64,000 bases of DNA from Candidatus Marinacidobacterium sp. (GCA_965220965.1 OZ244852.1:2400001-2464000), one strand, 5' to 3'; counted from the first letter of the stretch, positions 1 through 64,000 are shown. Translations and numbers: made by a program. Notes: generated from the letters alone by a model not told the origin.

Positions 1-56
1 TCGTCTGGATCGGTCGAAGGCCGACCGGATCCTGAAGCGCTCCTCGCGCTCGGGGA

Positions 57-72
57 CGTTTCACGGGAAACA
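57..72. promoter_or_regulatory. parS: parS centromere-like site
   Basis: CGTTTCACGGGAAACA matches consensus TGTTTCACGTGAAACA at 14/16 and lies just upstream of parA. Confidence 0.8.
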
Positions 73-108
73 TCACCCCCCCGGCGGTGGTAGCCTTCGC
101 CCGGTCTG

Positions 109-885
109 ATGCGGGTCCTGGCGGTCGCCAATCAGAAGGGCGGAGTGGGCAAAACCACGACCGCGGTGAATCTCGCTGTCGCCCTGGCGCAACGGGAGCG
201 GCGCACGCTCGTGGCGGACCTCGACCCGCAGGGCAACCTGACAGCCAGTCTGGGCCTCGGTCTCGAGGAAGAGGGCTACAGCGTGTACGACGCCCTCGTG
301 GACAGGGAGCCGCTGACCGCGGTGGCTTGCCCGACGCAGATCCCGCACCTTCTGGCCTGCCCTTCGGACCCGTCCCTTGCCGGAGCGGATCTCGAGCTGG
401 CCCGGGACCAGCCTGATCCACGCACGCGCGCATCCCGCCTCCGCGGCCTTCTCGAGGACTACCAGCGGGCGGAACCGGAGACGGAATTCGTCGTCCTCGA
501 CTGCCCGCCGTCGCTGGGCCTGCTCACCGTGAACGCCCTGGTTGCTGCGGATGCGGTGGTGGTCCCGATGCAGTGCGAGTTCTTTGCGCTCCAGGGGCTC
601 TCCAGCCTGCTGGATACGGTGGAGCGCGTCGCGGGCTCCTGGAACCCTCGTCTCCAGCTCGCCGGCATCCTCTTCAACATGGTGGACCGGCGCACGAACC
701 TGACCCGGCAGGTCATGGACGAGGTGCGGCAGGCGATGGGGGACCGCGTTTTCGCCTCCGAGATTCCCCGTTCCGTGCGGCTCGCCGAAGCCCCGTCCCA
801 TGGCGTCCCCCTCCACCTCTACGACCCAGGATCCCGGGCGCTCGCCATCTACGCCGATCTCGCCCGGGAGGTGATGGCCCGGTGA
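109..885 (+). CDS. parA: ParA/Soj chromosome partitioning ATPase
   Basis: NQKGGVGKTTT deviant Walker A, DLDPQGN, DCPPSLG, LAEAPSHG. Confidence 0.96.
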   Translation: MRVLAVANQKGGVGKTTTAVNLAVALAQRERRTLVADLDPQGNLTASLGLGLEEEGYSVYDALVDREPLTAVACPTQIPHLLACPSDPSLAGADLELARDQPDPRTRASRLRGLLEDYQRAEPETEFVVLDCPPSLGLLTVNALVAADAVVVPMQCEFFALQGLSSLLDTVERVAGSWNPRLQLAGILFNMVDRRTNLTRQVMDEVRQAMGDRVFASEIPRSVRLAEAPSHGVPLHLYDPGSRALAIYADLAREVMAR

Positions 886-1769
886 AGCGGCGCGGCCTCG
901 GACGCGGGCTGGACAGCCTTCTGCCCACGCGCCTTCCGTCGACCCCGGAGGGAGACGCCCGCGACGTGGCGATCGGGCGACTGGAACCGAACCCCGACCA
1001 GCCGCGCACGACGGTTTCGCCAACCGAGCTGAAGAGCCTCGCCGCATCCATCGCCGCGTGGGGCGTCCTCGAGCCGATTCTCGTCCGGCCTCATCAGACG
1101 CAGCCGGGCCGGTTCCAGATCATCGCCGGCGAGCGCCGCTGGCGCGCCGCCCGGCTCGCCGGGCTCGACCGTGTCCCCATCGTCCTCCGCGACACCGCGG
1201 ACCGCGACCTCGCCGTCCTGGCCCTCGTCGAGAATCTGCAGCGCCAGGATCTGAATCCGGTGGATGAGGCGCGGGCGTTCCGGCAACTGAACCAGGAAGG
1301 CGGTCTGACGCATGAAGAGATCGCCACCCAGGTGGGCTCCAGCCGGGCCGCGGTGACGAACGCGCTGCGCCTGCTGGATCTGGGCGCCGAGGCCCTCCGC
1401 CTGGTCGAGACCGGCCGCCTTCGGGCGGCGGCGGCCCGGGCGCTCCTCCCGCTGGACCGGGAGCGCCAGAAGACGCTCGCGACCGAGATCGTGGAGAAGG
1501 GTCTCCCGGTGCGAGAAGTCGAGCGCCGGGTGCGCGCGGCGGCTGGTTCCCGCGCTGGAGCGGGAGGTCGTCCGGCGCGAGCCGCGGGCGCGCGCCTCGA
1601 TGCGAACACCCGGGACGCCCAGGACCGGATGCAGCGGGCGCTCGGGCTCCCGGTCGCGATCCGCCGGCGGGGACGCGGCGGCGCGGTCAGGATCCGCTTC
1701 TTCTCCGAGGACGATCTTCACCGCGTCTTCTTGCACCTGACAACCAACGACACCCCGAACGAGGGCTAA
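882..1769 (+). CDS. parB: ParB/Spo0J partitioning protein
   Basis: GTG start overlapping the parA stop (GTGA); KRRGLGRGL N-terminus, AGERRWRAA, ENLQRQDLNP, HTH. Confidence 0.95.
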   Translation: MKRRGLGRGLDSLLPTRLPSTPEGDARDVAIGRLEPNPDQPRTTVSPTELKSLAASIAAWGVLEPILVRPHQTQPGRFQIIAGERRWRAARLAGLDRVPIVLRDTADRDLAVLALVENLQRQDLNPVDEARAFRQLNQEGGLTHEEIATQVGSSRAAVTNALRLLDLGAEALRLVETGRLRAAAARALLPLDRERQKTLATEIVEKGLPVREVERRVRAAAGSRAGAGGRPARAAGARLDANTRDAQDRMQRALGLPVAIRRRGRGGAVRIRFFSEDDLHRVFLHLTTNDTPNEG

Positions 1770-1782
1770 TCCAGCTTGCGCC

Positions 1783-2157
1783 ATGTGGAAGAGCTCATCC
1801 AGGAACGCCCATAGCGGCTACGTTGGGGCCGGATCCCGGTGGAACGGCGTTGTGAACGCCCCCGGCCCGTTCGAGGTCAACGGCGCCTTCGAGGGAGAAC
1901 TTCACTGCGAGGATGAAGTCTCGGTGGGACGCGCCGGCGACTTCCAGGGGAAGGTGTTCGCCCGCCGGGTGGTGGTGGCGGGCATCGTCCGGGGTGAGAT
2001 CGAGGCCGCCGAAGTCGAGGTGCGCGCCGGAGGGCGGCTCCCGGACGTTCTGGTCCGGACCGCGAGCCTGTCCCTCGACCCCGAGGGCGACGCGCAGGGG
2101 GCCCGGTTTCAGGTCAGCCCGGGAGCTCTGAGGAAGGACGAAGGCGCCAGCTCCTGA
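1783..2157 (+). CDS. Bactofilin (polymer-forming cytoskeletal protein)
   Basis: Beta-helix pattern VNGAFEGELHCEDEVSVG...GKVFARRVVVAGIVRGEIEA; usual position after parAB. Confidence 0.8.
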   Translation: MWKSSSRNAHSGYVGAGSRWNGVVNAPGPFEVNGAFEGELHCEDEVSVGRAGDFQGKVFARRVVVAGIVRGEIEAAEVEVRAGGRLPDVLVRTASLSLDPEGDAQGARFQVSPGALRKDEGASS

Positions 2158-2360
2158 GCGCGGCGGCGAGGCCCCTCTGACGGGTCGGTCCGCCGCCCCG
2201 CTCGTGGTAGCCTCCCCGCGCCTGTGAGCCCGCTCCGCGGGCGGATCCGCATCGGTCCTTCTCCCCCGCGACCGCGTCCCGGAACTCCCGGTCAGCCGAT
2301 CTCCGCTTTGGCGGCGGTGACCGCGCCGCGGCGCGCCAGGAAGCGTTCCCCCTTCGTTTC

Positions 2361-2789
2361 GTGACGATCATCCCCGACCTCACCGCGCTGCTGATTTCAG
2401 CGATCGTCGTGTGTCTCGTGCTCGTGCTGAAGTCCCAGTTCTTCGAGCCGCTGGCGCAGGCGATGGAGCGTCGCGAACAGGAGCGGGCCGCATCCAGCGC
2501 CGAGCGCCAGGCCGCCGAGGGGGATGCCCGGGCCGCCGCCGACCAGACCGAGGCCGCGCTCGCCGAGGCGCGCCAATCGGGCTACGCCGAGATGGACCGC
2601 CTCCGGCGGGAAGCGGGCGAACGGGCGGATGAGCGTCTCGCCGAGGCGCGACAGGCGGTGCGTGACACGGTGGAGAGCGGTCGCCGCCAGCTTCGCGAGG
2701 AATCGGCTCGGGCTTCGGCCGAACTCGAGTCCCGGGCGGAAGAACTCGCGGACGACCTGTCGGCCCGCCTCCTGAGGAAAGCGTCGTGA
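2361..2789 (+). CDS. atpF: ATP synthase F0 subunit b'
   Basis: N-terminal TM, FFEPL, charged coiled coil; first gene of the atp operon. Confidence 0.85.
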   Translation: MTIIPDLTALLISAIVVCLVLVLKSQFFEPLAQAMERREQERAASSAERQAAEGDARAAADQTEAALAEARQSGYAEMDRLRREAGERADERLAEARQAVRDTVESGRRQLREESARASAELESRAEELADDLSARLLRKAS

Positions 2790-3370
2790 CGCCTCGTTGT
2801 CGGGCGGACCTTCGGCGCGCCGCCGATGGCGCGCGCGTCCTCGTCGGGAGCCTGATCCTCCTGGCGCTGCCGGTCGCGGCGTTCGCCGCTGAAGGCGAAG
2901 GATCCCCGAACATCCCCAAGGCGGTGAACTTCACCATCCTGGCGGCGATCCTCATCTACCTCCTCGGCAAGCCGGTGGGCAATCTGCTGAACGCCAAGGC
3001 CAATCAGATCCGTGAAGGGCTGGAGGCCGCGCGCGGCGACCGGGCCGCCGCCGCGGAGGCGCGCGCGCTGGCCGAGCGGCGCGAGGCGTCGCGAGACGCC
3101 GACGCCGAGGCCGCCCGGGACCGGATCCGGGAGTCCGCCGTCGCCGAAGGGCAGCGCATCATCGCGGTCGCCGAGGAACAGGCGCGGAAGCTCACCGCCG
3201 CGGCCGAGGCCGAGATCCAGGCGGAGGTTCGGGCGGCGGAGCGCCGTCTTGCGGCCAGCGCCGCGCAGGCGGCGGTTCGCGTGGCCCGGAAACGCCTCGC
3301 CACGATGTCGGATGAGGATCACGATCGTCTCGTCCAGGCCGGGATCCAGGCGATTCGATCCGGAAGCTGA
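2786..3370 (+). CDS. atpF: ATP synthase F0 subunit b
   Basis: [19 protein letters not shown] followed by Ala/Glu/Arg coiled coil. Confidence 0.88.
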
Positions 3371-3388
3371 CGCGGCGCGGAGTTCAGG

Positions 3389-3952
3389 ATGCGTTCCGAT
3401 CAGGTGGCCCGGCACTACGCCCGGGTCCTGCTCGAGGTGGCGGTGGCCGAAGGCGACGACCTCGACGCTCTGGCCCAGAACCTCGACGCTTTCGCGCAAA
3501 CCGTCGCCGGGACGCCGGAACTCGCGCAGGCGCTCGGGTCTCCGGCGACGCCACGCGCCCGCCGCGCGCGGCTCGCCGCCTCGGTGGCCGAGCATGTCGC
3601 CTCCGACGCGTCCGGCCTCCGTCTGGCGCGTTTCGTGGCCGTCATGGTGGAACGGGAGCGGGCCGGCGAATTCGCGGCCACCGCCCGGGCCTACCGGGCG
3701 GCGCTCGACGAACACCGGGGCGTCGTGGAGGCCGAGGTCGTCTCGGCGCGTCCCCTCGACGACGCCGGCCGCGAGGCCCTCACCAGCGCGCTCGGCGCCG
3801 TCCTCGGGGGCCAAAGCACCCGCCTCGCGTTCCGGGAAGACCCTTCGCTCCTCGGCGGGTTCACCGTTCGCGCCGGGAACCGCATCTTCGACGCCAGCAC
3901 GAGCGGCGAGCTCGACCGTTTCCTCGCCGCGCACGGAGCGGCCGGACACTGA
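3389..3952 (+). CDS. atpH: ATP synthase F1 subunit delta
   Basis: [10 protein letters not shown]-terminus, [21 protein letters not shown]-terminus. Confidence 0.92.
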
Positions 3953-3986
3953 CCCTCCACAACCCTTCCGTAAAGCCCAGCACCTC

Positions 3987-5516
<1,530 letters not shown>

Positions 5517-5539
5517 GTCCGGCGTCCTGAACGAACCCG

Positions 5540-7862
<2,323 letters not shown>

Positions 7863-7910
7863 TCCGGAGCAGACCACCCACAGCGCAGGCGCACATCAAA
7901 CGGAACGGAC

Positions 7911-8327
7911 ATGAGCGAAAGCAGGCTCCGGCTCGAGGTCATCACCCCGGGAGGTGTGGTGTTCCGCGACGAGGTGGACTACGTGGAAGCCCCGGGGGTG
8001 CTCGGGTTCTTCGGGATCCTGCCCGGCCACGCGCCGTTCCTGAGCCAGATCGGCAGCGGGCGACTCCAGGTGCATCAAGGCGAGGAGCGCCACAACCTTT
8101 CGGTGCACTGGGGCTTCCTCGAGGTCCACGACGACGAGGTCATCGTGTTGACCGAGACCGCCGAGCAGGCCGATGACATCGAGCTCGCGGACGGAGCGAC
8201 CGCCATCCAGCGGGCCCGGTCGCGGCAGGAGGAGTTCGGCACGGCCTACGGCGGCGCCGGCGCGAGGGCGGCCGACGATGGCCCGGACGATCCCGGCGCC
8301 TCGGCCGACGAAGCCGGAACCGGCTGA
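7911..8327 (+). CDS. atpC: ATP synthase F1 subunit epsilon
   Basis: LEVITP, GILPGHAP, GFLEV; atypical C-terminus. Confidence 0.92.
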   Translation: MSESRLRLEVITPGGVVFRDEVDYVEAPGVLGFFGILPGHAPFLSQIGSGRLQVHQGEERHNLSVHWGFLEVHDDEVIVLTETAEQADDIELADGATAIQRARSRQEEFGTAYGGAGARAADDGPDDPGASADEAGTG

Positions 8328-8382
8328 GTCCTCGGCCGACCCCGGAACCCCGGCCCGGCGCGGCCGCCATAGAATGGGGCGA

Positions 8383-8925
8383 GTGCCCTCCCTCCCGCTT
8401 TCTCTACGTTCCCGGGGGTTCCGCGCCGCGGCGCTGTTTGCGGCGGCCCTCCTCGCGCCGGCTGCCCTCGGCTCCACGAGCCCGTCCCCCGGCGACTCAC
8501 CGTCCGGGCTCACCGTGGTTGAGGTCGCCTTCCACGCAGATCCGACCGCAGCCGGGGCCACCGGTCTCGCCGAGCCCCGTCTCGTGCTGCGCGCCCCGCG
8601 CCAGCTTCGGCTCCGGCCGAGGATGCCCGGAGAGTCGCGGCGTCCGTCGCTCGACGTTCGGGTGAGCGCCCGCCTCGAGAACCTGGAGGAGGCCGAGAAT
8701 CCGGAGGACTACTACTGCCTCGAAGAGGTGTGGGACTGGGACGACGACACCGAGTCGGTCTACGAGCCCGACTGCGATCCCTACGAACCGGGGGCTGACA
8801 TCGAGACCTACTTCTTCAACAGCCACCGTTTCTCGCTGCCCGGCACCTACCGCGTCTACCTCCGCCTCCAGCGTTCCGGCGAGACGGTGATCGCCGGCAA
8901 CATCTCGGTCCGCATCGCGAACTGA
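8383..8925 (+). CDS. Secreted hypothetical protein with PKD/Ig-like C-terminal domain
   Basis: Signal-like AAALFAAALLAPAALG; WDWDDDT...HRFSLPGTYRVYLRL; start GTG 8383 (alternative ATG 8374). Confidence 0.65.
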   Translation: MPSLPLSLRSRGFRAAALFAAALLAPAALGSTSPSPGDSPSGLTVVEVAFHADPTAAGATGLAEPRLVLRAPRQLRLRPRMPGESRRPSLDVRVSARLENLEEAENPEDYYCLEEVWDWDDDTESVYEPDCDPYEPGADIETYFFNSHRFSLPGTYRVYLRLQRSGETVIAGNISVRIAN

Positions 8926-9010
8926 GGCTGGGGACGGGGCCGCTCTCACGTCGCCGCCGAGCTTGGCTGAGCGGGTCAGGCGGCTTACGACTCCGGGAAA
9001 GGACCGAACG

Positions 9011-9484
9011 ATGCGAGGACTGGCGCTTTTCGTTGCGCTAATGATGGCGGCGCCGCCGGTGGCTGGCGGGGCGGTCCTGCCTCCGGTCGAACCGTCCGGC
9101 GAACCTCCCTCCCTGCTGGAGGCCGCGGAGGTCGGGGCCGCCAGCGGGGCGTGGCGGGCGCAGAACACCGCCACGATCACGACCGGGCTGATCCGGGAGG
9201 ACGACAAGCGCCGGAGTGCGATCGCCTTCGCGCTCAGCGGCGCGCTGGCGCTCGCCGGAGCCGGTCTGTGGCGGTGGATCCCGTGCCGCAACGCCTCCGC
9301 CACCGACACGAGCTCGACCGGTGCCGCGAAGTACAACAAGTGCTTCACTCCCGATGGCGACCGCCGCCCCTTCGACCCTCCCACGAAGTACATGCTCGCC
9401 GCCGGCATCGGTCTCGAGGTCGTCTCGCTGGTCTACCTGATCGCGCACCTCAGGAGCGACGACGGCGACGACCCCCAGCCGTAG
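9011..9484 (+). CDS. Hypothetical membrane protein, paralog 1 (signal peptide, two TMs, Cys-bounded loop)
   Basis: ATG 9011 after GGAAAGGA; clearly homologous to 9554..10045. Confidence 0.75.
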   Translation: MRGLALFVALMMAAPPVAGGAVLPPVEPSGEPPSLLEAAEVGAASGAWRAQNTATITTGLIREDDKRRSAIAFALSGALALAGAGLWRWIPCRNASATDTSSTGAAKYNKCFTPDGDRRPFDPPTKYMLAAGIGLEVVSLVYLIAHLRSDDGDDPQP

Positions 9485-9753
9485 CCCGCTCGAATCTCCC
9501 GCCCCGCGGATGACCTCCGTGGCCCGGCGAAGGACCACTCCGAAGGACTCCCCATGAAGCAAGCCGTCGCGCTCCTCATCGTGATCACCCTGGTGGCGCC
9601 GCCGGTCTCCGCCAGCGCGCGTTCCGCTCCGGGCCCGGCGCCATCGGTCAGCCTTCTGGAAGCCGCCGAGGCCGCAGCCGCGACCGGGGCGTGGCGGGCG
9701 CAGAACACCGCCACGATCACGACCGGGCTGATCCGGGAGGACGACAAGCGCCG
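9145..9753 (+). repeat. 69-bp exact direct repeat (9145-9213 and 9685-9753) inside the two paralogs
   Basis: Base-by-base identity CGGGGCGTGG...ACAAGCGCCG; copies offset by 540 bp. Confidence 0.92.
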
Positions 9754-10045
9754 CAGCGCGATCGCCTTCGCCATCAGCGGCGGACTGGCGTTTGCGGGCG
9801 CTTTCCTGTGGCGTTGGCTCCCGTGCCGGGGCACCGGCCCCGGAGAGGGCCAGGAGGTCGGCGGCGTTCCGCAATTGGGCTACAACAAGTGCTACACCCC
9901 CGAGGGTGAACGACGGGGATTCGAAACGCCGACCAAGGCGCTGCTGGCCGCCGGGGTTGGCCTGGAGCTCGTTTCTCTCGCCTACTGGATCGCCCACCGC
10001 CGGTCACAGAACGACCAGGCGGACGACGACCAGCAGCAGCCGTAA
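9554..10045 (+). CDS. Hypothetical membrane protein, paralog 2
   Basis: AAGGA RBS, signal peptide, shared GAWRAQNTATITTGLIREDDKRRSAIAFA block. Confidence 0.78.
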   Translation: MKQAVALLIVITLVAPPVSASARSAPGPAPSVSLLEAAEAAAATGAWRAQNTATITTGLIREDDKRRSAIAFAISGGLAFAGAFLWRWLPCRGTGPGEGQEVGGVPQLGYNKCYTPEGERRGFETPTKALLAAGVGLELVSLAYWIAHRRSQNDQADDDQQQP

Positions 10046-10082
10046 GGCCGCGCCGCGGCGAGACTCCGGGCGCGCGAAACCC

Positions 10083-10655
10083 TTACCGCAGCCCCAGCAA
10101 GGTCTGTAGACGCCGCAGTGCGGTGCTCAAATCGCCGCCATGTGCTCCCATCCAGGGATGCACCTTCGCTGGCGACACACTGAGCCATGCGGTGTCGCGC
10201 CCCGCGGCGCCACCGTGTTGATGGGAAAGTCCGGCGAGGACGCCGGTGTTCGACATCAGGAAGTCCTTCTCGAACACCCATGCGTGCGCGGCAAACGGAG
10301 ACACTCCCAGACAGATCAGGATCCGATAGTTCTGATCCCGGATCTGCTGGAACCGGTAGACACCGGTGGCCCAAAGCGTGGAGAACTTGATCTCGGCCCG
10401 AACTCCCTCCAGGATCCGGTCCGCCTCCTGGTCCGGTGAACGAAGGACGTTGATACCCCGGGCGGCGCACCACCCCGCGACCAGATTCTCGCCGATCGCT
10501 CCTTTGCGACGGGACTGCTGGCGCTTGATCCAGGCGAAAGGGCTCTGCGACCAGATCAGATCCCTCTCGGTCTGGTAGTCGCCCTTCAGCCCCTCCGCCA
10601 GCCCGGCCAGCAACTGGACTTCGGGATCGCCGATCATGCGGCCGAGCCGTTGCAT
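10083..10655 (-). CDS. Putative Type II restriction endonuclease (PD-(D/E)xK)
   Basis: GAIGE...EADRILEGVRAEIKFS nuclease-like motif; overlaps the end of the MTase gene. Confidence 0.65.
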   Translation of the reverse strand: MQRLGRMIGDPEVQLLAGLAEGLKGDYQTERDLIWSQSPFAWIKRQQSRRKGAIGENLVAGWCAARGINVLRSPDQEADRILEGVRAEIKFSTLWATGVYRFQQIRDQNYRILICLGVSPFAAHAWVFEKDFLMSNTGVLAGLSHQHGGAAGRDTAWLSVSPAKVHPWMGAHGGDLSTALRRLQTLLGLR

Positions 10656-11548
10656 GCCGCAGCAAAGAGGCTCGGCGCCGCCGGTTGGACACGAGGCGCT
10701 TCGAAACCAACGGTCTCCGCGCCATAGGTCGCCAGGCGCGTCGCCATGACGCGCGCGGCCTCCGGACTCGAGTCAATCAGCAGGTAGTCCCGACCGTGGA
10801 GAGCCGCGGCTTCCCCCGTCGTTCCAGAGCCCGCGAAGAAGTCCACCACCAGGTCTCCCGGATTTGAGTGGACCTTGACGATGCGCTCCAGGACGCCCAG
10901 CGGCTTCTGTGTCGGGTATCCGGTCTTTTCCCGGCCCGTCGGGCTCACGATAGTGTGCCACCACACATCCGTCGGCGTCTTTCCCCGGGCGGCCTTTTCC
11001 TTTCCGACCAGCCCCGGCGCCATGTAGGGAATCCGGTCCATCTCATCGAAATGGAACGTGTAGGCGGCGGGATCCACGGCGTACCAGAGGATCGTGTCGT
11101 GTTTCGCGGACCACCTGCGTTTCGAGCGGGCGCCGTAGTCGTAGGCCCAGATGATCTCGTTCATGAAGGAGTCCCGCCCGAAGATCCCGTCTAGCAGCAC
11201 TTTGCAGTAGTGGGCCTCGCGATAGTCGATGTGGAGGAAGAACGATCCGGTTGGCTCGAGGAGCCGACGGGCTTCCCGGAGGCGGGGCTCGAGGAAGCCA
11301 AGGTAGTCGTCGTGGCGGTCCTCGTAGCCGCTCCGGCCAACCACTTCGGTTCGGTAACGCTCCCCCTGGAAGCCCGTGCGGTCGCCGTTCCTGTCGCGTG
11401 CGACCCGGATGCGGGTGCGACTCTGGGTCCTGCCGGTGTTGAACGGAGGATCGATGTAGATCAGTCCCACGCTGCCGGCGGTCATCTCCCGGAGCACCGG
11501 GAGGTTGTCCGACAGGATGATCCGACCGTTCGATCGTCGGGACTTCAT
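10634..11548 (-). CDS. Site-specific N6A/N4C DNA methyltransferase (beta class)
   Basis: YIDPPFNTG, YPTQKP, DFFAGSGTT; probable start MKSRR. Confidence 0.92.
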   Translation of the reverse strand: MKSRRSNGRIILSDNLPVLREMTAGSVGLIYIDPPFNTGRTQSRTRIRVARDRNGDRTGFQGERYRTEVVGRSGYEDRHDDYLGFLEPRLREARRLLEPTGSFFLHIDYREAHYCKVLLDGIFGRDSFMNEIIWAYDYGARSKRRWSAKHDTILWYAVDPAAYTFHFDEMDRIPYMAPGLVGKEKAARGKTPTDVWWHTIVSPTGREKTGYPTQKPLGVLERIVKVHSNPGDLVVDFFAGSGTTGEAAALHGRDYLLIDSSPEAARVMATRLATYGAETVGFEAPRVQPAAPSLFAAACNGSAA

Positions 11549-11670
11549 CGGCTCAGCGGGCGTTCTCCGGCTGTGGACCGGATGCGTGCTCTCGCGCGCG
11601 CTCCCACCCGCGCCACCGAGGGTAGCACCGAGCTGGAGCCGCGCCTCGACCATACCGCGGCGGCCCGGTT

Positions 11671-14289
11671 TCAGGTTGGCGCGCCAGCGTCGCCCGGAAC
11701 CTCCACGACAGTCGCCATCTCGGCCTGGGTGTGGGTCACGATGCGGACACAGATCTGGCCGCTCGCGGGCGTCGGAAACGGCGTGCTCGTGAGCGAGAAC
11801 ATGGCTTCCTGCGCGTGGGGGTCAACGCGAGACTCCAGCCTCTTCAGCATCCGCCGGATCTGACGGTCCTGCTCTCCGCCGGGGAAGTGCATCCGGTGGG
11901 CGAAAAAGGACTGGCCGTCGTAGTCGGTGTCCAGCATCCAGCAACTGATGTCCTCGGGCTTACCTGCGCGCAGGTTGCCGGTGGTGGGGTCGAACACGTC
12001 GAAGCCCAGGACCTCGCAGGTCCAGTAGCCCGCCGGACGCGGAGCCGCCACGACCTGCACATCGGGCTCGCCGACGAGCACGAAGGCATGATCGTGCTGG
12101 CTGTCCTTCAGGTTGCCGATCGTCAGATCGCGGTTCGCCTGGGCGCGCAGCACCTGGAGGCGGCCCCGCTGTTCCAGGCCCGCGCCGGTTCCCGTCTCGA
12201 ACCCGAACGCGATTACGAGAAGGGTGGTGACGTCGCCGTCGCCGATCTGGACGGCTTCGTTCGCCGCGCGGGTCACGAGCGTCCCGGAGGCGGTGATGTC
12301 GTCTGGCAGGATCGCTACGGCGACACGGGCCCCCTGGCGCTCACCGCTCGAGGCCTGGGTGGCCAGATGGGTGACGAGTCGTCCGCCGGACCAGGCCTCG
12401 AGATCGCTCAGCCGTAGGCGTTGTCGCTGACCGGGGACGACCACGCCAGCGGAAACAAGGGCGTCCCTAACGGCGGTAACGGCGTCCGAGTCCAGGCGCT
12501 GGGCCGTGAGCCCATCGGACCCGGCGGGGAGGTATCGGTAGGGCGACTCGCTCTCCACCGTGAACGGGGAAGAGACGCGCAGGACGCCTCTCTTCCGGAG
12601 CGGTTGGTTGACGAGCAGCGTGGGGTCACGCGGCTTGTCGTAGGCCATACTGGCGGCGCTGACGCTCGGGACGCGTTCGTAGACGAATCCGAGCGCCGGA
12701 TCGTGGCGATACGACGGCGCCAAACCGGACGTGGATGGTTCGGACTTTGAGAGTGAGAGAGAGGGTTCCGCCTCTCGCAGCCTTTTCTCCTCGACCTCGC
12801 CCTCCGGAGAATCCCGCAGCAGGTAGTACGGATGGATGGCGGTCGCGAGCCGCTGCCGCGCCAGCGCGATCGGGACGCCGGCGGCGTCGCAGGTGATCCA
12901 GCGCCTCCCCCAGCGTTCGGCCACCAGCGCGGTCGTTCCGGACCCGCAGGTTATGTCCAGCACCAGGTCGCCGGGCGCCGTGGCCATGAGGATGCAACGC
13001 TCCAGAACGGACTCGGCTGTCTCGACCACATAGTGCAGGTCGTTCGGCGGCATCTGGATGTGCCAGAGGTTGGTGATCGGACGCCCTGGGATTTCATCGG
13101 CGTACCACTTCCAACTGAGGCGGTCACCGGTGGCAACCAGCCGGTTTCTGGTGGCGAGTCGTTCCAGTCCCAGATGACTGACGCTCCAGTGCCTGCCCGA
13201 ATCACACGGGAAGTCGCGACCCCGCCAACGAAACGCCTCGGAGCGACCCGTCGTGGATGGGTTCAGGGAAGTGAGTCGCTGCCGTCGAAATGTCCGTGAC
13301 CCTTGGGGTAATGCGCTTTCGGGGGACTCCCGCTCGTCGGATGTCAGCGCGCGCACCGTCCCATCGGCCAGCTCCACCATCGCGTACGAGCTCATGTGCT
13401 CGATCTTCTCTTTCAGATTCAGCGGCTCATAGAGCTGGAAGAACCTGAGCGCCGGCTTCTCCTTTGCGTACCAGAGCAGATAGTCCGCGACCTCCGGTAG
13501 CGTCTTCGACGAACTTCCACCGGTCTTGGCGAACGAGATCGTGGCGACGCGGTTCTCCGCTCCGAACACCTCGTCGAGCACGACGGCCAAGCGGTGAACG
13601 TTCGCCGCGCCGATCTGCAGGAACAGGCTCCCCGATTCGTGGAGCAGCGCATGAATCAGCCGCGTATTCCTCCAGATGTTGTCCAGATACGAATGGATCC
13701 CGTTCCTGTAGGTGTCCCGAAACGCCTGCACCATGCCGGGGTCACCGGGAATGTCTTTCGCGCCCTCCTTGACGCTCCGGCTCCGCGTTGACGGCTGGAA
13801 ATTGCTCTGGAAGGAGATCCCGTACGGGGGGTCGTAGAAGACCATCTGGACTCGCCCCGCGAGCCCCTCGCGCCGAGCGAGCGAGGCCATGACCCGACGG
13901 GAGTCCCCCCGGATGAGCCGGTTCTGCCAGTTGCCTCGGTGCTGGTACCACTCGTAGGCGGCGCTCGTCGGAAGGTTGTTGTAGGCGTCCCGGAAGAGGA
14001 ACTGGACCTCTCGCCGGTCGGCCGGCGTCCGCGTCAGCGAGTCGATGAAGCTCTTGGGATGGATCTTCTCGTGGATGTAGAGCGGATGGGCGTCGACGGT
14101 GAAGTCCTCGGCGTCCTCCCGGCCCCAAGACAGTCGAGGTCCTTCCGGGTTCCGGGACGGCGGGGAGTAGGGGATCGGCTGGCGGTCGTCCTCGGTCATG
14201 AAGGGCGCGGTCTCCTCGGTGGGAAGGTTGGTTCGCCGCGCGGATGGATGGTCGTACGAATCTGGGGGCTTTGCTCTCTTCCTGGCCAT
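11671..14289 (-). CDS. Type III R-M modification subunit (Mod)
   Basis: YDPPYGI, DITCGSGTT; start MARKRAK coupled to the res stop (TGATG). Confidence 0.88.
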   Translation of the reverse strand: MARKRAKPPDSYDHPSARRTNLPTEETAPFMTEDDRQPIPYSPPSRNPEGPRLSWGREDAEDFTVDAHPLYIHEKIHPKSFIDSLTRTPADRREVQFLFRDAYNNLPTSAAYEWYQHRGNWQNRLIRGDSRRVMASLARREGLAGRVQMVFYDPPYGISFQSNFQPSTRSRSVKEGAKDIPGDPGMVQAFRDTYRNGIHSYLDNIWRNTRLIHALLHESGSLFLQIGAANVHRLAVVLDEVFGAENRVATISFAKTGGSSSKTLPEVADYLLWYAKEKPALRFFQLYEPLNLKEKIEHMSSYAMVELADGTVRALTSDERESPESALPQGSRTFRRQRLTSLNPSTTGRSEAFRWRGRDFPCDSGRHWSVSHLGLERLATRNRLVATGDRLSWKWYADEIPGRPITNLWHIQMPPNDLHYVVETAESVLERCILMATAPGDLVLDITCGSGTTALVAERWGRRWITCDAAGVPIALARQRLATAIHPYYLLRDSPEGEVEEKRLREAEPSLSLSKSEPSTSGLAPSYRHDPALGFVYERVPSVSAASMAYDKPRDPTLLVNQPLRKRGVLRVSSPFTVESESPYRYLPAGSDGLTAQRLDSDAVTAVRDALVSAGVVVPGQRQRLRLSDLEAWSGGRLVTHLATQASSGERQGARVAVAILPDDITASGTLVTRAANEAVQIGDGDVTTLLVIAFGFETGTGAGLEQRGRLQVLRAQANRDLTIGNLKDSQHDHAFVLVGEPDVQVVAAPRPAGYWTCEVLGFDVFDPTTGNLRAGKPEDISCWMLDTDYDGQSFFAHRMHFPGGEQDRQIRRMLKRLESRVDPHAQEAMFSLTSTPFPTPASGQICVRIVTHTQAEMATVVEVPGDAGAPT

Positions 14290-17288
14290 CAGTGCGTTCT
14301 CCCTCCGTGGATCGCCGCCTCGAGGTCGGTCGCGACGCTCGCCGGTCTCGTCAGCACGCAGTAGCGCCACTCTCCCTGGCACTCGGGGTCATCGGTGTTG
14401 CGCAGCGCCGGAATCCACGAGTCGCGAACGGCGCGTTCCTTGGCTTCGCTGTTGGGGCCGGGCAGGCCCTTGTATTCGATGACGAGATGAACCGGCCGCC
14501 CCTCCCGGTCCCGCTCCCTCAGTCTGGCCACGAAGTCGGGCAGGTAGCTCCGGGTGAGCCCGGTGCGCGCGTCCAGATACGGGATGGACCAGTGGAGGCG
14601 GTCGTTGCGCACCCAGCACTCCACGCCAGCGCTGGAGTCGAGCGCCTCCGCCACGCTGAGCTCCGGGTCGCTGTCGCAGGGCGCCCGGTTCAGTTCGGAC
14701 CGGCGGGCCTCGCGAACCCGTCGTTTGGCTGTCCAGTAATGGACCGACCCGGTGTCCAGCACGCGGTCCGCGGCCGGGTCCTCCTCGTCGGCGAAGATCG
14801 GCAGGATCCTCGGCGTCTCGTCGTCGCCAAGGGAACAGGCGCTGACGATTTCGCGCGCGACGCGGGGGGCCTGCTCGCGCCGCACGACCTCCCCGAAGCT
14901 CCCGCAGCGGACATCCGGGTGAGCGAGCCACTCCTGCGCAGCCTGAGCCGCATCCCCGAAGAGGGTTCTGCGCCGGACCGGCAGGTCGCTTCCGGCGGGG
15001 TGCAGGCCCCCTTCGATATCCCGGAGCACGTCGCGCGCGACCCGCCACTGGAAATGCCTCTCCCTGCGCCGATCCTCGAAGACTGAACCGCCACCCACCA
15101 CGCCTTCAGAATGCACGAATTCCGGTATGCCCCCCAGGGTGTCCCCCGGCGCGGTCGCATCCTCCGGGTCGCCCTCGCGAAGATCGAAGGGACGCACCCG
15201 ATCGGGTTCGAGCCGGAGCCTCCTGCCGGGCAATTCCCATCGGTACCCGGCCACTTGCGGGAACCGGATGCCGAACTCCTCCCGTCCAGTCACCGAACAC
15301 ACCTTGTAGGGCTCCCGAGGCGGCCGCGGCGCTTCGTCGCGCGCCCGCATGAACGAGAAGGGCACGCCGAAGAGGTGGGAGGTCTCGGGTCGCAACAAGC
15401 GCCGGTCCTCGTCCGCGAAGTCCTCGTACGACGTGCGCCGCAGAGAGCGGCCAGCGACCTGCTCGCATAGCAGCTCGCTCCCGAACTTGCGGAACCCCAG
15501 GATGTGGGTCACGGTGCGGGTGTCCCACCCCTCCGACAGCATGGAGACCGAGACCACGCATCGAATGCGCGCGCCCGGCCGCCCCTCCTTGCCGACCGTG
15601 TTCGCGATCTCCCGGATGCGGGCCAGACGCTCGCCCTTCGTCTTCGCGTCCGGCGCCAGCAGCTTCGCCTGCGCCTCCATCACTTGCGCCAGTGATCGAC
15701 GCATCTCGTCCGGCGCGTCCAGCTTCGAGTGGACGAGAATCGTCGGGGGCTGTTCCACCCAGCCCGATCCATCCGGGAGCACGTTCGAGAACAGCGCGCA
15801 CCTCCCCGGCTCGAAGGGCGTCGGGGGAGGTCCTTCGCCGACCGCCTCCGCCTGGTATCCGGCGATGTGCCGATAGAGCTCCGTCGCGTTCTGCACCGTA
15901 TTGGCGACCACGATGAACACCGGGATCCGGCCCGATGCCTGGTAGCGCTCATTCGTCCGCTCGTAGTGCTCGTAGAGCTTTCCGAGCGGCGCTTCCACCG
16001 TCTGCGGAAGATCCCCGGCGCGCAGTTTGCGCTCCGACGCCGGAGTGTTCTGGTAGAGGTTGCGGTAGACCGGGTTGCGGTCGCCGATGTCATCGTCCAC
16101 CGGGACCTGTGGAATCTTGGTGAGCCCCGCCTCCACCGCCTCGATGAGCGGATAGTCGCTGACGATCCAGGGAAACAGCGGACTCTCGGCGTCGGGCGGA
16201 AGCCGGAGGAACATCGGCGTCGCGGAAAAGTCGAGCACTTGCGCGAGCGTCCCGGCGTCGCGCAGCGCCTCCAGCGCCCGGAACCACAGCGCTGCGCTCT
16301 GTTCGTATTCCCTCTCCTCCCCGCTCGCCTGCCTGAGTGACGCCGACGGCCGATAGCAGTGATGCCCCTCGTCATTGAGCACCAGCAGTCGCCGGTGTCC
16401 CCGGTGCTTGCGCAGCAGCCGGTTGAGCATCGCCCTCGGACTCTCGGTCCAGGCCTCGTCCGGCCGCGTGTCCGGAGACCTTCCACGCCGCAGCATCTTC
16501 TTCGCAATCCCCGACGCGGCGTCTTTCTCCCCGTCCACGAAGAGGGTGCTGCGACGCTGGAAAGCCTGGAAGTTCAGCACCGACACCCGGGCCCGGAACC
16601 GTCCGCGCAGCGGCGGGGGCAGAAGATCCCGGTAGGCCCTGCGCCCCGCCTCGGTCTCCGGATCGAGCTCCTGGAGTCGCTCCCGGACCGTCAGGTTGGG
16701 CGCGATGAGCAACACATCCGCGTCACTCTCCTCCCGCAGCGCCCACCAGGCGATGACCATCGCCATCGTCTTCGTCTTGCCTGTCCCGGTCGCCATCTTG
16801 ATCGCCAGGCGGGGAATGGCGTCGTTCCGGGACGCATGGATGGTCGAAAGCCGTTTCCCGATTTCCTCGTAGGCGGCCCCGCCGAGACGCGGTCCCGCTT
16901 CCATGAGCCAGATGACCGTTTCCGCCGCCTCCAGTTGGCAGAAGAAGGGGCGTTCATCCAGTTGTTCGCTCGACCAGTGGTCCAGAAGCCGACGCGTCGC
17001 GCGCGACACGCCCGGCCATCCGCTCCGCCGCCAACGGGCAACCTCCTCGCGGACTCGGTTGACCAGCCGATGCGGTTCGAGCCTCGTCGAGGGAGGCCTC
17101 GACGACTGTTTCCTCGGGAGCGGCGCCGGGAGATAGGCGCCGCTCGGCCGCCGCCCCTCGACGATCTGGTCCGTAGCCCGGAAGCGCTGGTCGAGCTTCC
17201 AGTGGCGCGCCGGCTCCTCGTATGGACTGTTCAGGACCGGCGTCGCCGGTCCGTCCGTCGGGGATCCGGCTTCCGCTGGCAAGGACAA
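14289..17288 (-). CDS. Type III R-M restriction subunit (Res): SF2 helicase plus nuclease
   Basis: KMATGTGKT, NDEGHHCY, DFSATP, SEGWD, EQVAGRSLRR, C-terminal YLPDF...IEYKG. Confidence 0.9.
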   Translation of the reverse strand: MSLPAEAGSPTDGPATPVLNSPYEEPARHWKLDQRFRATDQIVEGRRPSGAYLPAPLPRKQSSRPPSTRLEPHRLVNRVREEVARWRRSGWPGVSRATRRLLDHWSSEQLDERPFFCQLEAAETVIWLMEAGPRLGGAAYEEIGKRLSTIHASRNDAIPRLAIKMATGTGKTKTMAMVIAWWALREESDADVLLIAPNLTVRERLQELDPETEAGRRAYRDLLPPPLRGRFRARVSVLNFQAFQRRSTLFVDGEKDAASGIAKKMLRRGRSPDTRPDEAWTESPRAMLNRLLRKHRGHRRLLVLNDEGHHCYRPSASLRQASGEEREYEQSAALWFRALEALRDAGTLAQVLDFSATPMFLRLPPDAESPLFPWIVSDYPLIEAVEAGLTKIPQVPVDDDIGDRNPVYRNLYQNTPASERKLRAGDLPQTVEAPLGKLYEHYERTNERYQASGRIPVFIVVANTVQNATELYRHIAGYQAEAVGEGPPPTPFEPGRCALFSNVLPDGSGWVEQPPTILVHSKLDAPDEMRRSLAQVMEAQAKLLAPDAKTKGERLARIREIANTVGKEGRPGARIRCVVSVSMLSEGWDTRTVTHILGFRKFGSELLCEQVAGRSLRRTSYEDFADEDRRLLRPETSHLFGVPFSFMRARDEAPRPPREPYKVCSVTGREEFGIRFPQVAGYRWELPGRRLRLEPDRVRPFDLREGDPEDATAPGDTLGGIPEFVHSEGVVGGGSVFEDRRRERHFQWRVARDVLRDIEGGLHPAGSDLPVRRRTLFGDAAQAAQEWLAHPDVRCGSFGEVVRREQAPRVAREIVSACSLGDDETPRILPIFADEEDPAADRVLDTGSVHYWTAKRRVREARRSELNRAPCDSDPELSVAEALDSSAGVECWVRNDRLHWSIPYLDARTGLTRSYLPDFVARLRERDREGRPVHLVIEYKGLPGPNSEAKERAVRDSWIPALRNTDDPECQGEWRYCVLTRPASVATDLEAAIHGGRTH

Positions 17289-17437
17289 GGTTCGGTGCGG
17301 CCGGGTGATGGATCCCGGGGCCGCCGCGCCAAGCCCGGAATCGAGACGGGATTATGCGGGGTCGCGTGGAGGCGGAGCTCCTTCCCTCAAGTCATCACGT
17401 CTCGACGTGAGTTACGGCGCACCCAACATGGCGACCC

Positions 17438-17923
17438 TCAGCCCGATGGCCTGCGTGACCTCCGATCCAGATAGGCGGCGAGACCATCCAGCAGCTCCTC
17501 CCAGCCGCTCTCGTGAGCCTCGCGGGTGGAGTCGGGGGTGAACCACGTCACCTGCTCGGTGCACAGGAGAAGCGTTCCGTCGCCACTGGGCTGGAACTCG
17601 ACGGTGTTCTTCGAGACGCCGACGAGAGTTCCGTCGGGCATTACAGCCCTCACGGCGAACACGATCCGTCGTCCTTCCACGATGTCGAGGTAGTGGTGTT
17701 CGAAGGTGGCGAGGACCTCGTCACCCCGCCGCATGTCGCAGCGCTCCCGTCCACCGATGGAGAAGTCCCTTCCTTCATAGACATAGCGCATCCCGTCCGG
17801 CGCGGGCTGCCAGGCGTCGTGGGTTGTTTCGTCCGCCCAGACGGCGAACACCGCTTCCGGCGAGGCGTTCAGATGGCGTGAGACGGTGATCGTGTCGTGG
17901 CGGGCGGGCTCTTCCTTCGTCAT
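17438..17923 (-). CDS. SRPBCC/AHSA1 domain protein
   Basis: HDTITVSRHLNASPEAVFAVW...GWEELLDGLAAYL. Confidence 0.85.
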   Translation of the reverse strand: MTKEEPARHDTITVSRHLNASPEAVFAVWADETTHDAWQPAPDGMRYVYEGRDFSIGGRERCDMRRGDEVLATFEHHYLDIVEGRRIVFAVRAVMPDGTLVGVSKNTVEFQPSGDGTLLLCTEQVTWFTPDSTREAHESGWEELLDGLAAYLDRRSRRPSG

Positions 17924-18025
17924 GAGCGCGAATTCAAGCATCCCTTTCCGCGGCGAGGCCGGGGTCGCCTCGCCGTCCGGCTCCACCGGGCCCTGGGCGG
18001 GCGGCGACCGGGAGTCAGGACGGCT

Positions 18026-20110
18026 TCATTCGCGCAGATGCTCGCAGGCGGCGTCGAGGTCCTCGACCGGCCGGGAGCAGACGCCTCCGCGGCACGGCAG
18101 GAAGGTGACGGCGCCTTCCTCCCTCGCCAGCGCCGCCGCCGACTGCAGCGCGGGGAGGCGGCTCCCGGCGGTCTCCGCGTCCGCGAGGAGCACCAGGCCG
18201 CCGGGGATCCGCCACAGCCTCTGGAGCGCGGCGCGCGTCTCCTGGTGTGAGCGGTCCCCGACGACCACGATCTGCCGCGGCTCCGCGAGGTAGCGCATCC
18301 CGGCGCTGAGGAGCGTCGCAAAGCCCGCCGGGCTCTTGCGCGCCTGCGGCCAGAAGGCGGCGAGGATTCCGCGGGCCGCGCTGCGCCTTCGCGCGTCGCC
18401 GGTCAGGGCGTGGAGCCGCAGGAGGGCGTCCGCCGCGACCGCGTTGCCGGAGGGCAGCGCTCCGTCGTAGCCGGTCCGTGTCCGGACCGGGAGCTTCTCG
18501 TGGTCGTCCGCCGTTGTGTAGCAGCCGCCTCCCGGGGCGGCGAAGCGGGCGTCGAGCAGGTCCGCCACCTCGTCGGCCGCGAGCAGCCAGCGCTCGTCGA
18601 AGTCGCTCTCGTAGAGGTCGAGCAGGCCGGCGAGCCAGAACGCGTGGTCGTCGAGCATCGCCGGGACCTTGGCGCGCCCCCCTCCCCAGACCGCGAAGTA
18701 GCGCCCCTCCACCCGGAGCCGGTCCAGCACGAACCGGCCCGCCTCCTGCGCCAGAGCGAGGTAGCGCTCCTCGCCCAGGACGCGGGACGCCTGCGCGAAA
18801 GCGGAGATCGCGAGCCCGTTCCACGCCAGCAGCACCTTGTCGTCGAGGCCGGGCGCGATGCGCCGGGCGCGCGCCTCGAGCAGCCGGGCGCGCGACGCCG
18901 CAAGCGCGGCCGCCGTCTCCTCGGGTGTTCCGCCGAGCCGCCCGGCGAGTTCCTCGTCGGAAGCGACGCGCCGAAGGATCGTCTTCCCTTCCCAGTTCCC
19001 CTCCGGGCGCAGGTCGTAGGCGGCGGCGAATCGCGAGGTCTCCTCGCCCAGCAGGGCCTTCACCTCGTCGAGGCGCCAGACGTAGAACCGCCCTTCCTCT
19101 CCCTCGGAGTCGGCATCCAGCGCTGCGTGGAACCCGCCTTCCGGAGCGCGCATCTCGGCCATCCAGTCGAGCGCCCGCCGGGCGTCCTGGAAGTACGCCT
19201 CACTCCCTGTGACCTGACCCGCCAGCAGGTAGACCGGAACCAGCAGGGCGTTGTCGTAGAGCATCTTCTCGAAGTGGGGGACGAGCCACTCCCGGTCGGT
19301 CGAGTAGCGGTGGAATCCCCCGCCAAGCTGGTCCGCCAGTCCGCCGTCCGCCATGCTCCGGAGCGTGCGCCGGACGACCGGCAGCGCCTCGTCCGCGCGC
19401 CCGGCCGCTGCCCGCTGGAGAAGCAGGGTGAGCTGACGGCTCGGCGGGAACTTCGGGGCCGGCCCGAAACCGCCGAACTCCGGGTCATGCGAGGCGAGCA
19501 ATCCGGTCACGGCGCGGCCGATGGGCTCCTCGGTGATCAGCTCGCCGGAGGCTCCCAGGCGGCCTGGCAGCGCCGCCGCCTGACGCAGTCGCTCGAGCAG
19601 CCGCTCCCCGTTCTCCATCATCTGCGCGCGCTTCGCCGGATCCCGCCACGCCGTGGCGACCGCCTCGAGCACCCGGGGGAAACCGGGACGCCCCCAGCGG
19701 TCCTCCGGCGGGAAGTACGTTCCGCCGAAGAACGGCGTGCCGTCGGGGGCGAGGAAGGCGGTGAGCGGCCAGCCTCCCGCCCCGGTCGTCGCCTGGACGA
19801 ACGCCATGTAGATCTCGTCCACATCGGGGCGCTCCTCCCGGTCCACCTTGACCGGGACGAAGCTCTCGTTCATCCGGCGGGCGATCCCCTCGTGCTCGAA
19901 CGACTCGTGCGCCATCACATGACACCAGTGGCACGCCGAGTAACCGATCGAGAGGAGGACCGGCGCGCCGCGTCGCTCCGCTTCGGCGAAGGCCTCCGCT
20001 CCCCAGGGCCGCCAGTGCACCGGGTTGTTCCGGTGCTGGAGCAGATACGGGCTGGACTCGAGATGGAGGAGGTTCTGCGCGCCGCCGCCGGGCGCGCTGG
20101 CGGGAGTCAT
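18026..20110 (-). CDS. Thioredoxin-domain protein, YyaL/SSP411 family
   Basis: [36 protein letters not shown]. Confidence 0.93.
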
Positions 20111-20174
20111 CGGATGGTCTCCGGAGCCCCGCTCGGCGGAGCGCTCTCCGGACCGCCCGATGGCGGGAGCCGGG

Positions 20175-21251
20175 TCAGACCGCGGCCGGCGCCCGCGTCT
20201 CGGCGGTCTCCCGGGCGCCCATCCCGGCGGCGAGGCGCTCCCCGCCCCAGCGCACCAGCGCGGTCCCGACCGTCAATCCGGCGCCGACCGAGCTGAAGAG
20301 CAGGAGGTCCCCGGGCGTCACCGCCCCGCGGTCGATCGCGTCGCGAAGCGCGGTCGGGATCGAGGCGGCCGTGGTGTTCCCGTACTTGTGGACGGTCTTG
20401 ACGACCCGTTCCGGCGGGAGTCCCAGCCGCTTGGCGATCGCGTCGATGATCCGGGCGTTCGCCTGATGGCAGACGAGGAACGACACGTCCCCGCGGGTCA
20501 GGCCGGTCTCCGCGAGCAGCTCGTCGGCGGCGTCCGCCGAGCTTCGCACCGCGAACCGGAACACCTTCCGTCCCTCCTGCCGCACGAAGTGCTCGCGCCG
20601 GTCCACCGTGTCATGGGACGGCGGGTGGAGGCTCCCTCCGGCGGTCATGTAGAGCAGATCCCGCCCGGAGCCGTCCACCTTGTTGTTGAAGCCGAGGATG
20701 CCCTCGCCTTCCTGCGCCGGTTCGAGGAGGACGGCCCCGGCCGCGTCGCCGAACAGGATGCACGTCGTGCGGTCCTGGTAATCGGTGATCGAGGTCATCA
20801 CATCGGCCCCGATCACGAGCGCCTTGTCGGCGGCGCCGCTGGCCACGAACTGGGTCGCCGTCCCGAGCGCGAAGTTGAAGCCGCTGCAGGCCGCGGAGAG
20901 GTCGAAACCCCACGCCCGGCTGGCGCCGATGTCGTCCTGGACGAGGCACGCGGTCGCCGGAAAGTTCATGTCCGGCGTCACCGTGGCGACCACGATGACG
21001 TCGATCTCCTCGGCGCTGATCCCGCGGCGGCGAAGGGCGTCTTCCGCCGCTCGCGAGGCCAGAAAGGAACAACCGGTCCCTTCTTCGACCGCCCTTCGCT
21101 CCCGGATCCCGGTGCGGTCCACGATCCACTGGTCCGAGGTGTCCACGATCTCCTCGAAGTGGGCGTTCGTGAGCACCTTGTCGGGCAGATAGGCTCCGAC
21201 CGACGTGATCGCGACGGGGCGGACCGGAGAGCGGTCGGATGGCTGGATCAA
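20175..21251 (-). CDS. fabH: 3-oxoacyl-ACP synthase III
   Basis: [29 protein letters not shown] (Cys-His-Asn triad). Confidence 0.95.
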
Positions 21252-21350
21252 GGGGACAACTCCCGGCGCGGGCTAGGGGCTCGCGGCTGCAAACGGGGAA
21301 TCCTACGCGAACGGTCGGCCTGCGACGCTCCCCGGCGATAATCTGACCGG

Positions 21351-22106
21351 ATGGCCGTCCCGAGCCCGTCCCCGCCAGCGCCGGAACACGGCCCGGCGGC
21401 GCAGGCGGCGCCCCCCCGCGCAAGGGCGGCGGCGTTCTACGACCTCGACGGCACGCTCATCCGGACGAACCTGGTCCACGTGCTCGCCTGGTACGCGAGG
21501 AACGATCAGGGGCTGCTCCGCAGCCTGAAGTCGGTCGCCGCCACTGCGGTCGGAGTTCCGCTGTTCTTCACGACCGACCTGTACAGCCGGAAGGTGTTCA
21601 ACGACCTGTTCTTCCAGTGGTACCGGGGGCAGTCCTACGACCGGCTCCGCTTCCTCGCCGAAGAGCTCCACGAGAAAGTGATCCGCCCCGCGATCTTCCC
21701 CGGCGCCCCCGATCTGGTGGCCCAGGCGCGCCGCGCGGGACTTCGCCCCGTTGTCGTGACCGGGGCCCTCGAAGTCTCGGTTCGGCCGCTGCTCGAGGAG
21801 CTCGGGATCGACGAGTTCGTTGCGAACCGGCTTGAGTTCGTGGACGGCCGCGCCACTGGCCGGCTGTCGCCGCCGGTGCTCGCCGGGGCGAGCAAGGCGC
21901 TGTGGATGCGCGAGTACGCCGAACGCGAGGGTCTCTCGCTGAACGACTCCTACGCCTACGCCGACAGCATGTCGGACCTCCCGATGCTGAGCGTGGTCGG
22001 CCATCCGACCGCCGCCAACCCCGACCTGCGGCTCCGCAGCACCGCCCGCCGCCACGACTGGCCGGTGATCGACCTTCGCCGACGCTCCGCAGGCCCCCCG
22101 GCCTGA
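21351..22106 (+). CDS. elbB: HAD-IB phosphatase, ElbB-like
   Basis: [23 protein letters not shown]; first gene of the elb-like cluster. Confidence 0.8.
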
Positions 22107-22144
22107 CATCTCGTGGACAGGCTCCGCTATCCGAAAGGCCGCTG

Positions 22145-23743
<1,599 letters not shown>

Positions 23744-23747
23744 ACGC

Positions 23748-26700
23748 GTGACCGAAACGGCTCCCCGACCCCGGATCGACCTCGGCGAGGCGTTCGCCGG
23801 CAAGGGGATCCTGCTGCTCGGCGGGACCGGGTTCCTCGGGAAGGTGGTCGTCGGGATGCTGCTCGAGCACTTCCCCGACATCCGCCGGCTCTACCTCATG
23901 GTGCGGGCCCGCGACCTCGAGGGCAGCCGGACCCGCTTCCGGGAAATGGTCGAGGAGTCGGCGGCCTACGAGCCGCTGCGCCGCCGCCACGGGGACCGCC
24001 GGTGGGAGTTCCTCGACGAACGGGTCGAGGTGCTCGGCGGGGACATCACCGAAGAGGACTTCGGGTACTCCGAAGAGGAGGCGGCCCGGGTCGCGGGGGA
24101 CATCGACCTCGTCCTGAACTGCTCGGGACGCGTGGAGTTCAACCCACCGCTCGAGAACTCGATGGCGACCAACGTTCGCGGCACCCAGAACGTCATCGCT
24201 TTCGCCCGCCGGATGCGCCGCCCGGCGCTCGTCCACATCAGCACCTGCTTCGTCGCCGGGAACCGCGCCGGGGAGATCTACGAGGACGAGCCGCTCATCG
24301 GCTATTTCCCCCGCCGGGACCGCGAGGACCAGGAGTTCCGCGTCGACCGCGAGATCGAGGACTGCGAGCGCCTCGCCGCCCGGGTCCGCGACGAGTCGAA
24401 CGACAAGTCCCGCGCCGACGAGTTCCGCGAAGCGGCGCGCCGGCGGTTCCGGGAGGAGGGGCGGAACCCCGACGACGCCCGCGCGCTCCGCCTCGCGATC
24501 GCCGCCGAACGGCGGAACTGGGTCCGTCGCCGCCTCCGCGACCTGGGGATCGAGAAGGCCCGCGGCTGGGGCTGGCCCAACATCTACACCTACACCAAGA
24601 GCCTGGGGGATCAGCTCGTCGCCGAGGCCGACGGGCTTGCCCGCGCCATCGTCCGCCCTTCCGTCGTCGAGAGCTCGCTGGCGTTCCCGGTCACCGGCTG
24701 GAACGAGGGGTTCACCACGAGCGCGCCGCTGGTGCGGATGGCGCTCCGGGGCCAGAACCTCTTCCCGGTCAAGGAGGGCGTGGTCCTCGACGTCGTCCCG
24801 GTGGACCTGGTCGCCTCGGTGACCCTCGCCGTCGCCGCCGAGACGATGGTCACCGAGCCGCGCCTCGTCTACCAGGTCTGCAGCGGGGACAAGAACCCCT
24901 CCGAGGCCTCCCGGCTGGTGGACCTCGTCGGGATCTACAAGCGGCGCCACTTCCAGAACAAGCCGGGCGGACTGAAGCTGTGGAACGAGGTGCTGGGACG
25001 GATGGAGGCGACCAAGGTTCGCTCCGACCGCTTCGAGAAGCACACGCTCAAGTGGATGCGCCGCTCGGCGCAGGGGCTCCAGGACGCGCTCGACCGCGCC
25101 TCCGGCGAGCCGCTCGGGCCGCTGGTGACCGCCGTGGACCATCTGCGGACCCAGGTGCGGGGGTTCGACCACTTCGTCAGCCAGGGCGAGCGGCACTACC
25201 ACACCTTCCGGCCCTTCATCGCCGGGGAGCGCTTCATTTTCCGGGCCGATAACACCCGCGACCTGTTCTCCCGCCTCGACGGCAACGACGGCAGGCTCTA
25301 CTTCAACCCGGAGGAGATCGACTGGTACGACTACTGGCTCCACGTCCACCTTCCCGGGCTCGAGAAATGGGTCTTTCCCACGCTCGAACGCGAGGAGCGC
25401 GGCCGCCCCCGGCGGGTCTATCAGTACAAATCGATCGTTGAGCTGTTCGAGTCGAGCACCCGGAACCACGCCGGCCGGGTGGCCATGCGCATCACCCGGG
25501 GCGGACGGGAAGAGCGGATCACCTACGCCGATCTCCGGGAGTGCGTCCAGCGGGCCGCGGGGTTCCTCCGGGCGGCCGGCTTCGGGCCGGGGGATCACAT
25601 CGGCCTCCTCGCCGAGAACGCCCCCGAGTGGGGCATGGCCTACCTGGCGATTGCTCGGATCGGGGCGGTGGCGATCCCGCTGGACCGGGACACGCGGCCG
25701 GCCGACGTCCAGCGGCTGCTCGCCGCCGGCGACGCGAAGGCGCTCATCCTGAGCGACGCGCTCCATGACCGCCACGGGGCGATGGGCGCCGGGGAGTCAG
25801 GCCCGGGGTTCCGGGACATTCCGTTCGCCGAGCTCTTCGCCCTGGAGGACGAGGCCGAAGAAGAGCGCCGCATCGCCGACCTGCCGCCCCCTCCCACCGC
25901 CACGAGCCTGGCCTCGATCCTGTTCACCTCCGGGACGACCGGGTCTCCCAAGGGGGTGATGCTCACCCACCGCAACTTCACCAGCCTGGTGGCGAAGCTG
26001 CTCACGCTCTACGACATCGGGCCGAAGGACGGCGCGCTCAGCGTTCTGCCGCTCCACCATTCCTTCGAGTTCACGACCGGGTTCCTCCTCCCGCTCTCGC
26101 GCGGCGCCCAGATCGCCTACCTCGACGAGTTGAGCGGCGACACGATCACCCGTGAACTCCGAAAGGGCCAGACCACCTGCATCGTGGGCGTCCCGGCGCT
26201 GTGGGAGATGTTCCGCAAGAACCTCCTCAAGAAATTCGGGGACCGCTCGCCGCGGGCGGAGGACCTGGCGGTGGCGCTGGTGGACGCCGCCTATCTGCTT
26301 CGCGAGGACACCGGGCTGAACCTCGGACCGGCGCTCTTCCTGCCGATCCACGCGGCCCTCGGCGGGCGGATCCGGTATCTGATCAGCGGCGCCTCCGCGC
26401 TGTCCGAGACCGACTGGAAGTTCTTCCGCGGCCTCGGCTTCCACCTGGCGCAGGGCTACGGCCTCACCGAGGCGGCGCCGGTCCTGACCGTGACCCCGCC
26501 GGAGGGACGGATCCCCCTGGGGAGCGCCGGCAAACCGCTGCCCGGCATCGAGGTCCGGATCGCCGAGCCGGACGCCTCCGGCGTGGGTGAGGTCATTGCC
26601 CGCGGTCCCAACGTCATGCTGGGGTACTACGCCAACGAAGAGGCCACCAGCGAGGTCTTGCGCGACGGCTGGCTCCACACCGGCGACCTCGGCCGGCTCG

Positions 26701-28127
26701 ACGAGGAGGGGCATCTGTTCCTCTCCGGGCGCCGCAAGGACGTCATCGTGAACCGGGGCGGACGCAACATCTACCCCGACGAGCTCGAGGAGATCTACGC
26801 CGATGAGGCGCTGATCGAGGAGATGACCGTCGTCGGCCTTCCGGACGGCTCGGCGGAGACCCCGGCCGCCGTCGTCGTCGCGAAGGATGGGGCTCCCGGC
26901 GGGGAAGGCGCCGTCCGCGCCCGTTTCCGCGACGTCGGCGCCCGGCTGCCGCTCCACAAGCGGATCGGCATCGTGGAATTCCATGAGGGCCCGCTGCCGC
27001 GCACGACCACCCGCAAGGTGAAGCGGCGCGAAGTGCTGCGCTGGCTCGCCGCCCGCCGCCGTGACGCCGCTTCGGCGGAGAGCGAGGACACCGCCGCCCG
27101 CAGCCGGCTCTTCGAGCTCGTGGCGTCGGCGTGCGAGCGGCCGGCGTCGGGGCTGCGGAGCGGCTCCCGTTTCGCCGAACTGGGTTTCGACAGCCTGATG
27201 TTCAACGATCTGGCCGCCGCGGTCGGAACCGAGTTCGGGGTGATCGTCGCCCCCGAGGATCTGGCCCGGATGGAAACCCTTGGGGACCTCTCGGACGCCG
27301 TCGGGCCGGCGCGGGCGCGAACGAAGGCCGCTCGCCGCCCATCGGAACGGAAGGCCGAGACGTCCGAGATCGAGATCCCTCCGGCGCTCGCGCGCGCCGG
27401 CCGCGCCGGTCTCACCCAGGTCCAGCACTGGTTCTACCACCAGGTGCTCGAGCCGACCTTCAGCGGGCGCGCCTACGTCCCGTCCCACACCCACTACCTG
27501 GTCGTCGCGAACCACTCCTCCCACCTCGACATGGGGCTGGTCAAGATGGCGCTCGGGGACCAGGGCTCGAATCTCGTCGTTCTGGCCGCCGCCGATTACT
27601 TCTTCGACAACCGGGTGAAGCGGACCTTCTTCCACAACTTCACGAACCTGGTCCCGATGGAGCGGCGAGGTTCGCTCAAGCAGTCGCTCGAGATGGCCGC
27701 CGGGTATCTCGACCAGGGCCACAGCGTGCTGATCTTCCCGGAGGGAACCCGCTCGCGCAGCGGGGAGATCGCGCCCTTCCGGCGGGGGTTCGCGCACCTC
27801 GCCTACCGCTGCGGCGTCGGCGTGCTCCCGATGCATCTGAACACCTGGAACGCCTTTCCGCCGGGCGCGGTGGGCCTCAGATCGCGCCGGGTGACCGCGC
27901 GCATCGGCCCCTTCCTGTCGCACGAGTTCCTCGTCGGATTCGATGCCGGAGGCCCTCGCCGGGCTCGTGACCAGGCGGTGGCCGACCTGGTCCAGACGAT
28001 GGTGGAGCGGCTCTCCCGGGGAGAGCCGGTCCAGCTCGACGAGCTGGCGGAGCGCTTCCGTCCGTCTCCGGGGGAAGCCGACGCCGCGGCGCGGGAGTCC
28101 TCCGGGGCCGCGGCTCCGGTCGGCTGA
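23748..28127 (+). CDS. elbD: Multidomain fatty acyl reductase - acyl-CoA synthetase - ACP - PlsC acyltransferase, ElbD-like
   Basis: GGTGFLGK and YTYTK (FAR); FTSGTTGSPKG, GYGLTE, LHTGDLG (adenylation); LGFDSL (Ppant Ser); NHSSHLD, FPEGTRS (acyltransferase). Confidence 0.88.
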   Translation: MTETAPRPRIDLGEAFAGKGILLLGGTGFLGKVVVGMLLEHFPDIRRLYLMVRARDLEGSRTRFREMVEESAAYEPLRRRHGDRRWEFLDERVEVLGGDITEEDFGYSEEEAARVAGDIDLVLNCSGRVEFNPPLENSMATNVRGTQNVIAFARRMRRPALVHISTCFVAGNRAGEIYEDEPLIGYFPRRDREDQEFRVDREIEDCERLAARVRDESNDKSRADEFREAARRRFREEGRNPDDARALRLAIAAERRNWVRRRLRDLGIEKARGWGWPNIYTYTKSLGDQLVAEADGLARAIVRPSVVESSLAFPVTGWNEGFTTSAPLVRMALRGQNLFPVKEGVVLDVVPVDLVASVTLAVAAETMVTEPRLVYQVCSGDKNPSEASRLVDLVGIYKRRHFQNKPGGLKLWNEVLGRMEATKVRSDRFEKHTLKWMRRSAQGLQDALDRASGEPLGPLVTAVDHLRTQVRGFDHFVSQGERHYHTFRPFIAGERFIFRADNTRDLFSRLDGNDGRLYFNPEEIDWYDYWLHVHLPGLEKWVFPTLEREERGRPRRVYQYKSIVELFESSTRNHAGRVAMRITRGGREERITYADLRECVQRAAGFLRAAGFGPGDHIGLLAENAPEWGMAYLAIARIGAVAIPLDRDTRPADVQRLLAAGDAKALILSDALHDRHGAMGAGESGPGFRDIPFAELFALEDEAEEERRIADLPPPPTATSLASILFTSGTTGSPKGVMLTHRNFTSLVAKLLTLYDIGPKDGALSVLPLHHSFEFTTGFLLPLSRGAQIAYLDELSGDTITRELRKGQTTCIVGVPALWEMFRKNLLKKFGDRSPRAEDLAVALVDAAYLLREDTGLNLGPALFLPIHAALGGRIRYLISGASALSETDWKFFRGLGFHLAQGYGLTEAAPVLTVTPPEGRIPLGSAGKPLPGIEVRIAEPDASGVGEVIARGPNVMLGYYANEEATSEVLRDGWLHTGDLGRLDEEGHLFLSGRRKDVIVNRGGRNIYPDELEEIYADEALIEEMTVVGLPDGSAETPAAVVVAKDGAPGGEGAVRARFRDVGARLPLHKRIGIVEFHEGPLPRTTTRKVKRREVLRWLAARRRDAASAESEDTAARSRLFELVASACERPASGLRSGSRFAELGFDSLMFNDLAAAVGTEFGVIVAPEDLARMETLGDLSDAVGPARARTKAARRPSERKAETSEIEIPPALARAGRAGLTQVQHWFYHQVLEPTFSGRAYVPSHTHYLVVANHSSHLDMGLVKMALGDQGSNLVVLAAADYFFDNRVKRTFFHNFTNLVPMERRGSLKQSLEMAAGYLDQGHSVLIFPEGTRSRSGEIAPFRRGFAHLAYRCGVGVLPMHLNTWNAFPPGAVGLRSRRVTARIGPFLSHEFLVGFDAGGPRRARDQAVADLVQTMVERLSRGEPVQLDELAERFRPSPGEADAAARESSGAAAPVG

Positions 28128-28143
28128 GAAGGGGTCGGCCGCC

Positions 28144-29178
28144 ATGCCGGAAGAAGAGGGTCCGGGACCGTCCGGGCCGGACCCGACGCGCCCGGTCCTG
28201 GTCACCGGGGGAACCGGGTTCCTCGGGACCCACCTGCTCGATGTGCTGCTGGGAGGCGACCGCGATGGCGCCGCGCCCCTTCGTGTTCTGGCGCGCGAAC
28301 CCGCGCCGAGGCTCGCCGCGCGCGGCGTCGAAGTCGTGGAGGGGGACCTCCTCGAGGGGCCGGGGCTCGAGGTGGCGCTGGGCGGAGTCCGTGCGGTGTT
28401 CCACCTGGCTGGCATGGTGTCCCGCGATCCCGACGCCGCCGCCCGGCTCCAGCAGGTCCACGTGGACGGCGCCCGCCGTCTCGCCGGGCTGGCCCGCGCC
28501 GCCGGCGTCGAGCGGATCGTGCTGGTCTCGACCAGCGGGACGATCGCGGTGACCACGGGCCCCGAGCCGGAACTCGAGGAGTCGGCGCCGACCCCGATCG
28601 ACCAGATCGGGGGCTGGCCCTACTACCGCAGCAAGTGGCTCCAGGAGCGCGCCCTGCTCTCCGCGGCGGAGGACCTGGAGGTCGTCGTCGTGAACCCCTC
28701 GCTGCTTCTCGGTCCGGGAGACGAGCGGCTGTCCTCGACCGGGGATGTGCTCCGGTTCCTCGCCGGGGAGGTTCGCGTGATCCCGCCCGGAGGGCTGAAC
28801 TTCGTGGACGTCCGGGACGCCGCCGCGAGCGTGGCCTCGGCGATGACCCGGGGCCGGCCGGGACACCGCTACCTGCTCGGCGGCCACAACTGGAGCTTCG
28901 CCGACTTCTTCGCCCGCCTGGGCGAGGTCTCCGGCCTGACCGCCCCCCGCCTGCGGCTCCCGAAGGAGGTCTATACCGCCGCCGCGCTCGTCTCCGAGGA
29001 GGCGGCGCGACAGTTGGGTCGCGAACCCGCGGTGGACCGGATCAGCCGCGAGATGGCCGCGAGTTACTGGTATTTCAGTTCGGCGAAGGCGGAGCGGGAA
29101 CTCGGCCACACGGCGCGCGACGGTCGCCTCACCCTGCTGGAGACGGTTCGCTGGCTCGACGGTCGCGGGCTGGCCTGA
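28144..29178 (+). CDS. elbE: NAD-dependent epimerase/dehydratase (extended SDR), ElbE-like
   Basis: TGGTGFLG, VFHLAG, YYRSK, FVDVRDAA. Confidence 0.82.
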   Translation: MPEEEGPGPSGPDPTRPVLVTGGTGFLGTHLLDVLLGGDRDGAAPLRVLAREPAPRLAARGVEVVEGDLLEGPGLEVALGGVRAVFHLAGMVSRDPDAAARLQQVHVDGARRLAGLARAAGVERIVLVSTSGTIAVTTGPEPELEESAPTPIDQIGGWPYYRSKWLQERALLSAAEDLEVVVVNPSLLLGPGDERLSSTGDVLRFLAGEVRVIPPGGLNFVDVRDAAASVASAMTRGRPGHRYLLGGHNWSFADFFARLGEVSGLTAPRLRLPKEVYTAAALVSEEAARQLGREPAVDRISREMAASYWYFSSAKAERELGHTARDGRLTLLETVRWLDGRGLA

Positions 29179-29217
29179 CGCGGGAACCGCCCAGGCAAGG
29201 GGTCGCGCCCTCTCGTC

Positions 29218-30141
29218 TCACTCCCGGCGGATCCGGATCGCTCCCGGCGCCACCGAGACGGTGACGCCTCCCCGCGCGTGGGCCTGCTCCCCGTCGACCT
29301 CCAGGCTCATTCCCGCGGGCCCGACGGGGTCGAGCGGCTCGATCCGCATGCGCCGCACCGGACGGTGCTCGATCGCGCGGTGCCCGAAGTGGGTCCCCTG
29401 GACGAGGCGCGCCACCGCGTCCAGAACCGCCACCGGGCCGAGGGGGCCGATGAGCACCGCGTCGAGCAGGCCGTCGCCGGGATTCGCGGGGGGCGCGAGC
29501 GGGATGCCTCCCCCGATGCGCCGGGTGTTCAGCAGCGAGACGTTGAGCAGCAGTCGCGGACGGTCCGGCGCATCGTCGAGCGCGACCCGGTAGCGTCCGG
29601 CGCGGGAGGAGATCAGCTCCCGGGCGGCGGCCGCCGCGTAGGAGCCTCCGCCGAGGCGGCCGCTGCCGGCGCGGGCGCGTTCGTTCACGGCGGCGGCGAG
29701 CCCGACCGAACAACTGTTCAGGAAAGTGAGCGCGGGGCCGTCAGCGGATTCAACCCGCCCCAGGTCGGTGGGTTGCGCCCGGCTGCGGGCGAGGAACCGG
29801 ACCGCGTCGGCCAGCCGTCCCGGCGTTCCCACCGCCTGGGCGAAGTCGTTGCCCGTTCCCGACGGAAGAAGTCCGAGTTCGGCAACCGCCGCGGCGTTCT
29901 CCGCCGCCTGGGACAGCCCCCGCGCGGTCTCGGAGGCGGTGCCGTCGCCTCCGAACGCCACGATCAGTTCCCGTTCGCCGGCCTCGCGCCGGGCGATGTC
30001 CACGGCCTCCTTCGGCCCCCTCGTCCAGACGAGGTCATGGCCTCCGATTTGTTCCGCGACCGCTGGCGCGACCGCGCGCCACCGCGCCCGCGCCCGTCCC
30101 CGCCCGGCCGCCGGGTTCCCGATGACCAGAACCCGGCTCAC
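29218..30141 (-). CDS. Diacylglycerol/lipid kinase family (YegS/BmrU-like)
   Basis: NPAAG, GGDGT, PSGTGNDFA, EVDGE; start GTG 30141 or ATG 30234. Confidence 0.88.
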   Translation of the reverse strand: MSRVLVIGNPAAGRGRARARWRAVAPAVAEQIGGHDLVWTRGPKEAVDIARREAGERELIVAFGGDGTASETARGLSQAAENAAAVAELGLLPSGTGNDFAQAVGTPGRLADAVRFLARSRAQPTDLGRVESADGPALTFLNSCSVGLAAAVNERARAGSGRLGGGSYAAAAARELISSRAGRYRVALDDAPDRPRLLLNVSLLNTRRIGGGIPLAPPANPGDGLLDAVLIGPLGPVAVLDAVARLVQGTHFGHRAIEHRPVRRMRIEPLDPVGPAGMSLEVDGEQAHARGGVTVSVAPGAIRIRRE

Positions 30142-30350
30142 GTGGCGCAGCCCGCCTTCACGCCGGATCGCTGCGCCCGCGAGCGCCCGCGGGCGTATGC
30201 TTTCCTCTTGCGGGCCATCGCGAGGTTCCGGCATCGCGCCGGGGCGCGCCCGGACTCCCGAAGCGCCATGAACCCCCCTCCCGTCCAGCCCGACCCGGAA
30301 TTCCCGCCGGCTGGCGTCGCCGGCGCGCCCGGAGACCCGGAGGCGCGGGC

Positions 30351-31094
30351 TTGAAGGGACTCTTCGCCCGGATCGGGCGGCACACCTCGGCGGCGCTGGC
30401 GTGGATCCGGGACAGCATCGCGCACGGGATCATACGGGCGCGGATCCCGCCGAACGCGCTGACGCTCGCCGGGCCGGTGGCGATGGCTTTCGTCTTCTGG
30501 CCGGTGCTCGAGGGCAGGCTCCAGCTCGCCGGCTGGGTCGTCCTGCTCGCCGTCGCCTTCGATTCGCTGGACGGCGCGGTGGCGAGGACCTCGGGCCGGG
30601 TCTCCCGGTTCGGCGCCTACCTCGACTCGGTGGTGGACCGCTACGCGGACATGCTGCTGCTGTTTGCGCTGCTCGTCCATGTGCTCCAGGCGTTCTCCCC
30701 GGAGTCCCGGCCCCTCTGGTTCGGCCTGTGGTGCGCGACGGCGGTCGGGACTGTCGGGACGTCCTACGCCCGGGCCCGCGCCGAGGTGCTCATCCCGAAC
30801 TGCGCCGTCGGCTTCCTCGAGCGTCCGGAGCGCACGGTAACGATCATCATCGGCCTCTGGGCCGGCAACGTCCACATCGCGATCCTCATCATGGCCCTGT
30901 GGTCGAACCTGATCGCGGTGCAGCGGGTCGTCTTCACCCACCGCATCCTCCGCCACGGCGAGGCGTCCGCCGAGACGGCCTCCCGTTTCCTCTACTGGAG
31001 GTACGCCCGCGGCTCCGCCGAGCACACGATGCAGTCGGTGGCGTTCACCCTGCTCCTGATCTTCGGCCACCTGCTCCTCCCGACGCCCTACTGA
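30351..31094 (+). CDS. CDP-alcohol phosphatidyltransferase, phosphatidylinositol-phosphate synthase-like
   Basis: PNALT, DSLDGAVAR...GAYLDSVVDR, SYARARAE, LERPER. Confidence 0.85.
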   Translation: MKGLFARIGRHTSAALAWIRDSIAHGIIRARIPPNALTLAGPVAMAFVFWPVLEGRLQLAGWVVLLAVAFDSLDGAVARTSGRVSRFGAYLDSVVDRYADMLLLFALLVHVLQAFSPESRPLWFGLWCATAVGTVGTSYARARAEVLIPNCAVGFLERPERTVTIIIGLWAGNVHIAILIMALWSNLIAVQRVVFTHRILRHGEASAETASRFLYWRYARGSAEHTMQSVAFTLLLIFGHLLLPTPY

Positions 31095-31185
31095 GGCCGG
31101 TCGGTAGCGCGTGGTTTTCCAACGGCCAGGCCGAGCGCCGGATCCCTCCTCGATCGGTCAGATATAGACTCAATCCGGAGGCGTC

Positions 31186-32328
31186 ATGTCCGACGAAACC
31201 GGAGGGGGGCTGCACCTCCCTGACCTGAAGATCACCGACTTTCGGGGCATCCGCAGTCTCTCGATCCAGCGCCTGGGTCGGGTCTCGCTCATCGCGGGAC
31301 GTAATGGGGTCGGCAAGTCCACGGTCCTCGAGGCGGTTCGTGTGTATGCGGCGCGGGCGCGACCGGCGCTCCTGGAGGAGCTCCTTTATGGGCGAGACGA
31401 ATTCGCGTCTGCGCCTGAGGACGACGACGGCTGGCCGTGGGGGGACCCGGACTACGGCGCCCTCTTCCACGGCAGGTCCATCGACCGGGGACGTCCCATC
31501 AGCATCGGACCCGCCGTCGGCCACGACGACGTGCGGATTCGACTCCTGGCTCCCACTGACACTCACTTGCCTGACCGTGCGAAGCAATTGTTCAAGGAGG
31601 CGCCTCCGGAAGGCGGTATCCAGGTCATGCAAGTCCAGCATAAGGGAGAGCAGCGGTTCGTTCCTTCGTACGCCGCGCGTGCGTTCAGTTCCCAATGGAC
31701 AGGAGTTCGCTGGAACCACACGAGGCGCAGGCTGCCCGACTCCGAGGGATGGCCCGTCATGCGCTGCAATCCGCTGGGTCCCGACATGCCACGCAATGAA
31801 GATCTCGCGCGCTTCTGGGACCAGGTGGCCCTGACCGGGGAAGAGCAACTGGCCCTGCGCGCCATGAATCTTGGGGGCAGCGGCATTGAAGGCGTTGCCG
31901 TCGTGGGTGACGATCGTGGGCGTGGCGTGGGTCGCCGCGTCGTGGTTCGAGTGAATGGCCATGAGGGGCCTGTGCCGCTGAAGAGCCTCGGTGACGGGGT
32001 GACGCGCCTCTTCGCCGCCGGGCTCGCCCTCGCGAACAGTCACGGTGGGTTCCTCGTTGTTGACGAGGCCGAAAACGGAATCCACTATTCGATTCAGCCG
32101 GCCTTCTGGCGCATGGTGCTCAGGGCGGCTCACGAATACAACGTCCAGGTTCTCGCGACGACACACAGCAGCGACTGCATTCGGGGGTTTGCGCAGGCGG
32201 CCAGCGAGACGGAGGAGGCCGAAGGGATCCTGGTTCGACTCGATCGCGACGGCCCGGACCTGAGGGCCACCGAGTACACCGAGGAGGACCTGACGACGGC
32301 GGCGACGCAGGGCATCGAAGTCCGATAG
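31186..32328 (+). CDS. ABC/AAA_21-type ATPase
   Basis: FRGI, GRNGVGKS, SLGDG signature, VVDEAENGIH, ATTHS. Confidence 0.9.
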   Translation: MSDETGGGLHLPDLKITDFRGIRSLSIQRLGRVSLIAGRNGVGKSTVLEAVRVYAARARPALLEELLYGRDEFASAPEDDDGWPWGDPDYGALFHGRSIDRGRPISIGPAVGHDDVRIRLLAPTDTHLPDRAKQLFKEAPPEGGIQVMQVQHKGEQRFVPSYAARAFSSQWTGVRWNHTRRRLPDSEGWPVMRCNPLGPDMPRNEDLARFWDQVALTGEEQLALRAMNLGGSGIEGVAVVGDDRGRGVGRRVVVRVNGHEGPVPLKSLGDGVTRLFAAGLALANSHGGFLVVDEAENGIHYSIQPAFWRMVLRAAHEYNVQVLATTHSSDCIRGFAQAASETEEAEGILVRLDRDGPDLRATEYTEEDLTTAATQGIEVR

Positions 32329-32330
32329 AC

Positions 32331-32954
32331 GTGAGTCCGCCGCCGCCTCGTATCCTGCTCGTCGAGGGGCCGGATGATGAGCATGTCGTGAAGCATCTCT
32401 GGGGTCGCGAACGCGACGTACCCTTCGAAATCAGCAGCAAGGGGGGTTACCCAAGCCTCAAGGCCGCAATCGGCCCCGAGATCATGGTTTCCGGCCGGGT
32501 TGCTCTGGGGATCCTGGTGGATGCGAACGATGACCCCGACGCGCGATGGGACGAGGTGAAGAGTCGTCTCAAGAGGTACGGCTGCGATCTTCCGAGGGCG
32601 GCCGCTCGCACGGGGACGATCGTTGATGGGTCACCCCGAGTCGGCGTCTGGCTGATGCCCGATAACGAGTCATCCGGCGAGCTGGAGGATTTCATCGAGC
32701 AACTGATCCCGCCGGAAGATAAGGTGTGGCCCCGCGCGGTGAGCTACATCGACGGTATTCCCGAGAATGAGAGGCGGTTTGCCTCGGGGAAGATCCAGCG
32801 AGCCAGGATCCACGCTTGGCTTGCGGCGCGAAAGGAGCCCCGGAAAATGGGCGCCGCGATCCGCGCCGGTGATCTGGATCGGAGCGCCCCCTACGGGGCC
32901 TCATTGCGGAATTGGCTTGAGGCGCTCTTCGGAGAAGCCGGTGGGGCGGGCTAG
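32331..32954 (+). CDS. TOPRIM-like protein (DUF3226-like)
   Basis: [23 protein letters not shown]...GELEDF, RIHAWLA; 2 bp after the ATPase. Confidence 0.78.
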
Positions 32955-33043
32955 GTAGAGCGCGAAGGGCCGTCGACCGATTCGCGGGTGGTGTCGCGGA
33001 CCGGAGAGCGCCGGTGAGCGTCATCCCCCGGAGGGATGTCTTG

Positions 33044-33757
33044 ATGGCGCAGAGCTCCGGCATCGAGTGGACCGAGGCGACCTGGAACCCGGTCACCGGC
33101 TGCACGAAGGTCAGCCCGGGGTGCAGGTTCTGCTACGCCGAGCGCATGGCGGGGCGGCTCCAGGCGATGGGCCAGGCGAACTACGCCGCCGGATTCCGGC
33201 TGACTCTCCAGCCGCGCATGCTCGACCGCCCTCTCCGCTGGAAGCGGCCGCAGACCGTGTTCGTGAACTCGATGAGCGACCTGTTCCATCCGGAGGTTCC
33301 GCCCGACTTCATCCGCCGGGTCTTCTCCGTCATGCAGGAGGCGCACTGGCATCGGTTCCAGGTCCTGACGAAGCGGGCGGAACGGCTCGCCGAAATCGCC
33401 CCCGACCTGCCCTGGCCAGGTCAGGTGTGGATGGGAGTGAGCGTCGAGAACGGGCGCTACCGGGAGCGGGTGGCGCGGCTCCGGTCGGTCCCCGCGAAGG
33501 TCCGCTTCCTGTCGCTTGAACCGCTGCTCGGTCCGTTGCCGGAGCTCGACCTCGAGGGGATCCACTGGGTCATCGTAGGGGGCGAGTCCGGCCCGCGCTC
33601 CCGGCCGATGGATCCGGGCTGGGCCCGGGATATCCGGGACCAGTGCGTTGACGCTGGGGTCCCGTTTTTCTTCAAGCAGTGGGGCGGCGCGCGGCGGAAG
33701 GCGGCGGGGCGGCGCCTCGACGGCCGGGAGTGGAACCAGATGCCGGCGCGCGTCTGA
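33044..33757 (+). CDS. Phage Gp37/Gp68 (DUF5131) family radical-SAM-like protein
   Basis: [50 protein letters not shown]. Confidence 0.92.
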
Positions 33758-33800
33758 GGGCGCCGCCTCGCCGGGGATGACCGGCTGCGGGCCGGTACAC

Positions 33801-33833
33801 AGAAAGACCCGGCCGGGATGCCCCGGCCGGGTC
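33801..33833 (-). terminator. Intrinsic terminator of the minus-strand operon
   Basis: 12-bp stem GACCCGGCCGGG/CCCGGCCGGGTC followed by TTTCT on the minus strand; a second 11-bp hairpin lies at 33850-33875. Confidence 0.7.
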
Positions 33834-33887
33834 AGCAGGCTGTCATGGAGGGTCCCGGGGGGAGCCCCGGGACCCGATGACTACGAA

Positions 33888-34157
33888 CTACTCGACGTAG
33901 CTGTAGCCGCAGTTCTCGCAGGTCCAGGTGCGGCCCTGCCGATACATGAGGGCGCCGCACTGCGGACAGGCGCGGGTGTCCTCATCGCCGGAGTCCTCGC
34001 CGAAGAGCGCGTCGTAATCGAGCTCCTCCTGCTTCTCCTCCTCTTTCTTCTCGTCCTCCTCCTGCTGCTGTCCGGCCGCGAACGAGGCGGCGCCGACGAC
34101 GCCGGCGAAGGCGAGACCGGCGCCCCTGAGGAAGGCGCGGCGGTTCAGATCGTCCAT
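33888..34157 (-). CDS. Small Tat-exported protein with acidic linker and C-terminal C4 zinc ribbon
   Basis: LNRRAFL plus hydrophobic stretch; CPQCG...CENCG; AAGGAG RBS. Confidence 0.8.
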   Translation of the reverse strand: MDDLNRRAFLRGAGLAFAGVVGAASFAAGQQQEEDEKKEEEKQEELDYDALFGEDSGDEDTRACPQCGALMYRQGRTWTCENCGYSYVE

Positions 34158-34200
34158 TTTGGGGTTTCTCCTTGTCTTCGGGGAGGTGTGGGGGTTCGGA

Positions 34201-35526
34201 TCAGTCGCCGTAGCCTACCGTCGAGCGGGCGAATTCCTTCACCTTCTCGGCGGTCCGGCGCTCTTCGACGATCTTCTCCCAGTCCACCGCAGGCTCCTTG
34301 ACCTCGGCGGTCGGCGGAAGGATGTACGGCGGCAGGTTGTACTCGTCCTTGAACATCTGGGTCCGGACGTGCCCGGTGGCGTACTCGGCGTTCTCTCCGC
34401 TCATGAGGTAGGTCAGGGTGGGGACCAGATCCCGCCGCTGCACCCGCTCGGTCACGGTGTGGCCCTTCTTGAAGTCGGGCCCGAGCGCCATGAACCACAC
34501 GTAGTGGGCGTAGTAGTTGCCCGGGCTGTGGCCAAGCTGCCCGTAGATGTTCACCTCGTCGTCGCGGCCGCACTCGGGGCGGATCACCAGCGCCGTCGTA
34601 TCCCGCAGGTACGGGTCAGCCTGGATCTCCCTCCACAGGTTGCCGATCAGCTCATCGGTGGTCTTGATGTGCTTGATGTACTCCCAGTAGTCCGTGTTGT
34701 AGTCCCAGAACCCGAAGTCGGCGTGAGCGTCGTCGAGCGCGAGGATCTGCGCGGTGATCGAACGCGGCTTGAACTCCTTGAGGATCTGCGGCACGAGCGT
34801 GAGCACCTGCGCGTCTCCGTAGGGGATCTCCCGGTTGATCACCGGCTCCTTGGTGGACGGCGGGATGTAGGACTTGCTCTCCAGCACGCTGGCGATGAAG
34901 TCCTCGACCTGCTTGCGCTGCTGCGGCGTGTGTCCGAGGCCCTTCTCGACGTTCAGGTCGACGATCTGGGCCGCGTTCAGCGGCTGCTCCGGATAGAAGA
35001 TCCGGTTCATGGTCAGGCTGGTCGAACCATCCTTGACCCCGTAGTCGGGATGCTGGCTGAAGTGCTTCACATCCCAGGTCCACGCCCGGTAGTAGGACGC
35101 GCCCTGCAGGGTCCAGTAGTCCGTCGCCGGTCCCCCGGTCTTGCTCCGGATGTACTCCGCCCAGGTGGGGTAGCGGGGCCGCTGCGCCGGAGCGTCGCGG
35201 CCGCACAGGACCTCGGTGTACATGTAGCCGTGGAGGTTCGCCGTCTCGCCGTAGTCCTCGGTGAAGACAGTGGCCTCCTCGGCCATCTTCGTCTGGTGGG
35301 GCGAGTGCTCGGGGTTCCCGATCACGTCGTTCTTGCGGGCGCCGTTGCCCAGAATGACGGTGACCAGGTGCTTCGTCTTGAAGCCCGGGTTCTCGGGAAG
35401 GACCATGCCGCCCTGCGGAATCCCGGCCCCCGCCTCGAAGATCGGGCTCCCGGCCGCGTTCCGGGTCGACAGCACCGCCCCGGCGCTCGCGGCGGCGCCC
35501 AGTTTGAAGAAGTCTCTGCGGTCCAT
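34201..35526 (-). CDS. Tat-exported protein, alkaline-phosphatase-superfamily-like fold
   Basis: MDRRDFFK signal; VTVILGNGAR, DDAH, TDELIGNLW, PECGRD, GH, ALGPDF, DLVPTL. Confidence 0.7.
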   Translation of the reverse strand: MDRRDFFKLGAAASAGAVLSTRNAAGSPIFEAGAGIPQGGMVLPENPGFKTKHLVTVILGNGARKNDVIGNPEHSPHQTKMAEEATVFTEDYGETANLHGYMYTEVLCGRDAPAQRPRYPTWAEYIRSKTGGPATDYWTLQGASYYRAWTWDVKHFSQHPDYGVKDGSTSLTMNRIFYPEQPLNAAQIVDLNVEKGLGHTPQQRKQVEDFIASVLESKSYIPPSTKEPVINREIPYGDAQVLTLVPQILKEFKPRSITAQILALDDAHADFGFWDYNTDYWEYIKHIKTTDELIGNLWREIQADPYLRDTTALVIRPECGRDDEVNIYGQLGHSPGNYYAHYVWFMALGPDFKKGHTVTERVQRRDLVPTLTYLMSGENAEYATGHVRTQMFKDEYNLPPYILPPTAEVKEPAVDWEKIVEERRTAEKVKEFARSTVGYGD

Positions 35527-37028
35527 CAGTTCAGACCCTCCTTGCCGCCGCTGGAGGCGGCCGCGGTTTCTTCATCCTCGTTGAAGAACAGAACCTTGAC
35601 TCCATCGATCTCGGGGTCGCGGTCCTCGTAGTAGGTGTAGAAGTTCATCGCGGCGTCGGAGATGCCGAGCCGGACGAGCTCCCACTCGCCCCACTCCATC
35701 GTGTCCGTCACGGTGAACGAGCCGGTCCAGATGTGGGGCTCCGGCAGCTTCGACGGCCGGTTCAGCGCGATGAAGCCGCCCATCTCGGGGGTCATGCTCT
35801 TGAGCTTGACCTTGACGGCGTCCGCGCCGTTCGGGGACCGGACATAGCCCTCGATGCCGTGGACGCCGGAGAGGTTGTCCTCGGCCAGCACGGTGATCCC
35901 CACCTGCTCGCCGAGCTTCGCCTCGGTCTTGGTGAACTGGACCGCGAGAACCTTCGCCGGGGTCTGGTCCACCATCTCCGTCTCCTGATCCACGTGGACG
36001 GTGGCGGCTTCCATCATCTTTTCCGTCCGGTTGAAGTAGTAGCGGATGTTCGTCGCGTGGTCCTTGAGGGTGACGCGCATCATCTGCCACTCGCCGCCCT
36101 CGTACCACTGCGGGATCTGGAGCGCGCCGCGGAAGTGTCCGGGCTTGCCGCCGATCATCACCATGGTCGAGCGGATCTGGTGGTAGCCGGAGGGCGATAC
36201 CCAGATGGTCTCGGCCTCCGTCGGCCCCGAGACATCGTCCTCCGCGACGACCTCGTACCGGATCAGCCCGCCGCCCGCGCGGACCCGTTCCGTCTCAACC
36301 GAGACCGACTTGAGCGTTGGCGCGTTGATGTCGGTGTGCGGGCCCTCGGAGACCTGGAAGCCGATCGGGGTCCCGTCCTCTTCCTGCATCGGCTTGTGGA
36401 AGTCCGCCCAGTAGGCCTTCCGGTCGCCGACCCGGTCGGCGATGATCGTTGTGCCAACGACGTAGCGGCCCGGCGCCGCGTAGCGGGACAGCTTGCCCCG
36501 TCCAAGGAACAGCGTCTCATCGGAGTCGTGCGGCTGGAAGTTGATGTACATCGTCGCCGCCCGGCCCAGTTCCCGGTTGTAGAACAGGGAGACGAAGGAC
36601 TGCGCCTTGTTGTAGGGCGACACGACGCGCGCGATGGCCCGGACCTCCTCGCCCGGCGCCACCGACTGGGTCAGAACGCGCATCTCGGTGAGGATCGGGG
36701 GAAGCTGGTTCCCGGTGAGGTCCACTTCCCGGAGCTGCTGGTCCCGGCGCCGGTACTGGTACTGCTCGGGGACCCGCAGGGAGGGATCGAGCGCCCAGCC
36801 GCCGTCGTTGTGGCCGCTGGAGCTGATCACGCCGAACTCGTTCAGCACCTCGTGCGGGGCCAGCAGCGGGTGGCGCTCGCCCTCGGCCGCCCTCGTCTGG
36901 GGCGCCGCCTCCTCGGTGGCCTCCTGGCCCTCTTCCTGCGCCACCGCGAAGCCCGCGGACAACAGGAGCGCCGCGGCCAGCGTGACCCACGGCGACGAGC
37001 CTCGTTTGGAGCTGTTGAGCAACAGCAT
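35526..37028 (-). CDS. Secreted protein with three tandem beta-rich (Ig-like) repeats
   Basis: Sec signal ending AVA; repeats with P.L..V.V...GE, AED..SG, GEW...D...N..YY. Confidence 0.75.
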   Translation of the reverse strand: MLLLNSSKRGSSPWVTLAAALLLSAGFAVAQEEGQEATEEAAPQTRAAEGERHPLLAPHEVLNEFGVISSSGHNDGGWALDPSLRVPEQYQYRRRDQQLREVDLTGNQLPPILTEMRVLTQSVAPGEEVRAIARVVSPYNKAQSFVSLFYNRELGRAATMYINFQPHDSDETLFLGRGKLSRYAAPGRYVVGTTIIADRVGDRKAYWADFHKPMQEEDGTPIGFQVSEGPHTDINAPTLKSVSVETERVRAGGGLIRYEVVAEDDVSGPTEAETIWVSPSGYHQIRSTMVMIGGKPGHFRGALQIPQWYEGGEWQMMRVTLKDHATNIRYYFNRTEKMMEAATVHVDQETEMVDQTPAKVLAVQFTKTEAKLGEQVGITVLAEDNLSGVHGIEGYVRSPNGADAVKVKLKSMTPEMGGFIALNRPSKLPEPHIWTGSFTVTDTMEWGEWELVRLGISDAAMNFYTYYEDRDPEIDGVKVLFFNEDEETAAASSGGKEGLN

Positions 37029-37157
37029 GGGCGATGTCCTCCTCCGCCCGGAAGGACCCGGCGAGGGGCAGGAAACCCCACGCTCGACCGGCCCTTACGG
37101 GAGAAAGGTTTGTACCGCCCCGGAGGCCGTCATGTCAAACGGGACAAGGGCGCAAGG

Positions 37158-38582
37158 TCACGCCCTGGCGGAGGGCTCCCCCTGGCCCACATCCCGGATC
37201 ATGAGGGCGACCCGCCGGAGCGACGGACTCAGCCCGGCGCGCTCCGCCAACCGTCTCAGATCCCACTGCGCGACGGTGCGCATGTCGAGCCGCATCTGGC
37301 CCTCGAGCTCGTCGAAGACGGCCCGATAGTCGCGCACCGCGCCGCTCTCGTCCCCGGCGGCGAGCCGGGCCGCCGCGAGCAGCAGCTTCTGGCGCGCGGA
37401 CCCGGTGGGGTCCTTCCCGACAGCCTCCTCGAACAGGCCGACGGCTTCTTGGTGCCGCCCCTGGAGGTAGACCGCGTTCGCCAGGTTGTAGCGCCCGAAG
37501 ACGAAATCGGGGGCGAGCTCCAGGGACCGCCGGAACGCGGCCTCCGCTTCGGGAAGCCGGTCGAGCTCCCGTAGGGTGACGCCCAGGTTCGAGGCCAGCG
37601 AGTGGCTCAGCGGGTCCAGTTCCGCCGCCCGCTCCAGCGGCGCGAGGGCGTCCCCCGGACGCTCCAGTTCGCCGAGCGACGCGCCCATGTTGGCCCAGGC
37701 CGGGCCGAAGGCGGGCAGCGCCGCGGTCGCACGGGTGAAGGAGCCGAGCGCCGCCTCGAGGTCATCCAGCACGATCATCGTCTTGCCGAGTTCGAAGTGG
37801 GCCGCGGCGAAGGCGGAGTCGCGCTCGATGGATTCGCGGAAGGCGTTCGCAGCCTCCGCCGGCTTGCGCCGCTCGGCGAGCGAGCAACCGAGCAGCAGGT
37901 GCGCCACCGGGTTCTCCGGATCCGCGCGGACGCCGGCCTCGGCGGCCTTTGCCCGGACGACCACATCGGGCGCGTGGAGCGCGACCCTCAGGACGGCGCG
38001 CGCATCTGAGGCGGCGGCGAGTTCAAGCGCCCCCGGCCCGGAATCGGCCGCCGGCGCCGACGGTGGGTCCGGCGGCCGGACGACTTCGAACTGGCAGGCG
38101 GCGCCCCGACCCTGAAGCAGGTCCACCGCCCGCCGCACGACCTCCCCCTCCTCCGCCGACGCCGCCAGGTCGCGCTCGCCGGCGCCCAGATGCGTCAGCC
38201 GGGCCAGCACATAGGCGGGCGTCGCCACCGCCGGGGCTGGCGGGACCTCGCCCGGCCCCTTCGACCGCCGGATCGGCTGCCGGCAGGGAAAGGCGAGATG
38301 GAGGTCGGGGACGAAGAGGACGCCAGCCTCCTCGGGCAAGGGCTCCAATTCGTGGAGCAGCAGCGGCAGATCGACCGCCGGCGGCGCCCCGAACACCGCG
38401 CCATCCGAGGTCCCGGCCGCCGCTTCGGCGGCCTCCCGCGCGGCGTCCCCATGCCGGCTCAGGAAGAGCCGCCAGCGGCGCCCTTCCGACGGCGCCCGGT
38501 GGGCCGGCCACCCGCCGTTCCAGGCGTCGCTGGCGGCCGGCGGCGCCGCCGTCAGACCGGCGCGCTCAACCCGCTCCCACAT
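37158..38582 (-). CDS. Tetratricopeptide repeat protein
   Basis: Several TPR units (AHLLLG, AHFELG, AWANMG, SNLG, YNLA); start MWERV inferred. Confidence 0.78.
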   Translation of the reverse strand: MWERVERAGLTAAPPAASDAWNGGWPAHRAPSEGRRWRLFLSRHGDAAREAAEAAAGTSDGAVFGAPPAVDLPLLLHELEPLPEEAGVLFVPDLHLAFPCRQPIRRSKGPGEVPPAPAVATPAYVLARLTHLGAGERDLAASAEEGEVVRRAVDLLQGRGAACQFEVVRPPDPPSAPAADSGPGALELAAASDARAVLRVALHAPDVVVRAKAAEAGVRADPENPVAHLLLGCSLAERRKPAEAANAFRESIERDSAFAAAHFELGKTMIVLDDLEAALGSFTRATAALPAFGPAWANMGASLGELERPGDALAPLERAAELDPLSHSLASNLGVTLRELDRLPEAEAAFRRSLELAPDFVFGRYNLANAVYLQGRHQEAVGLFEEAVGKDPTGSARQKLLLAAARLAAGDESGAVRDYRAVFDELEGQMRLDMRTVAQWDLRRLAERAGLSPSLRRVALMIRDVGQGEPSARA

Positions 38583-38630
38583 GCCAGCGCCGAATTCTAA
38601 GGAAGGCGCGCGTATCCTTCGGTTCACGCC

Positions 38631-39290
38631 ATGACGAACACGCTCCACCGCTACGGCGCTCCGGAGACGCTGACGGACGACTACATCGTGTTTGCGATGG
38701 CGGCCAGGGGGATCAACGACGAGGGCTCCCCGGAGAAACTGCGCCGGTTCACCGACATCGCGCTGCGGCACGGACCGATCAATCTGGGCGACGCCACCCG
38801 GGGCGGGATCTTCCGGTCCTCGAGACTGAACCCGCTCGCGCACTGGCGCCGGCGGAAGCGGCTCCCGAAGAAGGCGATCCGCGAAGGCGTCAATGCGCCC
38901 ACCGTCGTGTCCGCCGTCTTCGACCGGGAAGAGAACCTGGTCGCGTTCCTCTCCGACCTCCGCGAGGCGGATCTCGGACTCTCGATCAACGTCAGCGGCC
39001 TCCTGGACCGCGCCGACGACCTCGCCCGCGAGGCCGGGATCACCCGGCACAGCATCGAATACTCGTTGGGCTTCTTCGGCAACCTGGACCGCCTTCCCGA
39101 CCGGGCGACGCTGACGCTCTCCACGATGTGCGGCCACGGGATGCTCTCGTTCGGCTTCGCCCGAAAGATGCTCGACTGGGTGCGCACCGGGCGGCGGGGG
39201 CCCGACGAGTGCGCCGAGGCGATGGCGCGTTTCTGCTCCTGCGGGGTGTTCAACACGACCCGCGCCCGCCGCATCCTGCGCGGGGGCTAA
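38631..39290 (+). CDS. Hypothetical protein with C-terminal Cys motifs
   Basis: MTNTLHRYG; TMCGHGM and CSCGVFN; codon usage like its neighbours. Confidence 0.8.
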   Translation: MTNTLHRYGAPETLTDDYIVFAMAARGINDEGSPEKLRRFTDIALRHGPINLGDATRGGIFRSSRLNPLAHWRRRKRLPKKAIREGVNAPTVVSAVFDREENLVAFLSDLREADLGLSINVSGLLDRADDLAREAGITRHSIEYSLGFFGNLDRLPDRATLTLSTMCGHGMLSFGFARKMLDWVRTGRRGPDECAEAMARFCSCGVFNTTRARRILRGG

Positions 39291-39298
39291 GGCTCAGC

Positions 39299-39715
39299 GT
39301 GCCCCAGGCAAAACAGTCCCCCGGGGAGTCCGGCCCGCCCGAGGCGCATGCGGAACTGGTCCGGATCGCGCGGATCATCAACTGGGACTACACCTACGAC
39401 CCGAACGAACTCGCGGAAGTTCTCGCCGGCCGGCGCGAGCGCGTGGGTCACTTCGACCGGGAAGCGCTCTTCGCGCGGATGCTCGCGACCTTTCCGTGGC
39501 ATCGCATCGTGGGAGCGCTCGGCATCGAGGAGGTCGAGGCGCTTCTCACGCCAGAGGCCATCGCCCGCCTCTGGCCGCCTTCCCTGAGAGAGCACTATGC
39601 AAGGGTCCGAGGCCTATTACGAGGAGATCCTGTACCCCCTGCAGACTGGAGTGCTGAGAGCGCTCGCCGACTGCGGGACACCGTTCTATCTGACCGGTGG
39701 TACAGCGCTCCATAG
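39299..39715 (+). CDS. Putative antitoxin partner of the AbiEii toxin
   Basis: NWDY...LFARML...W helical protein at the 3' end of the 37949 ORF; start GTG 39299 inferred. Confidence 0.65.
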   Translation: MPQAKQSPGESGPPEAHAELVRIARIINWDYTYDPNELAEVLAGRRERVGHFDREALFARMLATFPWHRIVGALGIEEVEALLTPEAIARLWPPSLREHYARVRGLLRGDPVPPADWSAESARRLRDTVLSDRWYSAP

Positions 39716-40283
39716 GCACTACTTCGACGACCGCTACTCTGACGATCTCGATCTCTTCGTGAATCGGGATCCCGCTTTCGGGAGTCTCGTGAGAAGGGCG
39801 GTCGCCGGGCTGCGGAGCGCAGGTCACCACCCCGATGCAACAGCCGGGCTGGCCCGATCCGATCACGCCAGGGTGGTCATCACGACGCCCGAGGCCTCGT
39901 TGACCGTGGACTTCGTCAACGACGCGGCGGTCCGCTTTGGGGACTTCGTATCCGGAACGCTCTTCCCCCGAATCGACAGTCTGCGCAACATCCTCTCGAA
40001 CAAGATCACCGCGCTGTCCCGCCTCGAGCCCAAGGATGTCGCCGATGTGTGGACGCTGGCCCGACACCTCACGTTCGACTGGCGGGAGCTCATCGAGGAG
40101 GCCGGGGAAAAGGAGCTGGGGTTCGCCGCCGAGAGCGTGGGTGACCTGATCCGCTCGTTCCCGCCCTCCATGTTCGGGTTGATTCGCTGGCGGCGGACGC
40201 CGGACCGCGAGCGGTTCTTCGAGGATCTCAACGCCATCGCTTCGGATCTGATCCGGCTGCGTAAGAACTCTCTGTGTTCCTGA
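39597..40283 (+). CDS. AbiEii/AbiGii nucleotidyltransferase toxin
   Basis: FYLTGGTAL...RYSDDLDLF, NKITAL, KDVADVW. Confidence 0.9.
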   Translation: MQGSEAYYEEILYPLQTGVLRALADCGTPFYLTGGTALHRHYFDDRYSDDLDLFVNRDPAFGSLVRRAVAGLRSAGHHPDATAGLARSDHARVVITTPEASLTVDFVNDAAVRFGDFVSGTLFPRIDSLRNILSNKITALSRLEPKDVADVWTLARHLTFDWRELIEEAGEKELGFAAESVGDLIRSFPPSMFGLIRWRRTPDRERFFEDLNAIASDLIRLRKNSLCS

Positions 40284-40392
40284 GAGGCTCCGGCGCTTCG
40301 TCCTGGCCGCGCACGAACCGCTGACGAACCGACTCGAGGCGAAGTCGGCCCCTGCCGGCCGCCGCGCGCCCCTGGCGTCGGCGAGACCGTCT

Positions 40393-41187
40393 TCAGTTCG
40401 GCCGGCCGAGCCCCAGATTCGTCTTCCCGCGCCAGGCCGCCACTCCGGAGGCCGCGAGCAGATCCCCGAGGGGCTCCTCACCATCCGGCCCGCACCGCGT
40501 CGAGGCGCCCACCGAGATGATCGTGTCGGATTGGTCGGCGGCCTCCCGCACGGCGGTGAGGATGTCCGGGACCCGGTCCATCGCGACCTTGATCTCCACG
40601 ATGGCGGAGAGCACCCGCTCATCGAGCAGGTCCTCGCGGATGGCGCCGGTCGCGCTGTCCGCCATCAGCTTCGTGACCGGGTTGTTCGGCTCGAAGTAGA
40701 CGTCCAGGTCCGCGAGACGGCGGGTGACCCGGTCCATGTCGCGAAAGCTCGCGGTCACTCCCGGCCGCCCGAACTCGACGGTCATCCCGCACTCGCCCTC
40801 GGCGACGCGCCCGGTGACATCGTTCGTCTTGACCTCTTCGGTGCCCCGGCCGTGAACCCCGGTGGCCTCGTGGGAAACCAGCGGGTCACTGAAGGCGCGG
40901 CGCACGATGCGGGGCCAGCTCAGCTCCTGCGGCTGGATAGCCGATGTGGGGCAGACGTCCGGAGCGGGGTCGAACCTGAGGCGGAACCACGACAGGACGC
41001 GCCGGAACCCCCGCACCAGCGTCGGGTTCAGACGCTCGGTGCTGAGCCCGCGATAGCAGGAGAAGCACTCCACGCACTGGTCCTGGTCCACCGCGGCGCG
41101 CCCGTCGGCGCCGATCGAGATGGCCGAGACCGGACAGACCGCCACGCAGTTCCCGCAGCCCACACAGAGGCTCTTCGAGATCTGCAC
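40393..41187 (-). CDS. 2x[4Fe-4S] ferredoxin-domain protein with uncharacterised C-terminal domain
   Basis: CVGCGNCVAVCP and CVECFSC...CP; GRGTEEVKTNDVTGR. Confidence 0.85.
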   Translation of the reverse strand: MQISKSLCVGCGNCVAVCPVSAISIGADGRAAVDQDQCVECFSCYRGLSTERLNPTLVRGFRRVLSWFRLRFDPAPDVCPTSAIQPQELSWPRIVRRAFSDPLVSHEATGVHGRGTEEVKTNDVTGRVAEGECGMTVEFGRPGVTASFRDMDRVTRRLADLDVYFEPNNPVTKLMADSATGAIREDLLDERVLSAIVEIKVAMDRVPDILTAVREAADQSDTIISVGASTRCGPDGEEPLGDLLAASGVAAWRGKTNLGLGRPN

Positions 41188-41194
41188 TTCGGCG

Positions 41195-42547
41195 TCAGGA
41201 GTCTCCCCCGGCCCCTCCCTCTCCGCCGACGGTCTCGAGCGTGTACTCCCCGAGGTGGTGGATCACCTCTTCGCCCATGAGATATCGCAGCGTGTTCGTC
41301 AGCTTCTTCCGCTGAATGAACAGGTCGTGTTCGGGGTACACGCCGGGCGGCGTCATCGGGCTCTTGAAGTAGAAGGAGAGCCACTCCTGGACGCCGCGGA
41401 GGCCGGCGCGCCCGGCGAGGTCGAGGAACAGCGCGAGGTCGAGCACCAGCGGCGCGGCGAGGATCGAGTCCCGGCAGAGGAAGTCCACCTTGATCTGCAT
41501 CTCGTATCCGAGCCAGCCGAAGATGTCGATGTTGTCCCACCCCTCCTTGTTGTCGCGCCGGGGCGGGTAATAGTTGATCCGCACCTTGTGGTAGAGGTCA
41601 CGGTAGAGGTCGGGATACGTGTCGGGCTGGAGGATGTAGTCGAGAGCGCCGAGCTTGCTCTCCTCCTTGGTCCGGAACGACCCGGGGTCGTCCAGCACCT
41701 CGCCGTCGCGGTTCCCCAGGATGTTCGTCGAGAACCAGCCGCTCAGCCCCAGCATCCGCGCCTTCAGCCCGGGCGCCAGGATCGTCTTCATCAGGGTCTG
41801 CCCCGTCTTGAAGTCCTTGCCGCCTACGGGTGACCCCGTCCGGGAAGCGAGCTCGCGGAGCGCCGGGATGTCAGCGCTCAGATTCGGGGCCCCGTTCGCA
41901 TAGGGAATCCCGCATCGAAGCGCCGCATAGGCGTAGATCATGCTGGGCGCGATGTCCGGCGAGTTGTCGCGGAGCCCCTGTTCGAAACTCTCGAGGTCGG
42001 CGTGGGTCGCTGTCTCCTCGAGGAAGGTCTCGGTCGAGCCGCACCAGATCATGACCGCCCGCTTCGCACCCGAGGCCGCGCGCGAGCGCTCGATGTCTTC
42101 GATGAGCTGGTCGGCGAGGTCCATCTTGGTGGCCCCCGTCTTCACGAACGGACCGTCAAGCTTCTTGACGTAGTCCCGGTGAAAGACCGCCGGCATGGGA
42201 CGCACCGCCTGGAGTTCGTCCTTCACCTGATCGAGGAGCGAGGGCTCCAGAACGCCCGCCTTTCTGGCGGCGGTCCAGGCGTCGTCCTCGAACACGTCCC
42301 ACGCCGCGAACGACAGGTCGTCCATGGACGCGAGCGGCGCGAAGTCGCGGATCAGGGGTGTCCGGGCCTCGGTTCGCTTGCCCAGACGGATCGTCCCCAT
42401 CTGGGTCACGGACCCGATCGGCGCCGCCAGCCCCCGGCGAATGGCCTGGGCCCCGGCGATGAAGGTGGTGCTGACCGCCCCGAGGCCGGGCAACAGCACG
42501 AGCAGTCCGCCATCCGCGGGCTGCACCTGGAACCGTTCGTTCGGCAT
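41195..42547 (-). CDS. ino1: myo-inositol-1-phosphate synthase
   Basis: GLGAVSTT, GKDFKTGQT, NILGNRDG, DSILAAPLVLDL, LSFYFKSP. Confidence 0.95.
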   Translation of the reverse strand: MPNERFQVQPADGGLLVLLPGLGAVSTTFIAGAQAIRRGLAAPIGSVTQMGTIRLGKRTEARTPLIRDFAPLASMDDLSFAAWDVFEDDAWTAARKAGVLEPSLLDQVKDELQAVRPMPAVFHRDYVKKLDGPFVKTGATKMDLADQLIEDIERSRAASGAKRAVMIWCGSTETFLEETATHADLESFEQGLRDNSPDIAPSMIYAYAALRCGIPYANGAPNLSADIPALRELASRTGSPVGGKDFKTGQTLMKTILAPGLKARMLGLSGWFSTNILGNRDGEVLDDPGSFRTKEESKLGALDYILQPDTYPDLYRDLYHKVRINYYPPRRDNKEGWDNIDIFGWLGYEMQIKVDFLCRDSILAAPLVLDLALFLDLAGRAGLRGVQEWLSFYFKSPMTPPGVYPEHDLFIQRKKLTNTLRYLMGEEVIHHLGEYTLETVGGEGGAGGDS

Positions 42548-42679
42548 GTGGGGCGGGAGTCTAAACGGCGGCCGGGCCCTGGACGCCGCGGTCCCGCCCC
42601 ACTTCCCGGGGAGTCTCCGGCCGGGCCCCGGAGTATCCTCCCGGAACCGCTCCCGGGCCGCCTGGGGGCGGCGCTCCCG

Positions 42680-44233
42680 ATGCGTCGCGGTCTCCGTCGG
42701 TTCCCCCTCCCGGCCGGTCCTCGGGACCGGTGCGGCCGCCTGCGGACGCGGCGCGCGCGGGCGGGCGTCACCCTGGTCCTCTTGCTGGCGGGCGGGGTCT
42801 GTGGCGCCGCCGCCCAGGGGATCGCGCCGCTCCGGATCATCCACGAGGGAGACGCCGCCCGCGTCCCGGTCCGGCTGCTCAACGGGGTCGAAATGGTGGC
42901 GCTCCGGGAAGTCGCTGACGCGGTCTCCGGCGCGCTGCGCCCCGGCGCCGGGGATCGCGAGGTGGAGCTGCTGGTCGCCGGAGAGCGGATCCGGATCGAG
43001 GCGGGCCGGAGCTTTGTGGGCGTGGGGCGTCGGGATCGCCTTCTCGCCAACCCCGTCGTCTTGCGCGGGGGCGACTGGTACGTCCCGATCGACTTCGTGT
43101 CGCGGGTGCTGCTCGACGTCCTGCCTCCCGGCAGCCGCTATGACCAGGGGGGCCGCGCCCTTGCGGTCGGAGGAGGCCACCCGACCCTCGAGGTGGACAT
43201 CCTCCCCCGGCCGGGGATGACGCGCATCGAAGTCGCAACCGACCCGCCCGTCTCCGTTGACCTCGAGGAGAGCGGACGCGGGTTCCGGATCCTGGTCGAC
43301 GCCCCGTTCGTCGAAACCGCGTTTGTCGGTGAGGCGCCGCGCGACGGGGTTGTCGAGCGGGTGGACCTGCGCCAGATCGGCGACCGCTATGTCCTCGACA
43401 TCATGACCGGCCGCAGTTTCAGTCGGCTCCGCCAGGAGAGGAGCTCCGGGCGGTTTGCGCTGGATCTGATCCGCTCCGGGGTCCGGGCCGAGTCGGGGGC
43501 CGGGATTCTGCCGCCGCTCCCCGGGATGGGGCCCGAACCGGTTCGCCCCCGCCCGGACCTGTCGCGCCGGCCGGCGGCGGCGCGCGAGATCCGGATCGTC
43601 GCGATCGACCCGGGCCACGGTGGAAGCGATTTCGGGGCGGCTGGGTCCGGAAGGGGCCTCTCCGAGAAGGACCTGACGCTGTCGGTAGCCCTCGCGCTCG
43701 CCCGCCTGCTGGAGCGGGAGCACGGTCTGCAGGTCGTGCTGACCCGCGAAAGCGATCGCGAGGTCGGCCTCGACGACCGGGCGGTGGTGGCCAACGCGGC
43801 CCGCGCCGACCTGCTGGTGAGCCTTCATGTGAACGCGTCGCCCAGTCCCAACGCCCGCGGGGTCCTCGTCTATCACCATGCGCCGATCAGCAGCGCGCGT
43901 CCGGCGGACGGGCAGGCGGTGCGCTTCGTGGCGTGGCAGGAAGCGCAGGCCGCGGCGCTTCCCGGATCGCGCGAACTGGCGCGGGCGATCGCCGGCGCCC
44001 TCGCGAATCTCGAGCTCCCGGTGCGCGGCGTCGCCGACGCTCCCGTCCGCCTCCTCGCCGGGGCCGCGATGCCCGCCGTCCAGGTCGAACTCGGGTTCAT
44101 CACGTCCCAGCGGGATCGGCGGGTGCTTGGCGAGCCCGGGTTTCCGGAGCGGGCCGCGCGCGCCATCGCCGACGGGATCCTCCGCTTCCGGACCCGGGAG
44201 CCTTCGCGACGCCCGACGGGGGGTGTCCGCTGA
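42680..44233 (+). CDS. N-acetylmuramoyl-L-alanine amidase (Amidase_3)
   Basis: IDPGHGG, SEKD, LTR, SLHVN, VELGF; signal peptide and N-terminal accessory domains. Confidence 0.9.
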   Translation: MRRGLRRFPLPAGPRDRCGRLRTRRARAGVTLVLLLAGGVCGAAAQGIAPLRIIHEGDAARVPVRLLNGVEMVALREVADAVSGALRPGAGDREVELLVAGERIRIEAGRSFVGVGRRDRLLANPVVLRGGDWYVPIDFVSRVLLDVLPPGSRYDQGGRALAVGGGHPTLEVDILPRPGMTRIEVATDPPVSVDLEESGRGFRILVDAPFVETAFVGEAPRDGVVERVDLRQIGDRYVLDIMTGRSFSRLRQERSSGRFALDLIRSGVRAESGAGILPPLPGMGPEPVRPRPDLSRRPAAAREIRIVAIDPGHGGSDFGAAGSGRGLSEKDLTLSVALALARLLEREHGLQVVLTRESDREVGLDDRAVVANAARADLLVSLHVNASPSPNARGVLVYHHAPISSARPADGQAVRFVAWQEAQAAALPGSRELARAIAGALANLELPVRGVADAPVRLLAGAAMPAVQVELGFITSQRDRRVLGEPGFPERAARAIADGILRFRTREPSRRPTGGVR

Positions 44234-44799
44234 GGCAGCGTCTCGCGTTCGCCCTGACCGCTCTCCTGGCGGGCTGCGGCTCTCCCATGCCGTCCGACGA
44301 CCCGGGCGGGGCGGGTCCGCTGGCGCGGGCGGAGGCCGGCGACCCCCCTTCCGTCGTCGCGGGAGTCGATGAACCGACGAACGCCCGACTCTTCGCCGTG
44401 GGCCCCGACGGGCTGTTGATCGCCCGCGAGGTCGAGCTGCCGGGGACTTCGACGACCCGCTCGCGCGCCGAGGCGCTCGTCCGCCAGCTCGTCGAGGAGT
44501 CCGGCGCGTTTCCCGAGGGCGCCGGGGTGCTCGACGTCTTCGTGAGCGGGCGCGGGGTCGCCGTCGTCAATTTCACCCTCGACCTGCTGGAGGGGCATCC
44601 GGGCGGCCTGCTCGCCGAGGAGCTCACGGTGTACAGCCTGAGCCACTCGCTCGTCGTGAGCTTCCCGGCGATCGTCGAGGTCCGGCTCCTCGTCGAAGGC
44701 CGCGCGCCCGAGACCCTCGCCGGGCATCTCGACCTGCGCTTCGGGTACCGCCGGGCCCCGGACCGGCTCCTCGCCGATCCGGACGCCGGCGTCCTGTGA
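44230..44799 (+). CDS. GerMN-domain lipoprotein
   Basis: LLAGC lipobox; FPEG, VVNF, VRLLVEG, TLAGHLDL; CTG start inferred. Confidence 0.82.
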   Translation: MRQRLAFALTALLAGCGSPMPSDDPGGAGPLARAEAGDPPSVVAGVDEPTNARLFAVGPDGLLIAREVELPGTSTTRSRAEALVRQLVEESGAFPEGAGVLDVFVSGRGVAVVNFTLDLLEGHPGGLLAEELTVYSLSHSLVVSFPAIVEVRLLVEGRAPETLAGHLDLRFGYRRAPDRLLADPDAGVL

Positions 44800-45536
44800 G
44801 GCGGGCCCGGGCCGGGGGACGCGGCCCCCGGGAACTGCGCCCGGTTTCGTTCCAGACCGGGTTCCTCCGGAGCGCGCCGGCGTCTGTCCTTGTCTCCCAG
44901 GGCCTCACCCGCGTGATCGCCGCGGTCAGCATCGAGGAGGGCGTGCCCGGCTGGCTTCGGGGACGGGGCCGGGGCTGGCTCACCGCGGAATACGGAATGC
45001 TGCCGATGTCCTCCGGCGAGCGGATCCGTCGCGACCGCGGCGGCGTCCCCGGACGCACCACCGAGATCCAGCGCCTGATCGGCCGGTCGCTCCGCGCCGC
45101 GGTGGACCTCCACCGCCTTGGCGAGCACACCGTGCGGGTCGACTGCGATGTGATCGAGGCCGATGGAGGGACCCGCACTGCGGCGATCACCGGCGCCTTC
45201 GTGGCGCTTGCGCTCGCCTTCGGGGAGTTGGTCCGTCGGCGACAGGTCCCGGAGAACCCGCTCGTCCACCAGCTCGCCGCCGTGAGCGTCGGCGTGGTGG
45301 ACGGCGAGGCGCGACTCGATCTCGACTACGCCGAAGACTCCCGGGCCAGCGTGGATCTGAACGTGGTCCAGACGGCGGACGGGCGCTTCGTGGAAGTCCA
45401 GGGGAGCGCCGAGGGTCGCCCCTTCGCCCGACCCGCCCTCGACGAAATGCTCGACGCCGCCCAGGAGGGGATCGCGCGCCTGCTGGGACGCCAGCGCGAG
45501 GCGCTGGCCGGGGTCGCGCTTCCGGAAGGCCTCTGA
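44796..45536 (+). CDS. rph: Ribonuclease PH
   Basis: GWLTAEYGMLP, EIQRLIGRSLRA, DGGTRTAAITG, EVQGSAE. Confidence 0.96.
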   Translation: MRRARAGGRGPRELRPVSFQTGFLRSAPASVLVSQGLTRVIAAVSIEEGVPGWLRGRGRGWLTAEYGMLPMSSGERIRRDRGGVPGRTTEIQRLIGRSLRAAVDLHRLGEHTVRVDCDVIEADGGTRTAAITGAFVALALAFGELVRRRQVPENPLVHQLAAVSVGVVDGEARLDLDYAEDSRASVDLNVVQTADGRFVEVQGSAEGRPFARPALDEMLDAAQEGIARLLGRQREALAGVALPEGL

Positions 45537-45541
45537 CGAGG

Positions 45542-46225
45542 ATGGAGTCCCCCTCGTCTCCCGCCGCGGCCGAGTTGCTCCTCGCGACCGGGAACCGCGG
45601 CAAGGTTCGCGAGATGCGCGCAGCGCTCGCCGGCCTCGGGCTGGATCTCCTCGACCTTTCGCAGCTCGCGGGCCCCGCCCCGGAAGAACCCGAGGAAACG
45701 GGCGAGGGCTTCCTCGACAACGCCGGGATCAAGGCGCTCCACTACCACGCCGCTACCGGTTTGCCGGCTCTCGCCGAGGATTCCGGGCTCGAGGTGGATG
45801 CGCTCGCTGGCGGTCCGGGCGTCCGCTCCGCTCGCTGGCTGGGGAAACAGACCCCGTACTCACAGAAGAACCGGAGGTTGATCGAGATCGTGGACGAGTG
45901 GATGACCGAAGCTCCAGGGCGCGGTCGCGGCGCCCGCTACCGCTCGGCGACCGCGCTCGCGCTGGACGGCCGGATCGTGTTCCGCTCGGCGGGGGTCGTC
46001 GAGGGGACCATCACCCGCGCGCCCAGGGGCGACGGCGGATTCGGCTATGACCCCGTCTTCTTCGTCCCCGAACTCGGCCGGACGATGGCCGAACTGACCG
46101 TCGCCGAAAAGCAGGAGATCAGCCACCGGGGCCGCGCGCTGGCGCCGGTGCGCCGTTTCCTGAAGGCCGCCCTTTCCACGCTCTGGCCCGTCCCGGCCGG
46201 AGCGCTTCCCGGAGAACTCTCATGA
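45542..46225 (+). CDS. rdgB: Non-canonical purine NTP pyrophosphatase
   Basis: ATGNRGK, EDSGL, PGVRSAR, GFGYDP, SHRGRA. Confidence 0.94.
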   Translation: MESPSSPAAAELLLATGNRGKVREMRAALAGLGLDLLDLSQLAGPAPEEPEETGEGFLDNAGIKALHYHAATGLPALAEDSGLEVDALAGGPGVRSARWLGKQTPYSQKNRRLIEIVDEWMTEAPGRGRGARYRSATALALDGRIVFRSAGVVEGTITRAPRGDGGFGYDPVFFVPELGRTMAELTVAEKQEISHRGRALAPVRRFLKAALSTLWPVPAGALPGELS

Positions 46226-46782
46226 CGGTTTCCCTGTTGTCCCTGTGGCTTCCGATCCTGCTGTCGGCGGTCGCGGTCTTCTTCGCCAGCTTCCTGCTGA
46301 ACAGCGTGCTCAAGTGGCACAAGAACGACGTGACCGGACTGCCCGACGAGGACAAGGTCGCCGCCGCCCTGCGCGAGTTCGAGATCCCGCCCGGCGACTA
46401 CGTCGTCCCGTGGTGTGACGACCCGAAGCAGATGGCGGATCCGGCGTTCCAGGCGAAGTGCAAGTCGGGCCCGGTCGGGATCTTCACGTTCCTTCCGAAC
46501 CAACCGTTCGCGATGGGCCAGAGCCTGATCCTGTGGTTCCTCTACTCCGTCGTCGTGAGCGGGATGGCCGCCTTCGCCGCTGGCGTCGCCATCGGCCCGG
46601 GCGCCGATTACCTGGTCGTCTTCCGCGTTGTGAGCGTGGTCGCGTTCGCGGGGTATGCGATGGGAGTCTTCCAGGCCTCCATCTGGTGGGGCCGGCAGTG
46701 GCGCTATTCGCTGCGAACCGCGGTCGACGCCCTGGTCTACGCCTGGCTCACGGCGGGATTCTTCGGCTGGCTCTGGCCGTGA
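46222..46782 (+). CDS. Hypothetical integral membrane protein
   Basis: About four hydrophobic segments; ATGA coupling to rdgB. Confidence 0.8.
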   Translation: MTVSLLSLWLPILLSAVAVFFASFLLNSVLKWHKNDVTGLPDEDKVAAALREFEIPPGDYVVPWCDDPKQMADPAFQAKCKSGPVGIFTFLPNQPFAMGQSLILWFLYSVVVSGMAAFAAGVAIGPGADYLVVFRVVSVVAFAGYAMGVFQASIWWGRQWRYSLRTAVDALVYAWLTAGFFGWLWP

Positions 46783-47099
46783 CGCCGTGAACTGCGGGCC
46801 AGGAATCGCAAACTGCGCTGCGCGCGAGTTTCCGATTCGAGCAGTTCGATTGCGGGAGGGGGACACCCCCTCCCGGGCCCCCACCGGGAGAACTGGCCCT
46901 CCCCCGGGCCACGCAGCGGCGCGGAGGCGAGGCCCGGAAGCTCGTCCTCAATGAACTTCCCCTCGGCGGCCCCTTCCGCAACTCCCCTCAAGGGCGCCTG
47001 ACAGTGTCGTCTCCCTGGCAACCCGGAATGTCGCACTCTCCGGGAGAACGTGTGGCCGAGCCGGAGCGGCGCTGAGCCCTCTCCAGTATCTTCCCCGCG

Positions 47100-48647
47100 G
47101 TGTCTCCCAGCGTTCTGCGCAGCTACCTGGCCGGCGCCTGGCTCGACGGTTCCGGGCGGGAGCGCCTCCTCCGGGATGCGTCGACCGGCGAACCCGTGGC
47201 CTCTCTCCGCAGTGGGGGACACGATCTCGGGGCCGCGCTCCGGCACGGCCGCGAGGTCGGAGGTCCGGCGCTCCGTTCTCTCACCTTCCGTCAGCGGGGC
47301 GCGCTGGTGGCGGACCTCGCGCGGGCGCTGCGGGGGCGCCGGGAAGAACTGCTGGATGTGGCCCAGACCTACGGGGCGACGCGGGGCGACGCGCAATTCG
47401 ACGTGGACGGCGGGCTCGGAACCCTCGGCTACTACGGGAAGCTGGGCCGGTCGCTCCCCGACGCGCCCCACCTGCTCGACGGCGGGGTGGAGCCGCTTTC
47501 GCGCGAGGGCGGGTTCGCCGGGCGGCACATCCTGGTTCCGCGGGAAGGAGTGGCGATCCAGATCAACGCCTACAACTTCCCCTGTTGGGGCCCGCTCGAG
47601 AAACTCGCACCGGCGCTGCTCGCCGGGGCTCCAAGCCTCGTCAAGCCGGCCACGCGGACGGCGCTGCTGACCAGCCGGCTGGTCGAGCAAATCGTCGAGA
47701 CCGGGATCCTCCCCGAGGGAGCGATCCAGTTGCTGGTCGGAAGCGCGGGCGACCTGCTCGACCACCTGGAATCGCAGGACATCGTTCTGTTCACCGGTTC
47801 CGCGGCGACCGCCCGCCAGATCCGGGCCCATCCCCGCGTCGTCCGTGAGTCGGTCCGCGTCAACGTGGAAGCCGATTCGCTCAACGCAGCCGTTCTGGGG
47901 CCGGACGGCGCGCCCGGGTCCGCCGTGCGCAAGGCGTTCCTGCGCGAGCTCCGCCGGGAGATGTCCCAGAAGGCCGGACAGAAGTGCACCGCGATTCGCC
48001 GGGCCTTTGCGCCCGCGGGCGAGATGGAGTCGCTCGCCGGGGAGATCCGTTCGCTGGTGACCGGGCTCCGTCCCGCCGACCCGCGGAGCGAGGACGCCCG
48101 GATGGGACCGCTGGTGGATCCGGAAGCGGCTGAGGCCTGCCGCGAAGCGCTCGCCGCGCTGGCCGACGAAGTGGAGGTCATGGCCGGGGAGCCGAATGAG
48201 GCCCTGACCGGATCGGCGGCGTTTCCGCCGCTGGCGCTGCGGCTGCGGCCCGGCGCCCGCGCCGACGCCGTCCATCGGGTCGAGGTGTTCGGCCCGGTCG
48301 TCACCCTCCTGCCGTACGAGGATGCTGACGATGCCGCGGCCGGCATCCGCGCCGGAGGCGGAAGCCTCGTCACCTCGGTGTTCAGCGAGGACCGGGCGTT
48401 CCTCGGCCGGCTGGTCGCCGGGGCGGCGGCGTGGAACGGCCGGGTTCTGGCGGCCTCGGGACGGGCGCTCTCCGAGTCCACCGGTCACGGGACGGTGATG
48501 CCCCAGCTCCTCCACGGCGGACCGGGACGCGCCGGGGGCGGCGAGGAACTCGGAGGCCTTCGGGCGCTGAACCCGTTCCTGAACCGGTGCGCTGTCCAGG
48601 GAGATCCCGGGATGCTCGCGGAGCTCTTCCCGGAGCTGGATCGCTGA
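47100..48647 (+). CDS. Aldehyde dehydrogenase, BoxD/PaaZ N-terminal type (3,4-dehydroadipyl-CoA semialdehyde dehydrogenase-like)
   Basis: INAYNFP, FTGS, EADSLN, GQKCTA, EVFGP, HGGPGRAGGGEELGG; no MaoC domain. Confidence 0.88.
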   Translation: MSPSVLRSYLAGAWLDGSGRERLLRDASTGEPVASLRSGGHDLGAALRHGREVGGPALRSLTFRQRGALVADLARALRGRREELLDVAQTYGATRGDAQFDVDGGLGTLGYYGKLGRSLPDAPHLLDGGVEPLSREGGFAGRHILVPREGVAIQINAYNFPCWGPLEKLAPALLAGAPSLVKPATRTALLTSRLVEQIVETGILPEGAIQLLVGSAGDLLDHLESQDIVLFTGSAATARQIRAHPRVVRESVRVNVEADSLNAAVLGPDGAPGSAVRKAFLRELRREMSQKAGQKCTAIRRAFAPAGEMESLAGEIRSLVTGLRPADPRSEDARMGPLVDPEAAEACREALAALADEVEVMAGEPNEALTGSAAFPPLALRLRPGARADAVHRVEVFGPVVTLLPYEDADDAAAGIRAGGGSLVTSVFSEDRAFLGRLVAGAAAWNGRVLAASGRALSESTGHGTVMPQLLHGGPGRAGGGEELGGLRALNPFLNRCAVQGDPGMLAELFPELDR

Positions 48648-48663
48648 CCGGGCCTCCCGCCCC

Positions 48664-48669
48664 TATAAT
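48664..48669 (+). promoter_or_regulatory. -10 box of the tRNA operon
   Basis: Perfect TATAAT 12 nt before tRNA-Pro. Confidence 0.65.
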
Positions 48670-48681
48670 CCCGGGGCTTCT

Positions 48682-48755
48682 CGGGGCGTGGCGCAGTCTG
48701 GCAGCGCGCCTGCTTTGGGAGCAGGAAGCCGGAGGTTCAAATCCTCTCGCCCCGA
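48682..48755 (+). tRNA. tRNA-Pro(UGG)
   Basis: Acceptor CGGGGCG/CGCCCCG, anticodon arm CCTGC-TTTGGGA-GCAGG, GGTTCAAATCC; CCA not encoded. Confidence 0.95.
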
Positions 48756-48798
48756 CGAGCGACCCTCCCGGGTCGCCGGGCCGGGACCGGGCGCGCGA

Positions 48799-48875
48799 GC
48801 GCCAGTAGCTCAGCTGGACAGAGCGGCGGCCTTCTAAGCCGCGGGTCGGGGGTTCGAATCCTCCCTGGCGCGCCA
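48799..48875 (+). tRNA. tRNA-Arg(UCU)
   Basis: GCGCCAG/CTGGCGC, GCGGC-CTTCTAA-GCCGC, GGTTCGAATCC, encoded CCA. Confidence 0.96.
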
Positions 48876-48897
48876 GCGTCGGCGGGCTGCGCCGGCT

Positions 48898-48970
48898 GGT
48901 GGATGTAGCTCAATGGCAGAGCACCGGATTGTGGTTCCGGTGGTTGGGGGTTCGAGTCCCCTCATCCACC
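48898..48970 (+). tRNA. tRNA-His(GUG)
   Basis: G-1 plus GTGGATG/CATCCAC, C discriminator, CCGGA-TTGTGGT-TCCGG. Confidence 0.95.
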
Positions 48971-48983
48971 CCGGTTCATCCGC

Positions 48984-49904
48984 TCAACCGCCCTTCCGGC
49001 GCAGATGCAGGATGTGGAAGAGCGCCGAGATCGGCAGCACGTCCTTTCGTCCGGCGACGAAGCGGTCCTGCAGATCCTGCGGGGAGTAGTTCGCGAGCAC
49101 CTCCCACTCCGCGCTCAGCCCGAGGTCCTCCGCTGGCTCTTCGGGATCGACGGTCGAGACCTGGGGTTCGCCGTGTTCCAGGACAAACGCCTCGACCCTG
49201 TCGAAGTGGCGCTGATCCTCCGGGGAGGCCAGGGTCTCCCGGGGTCGGCGGAAGTCCAGAACCAGTTCGGATCCGGGGGCGGCCAGCCTCGTCGTGAGCC
49301 GCAGGGTCTCCCGCACCGCGGCGGCCTCCAGGTAGTAGGTCACCCCGACGAACGAGAACACCGCGGGCGCCGACGGGTCGAACCCGGAGTCGGTGAGCTT
49401 CGCCGAGAGGTCATCGCGCTCGAAGTCGACTTCCACGAAACGCACGCAGGGCGGGATGGCGACATCGGCGGCGGCCAGTTGCTTCTTCTTGAGTTGCGAG
49501 GTGGCGGCCAGGTCCACCTCGAACACTTCGATGCCTTCCTCGGGGTGGCGGAGACCAAACGTGTCGAACCCGGCGCCGAGGATCACCAACTGCTTCACGC
49601 CGCGGCGCGCGGCGTCGAGGGTGACGTCGTCGGCCGTGCGGGCCCGCGTCAGGACGAACGTCGCGGTCCGCATGAGGTCGCCCAGCTTCCGGCGGACGAG
49701 CCAACGCTTGAAGCGGCTTCGCACCGCCCCCGCCCAGCGCGGGCCCAGGAAATGGACCGCGAACGGGTCTTCGACGATCAGCGGACGCCGGCCGCTCAGG
49801 TAGTGGTCGGCTCGCCCGGCCGCCACCGACTCCGCGGTCTGGCTCCCGCGGTCGCGGCTCAGGTTGCCCGTGCCGCCTGTCGGGCTGGTGTCGCTGTCGG
49901 TCAC
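48984..49904 (-). CDS. SAM-dependent methyltransferase (LCM family)
   Basis: TAESVAAGRA, DPFA, QLVILGAGFDT, FEVD, GVTYYL. Confidence 0.9.
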   Translation of the reverse strand: MTDSDTSPTGGTGNLSRDRGSQTAESVAAGRADHYLSGRRPLIVEDPFAVHFLGPRWAGAVRSRFKRWLVRRKLGDLMRTATFVLTRARTADDVTLDAARRGVKQLVILGAGFDTFGLRHPEEGIEVFEVDLAATSQLKKKQLAAADVAIPPCVRFVEVDFERDDLSAKLTDSGFDPSAPAVFSFVGVTYYLEAAAVRETLRLTTRLAAPGSELVLDFRRPRETLASPEDQRHFDRVEAFVLEHGEPQVSTVDPEEPAEDLGLSAEWEVLANYSPQDLQDRFVAGRKDVLPISALFHILHLRRKGG

Positions 49905-50205
49905 GGTGCTTCGGTCCCCTCGTTGAGAATGCGCAGACAGGCATCGTAGGCGAACACCAGCGGGCGTCGTTCCGCCTCGAGGCGGACGACGATGCCGACC
50001 CGCTGCAGTTCGTCGATGACGCCCCTGACAGTCGGGCGGGACAGACCCGTGGAGTCCATGAGGTCCCGAATGCGGGTGACCGGTCGCCGCCTGAGCGATT
50101 CGTGAATCCGCAGAGCGGACGCCGCCCGGCCCCCGAACTGACGGATCAGACCCCGATCCTCGTCGAAGCGCCGCATGAGCCGGTCGGCGTCTCCGCCACC
50201 TGCTC
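49901..50205 (-). pseudogene. C-terminal remnant of a Fic-family protein
   Basis: FDEDR...TGLSRPTV...FAYDACLRILNEGTE resembles a Fic C-terminal HTH; apparent frameshift after EQVAET; no HPFxDGNGR core. Confidence 0.65.
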
Positions 50206-50354
50206 CGATCCGGGAGGCTCGCCCGGCCCGCCGCCAATGAACATCAAGAGACGTTCCACTTGACGACGTCAGCGCAAAGAATCGGCGTGAATCTTTACGT
50301 TCCCGCAATTCCGGCGACGGGCCCGGGCCGTGTCGAGGCTTTTCGTCCGGGCTG

Positions 50355-51452
50355 CTACGGGACAATGACGGCCTTCGTCACCCGGAGCGCCGCCACATCG
50401 TCGAGCGCCTGATCGGCGGCCTCCAGCGGATAGCGCTTTCCGATCACCGGAGCGAACCGGATCCGGTCGCGATGGCGCACGAGGGTGTCGAGCGCCCGGG
50501 TCCAGTGGTGGAACTCGCTGCCCCACTGACCCCGGACCTCGGCGTGCTTGCGGTTGAGGTCGATGTGCGGGTTCACCGCGATCTCGCCGGCGTCGGTGTA
50601 GTGCCCCACGATCACGTAGCGACCTCCGTCGCGGAGCATCGCGAACCCCTCGGGGAGCGCGCGGGGGTTGCCGCTGGCTTCGATCACGATGTCCGCGCCT
50701 CGCCCCCCGGTGTGCGCCCGCGCCCGTTCGGCCCGCTCCTCCGGGCTCGACCCGTCGAGAGCGAGCGCTTCGTCGGCGCCCAGGTCGAGAGCGAGCGCCC
50801 GCCGCGCCGCGGGTTCGCCGACCGCGAGGATCGTTCCCGCGCCCGCCGCGCGGGCGAAGGCGATCGCCGCGAGCCCCACCGGGCCGACCCCCTGCACGAT
50901 GACGCTGTCGGCGAGCCGCAGCCCGGCGCGATCCACCGCCGAGAACCCGGTGAACAGTCCGCAGCCCCCGCCGATCAGGTCGTCGACCGAGAGCTCCTCC
51001 GGGACCCTGAGGGTCAGCACCGCGCGGAGAAGCAGGATGTGGTCGGACCAGCCGCCGAGCAGACCCTGCGCCGCCGGATAGGTGATCCCGTAGACCCGAC
51101 GCTCGGGGCAGCGGTTGGGCTGGCGCGCGACCAGGCACTGATAGCAGGCGTGGCAGGTCGCGTGGACGTCGAAGAAGGTGACGAGGTCGCCCTCCCGGAG
51201 CCGGTTGCCGACGCCGTCACGCTCCACTCCGTTCGCGGCGGCGATGCGGCCCACGCTCACGTGCCCGGGGATGATGGGGTAGGGCACACCGGCGAGCCGC
51301 CCCTCGCGAAGGTGCACATCGGTGCCGCAGACCTCGGATGCGACCGTCGTCAGCAGGACTTCCCCCGGCCCCGGGTCCGGCAGCGGGAACTCGCGGATCT
51401 CGACCGGCCGGCCAGGGGCCGGGAGCACGGCGGCCCGCGCCTTCCGGGTCAC
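50355..51452 (-). CDS. Zinc-binding alcohol dehydrogenase (MDR)
   Basis: VCGTD, PGH, CHACYQC...C, GVGPVG. Confidence 0.92.
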   Translation of the reverse strand: MTRKARAAVLPAPGRPVEIREFPLPDPGPGEVLLTTVASEVCGTDVHLREGRLAGVPYPIIPGHVSVGRIAAANGVERDGVGNRLREGDLVTFFDVHATCHACYQCLVARQPNRCPERRVYGITYPAAQGLLGGWSDHILLLRAVLTLRVPEELSVDDLIGGGCGLFTGFSAVDRAGLRLADSVIVQGVGPVGLAAIAFARAAGAGTILAVGEPAARRALALDLGADEALALDGSSPEERAERARAHTGGRGADIVIEASGNPRALPEGFAMLRDGGRYVIVGHYTDAGEIAVNPHIDLNRKHAEVRGQWGSEFHHWTRALDTLVRHRDRIRFAPVIGKRYPLEAADQALDDVAALRVTKAVIVP

Positions 51453-51601
51453 GGCGTCCCCCTTCCGCTGGCGGAGGCGTGACTGGATCTCTGGAGGTCG
51501 TCGTCGTCGCAGCGCATCAGCGGCCCCCGCCCCTTTGGCATTCTCGGGCCGGAGCCTACTCCTCTGGCCGCGGGATTTCGGGTGGTAGCCTCGCGCGCCT
51601 G

Positions 51602-52498
51602 ATGGCGATCCGGCAGATCGGGTTCATCGGACTCGGCGTCATGGGCCGGCCCATGGCGAAGCGGCTCCTCGGCGCCGGGTTCGAGCTCAGCGTCCACAGC
51701 CGCTCGCCGGCGCCGGTGGACGAACTGGTCGCCGCCGGCGCCCGGCGCACGGGATCTCCGGCCGAGTGCGCCGAGGGACGGGACGCCGTGGTCCTCATGC
51801 TGCCGGATTCACCGGACTCCGAGCTCGTCGTGCTCGGGTCCGGCGGCGTTCTCGAGAGCAGGCGTCCGCCGCCGGTCGTTGCGGACATGTCCTCGATCCG
51901 CCCGGGGGTGTCGCGGCGGATCGCCGAAGAGTGCTCGGCTCGCGGTGTCGCCTTCGTGGACGCCCCGGTCAGCGGCGGGGAACCGGCGGCGGTCGCGGGA
52001 ACGCTCGCCATCATGGCGGGGGGCGACCGCGCGGCGTTCGAGGCGCTCGGTCCGGTGTTCGACGTCGTGGGGAAGAGCGCCGTGCTCTGCGGCCCGGTGG
52101 GCGCCGGGGGCGCGGTGAAGCTCGCGAACCAGATGATCGTGGCGTCGAACATTCAGGCGCTTGCGGAAGCCCTGGTGTTCGCTGTCCGGTCCGGCCTCGA
52201 CCCGGCGGTCGTCCTCGAGGCGATCCGCGGCGGGCTCGCCGGGAGCGCCGTGCTCGAGCAGAAGGGCCCGAAGATGATCGCCGGCGATTGGCGGCCCGGC
52301 TTTCGCCTCGAGCTCCACCTGAAGGACCTGAACAACGCGATGTCCGCCGCCAAGGACGCCGGAAGCCCGGTCCCGTTCACGACGATCGTCCGCCAGTTCG
52401 TCGAGACGCTCGTCTCGACCGGTCACGCCTCCGAGGACCACGCCGCCATCGCCCGCTACTGTGAGGACGCGGCCGGGACCAGGATCGCTCCGCGCTGA
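51602..52498 (+). CDS. 2-hydroxy-3-oxopropionate reductase / beta-hydroxyacid dehydrogenase
   Basis: IGLGVMG, DAPVSGG, KLANQ, PGFRLELHLKDL. Confidence 0.9.
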   Translation: MAIRQIGFIGLGVMGRPMAKRLLGAGFELSVHSRSPAPVDELVAAGARRTGSPAECAEGRDAVVLMLPDSPDSELVVLGSGGVLESRRPPPVVADMSSIRPGVSRRIAEECSARGVAFVDAPVSGGEPAAVAGTLAIMAGGDRAAFEALGPVFDVVGKSAVLCGPVGAGGAVKLANQMIVASNIQALAEALVFAVRSGLDPAVVLEAIRGGLAGSAVLEQKGPKMIAGDWRPGFRLELHLKDLNNAMSAAKDAGSPVPFTTIVRQFVETLVSTGHASEDHAAIARYCEDAAGTRIAPR

Positions 52499-52544
52499 GC
52501 CCCGTCCGCCCCTGGCGTTTGGCGGCATTTCTTCACTTCAGTCC

Positions 52545-52564
52545 AAATTTGCCGCGGCAAATTT
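52545..52564. promoter_or_regulatory. Perfect 20-bp palindrome, candidate operator
   Basis: AAATTTGCCGCGGCAAATTT in an AT-rich leader upstream of the AAA gene. Confidence 0.55.
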
Positions 52565-52598
52565 CGCAGAGTGTGGAAATCTGCCGTAAATTGGCTGT

Positions 52599-53720
52599 GT
52601 GGAAGTCCATCCCCGCTATCTCGGGCCTCCCGTTCTCGACGATCTGCGCCGGAAGATGGTCTTCGTGGCCGGGCCTCGCCAGGTCGGCAAGACCACCTTC
52701 GCCAGGGCGCTACCCGGCGGAGAGGCGGCCTGCCTGAACTGGGACGCGCCGGACGATCGCCACCGCATCCTCGCCCGCGAGTTCCCGCCCGGGGATCTCT
52801 GGACATTCGACGAAATCCACAAATACCGCGCCTGGCGCGATCTTCTGAAGGGGCTCTGGGACGCCCGCCCCGATGGACAGAGGATCCTCGTCACCGGAAG
52901 TGGCCGCCTCGATCTCTACAGGTTCTCCGGGGACTCGCTCCAGGGCCGCTACCGCCTGTTCCGCATGCACCCTTTCTCGGTGGCGGAACTCGGAATGACC
53001 ACCGGCGCCGGGATTCTGGACCTTCTCCGACTTGGCGGTTTCCCGGAACCGTGGCTTTCCGGAAGCGAGCGGGAGGCGCGTCGCTGGTCCCGCCACCACC
53101 GCTCGCTGCTGGTGGACGAGGAAATGGCGAGTCTCGAGTCGATCCGGAACCTCGGCCAGGTGCAGCTCCTGCTCATGACCCTGCCAGAACGCGTTGGATC
53201 CCCACTCTCCATCCATGCGCTCGCTCAGCAACTCAGGGTCAGCCACCGGACCGCGGCTTCGTGGATCGATGCCGCCGAACGACTCTACGCCCTGTTCCGC
53301 ATTCCGGCGTTCGGCTCCGCGCCGATTCGGGCGGTGGCGCGCCAGCAGAAGCACTACCACTTCGATTGGACCGTCGTCCCGGACGCCGCACCGCGCTTCG
53401 AGAATCTCGTCGCATGCCATCTTCTCAAGTGGGTCCACTGGCGACAGGACAGCGAGGGCGAGAACCTCGAGCTGCGCCATTTTCGCGATCGGGACGGCCA
53501 TGAAGTGGACTTCGTGGTGACGGACGCCCGGCGTGAGCCGCTGCTGCTCGTCGAATGCAAGTGGTCCGACGGCCGCATCGGCGGGGGCCTCCGCTACCTG
53601 AGGCGGAAGTTCCCCGGCGCCGCCGCCTGGCAGGTCTCCGCCACCGGGACGAAGGACTACCAGAGCCCCGACGGGATCCGGGTCGCCCCCGCGATCCGCC
53701 TCCTCACGTCGCTCGTCTGA
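52599..53720 (+). CDS. AAA_14 ATPase with DUF4143 nuclease-like domain
   Basis: GPRQVGKTT, FDEIHK, VTGS, GGFPE, FEN, EVDFV, VECK. Confidence 0.9.
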   Translation: MEVHPRYLGPPVLDDLRRKMVFVAGPRQVGKTTFARALPGGEAACLNWDAPDDRHRILAREFPPGDLWTFDEIHKYRAWRDLLKGLWDARPDGQRILVTGSGRLDLYRFSGDSLQGRYRLFRMHPFSVAELGMTTGAGILDLLRLGGFPEPWLSGSEREARRWSRHHRSLLVDEEMASLESIRNLGQVQLLLMTLPERVGSPLSIHALAQQLRVSHRTAASWIDAAERLYALFRIPAFGSAPIRAVARQQKHYHFDWTVVPDAAPRFENLVACHLLKWVHWRQDSEGENLELRHFRDRDGHEVDFVVTDARREPLLLVECKWSDGRIGGGLRYLRRKFPGAAAWQVSATGTKDYQSPDGIRVAPAIRLLTSLV

Positions 53721-53779
53721 AGCGCGTCGAGGCCGGCCGCGTCAGCGGCTTCACGGCCCCGGACGCCGCAGCCGGCCGC

Positions 53780-55114
53780 TCAGGCGAAGCGGAAGAGAGG
53801 CGGAAAGACCAGGACGACCACGGCCGCCCAGCCGGCGTAGACCGCGAGATACCGGGTCTGCCAGCGTTCGAGCGCGAGGAACGGGCCGCGGCCGGTGAGG
53901 AAACGCAGGAGAAACCAGCCCGATCCCGCCAGACTCACGAGCAGCACCAGATTCACGCCGAGCGCCGCCACCCGGTTTGGCGTCAGACCGAACTCCGAGA
54001 GCCGACCCGCCATGGCGGCGAGCGCGACGCCGTCCGCGATCAGCGCGCTTGTGACGAGAACCGCGAGGACTCTGTCGAAGACTCCCGGTGGCGCTTCCGG
54101 GTTCCGCGATGCGACCGCGTAGAGCGCCAGACCGGTGACGACCACGAGCAGCAGGTCGAACGCGATGAGGACTTCCCGCTCCACCGAGACCCCGCGGCCC
54201 GTCCACGCCATGGCGCCCAGAAAGGCCAGCAGAAACAGCGCGAACAGGGGTGCGAACACGCGGGCGAGCAGGGGCGCCAGGTTCGCCGCGGCGCGCCGGT
54301 GGGTTTCGGCGAGCCAGGCGGCGACCGGCGCGGCGCCCGCCGCGCCGCACGGCAGGAGCCAGTTCTGGACGAACCCCTCGGCATCCAGACCGATCGCCCG
54401 GAAGGTGGCGAGCGTCAACCCCGTCAGCACTCCGCCCCCCAGGGCGATCAGCACGTAGTAGACGAAGAACTCCCCCGAGAAGCGGACGAAGTCCATGCGC
54501 CGTGGGGTATCGCGCCACTTCAGGCCCGCATGGGCCACGCCGACGACGATCCAGAGCGCGATCGGGAGATGGAGCGCCGCCAGGATCGCCGTGGAGCCTT
54601 CGGGTCGGAACGGAAGGAGGCCCGCCAGCGCGAGCGCTCCGACGAAGGGGATCCCCAGCCACAGCCGTTCGCGTCCCGGGAGCCCACGCTTCCAGCCGAA
54701 GTAGCCGGCGAACAGGCCCAGGACCACGATCGGCAGGATGCGCAGATGGAGGCCCGGAGCCTCCGCGAGCGATCCGAGCCCGAAGAGCTCCGGGAGCTTG
54801 ACCGCGAGCGTGGCGGCGAAGCCGAGCGCCAGCGCTGCGAGCAATTCGCGGCGGGTGGCCGCTTCCCCGTCGGCTTCCTGCGCTTCCGCCTCGCCGAGCA
54901 GGTCGCGCGCCATCCGCCGGCTGCCTTCGTCGCGCCCCAGCCGCCGGAGCGCCACCAGGAAGGCTTCGTCGGGGTCGAGGCCCGCGCCCACCAGCGCCTC
55001 CGTCTCGCGCCGCAGGTCCGGCTCGATGTCCGCTTCCGCGTCGCTCCCGCCCGGGCGTCGCCGCCACCGCGCGATCCATTCCTCGACCGGATCGGGAACG
55101 GTCGCGTTCTTCAT
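53780..55114 (-). CDS. Multi-pass membrane protein with permease-prefix-like N-terminal domain
   Basis: GLDPDEAFLVALRRLG, many TMs, GLTPNRVAALG. Confidence 0.8.
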   Translation of the reverse strand: MKNATVPDPVEEWIARWRRRPGGSDAEADIEPDLRRETEALVGAGLDPDEAFLVALRRLGRDEGSRRMARDLLGEAEAQEADGEAATRRELLAALALGFAATLAVKLPELFGLGSLAEAPGLHLRILPIVVLGLFAGYFGWKRGLPGRERLWLGIPFVGALALAGLLPFRPEGSTAILAALHLPIALWIVVGVAHAGLKWRDTPRRMDFVRFSGEFFVYYVLIALGGGVLTGLTLATFRAIGLDAEGFVQNWLLPCGAAGAAPVAAWLAETHRRAAANLAPLLARVFAPLFALFLLAFLGAMAWTGRGVSVEREVLIAFDLLLVVVTGLALYAVASRNPEAPPGVFDRVLAVLVTSALIADGVALAAMAGRLSEFGLTPNRVAALGVNLVLLVSLAGSGWFLLRFLTGRGPFLALERWQTRYLAVYAGWAAVVVLVFPPLFRFA

Positions 55115-55272
55115 CCTGACAGGCGCCGCGGACCGCCGGGGCGGGCCTCGGGGCCCGCCTTCTGGTTCCTCGAGGGGCGCTCCGGCGCCGCTCCGGCTGA
55201 CGGCCGGAAAGGTACCAGCCGGCTGGTAGCATCGAACCGCACAGGGGTCGAGAGCGTCCCCGGGAGAGGCTC

Positions 55273-56487
55273 ATGGGACGCGGCAAGCGTGGCGCGGGCG
55301 GGTACCGCTCGTTCGGGTATCTGACGCCCGGGGACGACTACGCCCCCCGGGATCTGGTGTGGGACGAGAACCTGTTTCCCGCCCACCCGGTCCCCCTCTC
55401 GCCTGAGCAGGAGGCCCGCGCCGACCGGCTGGCCGAAGAACTCATCCTGATCTCGCTCCACGAGCACCTGGGGAGCTTTCCCGCCGACATCCACCAGACT
55501 CCCGACTACGTGCGGGAAGGGAGGGTCTTCACTCCCTTCGAGGCGCTTGCCCGCTCCGACTGGGACTGTGTCTTCGACAACCTGCTCGACGGCATCTGTC
55601 GCATCGAGTCCCGCAGCGGCTGGAAGTGGAACGAGGTGCTCCACGATCTGGGAATGCGGCTCGCCGACCTCGCGCACCAGGACTTCCTCGTCCCCTGCCG
55701 GACGGTCCAGGACATCCTGGACGCCCACGCGCGCGGGAACATGGCCTGGGTGGCGGCGATCGAGGGGGCGGCCCCGATCGAGAACGAGTTGGACCGCATC
55801 GAGGTCCTCTACGGGTTCGGTGTCCGGGAGATGGGCATCACCTACAGCGAGTCGAACGCGCTCGGGAGCGGCCTCAAGGAGCCGGACGACGGCGGCCTGA
55901 CCATGTTCGGCCGGCAGGCGGTCGAGCGGATGAACAAGGTCGGGATGCTGATCGACACCGCGCACTGCGGGGACCGTACGACGCTCGATGTCATCGAAGC
56001 GAGCTCGAAGCCGGTTTCGGTCACCCACATCGGGGCCCGCGCGCTGTGGAACACGCGCCGGATGGCGCCGGATGAGGTGTTCCGCGCCTGCGCCGACAAG
56101 GGAGGCATCATCGGAATCGAGGCCGCCCCCCACACGACGCTCACGCCGAACCATCCGCTCCACAACATCGACTCCTTCATGGAGCATTTCGAGTACGTGA
56201 AGGACCTGGTGGGCGTGGACCACGTCGGTTTCGGCCCCGACACCGTGTTCGGCGACCACTGCGGGCTCCATCAGGTCTACGCCGCGGCGCTCTCGATCCG
56301 CAAGGCCAGCAGCGTCTCCGGCGCGCCTCCGTTCGAGCGCGTCCCCTACGTCGCCGGGATCGAGAACCCGGTCGAGGGTTCCCGCAACATCCTGCGCTGG
56401 CTGGTCGGGCGGGACTACTCCGACGAGGACATCGCCAAGGTTATGGGCGGCAACGCGCTGCGGGTCCTCCGCGAGGTCTGGGCCTGA
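55273..56487 (+). CDS. Membrane dipeptidase (M19) family protein
   Basis: IEGA, GLTMFGRQAVERMNKVGMLIDTAH, VGVDHVGFGPD, GGNALRV. Confidence 0.9.
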   Translation: MGRGKRGAGGYRSFGYLTPGDDYAPRDLVWDENLFPAHPVPLSPEQEARADRLAEELILISLHEHLGSFPADIHQTPDYVREGRVFTPFEALARSDWDCVFDNLLDGICRIESRSGWKWNEVLHDLGMRLADLAHQDFLVPCRTVQDILDAHARGNMAWVAAIEGAAPIENELDRIEVLYGFGVREMGITYSESNALGSGLKEPDDGGLTMFGRQAVERMNKVGMLIDTAHCGDRTTLDVIEASSKPVSVTHIGARALWNTRRMAPDEVFRACADKGGIIGIEAAPHTTLTPNHPLHNIDSFMEHFEYVKDLVGVDHVGFGPDTVFGDHCGLHQVYAAALSIRKASSVSGAPPFERVPYVAGIENPVEGSRNILRWLVGRDYSDEDIAKVMGGNALRVLREVWA

Positions 56488-56507
56488 GTCGGCGACCGCG
56501 GCTTCCC

Positions 56508-56705
56508 TCAGAGGTCCTCGAGGAGGCGGCGGAAGCTGATGGCGCGGACCCGGTCGCCGAGTTCGAAGGTGTGCGGGCCGTCGTGAATCAGGTCGAGCTG
56601 GTCGAGGGCGAGGCTCTCCATGGCGCTGCGCATGGACCGGGTCAGCCTCGGCGCCGAAGTCCGCTCGATTTCGAAGCCGCGGAGGCCTCCTCCCTGCCGA
56701 ATAAC
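56508..56705 (-). pseudogene. C-terminal remnant of an AAA-DUF4143 gene
   Basis: Manual translation GLRGFEIERTSAPRLTRSMRSAMESLALDQLDLIHDGPHTFELGDRVRAISFRRLLEDL* aligns with the C-terminus of 61024..62178. Confidence 0.8.
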
Positions 56706-56762
56706 AGGAAAATCGCAAATCGATTTCGTTTTTTCCTATTTCTGGGAACAACCATCAGTCTC

Positions 56763-57467
56763 CTGGCGAAGCCGGCCTGGTGGGGGCCGCGGGTCGATCG
56801 GGTCCACTCTCCGGGGAGCGCCCCCGATCCGCGGGGTCGTGGGCGGCGTGGCGCGGCGCGGAGAGCCATCGCCGCCGGTGTCGGGCTCGCCGGAATCGGA
56901 CTCGCGGCCTTGCCGGCGCCCTCCCCCGGGCAGTCGCAGGCCGCCGTGGAGATGACGGTTCGGATGCCGGATCCCGGCCGGGCGCTCGTCGAGGGGCGTT
57001 TCGCGCCGGGAGCTCCCTTTGACGACGCGGCGGCGTTCCGGCGACTGCGCCCGGATGCCGGGAGCCACTGGGCCGCCGATGCTCCGGTGCTGCGCCCGCT
57101 GGAGGACGGCGGCCTCGGCTTCCGGGAACTCGCCGTCGCCGATGCCGATGGATGGGTCCGGATCGGCGTCCCGCTGCCCGCTTCCCCGGGGCCACCGGGG
57201 GCTGACCTCTCGTTTCGGGCGCTCATCCATCCCCCTCCGGGGTATCGGCTGGTCGACCCGTTTCCGTCGCGGATCGAGGAGTTGGAGGGCGGGACGCTCC
57301 GGCTCGAGCTTCCGGCGCCGCCGTCGCTCGTGCGGTTCCGCGTTGTGGCTACGGACTCGCGGCGGCTCACCGCCGCCCAGTTCGCCGATCTCGCCGTGGG
57401 GCTCGCGCTGGCCGCGCTCGCTGGCTTCGGGTTCGTCCGGCTGCGCCGCCAGGCTCCGGAGGCCTGA
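56763..57467 (+). CDS. Hypothetical exported protein with C-terminal TM anchor (start uncertain)
   Basis: Signal-like hydrophobic stretch; C-terminal LAVGLALAALAGFGFVRLRR; TGATG coupling to the next gene. Confidence 0.6.
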   Translation: MAKPAWWGPRVDRVHSPGSAPDPRGRGRRGAARRAIAAGVGLAGIGLAALPAPSPGQSQAAVEMTVRMPDPGRALVEGRFAPGAPFDDAAAFRRLRPDAGSHWAADAPVLRPLEDGGLGFRELAVADADGWVRIGVPLPASPGPPGADLSFRALIHPPPGYRLVDPFPSRIEELEGGTLRLELPAPPSLVRFRVVATDSRRLTAAQFADLAVGLALAALAGFGFVRLRRQAPEA

Positions 57468-57586
57468 TGGGCCGCTTCTCGTTCTGGGGGCTGTTCGCGG
57501 CCTTCGGGGTGATCCTGCTCGCCTACTGGCTCTGGATGCGGCGGCTCGAGAGCCGTGAGACGCGAAACACGGAACGCGGCCGGTGA
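57467..57586 (+). CDS. 39-aa single-TM protein, probable symporter accessory subunit
   Basis: MGRFSFWGLFAAFGVILLAYWLWMRRLESRETRNTERGR*; overlaps both neighbours (TGATG, GTGA); absent from the ORF track. Confidence 0.72.
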   Translation: MGRFSFWGLFAAFGVILLAYWLWMRRLESRETRNTERGR

Positions 57587-59028
57587 CGTTCGTCGTCTTT
57601 GGGGCGTACCTCGCCGCGATCTTCGCGATCGGGGCGGCGGCGCTGCGGCGGACCCGCACCGAAGGGGATTACTGGATCGCCGGGGGACGACTCGGCTGGT
57701 TGCTCGGCGGCGCGACGATGGCCGCGACCCACGCCAGCGCCGGGACCTACATCGGGACGGTCGGGGTGATCCACGCCGTGGGGTGGGAGTTCACCTGGAT
57801 CGTGCTGTTCATCCCCTTCAGCTACTGGTTCATGGCCGGCGTGCTCGCTCCCAGGTTCGCCCGGACCCGCGAACTGACGCTCCCCGCGTTTCTCGAGCGG
57901 CGCTATGACAGTCGGCGCGCCCGGGCCGCGGGGGCGGTCGTGATCCTGATCGCCGCCACCGTCTACATCCAGGCGCAGGTCATCGCCGGCGGGGTGATCG
58001 CCGAGACGGTGTTCGGCGTCCCGCCGGTCTGGGGGATGGCGGTGTTCACCGCGATCCTGCTCGCCTACACCGCGGTGGGCGGCATGGTGGCGGTCGTCTA
58101 CACCGACCTGGTCCAGCTCGTGGTCATGGTCGTCGGCGCGCTGGTCGCGGTCCCGATGGCCTTCCGCCTCCTCGACGGACCGGCGCCGCTCTTCGCTGCG
58201 GTCGAGGCCCTTCGCCCGGAGACGTTCGACTTCGGTTCGCTTCCGGCGATTCTCATGCTGACGATGGGGTTCTCCTTCCTGCTCGGCGGGATCGCCACCC
58301 CGGAGAAGCTGACCCGTCTCTACGCGATGCGCGACGACCGCACCATCCGGCGAGGCCTCCTGCTCGCCATCGCGCTCGCGACCGGCGTGAACCTGCTCGT
58401 CTTCCTGGTTGCCCTCGCCGCGATCGGGCTGTTCCCGCTCCTGCCTACCGGTGACCTCGCCATGCCCCTGATGGCTTCCTACGCCCTGCCGCCGGTGCTC
58501 GGGACGGTCCTCCTGGCCGCCATCGTTTCGGCGATCATGTCCACCGTGGATTCACTCCTCCTCGTCGCCGGGTCCGCGCTCTCCCACGACCTTCTCGGCG
58601 TCGTTCGCCCCGGCGCGGGCCCTCGCGCCCGGATGCGCGCGGCGCGCCTCGGCATCCTCGTCGTGGGGATCGCCCCCCTGATCCTCATCCTGAGCGGCGT
58701 CGGGGAAGGCGAACTGGTCCAGTTCATCGTGCTCCTGTTCACCGCGATCATGGCGAGCGCGTTCTTCGTCCCCGTCGTGCTCGGGGTCACCTGGCGGCGA
58801 CTCACCCGGCAGGGCGCGCTCGCCGGCATGGTCGGCGGCGTCGCTACGGTGTTCCTGTGGCAGGCCGAGGTGTTCCCGTGGCCGGGCTGGGGTCCGGACT
58901 TCATCCACCCGGCGGCGCCGGGGGTCCTCGTCTCGTTCCTGCTCGGCGTAGGGGTCAGCCTGCTGACGCCGCCTCCCTCCCCGGAGGCGCTTCGTCCCTA
59001 CTTCGGCGGCCGCGGAGGTGGCGCGTGA
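57583..59028 (+). CDS. Sodium:solute symporter (SSS/PutP family)
   Basis: YWIAGG, YTAVGGMVAVVYTD, AAIVSAIMSTVDS, many TMs. Confidence 0.93.
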   Translation: MTFVVFGAYLAAIFAIGAAALRRTRTEGDYWIAGGRLGWLLGGATMAATHASAGTYIGTVGVIHAVGWEFTWIVLFIPFSYWFMAGVLAPRFARTRELTLPAFLERRYDSRRARAAGAVVILIAATVYIQAQVIAGGVIAETVFGVPPVWGMAVFTAILLAYTAVGGMVAVVYTDLVQLVVMVVGALVAVPMAFRLLDGPAPLFAAVEALRPETFDFGSLPAILMLTMGFSFLLGGIATPEKLTRLYAMRDDRTIRRGLLLAIALATGVNLLVFLVALAAIGLFPLLPTGDLAMPLMASYALPPVLGTVLLAAIVSAIMSTVDSLLLVAGSALSHDLLGVVRPGAGPRARMRAARLGILVVGIAPLILILSGVGEGELVQFIVLLFTAIMASAFFVPVVLGVTWRRLTRQGALAGMVGGVATVFLWQAEVFPWPGWGPDFIHPAAPGVLVSFLLGVGVSLLTPPPSPEALRPYFGGRGGGA

Positions 59029-59864
59029 GGCTCGAGGGACGCCGGATGCTCGTGACCGGCGGCGCCCGGGGGATGGGTCTCGAGGTCGCCCGACTCGCGG
59101 TGGAGCGCGGCGCCCACATCGCCCTCTGGGACATCGACCTGGCGGCGCTGGAAGCCGCACAACGGACGCTGCGGAAAGCGGTCGGCGGGGAGGCGCGCGA
59201 CATTGCCACCGATGCGGTGGATGTCGGAGACCGGGCCGCGGTTCAGGAAGCGGCGCGAACGCTCGAGAGCGGGTTCGGCCCGATCGACATCCTGGTGAAC
59301 AACGCCGGCGTCGTATCCGGAAAGCGGCTCCTCGAGCTCGCCCCGGAGCAGGTCGAACGGACCTTCCGGGTCAACGCGGCGGCGCTGTTCTGGACGACGC
59401 AGGCCTTCCTTCCCGGAATGACCGAGCGCGGTCGCGGCCATCTGGTGACGCTCGCCTCGGCCGCCGGCCTCATCGGCGGGCCCGGCATGGCGGACTACTC
59501 GGCGTCCAAGTTCGCCGCTGTCGGCTACCACGAGTCCCTGCGGGCGGAGCTTCGCCGCGAAGCCCCCGGGATCGGGACGACTCTCGTCTGCCCCTTCTTC
59601 GTGGACACCGGAATGTTCGCGGGAGTCCGCACCCGCTTTCCCTTCCTGCTTCCCATCCTCCGGCCGGAGAAAGTCGCCGCCAAGGTCATCCGCGCCATCG
59701 AGAAGAGGCGCCAGGTCGTCATCCTCCCCTGGTTCGTTCACTCGCTGAAGCTCATCCGGCTGCTCCCCTCCTCATGGCTCGACCCGATCTCCTCGTTCTT
59801 CGGCATCCACGCCGCGATGGACACCTTCGTCGGCCGAACCGGCTCTCGCGGGGATCGCGCCTGA
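59025..59864 (+). CDS. Short-chain dehydrogenase/reductase
   Basis: TGGARGMG, NNAG, YSASK, CPFFVDTGMF. Confidence 0.92.
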   Translation: MRLEGRRMLVTGGARGMGLEVARLAVERGAHIALWDIDLAALEAAQRTLRKAVGGEARDIATDAVDVGDRAAVQEAARTLESGFGPIDILVNNAGVVSGKRLLELAPEQVERTFRVNAAALFWTTQAFLPGMTERGRGHLVTLASAAGLIGGPGMADYSASKFAAVGYHESLRAELRREAPGIGTTLVCPFFVDTGMFAGVRTRFPFLLPILRPEKVAAKVIRAIEKRRQVVILPWFVHSLKLIRLLPSSWLDPISSFFGIHAAMDTFVGRTGSRGDRA

Positions 59865-59894
59865 ACCGGGGCGCGAGCGCCCGACAATAGGACC

Positions 59895-60158
59895 GTGAGG
59901 ATCGCCAGCATCACCGAGTTCCGCCGTCACCTCAGCGAGTACCTGGCGGCGGTCGCCAACGGTGAGGAGGTGGAAGTGCGCAAGCGGAACAAGCCGGTGG
60001 CCCGCGTCGTCCCGGTCCCCCCGCCCCGCCGGAACCGGACCATCCTCGGCTGCGGCAAGGGCAGCGTCGTCATCCGGGGTGATCTGACCGCCCCTCTGAT
60101 TCCGGAGGGCGACCGGGAGATGCTTCAGGGGTTCCGCACGACGCGGATGCCCACGTGA
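59895..60158 (+). CDS. Phd/YefM-family antitoxin (orphan)
   Basis: SITEFRRHLSEYLAAVANGEEVEVRKRNKPVARVVP. Confidence 0.85.
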   Translation: MRIASITEFRRHLSEYLAAVANGEEVEVRKRNKPVARVVPVPPPRRNRTILGCGKGSVVIRGDLTAPLIPEGDREMLQGFRTTRMPT

Positions 60159-61021
60159 TCGCTCCGGTACACCGGCGGGTCGGCGAGGAAGCGGTAGGAG
60201 CAGGTCACCCGGTCCGGCCCGCCGTTCCAGCCGCCGCCGCGCAGCACCCGCTCGTGGCCGGTCGAGGGGCCCTGGGGGTCCACCACCGGGGATTCCGGTC
60301 GCCGGACGAGTTCGGCGTAGTGGTCGGCTGACGCGTAGTCGGAGACCCACTCCCAGTTGTTCCCGAGCATGTCGCGCAGGCCGAAATCGTTCGCCGGGTA
60401 GCGGTCCACCGGTGTGATCAGCGTGTGTTCGTCCCGGGGCCACGGGGCGTCGCCCTGCCGCCAGGTGGCGGCGCTGTTCAGCCGGTCCGGCTCGAAGTCG
60501 TCGCCCCACCAGTAGCGGGTCTGCGTTCCGGCCCGACAGGCGTACTCCCACTCCGCTTCGGTGGGGAGTCGGTAGGCCATTCCGGTCTGGCGGCTCAGCC
60601 ATCTCGTGTAGGCGACGGCGTCGTTCCAGCTCACCTGCACCACCGGATACCGGTCCGGATCGGCGACCGTCGAACCCGGGCCGTAGGGCTCGCGCCACGT
60701 GTAGCCCGGGTGGTAGACGAAGCGGCCCTCGAGCAGGATCCGGCCGGTCCCGAACTCCTCGGCCTCGGTCACGTAGTCGGTCGCCTCCACGAAGGCGGCG
60801 AACTGGGCGTGCGTGATCTCGTCCTTCGACATCCAGAAGTCGGACACCTGGACCGCGTGGAGCGGCTTCTCCTGCGCCGGGCCCGCCTGCGACCCGCGGA
60901 AGAAGAGCCCGCCCCGAACCTCGATCATCTCGGGGAGGGGCGGCTCCGGCTGGGCGGTCGCCGCAAGCGGCAGGGTGAGACCGAGCAGTAGGAACGGAGC
61001 GGCGACGGTGGTTCGGATCAT
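60125..61021 (-). CDS. Secreted FGE-sulfatase (SUMF1) domain protein
   Basis: Signal peptide; PVVQVSWNDA, RLPTEAEWEYACR, NDFGLRDMLGNNWEW, RGGGW. Confidence 0.9.
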   Translation of the reverse strand: MIRTTVAAPFLLLGLTLPLAATAQPEPPLPEMIEVRGGLFFRGSQAGPAQEKPLHAVQVSDFWMSKDEITHAQFAAFVEATDYVTEAEEFGTGRILLEGRFVYHPGYTWREPYGPGSTVADPDRYPVVQVSWNDAVAYTRWLSRQTGMAYRLPTEAEWEYACRAGTQTRYWWGDDFEPDRLNSAATWRQGDAPWPRDEHTLITPVDRYPANDFGLRDMLGNNWEWVSDYASADHYAELVRRPESPVVDPQGPSTGHERVLRGGGWNGGPDRVTCSYRFLADPPVYRSDHVGIRVVRNP

Positions 61022-61023
61022 GG

Positions 61024-62178
61024 TCACACTTTGACATCCTCGCGGATGCGGTAGATCGAGACCGCGCGGATCCGGTCCCGTAGCGGGTAGGTCTCGCGGC
61101 CCGAGTGGATGACGTCGAGGCGCTCGAGCCGCAGATCCCGGATCGCGGTGTGCATGGAGCGCGTGGTGCGGGGCGCGGAGGAGCGCTTGATCTCGAAGGC
61201 GCGACGCTCGCGGCCGCGCACGATGAGCAGGTCCACTTCGGCGCCGGTGTGGGCCCGCCAGAAGTAGCACTCCTCGGGCTGGGCCTCGAAGTGCTCGATG
61301 AGCTCGTGGATCGCGAGTCCCTCGAACGAGGCGCCGACCCGGGGATGCCCCTCGAGATCCTCCATGGAGCGGATGTCCAGCAGGGTGTGGAGGAGTCCGC
61401 TGTCCCGCAGATAGATCCGGGGCGACTTGACCTGTCGCTTGCCGAGATGCGCGGACCAGGGCGGCAGGACCCGAAGGATCAGGGTCGCCTCCAGCAGGTC
61501 CCGGTAGGCGCGCGCAGTCTTCGCCGAGCCGCCGAGCGCGCGAGCCATCTCCGCATGGTTCCAGATCTGCCCGTGGAGGTGCGCCGTCATGGTCCAGAAG
61601 CCGCGAATCGCCGGCGCGGGCCTCCGGGACCCGAGTTGCGGCAGATCCCGCTCCAGGAACGTGCGCACGAAGTCGCGCCGCCACGCGAAGCTCGCGCTGT
61701 CGTCCCCGGCCAGGAAGGAACGGGGAAAGCCGCCGCGCAACCAGAGCTTCGGAAGCGCCTCGATGTCCGTCTCCGCGCCTCCAAGGCCCGCGAGTTCCCG
61801 ATAGACGATGCGGCCGGCGAGTGTCTCGCTCGACTGCCGGAGCAGTTCGGGGCCGGCCGAGCCGAGAATGAGAAAGCTCGCGGCGTTTCCCGGGCGGTCC
61901 AGCAGTACGCGCAGCACCGGAAAGAGTTCGGGCCGGCGCTGGATTTCGTCGAGCACGACGAGACCGTCGAGCCCCTCCAGGGCGTTCAGCGGATCCTCGA
62001 GACGCGACAGATCCCGCGGGTTCTCGAGGTCGAAGTGCGTCGCAGGCCCCGGAACCCGCTCGGCGTACTGTCGGGCGAGCGTCGTCTTGCCGATCTGCCG
62101 GGGGCCGAGAATCGCGACCGCCGACGCGCGCCCGAATGCGGCGGTCAGCCCATGCAGCGCCCGGGTCCTGATGACCAT
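61024..62178 (-). CDS. AAA_14 ATPase with DUF4143 domain
   Basis: GPRQIGKTT, LDEIQ, LGS, RGGFP, DSGL, FEG, EVDLL, FEIK. Confidence 0.92.
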   Translation of the reverse strand: MVIRTRALHGLTAAFGRASAVAILGPRQIGKTTLARQYAERVPGPATHFDLENPRDLSRLEDPLNALEGLDGLVVLDEIQRRPELFPVLRVLLDRPGNAASFLILGSAGPELLRQSSETLAGRIVYRELAGLGGAETDIEALPKLWLRGGFPRSFLAGDDSASFAWRRDFVRTFLERDLPQLGSRRPAPAIRGFWTMTAHLHGQIWNHAEMARALGGSAKTARAYRDLLEATLILRVLPPWSAHLGKRQVKSPRIYLRDSGLLHTLLDIRSMEDLEGHPRVGASFEGLAIHELIEHFEAQPEECYFWRAHTGAEVDLLIVRGRERRAFEIKRSSAPRTTRSMHTAIRDLRLERLDVIHSGRETYPLRDRIRAVSIYRIREDVKV

Positions 62179-62280
62179 GAGGTCATTTTAGTGGGATAAC
62201 CGGACCACGATGTTCCGATTGTCATGGTTACTGCGACGCTTTTGTGCCCTCACCCGGTCCCGGGTGCGAGGAACCGCCGC

Positions 62281-63849
62281 TTACCCGGGCCGCTGGAGGC
62301 GAGGGATCCGGAGTGGACTCGCCTCCAGCACGTCCCGCCAGACCCGCCTCCCGACGGCGTCCGCCTCCCGGATAATGTCCGCCTCGTTCATCGTGAGGAC
62401 CTCCCGGTCCCGCATCACGAAGCGGCCGTCCACCATCACGGACTCGATGTCGCCGGGGTGACCGCTGTGGACCAGCGCCGAGATGATCCGGCCGGCGGGG
62501 ACCAGATGGGCGCGCTGGGTGTCCACGACGAGCAGGTCCGCCTTCTTGCCGACCTCCAGCGTTCCGAGGAGGTCGGGCTGCTGAACGGCCAGCGCCCCGC
62601 CCTCGGTGGCGTCCGCCAGGATGTCCTCCGGTTGCGGCTGGAGACCGGGGACCTCGTCGCCATCGCGGTTGCGCCGGATGCGTTCCGTGAGGAGCGCGAT
62701 CCGCATGACTTCGAACACATCGTTCGTGTTGTTGTCGGTCCCGAGCGCGATGGGACAGCCCGCCGCCCGAAGCGCCGGAATGGGCGGGCTGATTCCCCGG
62801 TTCGCCGCCATCCCCGCCTGGTGGGCGATGATCGTTCCGGATCGCCCCAGCATCGCGATCTCGTCATCGTTGACATAGCGCGCGTGCGCCGCGAACAGCC
62901 GGGGACCGAGGAACCCGTGACGGTCCAGGTACTCCGTCGGCCGCAGGCCATGGTGCATGACCATGAACTGGAACTCGGCCCGGCTCTGGTTCAGGTGGAT
63001 CGTGTAGCCGAGATCGTGGGTCTCGGCGAAGTCCCGCACCGCTCCCAGCAGCTCCGGCGAGGAGGTCTCGGTCAGCGAAGCCGCCGGAAACACCTGCACG
63101 CGTCCGTCCCGGGCCCCGTGCCACGTTTCGAAGAGTTCCTGGATGCGGTCCATCCCCTCTTCCCGGAGCTGGTCCGAGAACTCCGGGGTCTCGCTGCCCG
63201 CCAGTCCCCGGGGGGCCATGGGGCCGGGGACGTTCGTGGAGTCGCGAACCCCCTCCGCCAGCACACAGCGAAGCCCCGAGTCGGCGAGCGCCGCCGCGTG
63301 GCGCTGGACGTTGCCGGTGTACTCGACGATCGTCGTCGTCCCGGTGCGGATCGCCTCGAGCGCCGCCACCTGCACCATGAGCGTCCCTTCCTCGCCCTCG
63401 AGCAGGCTCGCCGGCGAGACCGCCAGATCCGCGCTGTTCGGGAAGCCGAAGTCCTCGTTGAATCCGCGAGCAATGACGGCCCGCATATGGGCGTGACAGT
63501 TGATGAGGCCGGCGAAGAGGGCCTTGCCCCGCCCGTCGTACTGCTCGGCGTCGGGGTAGTCCGCCAGGACGGCTTCGGTGGGGCCGATCGCGGCGATCCG
63601 GTCGTCCACGACCGCGAGCGCGACGTCGTCCTGCACCAGGTCGGCGTTCGCGACCGTCGTGTTCGTGAAGACCACCGCACGCCCGGTCTGGACGCGTCCA
63701 GCGGCGTTCCCGGCCGATGTCCTTCGGCCAACGCTCAGCGTGGCGGCCGCGGCGCCGGCGCCGGCCAGCACCTCACGGCGCGTGACCATGCCCATCCCGC
63801 CCGGGGCGTTCCCGGGCCGGCCCGCTCGTCTGCTCTTCGATGTCGCCAT
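62281..63849 (-). CDS. Amidohydrolase (Atz/Trz/MtaD-like) with Tat-type signal
   Basis: TRREVL signal; INCHAH, IHLNQS, AAH, LGTD, GTLEVGKKADL. Confidence 0.9.
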   Translation of the reverse strand: MATSKSRRAGRPGNAPGGMGMVTRREVLAGAGAAAATLSVGRRTSAGNAAGRVQTGRAVVFTNTTVANADLVQDDVALAVVDDRIAAIGPTEAVLADYPDAEQYDGRGKALFAGLINCHAHMRAVIARGFNEDFGFPNSADLAVSPASLLEGEEGTLMVQVAALEAIRTGTTTIVEYTGNVQRHAAALADSGLRCVLAEGVRDSTNVPGPMAPRGLAGSETPEFSDQLREEGMDRIQELFETWHGARDGRVQVFPAASLTETSSPELLGAVRDFAETHDLGYTIHLNQSRAEFQFMVMHHGLRPTEYLDRHGFLGPRLFAAHARYVNDDEIAMLGRSGTIIAHQAGMAANRGISPPIPALRAAGCPIALGTDNNTNDVFEVMRIALLTERIRRNRDGDEVPGLQPQPEDILADATEGGALAVQQPDLLGTLEVGKKADLLVVDTQRAHLVPAGRIISALVHSGHPGDIESVMVDGRFVMRDREVLTMNEADIIREADAVGRRVWRDVLEASPLRIPRLQRPG

Positions 63850-64000
63850 GGTGGAACTCCCTCGGAACGGAGCGTACCGGAGTCCGAATCGCGACCTCCG
63901 CCGCGCCCGCGGTCCGTCGGGACGGGCGTCGGACGCCGCGTAGAATCCGGTTCGTCCGCTTTCGAAGCGAAATCCAGCCCAGCGTGAGTTCTCCGATTGA

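Follow-up and report, generated by a model that had tools for sequence, protein, structure and literature searches.

The locus described here raises the question whether genes for bacterial ether lipids and genes for an inositol-phosphate headgroup, lying side by side, serve one pathway. In the window, that is, the whole 64,000-nucleotide stretch of Candidatus Marinacidobacterium sp. DNA that was analysed, the preliminary description had recognised an elb-like cluster bracketed by fabH, a DAG-kinase-family gene and a CDP-alcohol transferase. All of these genes are present (Table 1), and only the strand of the kinase has to be corrected, to minus; ino1, which had been put at 41195-42547, has exactly these ends and carries both MIPS Pfam domains. 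The host is best regarded as a Vicinamibacteria-class acidobacterium, and the locus is best explained as a membrane-lipid supercluster in which two modules meet. This arrangement recurs across the order to which the window belongs, which excludes a chance feature of one genome. To the reading that the two modules jointly make an ether-linked phosphatidylinositol (ether-PI) we assign a probability of roughly one half.

Table 1. Features of the lipid locus, with positions counted from the first nucleotide of the window
Feature	Position	Strand	Basis
fabH (beta-ketoacyl-ACP synthase III), divergent from the elb-type genes	20175-21251	-	ACP_syn_III + ACP_syn_III_C (Pfam); NF006829 413 bits, cut-off 249
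HAD-IB phosphatase, ElbB position	21351-22106	+	PF12710 5e-35; TIGR01490 121.8 bits, cut-off 98.3
LarA-family (Lar_N) gene, ElbC position	ORF 21902-23743, likely ATG 22145	+	PF09861
ElbD-like multidomain enzyme, 1459 aa	23748-28127	+	Pfam domains
NAD-dependent epimerase/SDR, ElbE position	ORF 27943-29178, likely start 28144	+	PF01370 5.9e-23
DAGK/YegS/BmrU-family soluble lipid kinase	29218-30234	-	DAGK_cat 3e-23 (82 bits), YegS_C 7.7e-24 (85 bits)
Spacer between divergent kinase and transferase, 116 bp	30235-30350	.	coordinates
CDP-alcohol phosphatidyltransferase (CDP-OH_P_transf), PIP/AIP-synthase type	30351-31094	+	PF01066
ino1, myo-inositol-1-phosphate synthase (MIPS), 450 aa	41195-42547, start 42547	-	PF07994 1e-91, PF01658 1e-29

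The first module (21351-30234) would be an elbB-elbE-type ether-lipid cluster made up of the HAD phosphatase, the LarA-family enzyme, ElbD (FAR-ACS-ACP-AGPAT), the SDR and, counted as part of it, the DAGK/YegS-family kinase. The ElbD-like enzyme contains the Pfam domains NAD_binding_4 (residues 25-358), Sterile (482-543), AMP-binding (567-961), PP-binding (1120-1185) and Acyltransferase (1237-1363), and its parts are thus a fatty-acyl reductase, an acyl-CoA/AMP ligase, a carrier protein and an AGPAT-type acyltransferase. In Myxococcus xanthus, ElbB has been described as a HAD protein, ElbD as having the order FAR-ACS-ACP-AT and ElbE as a member of the NAD-dependent epimerase family (PMC9131029). 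As far as this published description extends, the HAD gene, the gene in the ElbC position, the ElbD domain order and ElbE match elbA-elbE, whereas here no ElbA-type gene was seen, and the cluster is joined by a lipid kinase gene and by one of the PIP-synthase type. The LarA-family gene (22145-23743) matches NF052592 (LarAH14/15/16) with 819.5 bits, where the cut-off is 740, and the SDR in the ElbE position is HpnA-like, with a TIGR03466 score of 223.7 bits that lies under the cut-off of 367.65. The kinase gene is convergent with the SDR gene and divergent from the transferase gene, and a plus-strand ORF overlapping it (29278-30354) gave no family match. The second module would consist of the PIP/AIP-synthase-type transferase partnered with ino1, the head of a minus-strand gene string directed toward the transferase. 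The interval between them (~10 kb) is occupied by an inserted ATPase/DUF3226/DUF5131 islet and by conserved genes with no obvious part in lipid metabolism.

The motifs SYARARAE and ERPER, which had led to the assignment of the transferase to the PIP/AIP-synthase type, are carried by its translation, and this assignment was borne out by profile, sequence and structure comparisons. By a wide margin, the three best NCBIfam models are those of AIP synthase (NF040950, 126.3 bits, cut-off 180), PIP synthase (NF045883, 105.8 bits, cut-off 170) and the BT_1523-type enzyme (NF052561, 90.4 bits, cut-off 350), every one of these equivalog cut-offs being missed; the other scores are 49.5 bits for DIPPS (NF041135, cut-off 580), 36.7 for pssA, 26.9 for ClsA (cut-off 240) and 26.1 for pgsA (cut-off 109.1). 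Against the PDB, a family profile of 27 homologues matches MtPIPS at 3.2e-30 and PgsA only at 7.8e-4. The signature D1xxD2G1xxAR...G2xxxD3xxxD4, by which CDP-alcohol phosphotransferases have been defined (PMC4634129), is present as D71xxD74G75xxA78R79...G88xxxD92xxxD96 and is invariant in the 27 homologues. In the same source, R155 and R195 of MtPIPS are reported to bind the phosphate of inositol phosphate (PMC4634129). Their counterparts in the transferase are R161 (in ERPER) and R192 (in QR), both again invariant in the homologues. Of the further residues, S132 of the acceptor site and P153 of the lipid groove align with S138 and P159, while K135, likewise of the acceptor site, is replaced by R141 (SYIKARAE vs SYARARAE). 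The AlphaFold model (pLDDT 93) has six core helices and a seventh, an added C-terminal helix (residues 223-241) that is conserved in the order. In Foldseek, MtPIPS chains are its best matches (TM 0.75-0.79 on target, rmsd 2.2-2.7 Å), the top matches being 6h59, 6h5a, 6wmv and 6h53, and PSS and PGPS rank far lower. In short, the actinobacterial PIP synthases (M. tuberculosis PgsA1 and R. salmoninarum PIPS) share with the transferase the class I CDP-alcohol phosphotransferase fold and the complete motif, together with the two arginines that contact the phosphate, the serine and the proline of the groove, and differ from it in ~30% identity, the lysine-to-arginine exchange, the additional helix and the NF045883 score.

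This part of the scheme has direct support from the family assignments, from the conservation of the inositol-phosphate site, and from fold and synteny. They support a transferase of the inositol-phosphate-accepting branch (PIP/AIP synthases), distinct from PGP and cardiolipin synthases, and inositol-1-phosphate is very probably its acceptor; PI(P) synthesis by the host can be stated with high confidence. The acceptor half of the earlier proposal, inositol-1-phosphate as the source of the headgroup, is thus supported; its other half, the choice of an ether over an ester donor, does not follow, related transferases being carried by families that have no ElbD. Archaeal archaetidylinositol-phosphate synthase, whose NF040950 model is the highest-scoring curated one for the transferase, shares the predicted acceptor and has been described as using an ether-lipid CDP donor (PMC4634129). 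However, the archaeal donor is isoprenoid and that of the window would be a fatty-alkyl lipid, and the score is under the archaeal cut-off. Moreover, the AIPS-above-PIPS score order is common to all class homologues tested and to one Aquificota homologue, and it is therefore no sign of ether use.

Gene order links the transferase both to ino1 and to ElbD. Throughout the order, the transferase stays with ino1, the kinase, elb and fabH, as the preliminary description had anticipated for relatives. Of 47 order-level genomes with both a transferase and a MIPS gene, 39 have the two on the same contig, within 30 kb in 32 of these 39, and ElbD shares a contig with the transferase in 40 genomes, their starts being <30 kb apart in 38, all of these counts coming from one order whose members are kin and hence non-independent. 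The ElbD linkage survives rearrangements that moved and inverted ino1. In sister families, transferase and MIPS lie within 8 kb in 13/16 cases (0.1-8 kb span). In two genomes of the sister group, G086 and G011, the transferase gene directly adjoins ino1 on the same strand, and the resulting kinase-transferase-ino1 unit is 15-25 kb away from ElbD; the distance in G014 is 366 kb. Full-length ElbD occurs in 26/26, 18/18 and 6/6 genomes of families f1, f2 and f3 and otherwise in 1/39 of f5, and the long-form transferase in 26/26, 17/18 and 5/6 plus one f5 genome, so that the two distributions are nearly identical. Across the class, transferases of the same type are present in 139/151 genomes and MIPS in 144/151, and such transferases also occur in ElbD-less families, which indicates that PI synthesis in this lineage is independent of Elb. 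In one source, homologues of the transferase bear the automatic name 'CDP-diacylglycerol--glycerol-3-phosphate 3-phosphatidyltransferase'. The conserved neighbours in the order also include unrelated genes, namely those for a TAT-signal protein, p500 and TPR.

The kinase is the only DAGK_cat gene of the genome. It scores 94.4 bits against TIGR00147, under the subfamily cut-off of 118.65, and its best PDB match is a BmrU/DAG kinase (BmrU, DgkB-like; 1.7e-19). The divergent kinase-transferase pair is kept in 9/9 and 10/11 loci in two samples of the order. Among ElbD-less families of the class, a kinase was found within ~9 kb of the short transferase in 0/18 loci, whereas in other acidobacterial families a DAGK_cat+YegS_C gene stands beside ElbD in 10 of 20 ElbD loci, five times convergent after ElbE and five times directly upstream and co-directional, with a CDP-alcohol transferase nearby in none of the 20. 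Thus, the kinase tracks Elb and not PI synthesis. This linkage in other lineages fits phosphorylation of an Elb product, and on balance we favour a role of the kinase in the Elb pathway. For the earlier suggestion that it rephosphorylates an alkyl-glycerol, the linkage to ElbD speaks in favour, and alkyl-glycerol itself would be one candidate substrate. In mycobacteria, Rv2252 has been described as a DAG kinase feeding PI synthesis (PMC3229680), and an association of a YegS/Rv2252/BmrU-family kinase with PI synthesis is common to both systems; the kinase of the window differs in being a divergent neighbour of the transferase, beside an ether-lipid cluster.

According to our model, MIPS would supply L-myo-inositol-1-phosphate and the Elb enzymes a 1-O-alkyl glycerolipid, and the kinase would convert a neutral intermediate of the Elb route, either alkylglycerol or alkylacylglycerol, into a phosphatidate analogue, DAG probably being a substrate as well. 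CTP activation would be performed by the single CdsA, which is encoded elsewhere, and the transferase would then join the activated lipid and inositol-1-phosphate to give PIP. A phosphatase would convert PIP to PI, and by analogy with BT_1525 the candidate is the single PgpA homologue, which lies outside the locus. The kinase is dispensable on paper, because 1-alkyl-2-acyl-glycerol-3-phosphate could go straight to CdsA. Of the pathway as first outlined, the family assignments and the synteny have held; the order of the steps, the kinase substrate and the presence of ether lipids among the donors of the transferase are what we infer. Headgroup enzymes, on reports for Psd and Cls, tend to be indifferent to the lipid core (PMC9385802), and the transferase sequence gives no sign of ether specificity. 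That ether-PI is a real product is plausible from gene linkage, and we see the chances as evenly balanced.

The kinase, the transferase and ino1 might instead make up a conventional route to diacyl-PI (DAG, PA, CDP-DAG, PIP, PI), as in mycobacteria, their proximity to elb and fabH arising from lipid-gene clustering and inherited gene order, and the Elb ether lipids receiving other headgroups or staying neutral. We consider this possible but somewhat doubtful. The near-universal presence of transferase and MIPS in the class, ElbD-less families included, agrees with it, as do the compact unit that stands apart from ElbD in the genomes G086 and G011, the precedent of Rv2252, the unrelated genes that are equally conserved as neighbours, and the phosphocholine headgroups that have been reported for ether lipids of subdivision-4 Acidobacteria (10.64898/2026.06.23.733905, introduction). 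However, such a pathway would leave unaccounted for a kinase that adjoins ElbD in two arrangements in other lineages, away from any CDP-alcohol transferase, that is missing beside the short transferases, and that, as the genome's sole DAGK_cat gene, faces the transferase across a common spacer of 116 bp; the ElbD-transferase linkage that outlasts the moves and inversion of ino1 argues in the same direction.

Two further alternatives concern the chemistry of the transferase. It could accept inositol-1-phosphate but use a non-lipid or different CDP donor, either CDP-inositol to form di-myo-inositol phosphate or, in a Kennedy-type reaction, CDP-inositol with neutral alkylacylglycerol. DIPP synthases share the fold and acceptor site (4mnd at 2.5e-13, also a Foldseek match), and for some Bacteroidetes an inositol route resembling the Kennedy pathway has been put forward (PMC9246714). 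We nevertheless consider this unlikely, in view of the DIPPS score far under its cut-off, of P159 kept at the lipid-groove position, and of a protein of lipid-synthase size with six core helices plus one; moreover, the search of the host genome found no inositol-1-phosphate cytidylyltransferase (IPCT) part, the best N-terminal match being 22 bits. A transferase that makes PGP, cardiolipin or PS, beside an unrelated ino1, is very improbable, although the automatic names from one source speak of PGP synthesis. Elsewhere the genome has bona fide genes for PgsA, at 125 bits over a cut-off of 109, and for PssA, at 124 bits over one of 107; the scores against pgsA, ClsA and pssA and the PDB and structural matches point away from such enzymes, and the gene adjoins that of MIPS in G086 and G011. 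Sequence, structure and gene context together reject this identity; a PGP or cardiolipin synthase had been named among the findings that would overturn the ether-PI proposal.

Several described systems resemble parts of the locus. In Bacteroides thetaiotaomicron, BT_1522-1526 have been reported to comprise MIPS, PIPS and a PIP phosphatase of the PgpA type, with PIP as the intermediate of the route (PMC9246714). The host genome likewise has MIPS, in single copy, a PIPS-type gene and one PgpA; here, however, PgpA is encoded away from the locus, an IPC synthase was not seen, and the kinase and Elb genes are attached. Elb-like clusters of sponge-symbiont Acidobacteriota of subdivision 6 and of Poribacteria (10.64898/2026.06.23.733905; PMC9426513) have been described as well; they are of one kind with the present cluster and belong to the same bacterial class. 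According to the text of the 2026 preprint, DAG kinases, CDP-alcohol phosphatidyltransferases and 3-oxoacyl-ACP synthases adjoin them and are treated generically as precursor and headgroup enzymes (10.64898/2026.06.23.733905). The word inositol has 0 occurrences in that running text. Bacterial diether and ester/ether PI lipids (PI-DEG, PI-AEG) are in print for Aquificae and environmental lipidomes (PMC4318418, Table 2); they would be the product class predicted here and are reported there as chemical findings without assigned genes. No kinase, ino1 or ElbD lies within 10 kb of the Aquificota homologue, which is 42% identical to the transferase. Hence the earlier view that the route is undescribed applies in part: ether-PI lipids of bacteria as chemical entities and the kinase and transferase neighbours of elb-like clusters were already known from these sources, whereas the present analysis adds the assignment to inositol phosphate, the synteny with ino1 and the broader linkage of the kinase to ElbD.

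The preliminary description also let FabH prime the chains of the ether lipid. This carries nothing specific to the locus, since fabH is the only FabH-type gene of the genome (a single PF08541 match) and is therefore to be regarded as housekeeping. In sister families, fabH adjoins the HAD-LarA pair in 10/10 loci.

Searches with Pfam and NCBIfam models recovered every gene that the preliminary description had named, and the motifs SYARARAE and ERPER were confirmed in the transferase. However, the kinase turned out to be encoded on the minus strand, correcting the earlier picture, so that kinase and transferase genes are divergent with 116 bp between them. A plus-strand ORF (29278-30354) was rejected as kinase gene, since it overlaps the true one and matches no family. 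The genome (3.25 Mb, 70% G+C) contains fabH as its sole FabH-type gene, which rules out a dedicated cluster paralogue and empties the earlier argument that FabH primes the chains.

Genes of the locus and of the interval up to ino1, with window coordinates
Feature	Position	Strand	Basis or remark
fabH	20175-21251	-	Pfam/NCBIfam
HAD-IB phosphatase	21351-22106	+	Pfam/NCBIfam
LarA-family gene	ORF 21902-23743, likely start 22145	+	NF052592, 819.5 bits (cut-off 740)
ElbD-like protein, 1459 aa	23748-28127		domain order: fatty-acyl-reductase, AMP-ligase, carrier, AGPAT-type acyltransferase
SDR	likely 28144-29178		Pfam/NCBIfam
Kinase	29218-30234	-	DAGK_cat + YegS_C
Transferase (CDP-OH_P_transf)	30351-31094	+	SYARARAE and ERPER in translation
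AAA_21 ATPase	31186-32328	+	islet
DUF3226	32331-32954	+	islet
DUF5131	33014-33757	+	islet
TAT-signal protein, 441 aa	34201-35526	-	
500-aa partner of TAT-signal protein	35526-37028	-	
219-aa conserved hypothetical	38631-39290	+	Atlas clusters of ~225 aa at 0.97; no Pfam family
AbiEii-type nucleotidyltransferase	39597-40283	+	type IV toxin-antitoxin family; PF08843, 1.2e-13
264-aa protein	40393-41187	-	N-terminal 2x[4Fe-4S] domain; C-terminal part of no recognised kind
ino1, 450 aa	41195-42547 (exact)	-	

The best NCBIfam models for the transferase were archaetidylinositol-phosphate synthase (126 bits), PIP synthase (106) and the Bacteroides BT_1523 type (90), followed by DIPPS (49.5), pssA (36.7) and pgsA (26). 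The three top scores all lie under the curated cut-offs, and hence the enzyme is an equivalog of none. A profile of 27 homologues matched the PIP synthases of M. tuberculosis (MtPIPS; 3.2e-30) and R. salmoninarum (1e-21), with weaker matches to AF2299 and DIPPS and one of no better than 7.8e-4 to PgsA. Clarke et al. [quoted passage not shown] In our alignment the two arginines correspond to R161 and R192, both invariant among the 27 homologues, and S132 and P153 to S138 and P159, whereas K135 is replaced by R141. The eight-residue catalytic signature is intact. Moreover, the AlphaFold model (pLDDT 93) was closest to MtPIPS chains (TM 0.75-0.79 on target, rmsd 2.2-2.7 A), with PSS and PGPS far behind; it carries an extra C-terminal helix (223-241) that is hydrophobic and conserved.

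Four further CDP-alcohol transferases are encoded in the genome, namely a true PgsA, a second PgsA/Cls-like gene, a true PssA and one unclassified, together with one CdsA and one PgpA. A PGP, cardiolipin or PS synthase is ruled out by the model scores, the profile match, the true PgsA and PssA elsewhere and the structure. A DIPP synthase is unlikely given its 49.5 bits and the absence of an inositol-1-phosphate cytidylyltransferase from the genome searched. We conclude that the enzyme is predicted to take inositol-1-phosphate as acceptor and a CDP-lipid as donor, and its assignment as a putative PIP-synthase-type enzyme supplied by Ino1 has good support. The ranking of the archaetidyl model over the PIP synthase model was rejected as a hint of ether-donor preference, because nine other homologues, including one from Aquificota and others from ElbD-less families, rank alike.

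The preliminary description had proposed loss of synteny in relatives as grounds for dismissal, and the flanking genes do stay together. Every one of the order's other 50 genomes has a full-length ElbD (family f1, 26/26; its sister families f2 and f3, 18/18 and 6/6). Elsewhere in the class it occurs in only 1 of 39 genomes of family f5, and the remaining families gave partial ligase-acyltransferase matches and nothing more. The long form of the transferase, defined by at least 48% identity over full length, is distributed almost as ElbD (f1 26/26, f2 17/18, f3 5/6 and one f5 genome). Both lie on one contig in 40 genomes, with starts no more than 30 kb apart in 38; gaps of 12-20 kb are filled by inserted genes, for instance a transposase or a glycoside hydrolase. 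Genes between ElbE and the kinase in relatives were likewise dismissed as pathway members, being insertions (an ISL3 transposase and an aldehyde dehydrogenase fragment in locus L022, a GH63-like hydrolase in L006). Kinase and transferase are divergent neighbours in 9/9 related loci, as they are in 10 of 11 order-level loci from a second set, which was fetched for closeness of transferase and ino1 and is thus biased by choice, the unbiased measure being the distance count. In f2 and f3, fabH, with a DUF255 thioredoxin gene behind it, is divergent from HAD-LarA in 10/10 loci and within 300 bp in eight. All these synteny counts come from a single order, whose members are kin and not independent.

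Two loci of the survey deserve separate mention. In L041 (G024:C13:28000-46000), from f5, counted as an ElbD-less family, a long transferase (48% identity over 1-246) directly adjoins a PlsC/AGPAT-like acyltransferase, with no kinase. In L025 (G014:C6:492000-511999) the kinase, ferredoxin-domain and TAT-signal matches are each split into two adjacent pieces, which suggests frameshifts or assembly errors.

Among 151 sampled genomes of the class, 139 have a transferase homologue and 144 have MIPS, the product of ino1, against just 3 of 14 control genomes with MIPS. Both genes are near-universal, so their co-occurrence within the class is uninformative, and gene distances were used instead. (These class tallies and distances, like those for ElbD, take in the unpublished genome G110, on which no conclusion hinges.) In the order, 47 genomes have both genes, 39 of them on one contig, and the starts are at most 30 kb apart in 32 of these 39. 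In f1 the usual distance is 7-20 kb with the two genes convergent, the layout of the window, and five genomes have them far apart; in f2/f3 they are co-stranded, at most 8 kb apart in 13 of 16, and in genomes G086 and G011 ino1 directly follows the transferase. Outside the order, in locus L027 (G045:C438), ino1 is directly preceded on its own strand by a short PIPS-type gene (35% identity), a second, independent instance of this adjacency.

Which module the kinase belongs to can be judged from loci where Elb and transferase are separate. In ElbD-less families, none of 18 short-transferase loci has a DAGK gene, ino1 or Elb gene within about 9 kb, and the same holds near the transferase in one Aquificota and two archaeal loci. 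Full-length ElbD was present in 43 of 300 other Acidobacteriota genomes sampled at random (a tally including the unpublished genome G196, on which no conclusion hinges), and 20 loci were fetched. A DAGK_cat plus YegS_C gene adjoins ElbD in ten; five of these have it convergent and following ElbE, the window's layout, and in the other five, whose ElbD is only 31-34% identical, it lies directly upstream and co-directional. In all 20, fabH is absent, as is every one of the five types of CDP-alcohol transferase in the window's genome. The kinase thus goes with Elb, in arrangements independent of each other, while the PIP-synthase-type gene and ino1 enter the Elb neighbourhood only in the window's order. 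It is also the sole DAGK_cat gene of the window's genome. The view that the kinase may serve the Elb pathway gains independent support from these comparisons, which suggest that a DAGK-family kinase could be a missing step of this poorly understood pathway.

According to our model, MIPS would supply inositol-1-phosphate and Elb an alkyl glycerolipid, the kinase would convert a neutral intermediate to a phosphatidate analogue, CdsA would activate it, and the transferase would form PIP. A phosphatase, perhaps the genome's PgpA homologue by analogy with BT_1525 as described in PMC9246714, would then release PI; the HAD gene is not favoured for this step, because the same HAD is also part of elb clusters in lineages that have no transferase close by. 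The families, acceptor-site residues, fold and linkage were observed here; that ether lipids serve as donors, what the kinase acts on and how the steps follow one another are inferred. Ether-PI is a reasonable candidate for the product. The most far-reaching reading is that the order makes 1-O-alkyl PI by a dedicated route from Elb through a DAGK-family "alkylglycerolipid kinase" and CdsA to a seven-helix PIP synthase fed by MIPS, that the kinase is an integral and hitherto unassigned step of the aerobic bacterial Elb pathway across Acidobacteriota, and that a gene set and widespread source organism for environmental PI-AEG/PI-DEG are thereby named. We give this tentative reading a probability of about 0.4.

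Several points speak against an ether-PI route. The transferase scores under the cut-offs, PI-type transferases exist without Elb within the same class, and in two genomes a compact kinase-transferase-ino1 unit lies 15-25 kb from ElbD. On paper the kinase is not strictly needed, and headgroup enzymes are described in PMC9385802 as usually indifferent to the lipid core. The main rival, an ordinary diacyl-PI pathway whose Rv2252-like DAG kinase merely adjoins Elb, has a precedent in the DAG kinase Rv2252 itself (as presented in PMC3229680), and we allow it about one chance in three.

The gene in the ElbC position matches, above cut-off, the family "NPN-dependent hydroxyacid isomerase, LarAH14/15/16". 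LarC (388.6 bits) and LarE (264 bits) are also encoded in the genome (G000:C1:369721-370839 and G000:C1:690718-691479), and hence a nickel-pincer-cofactor step may belong to bacterial Elb ether-lipid synthesis. LarA-family genes also lie beside ElbD in other acidobacterial lineages. In the M. xanthus cluster, as presented in PMC9131029, ElbB is a HAD protein, ElbC a protein of unknown function, ElbD a FAR-ACS-ACP-AT protein and ElbE an NAD epimerase, and the route to the alkyl ether is still unknown.

Ether lipids and inositol lipids are both unusual in bacteria, and each class serves as a source of environmental biomarkers. A 1983 paper on Stigmatella reportedly described PI with alkyl ethers. 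Ether-linked PI is also listed in environmental lipidomics, and is documented in Aquificae (PMC4318418, Table 2); small amounts of PI were found in a Terriglobia isolate (PMC12935467). Elb-like clusters were already published from sponge Acidobacteriota (PMC9426513), and a June 2026 preprint (bioRxiv 10.64898/2026.06.23.733905) describes them in subdivision 6 and Poribacteria, with glycerol-3-phosphate acyltransferases, DAG kinases, CDP-alcohol phosphatidyltransferases and 3-oxoacyl-ACP synthases as neighbours; its main text does not mention inositol. Our full-text literature search found no published link between elbD and inositol, and searches on Vicinamibacter with phosphatidylinositol and on Acidobacteria with inositol and ether returned nothing on this point. 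The locus is a variation on known kinds of system, not a new kind. It offers a concrete gene set (Elb, lipid kinase, PIP-synthase variant and MIPS) in a lineage that is abundant worldwide and lives in soil, in the sea and with sponges. If the ether-PI reading is true, Vicinamibacteria would be candidate sources of PI-AEG and PI-DEG signals; if diacyl-PI alone is made, the finding shrinks to an ordinary PI pathway next to an ether-lipid cluster.

The 10 kb between transferase and ino1 consist of an inserted islet and conserved genes without evident lipid role. The islet (31186-33757) separates the transferase from the conserved TAT-signal gene; its ATPase and DUF3226 genes are absent from 9/9 related loci and DUF5131 is present only in L001 and L006, and the set looks like a small mobile or defence islet. 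The conserved genes encode the TAT-signal protein, its 500-aa partner, a TPR protein, the 219-aa hypothetical and the ferredoxin-domain protein. The TAT-signal protein (90-96% identity across the family) and its partner (79-87%) are much better conserved than the adjoining lipid genes (52-77%), and match no Pfam or NCBIfam family apart from the signal peptide. The 219-aa and 264-aa genes travel with ino1 throughout the order, in orientations that differ between f1 and f2. In the 659-aa "TPR" ORF (37158-39137), roughly the first 170 codons are apparently an antisense shadow of the 219-aa gene. Between this gene and the ferredoxin-domain gene sits the AbiEii-type gene, which takes the place of a spurious 358-aa minus-strand ORF (39546-40622).
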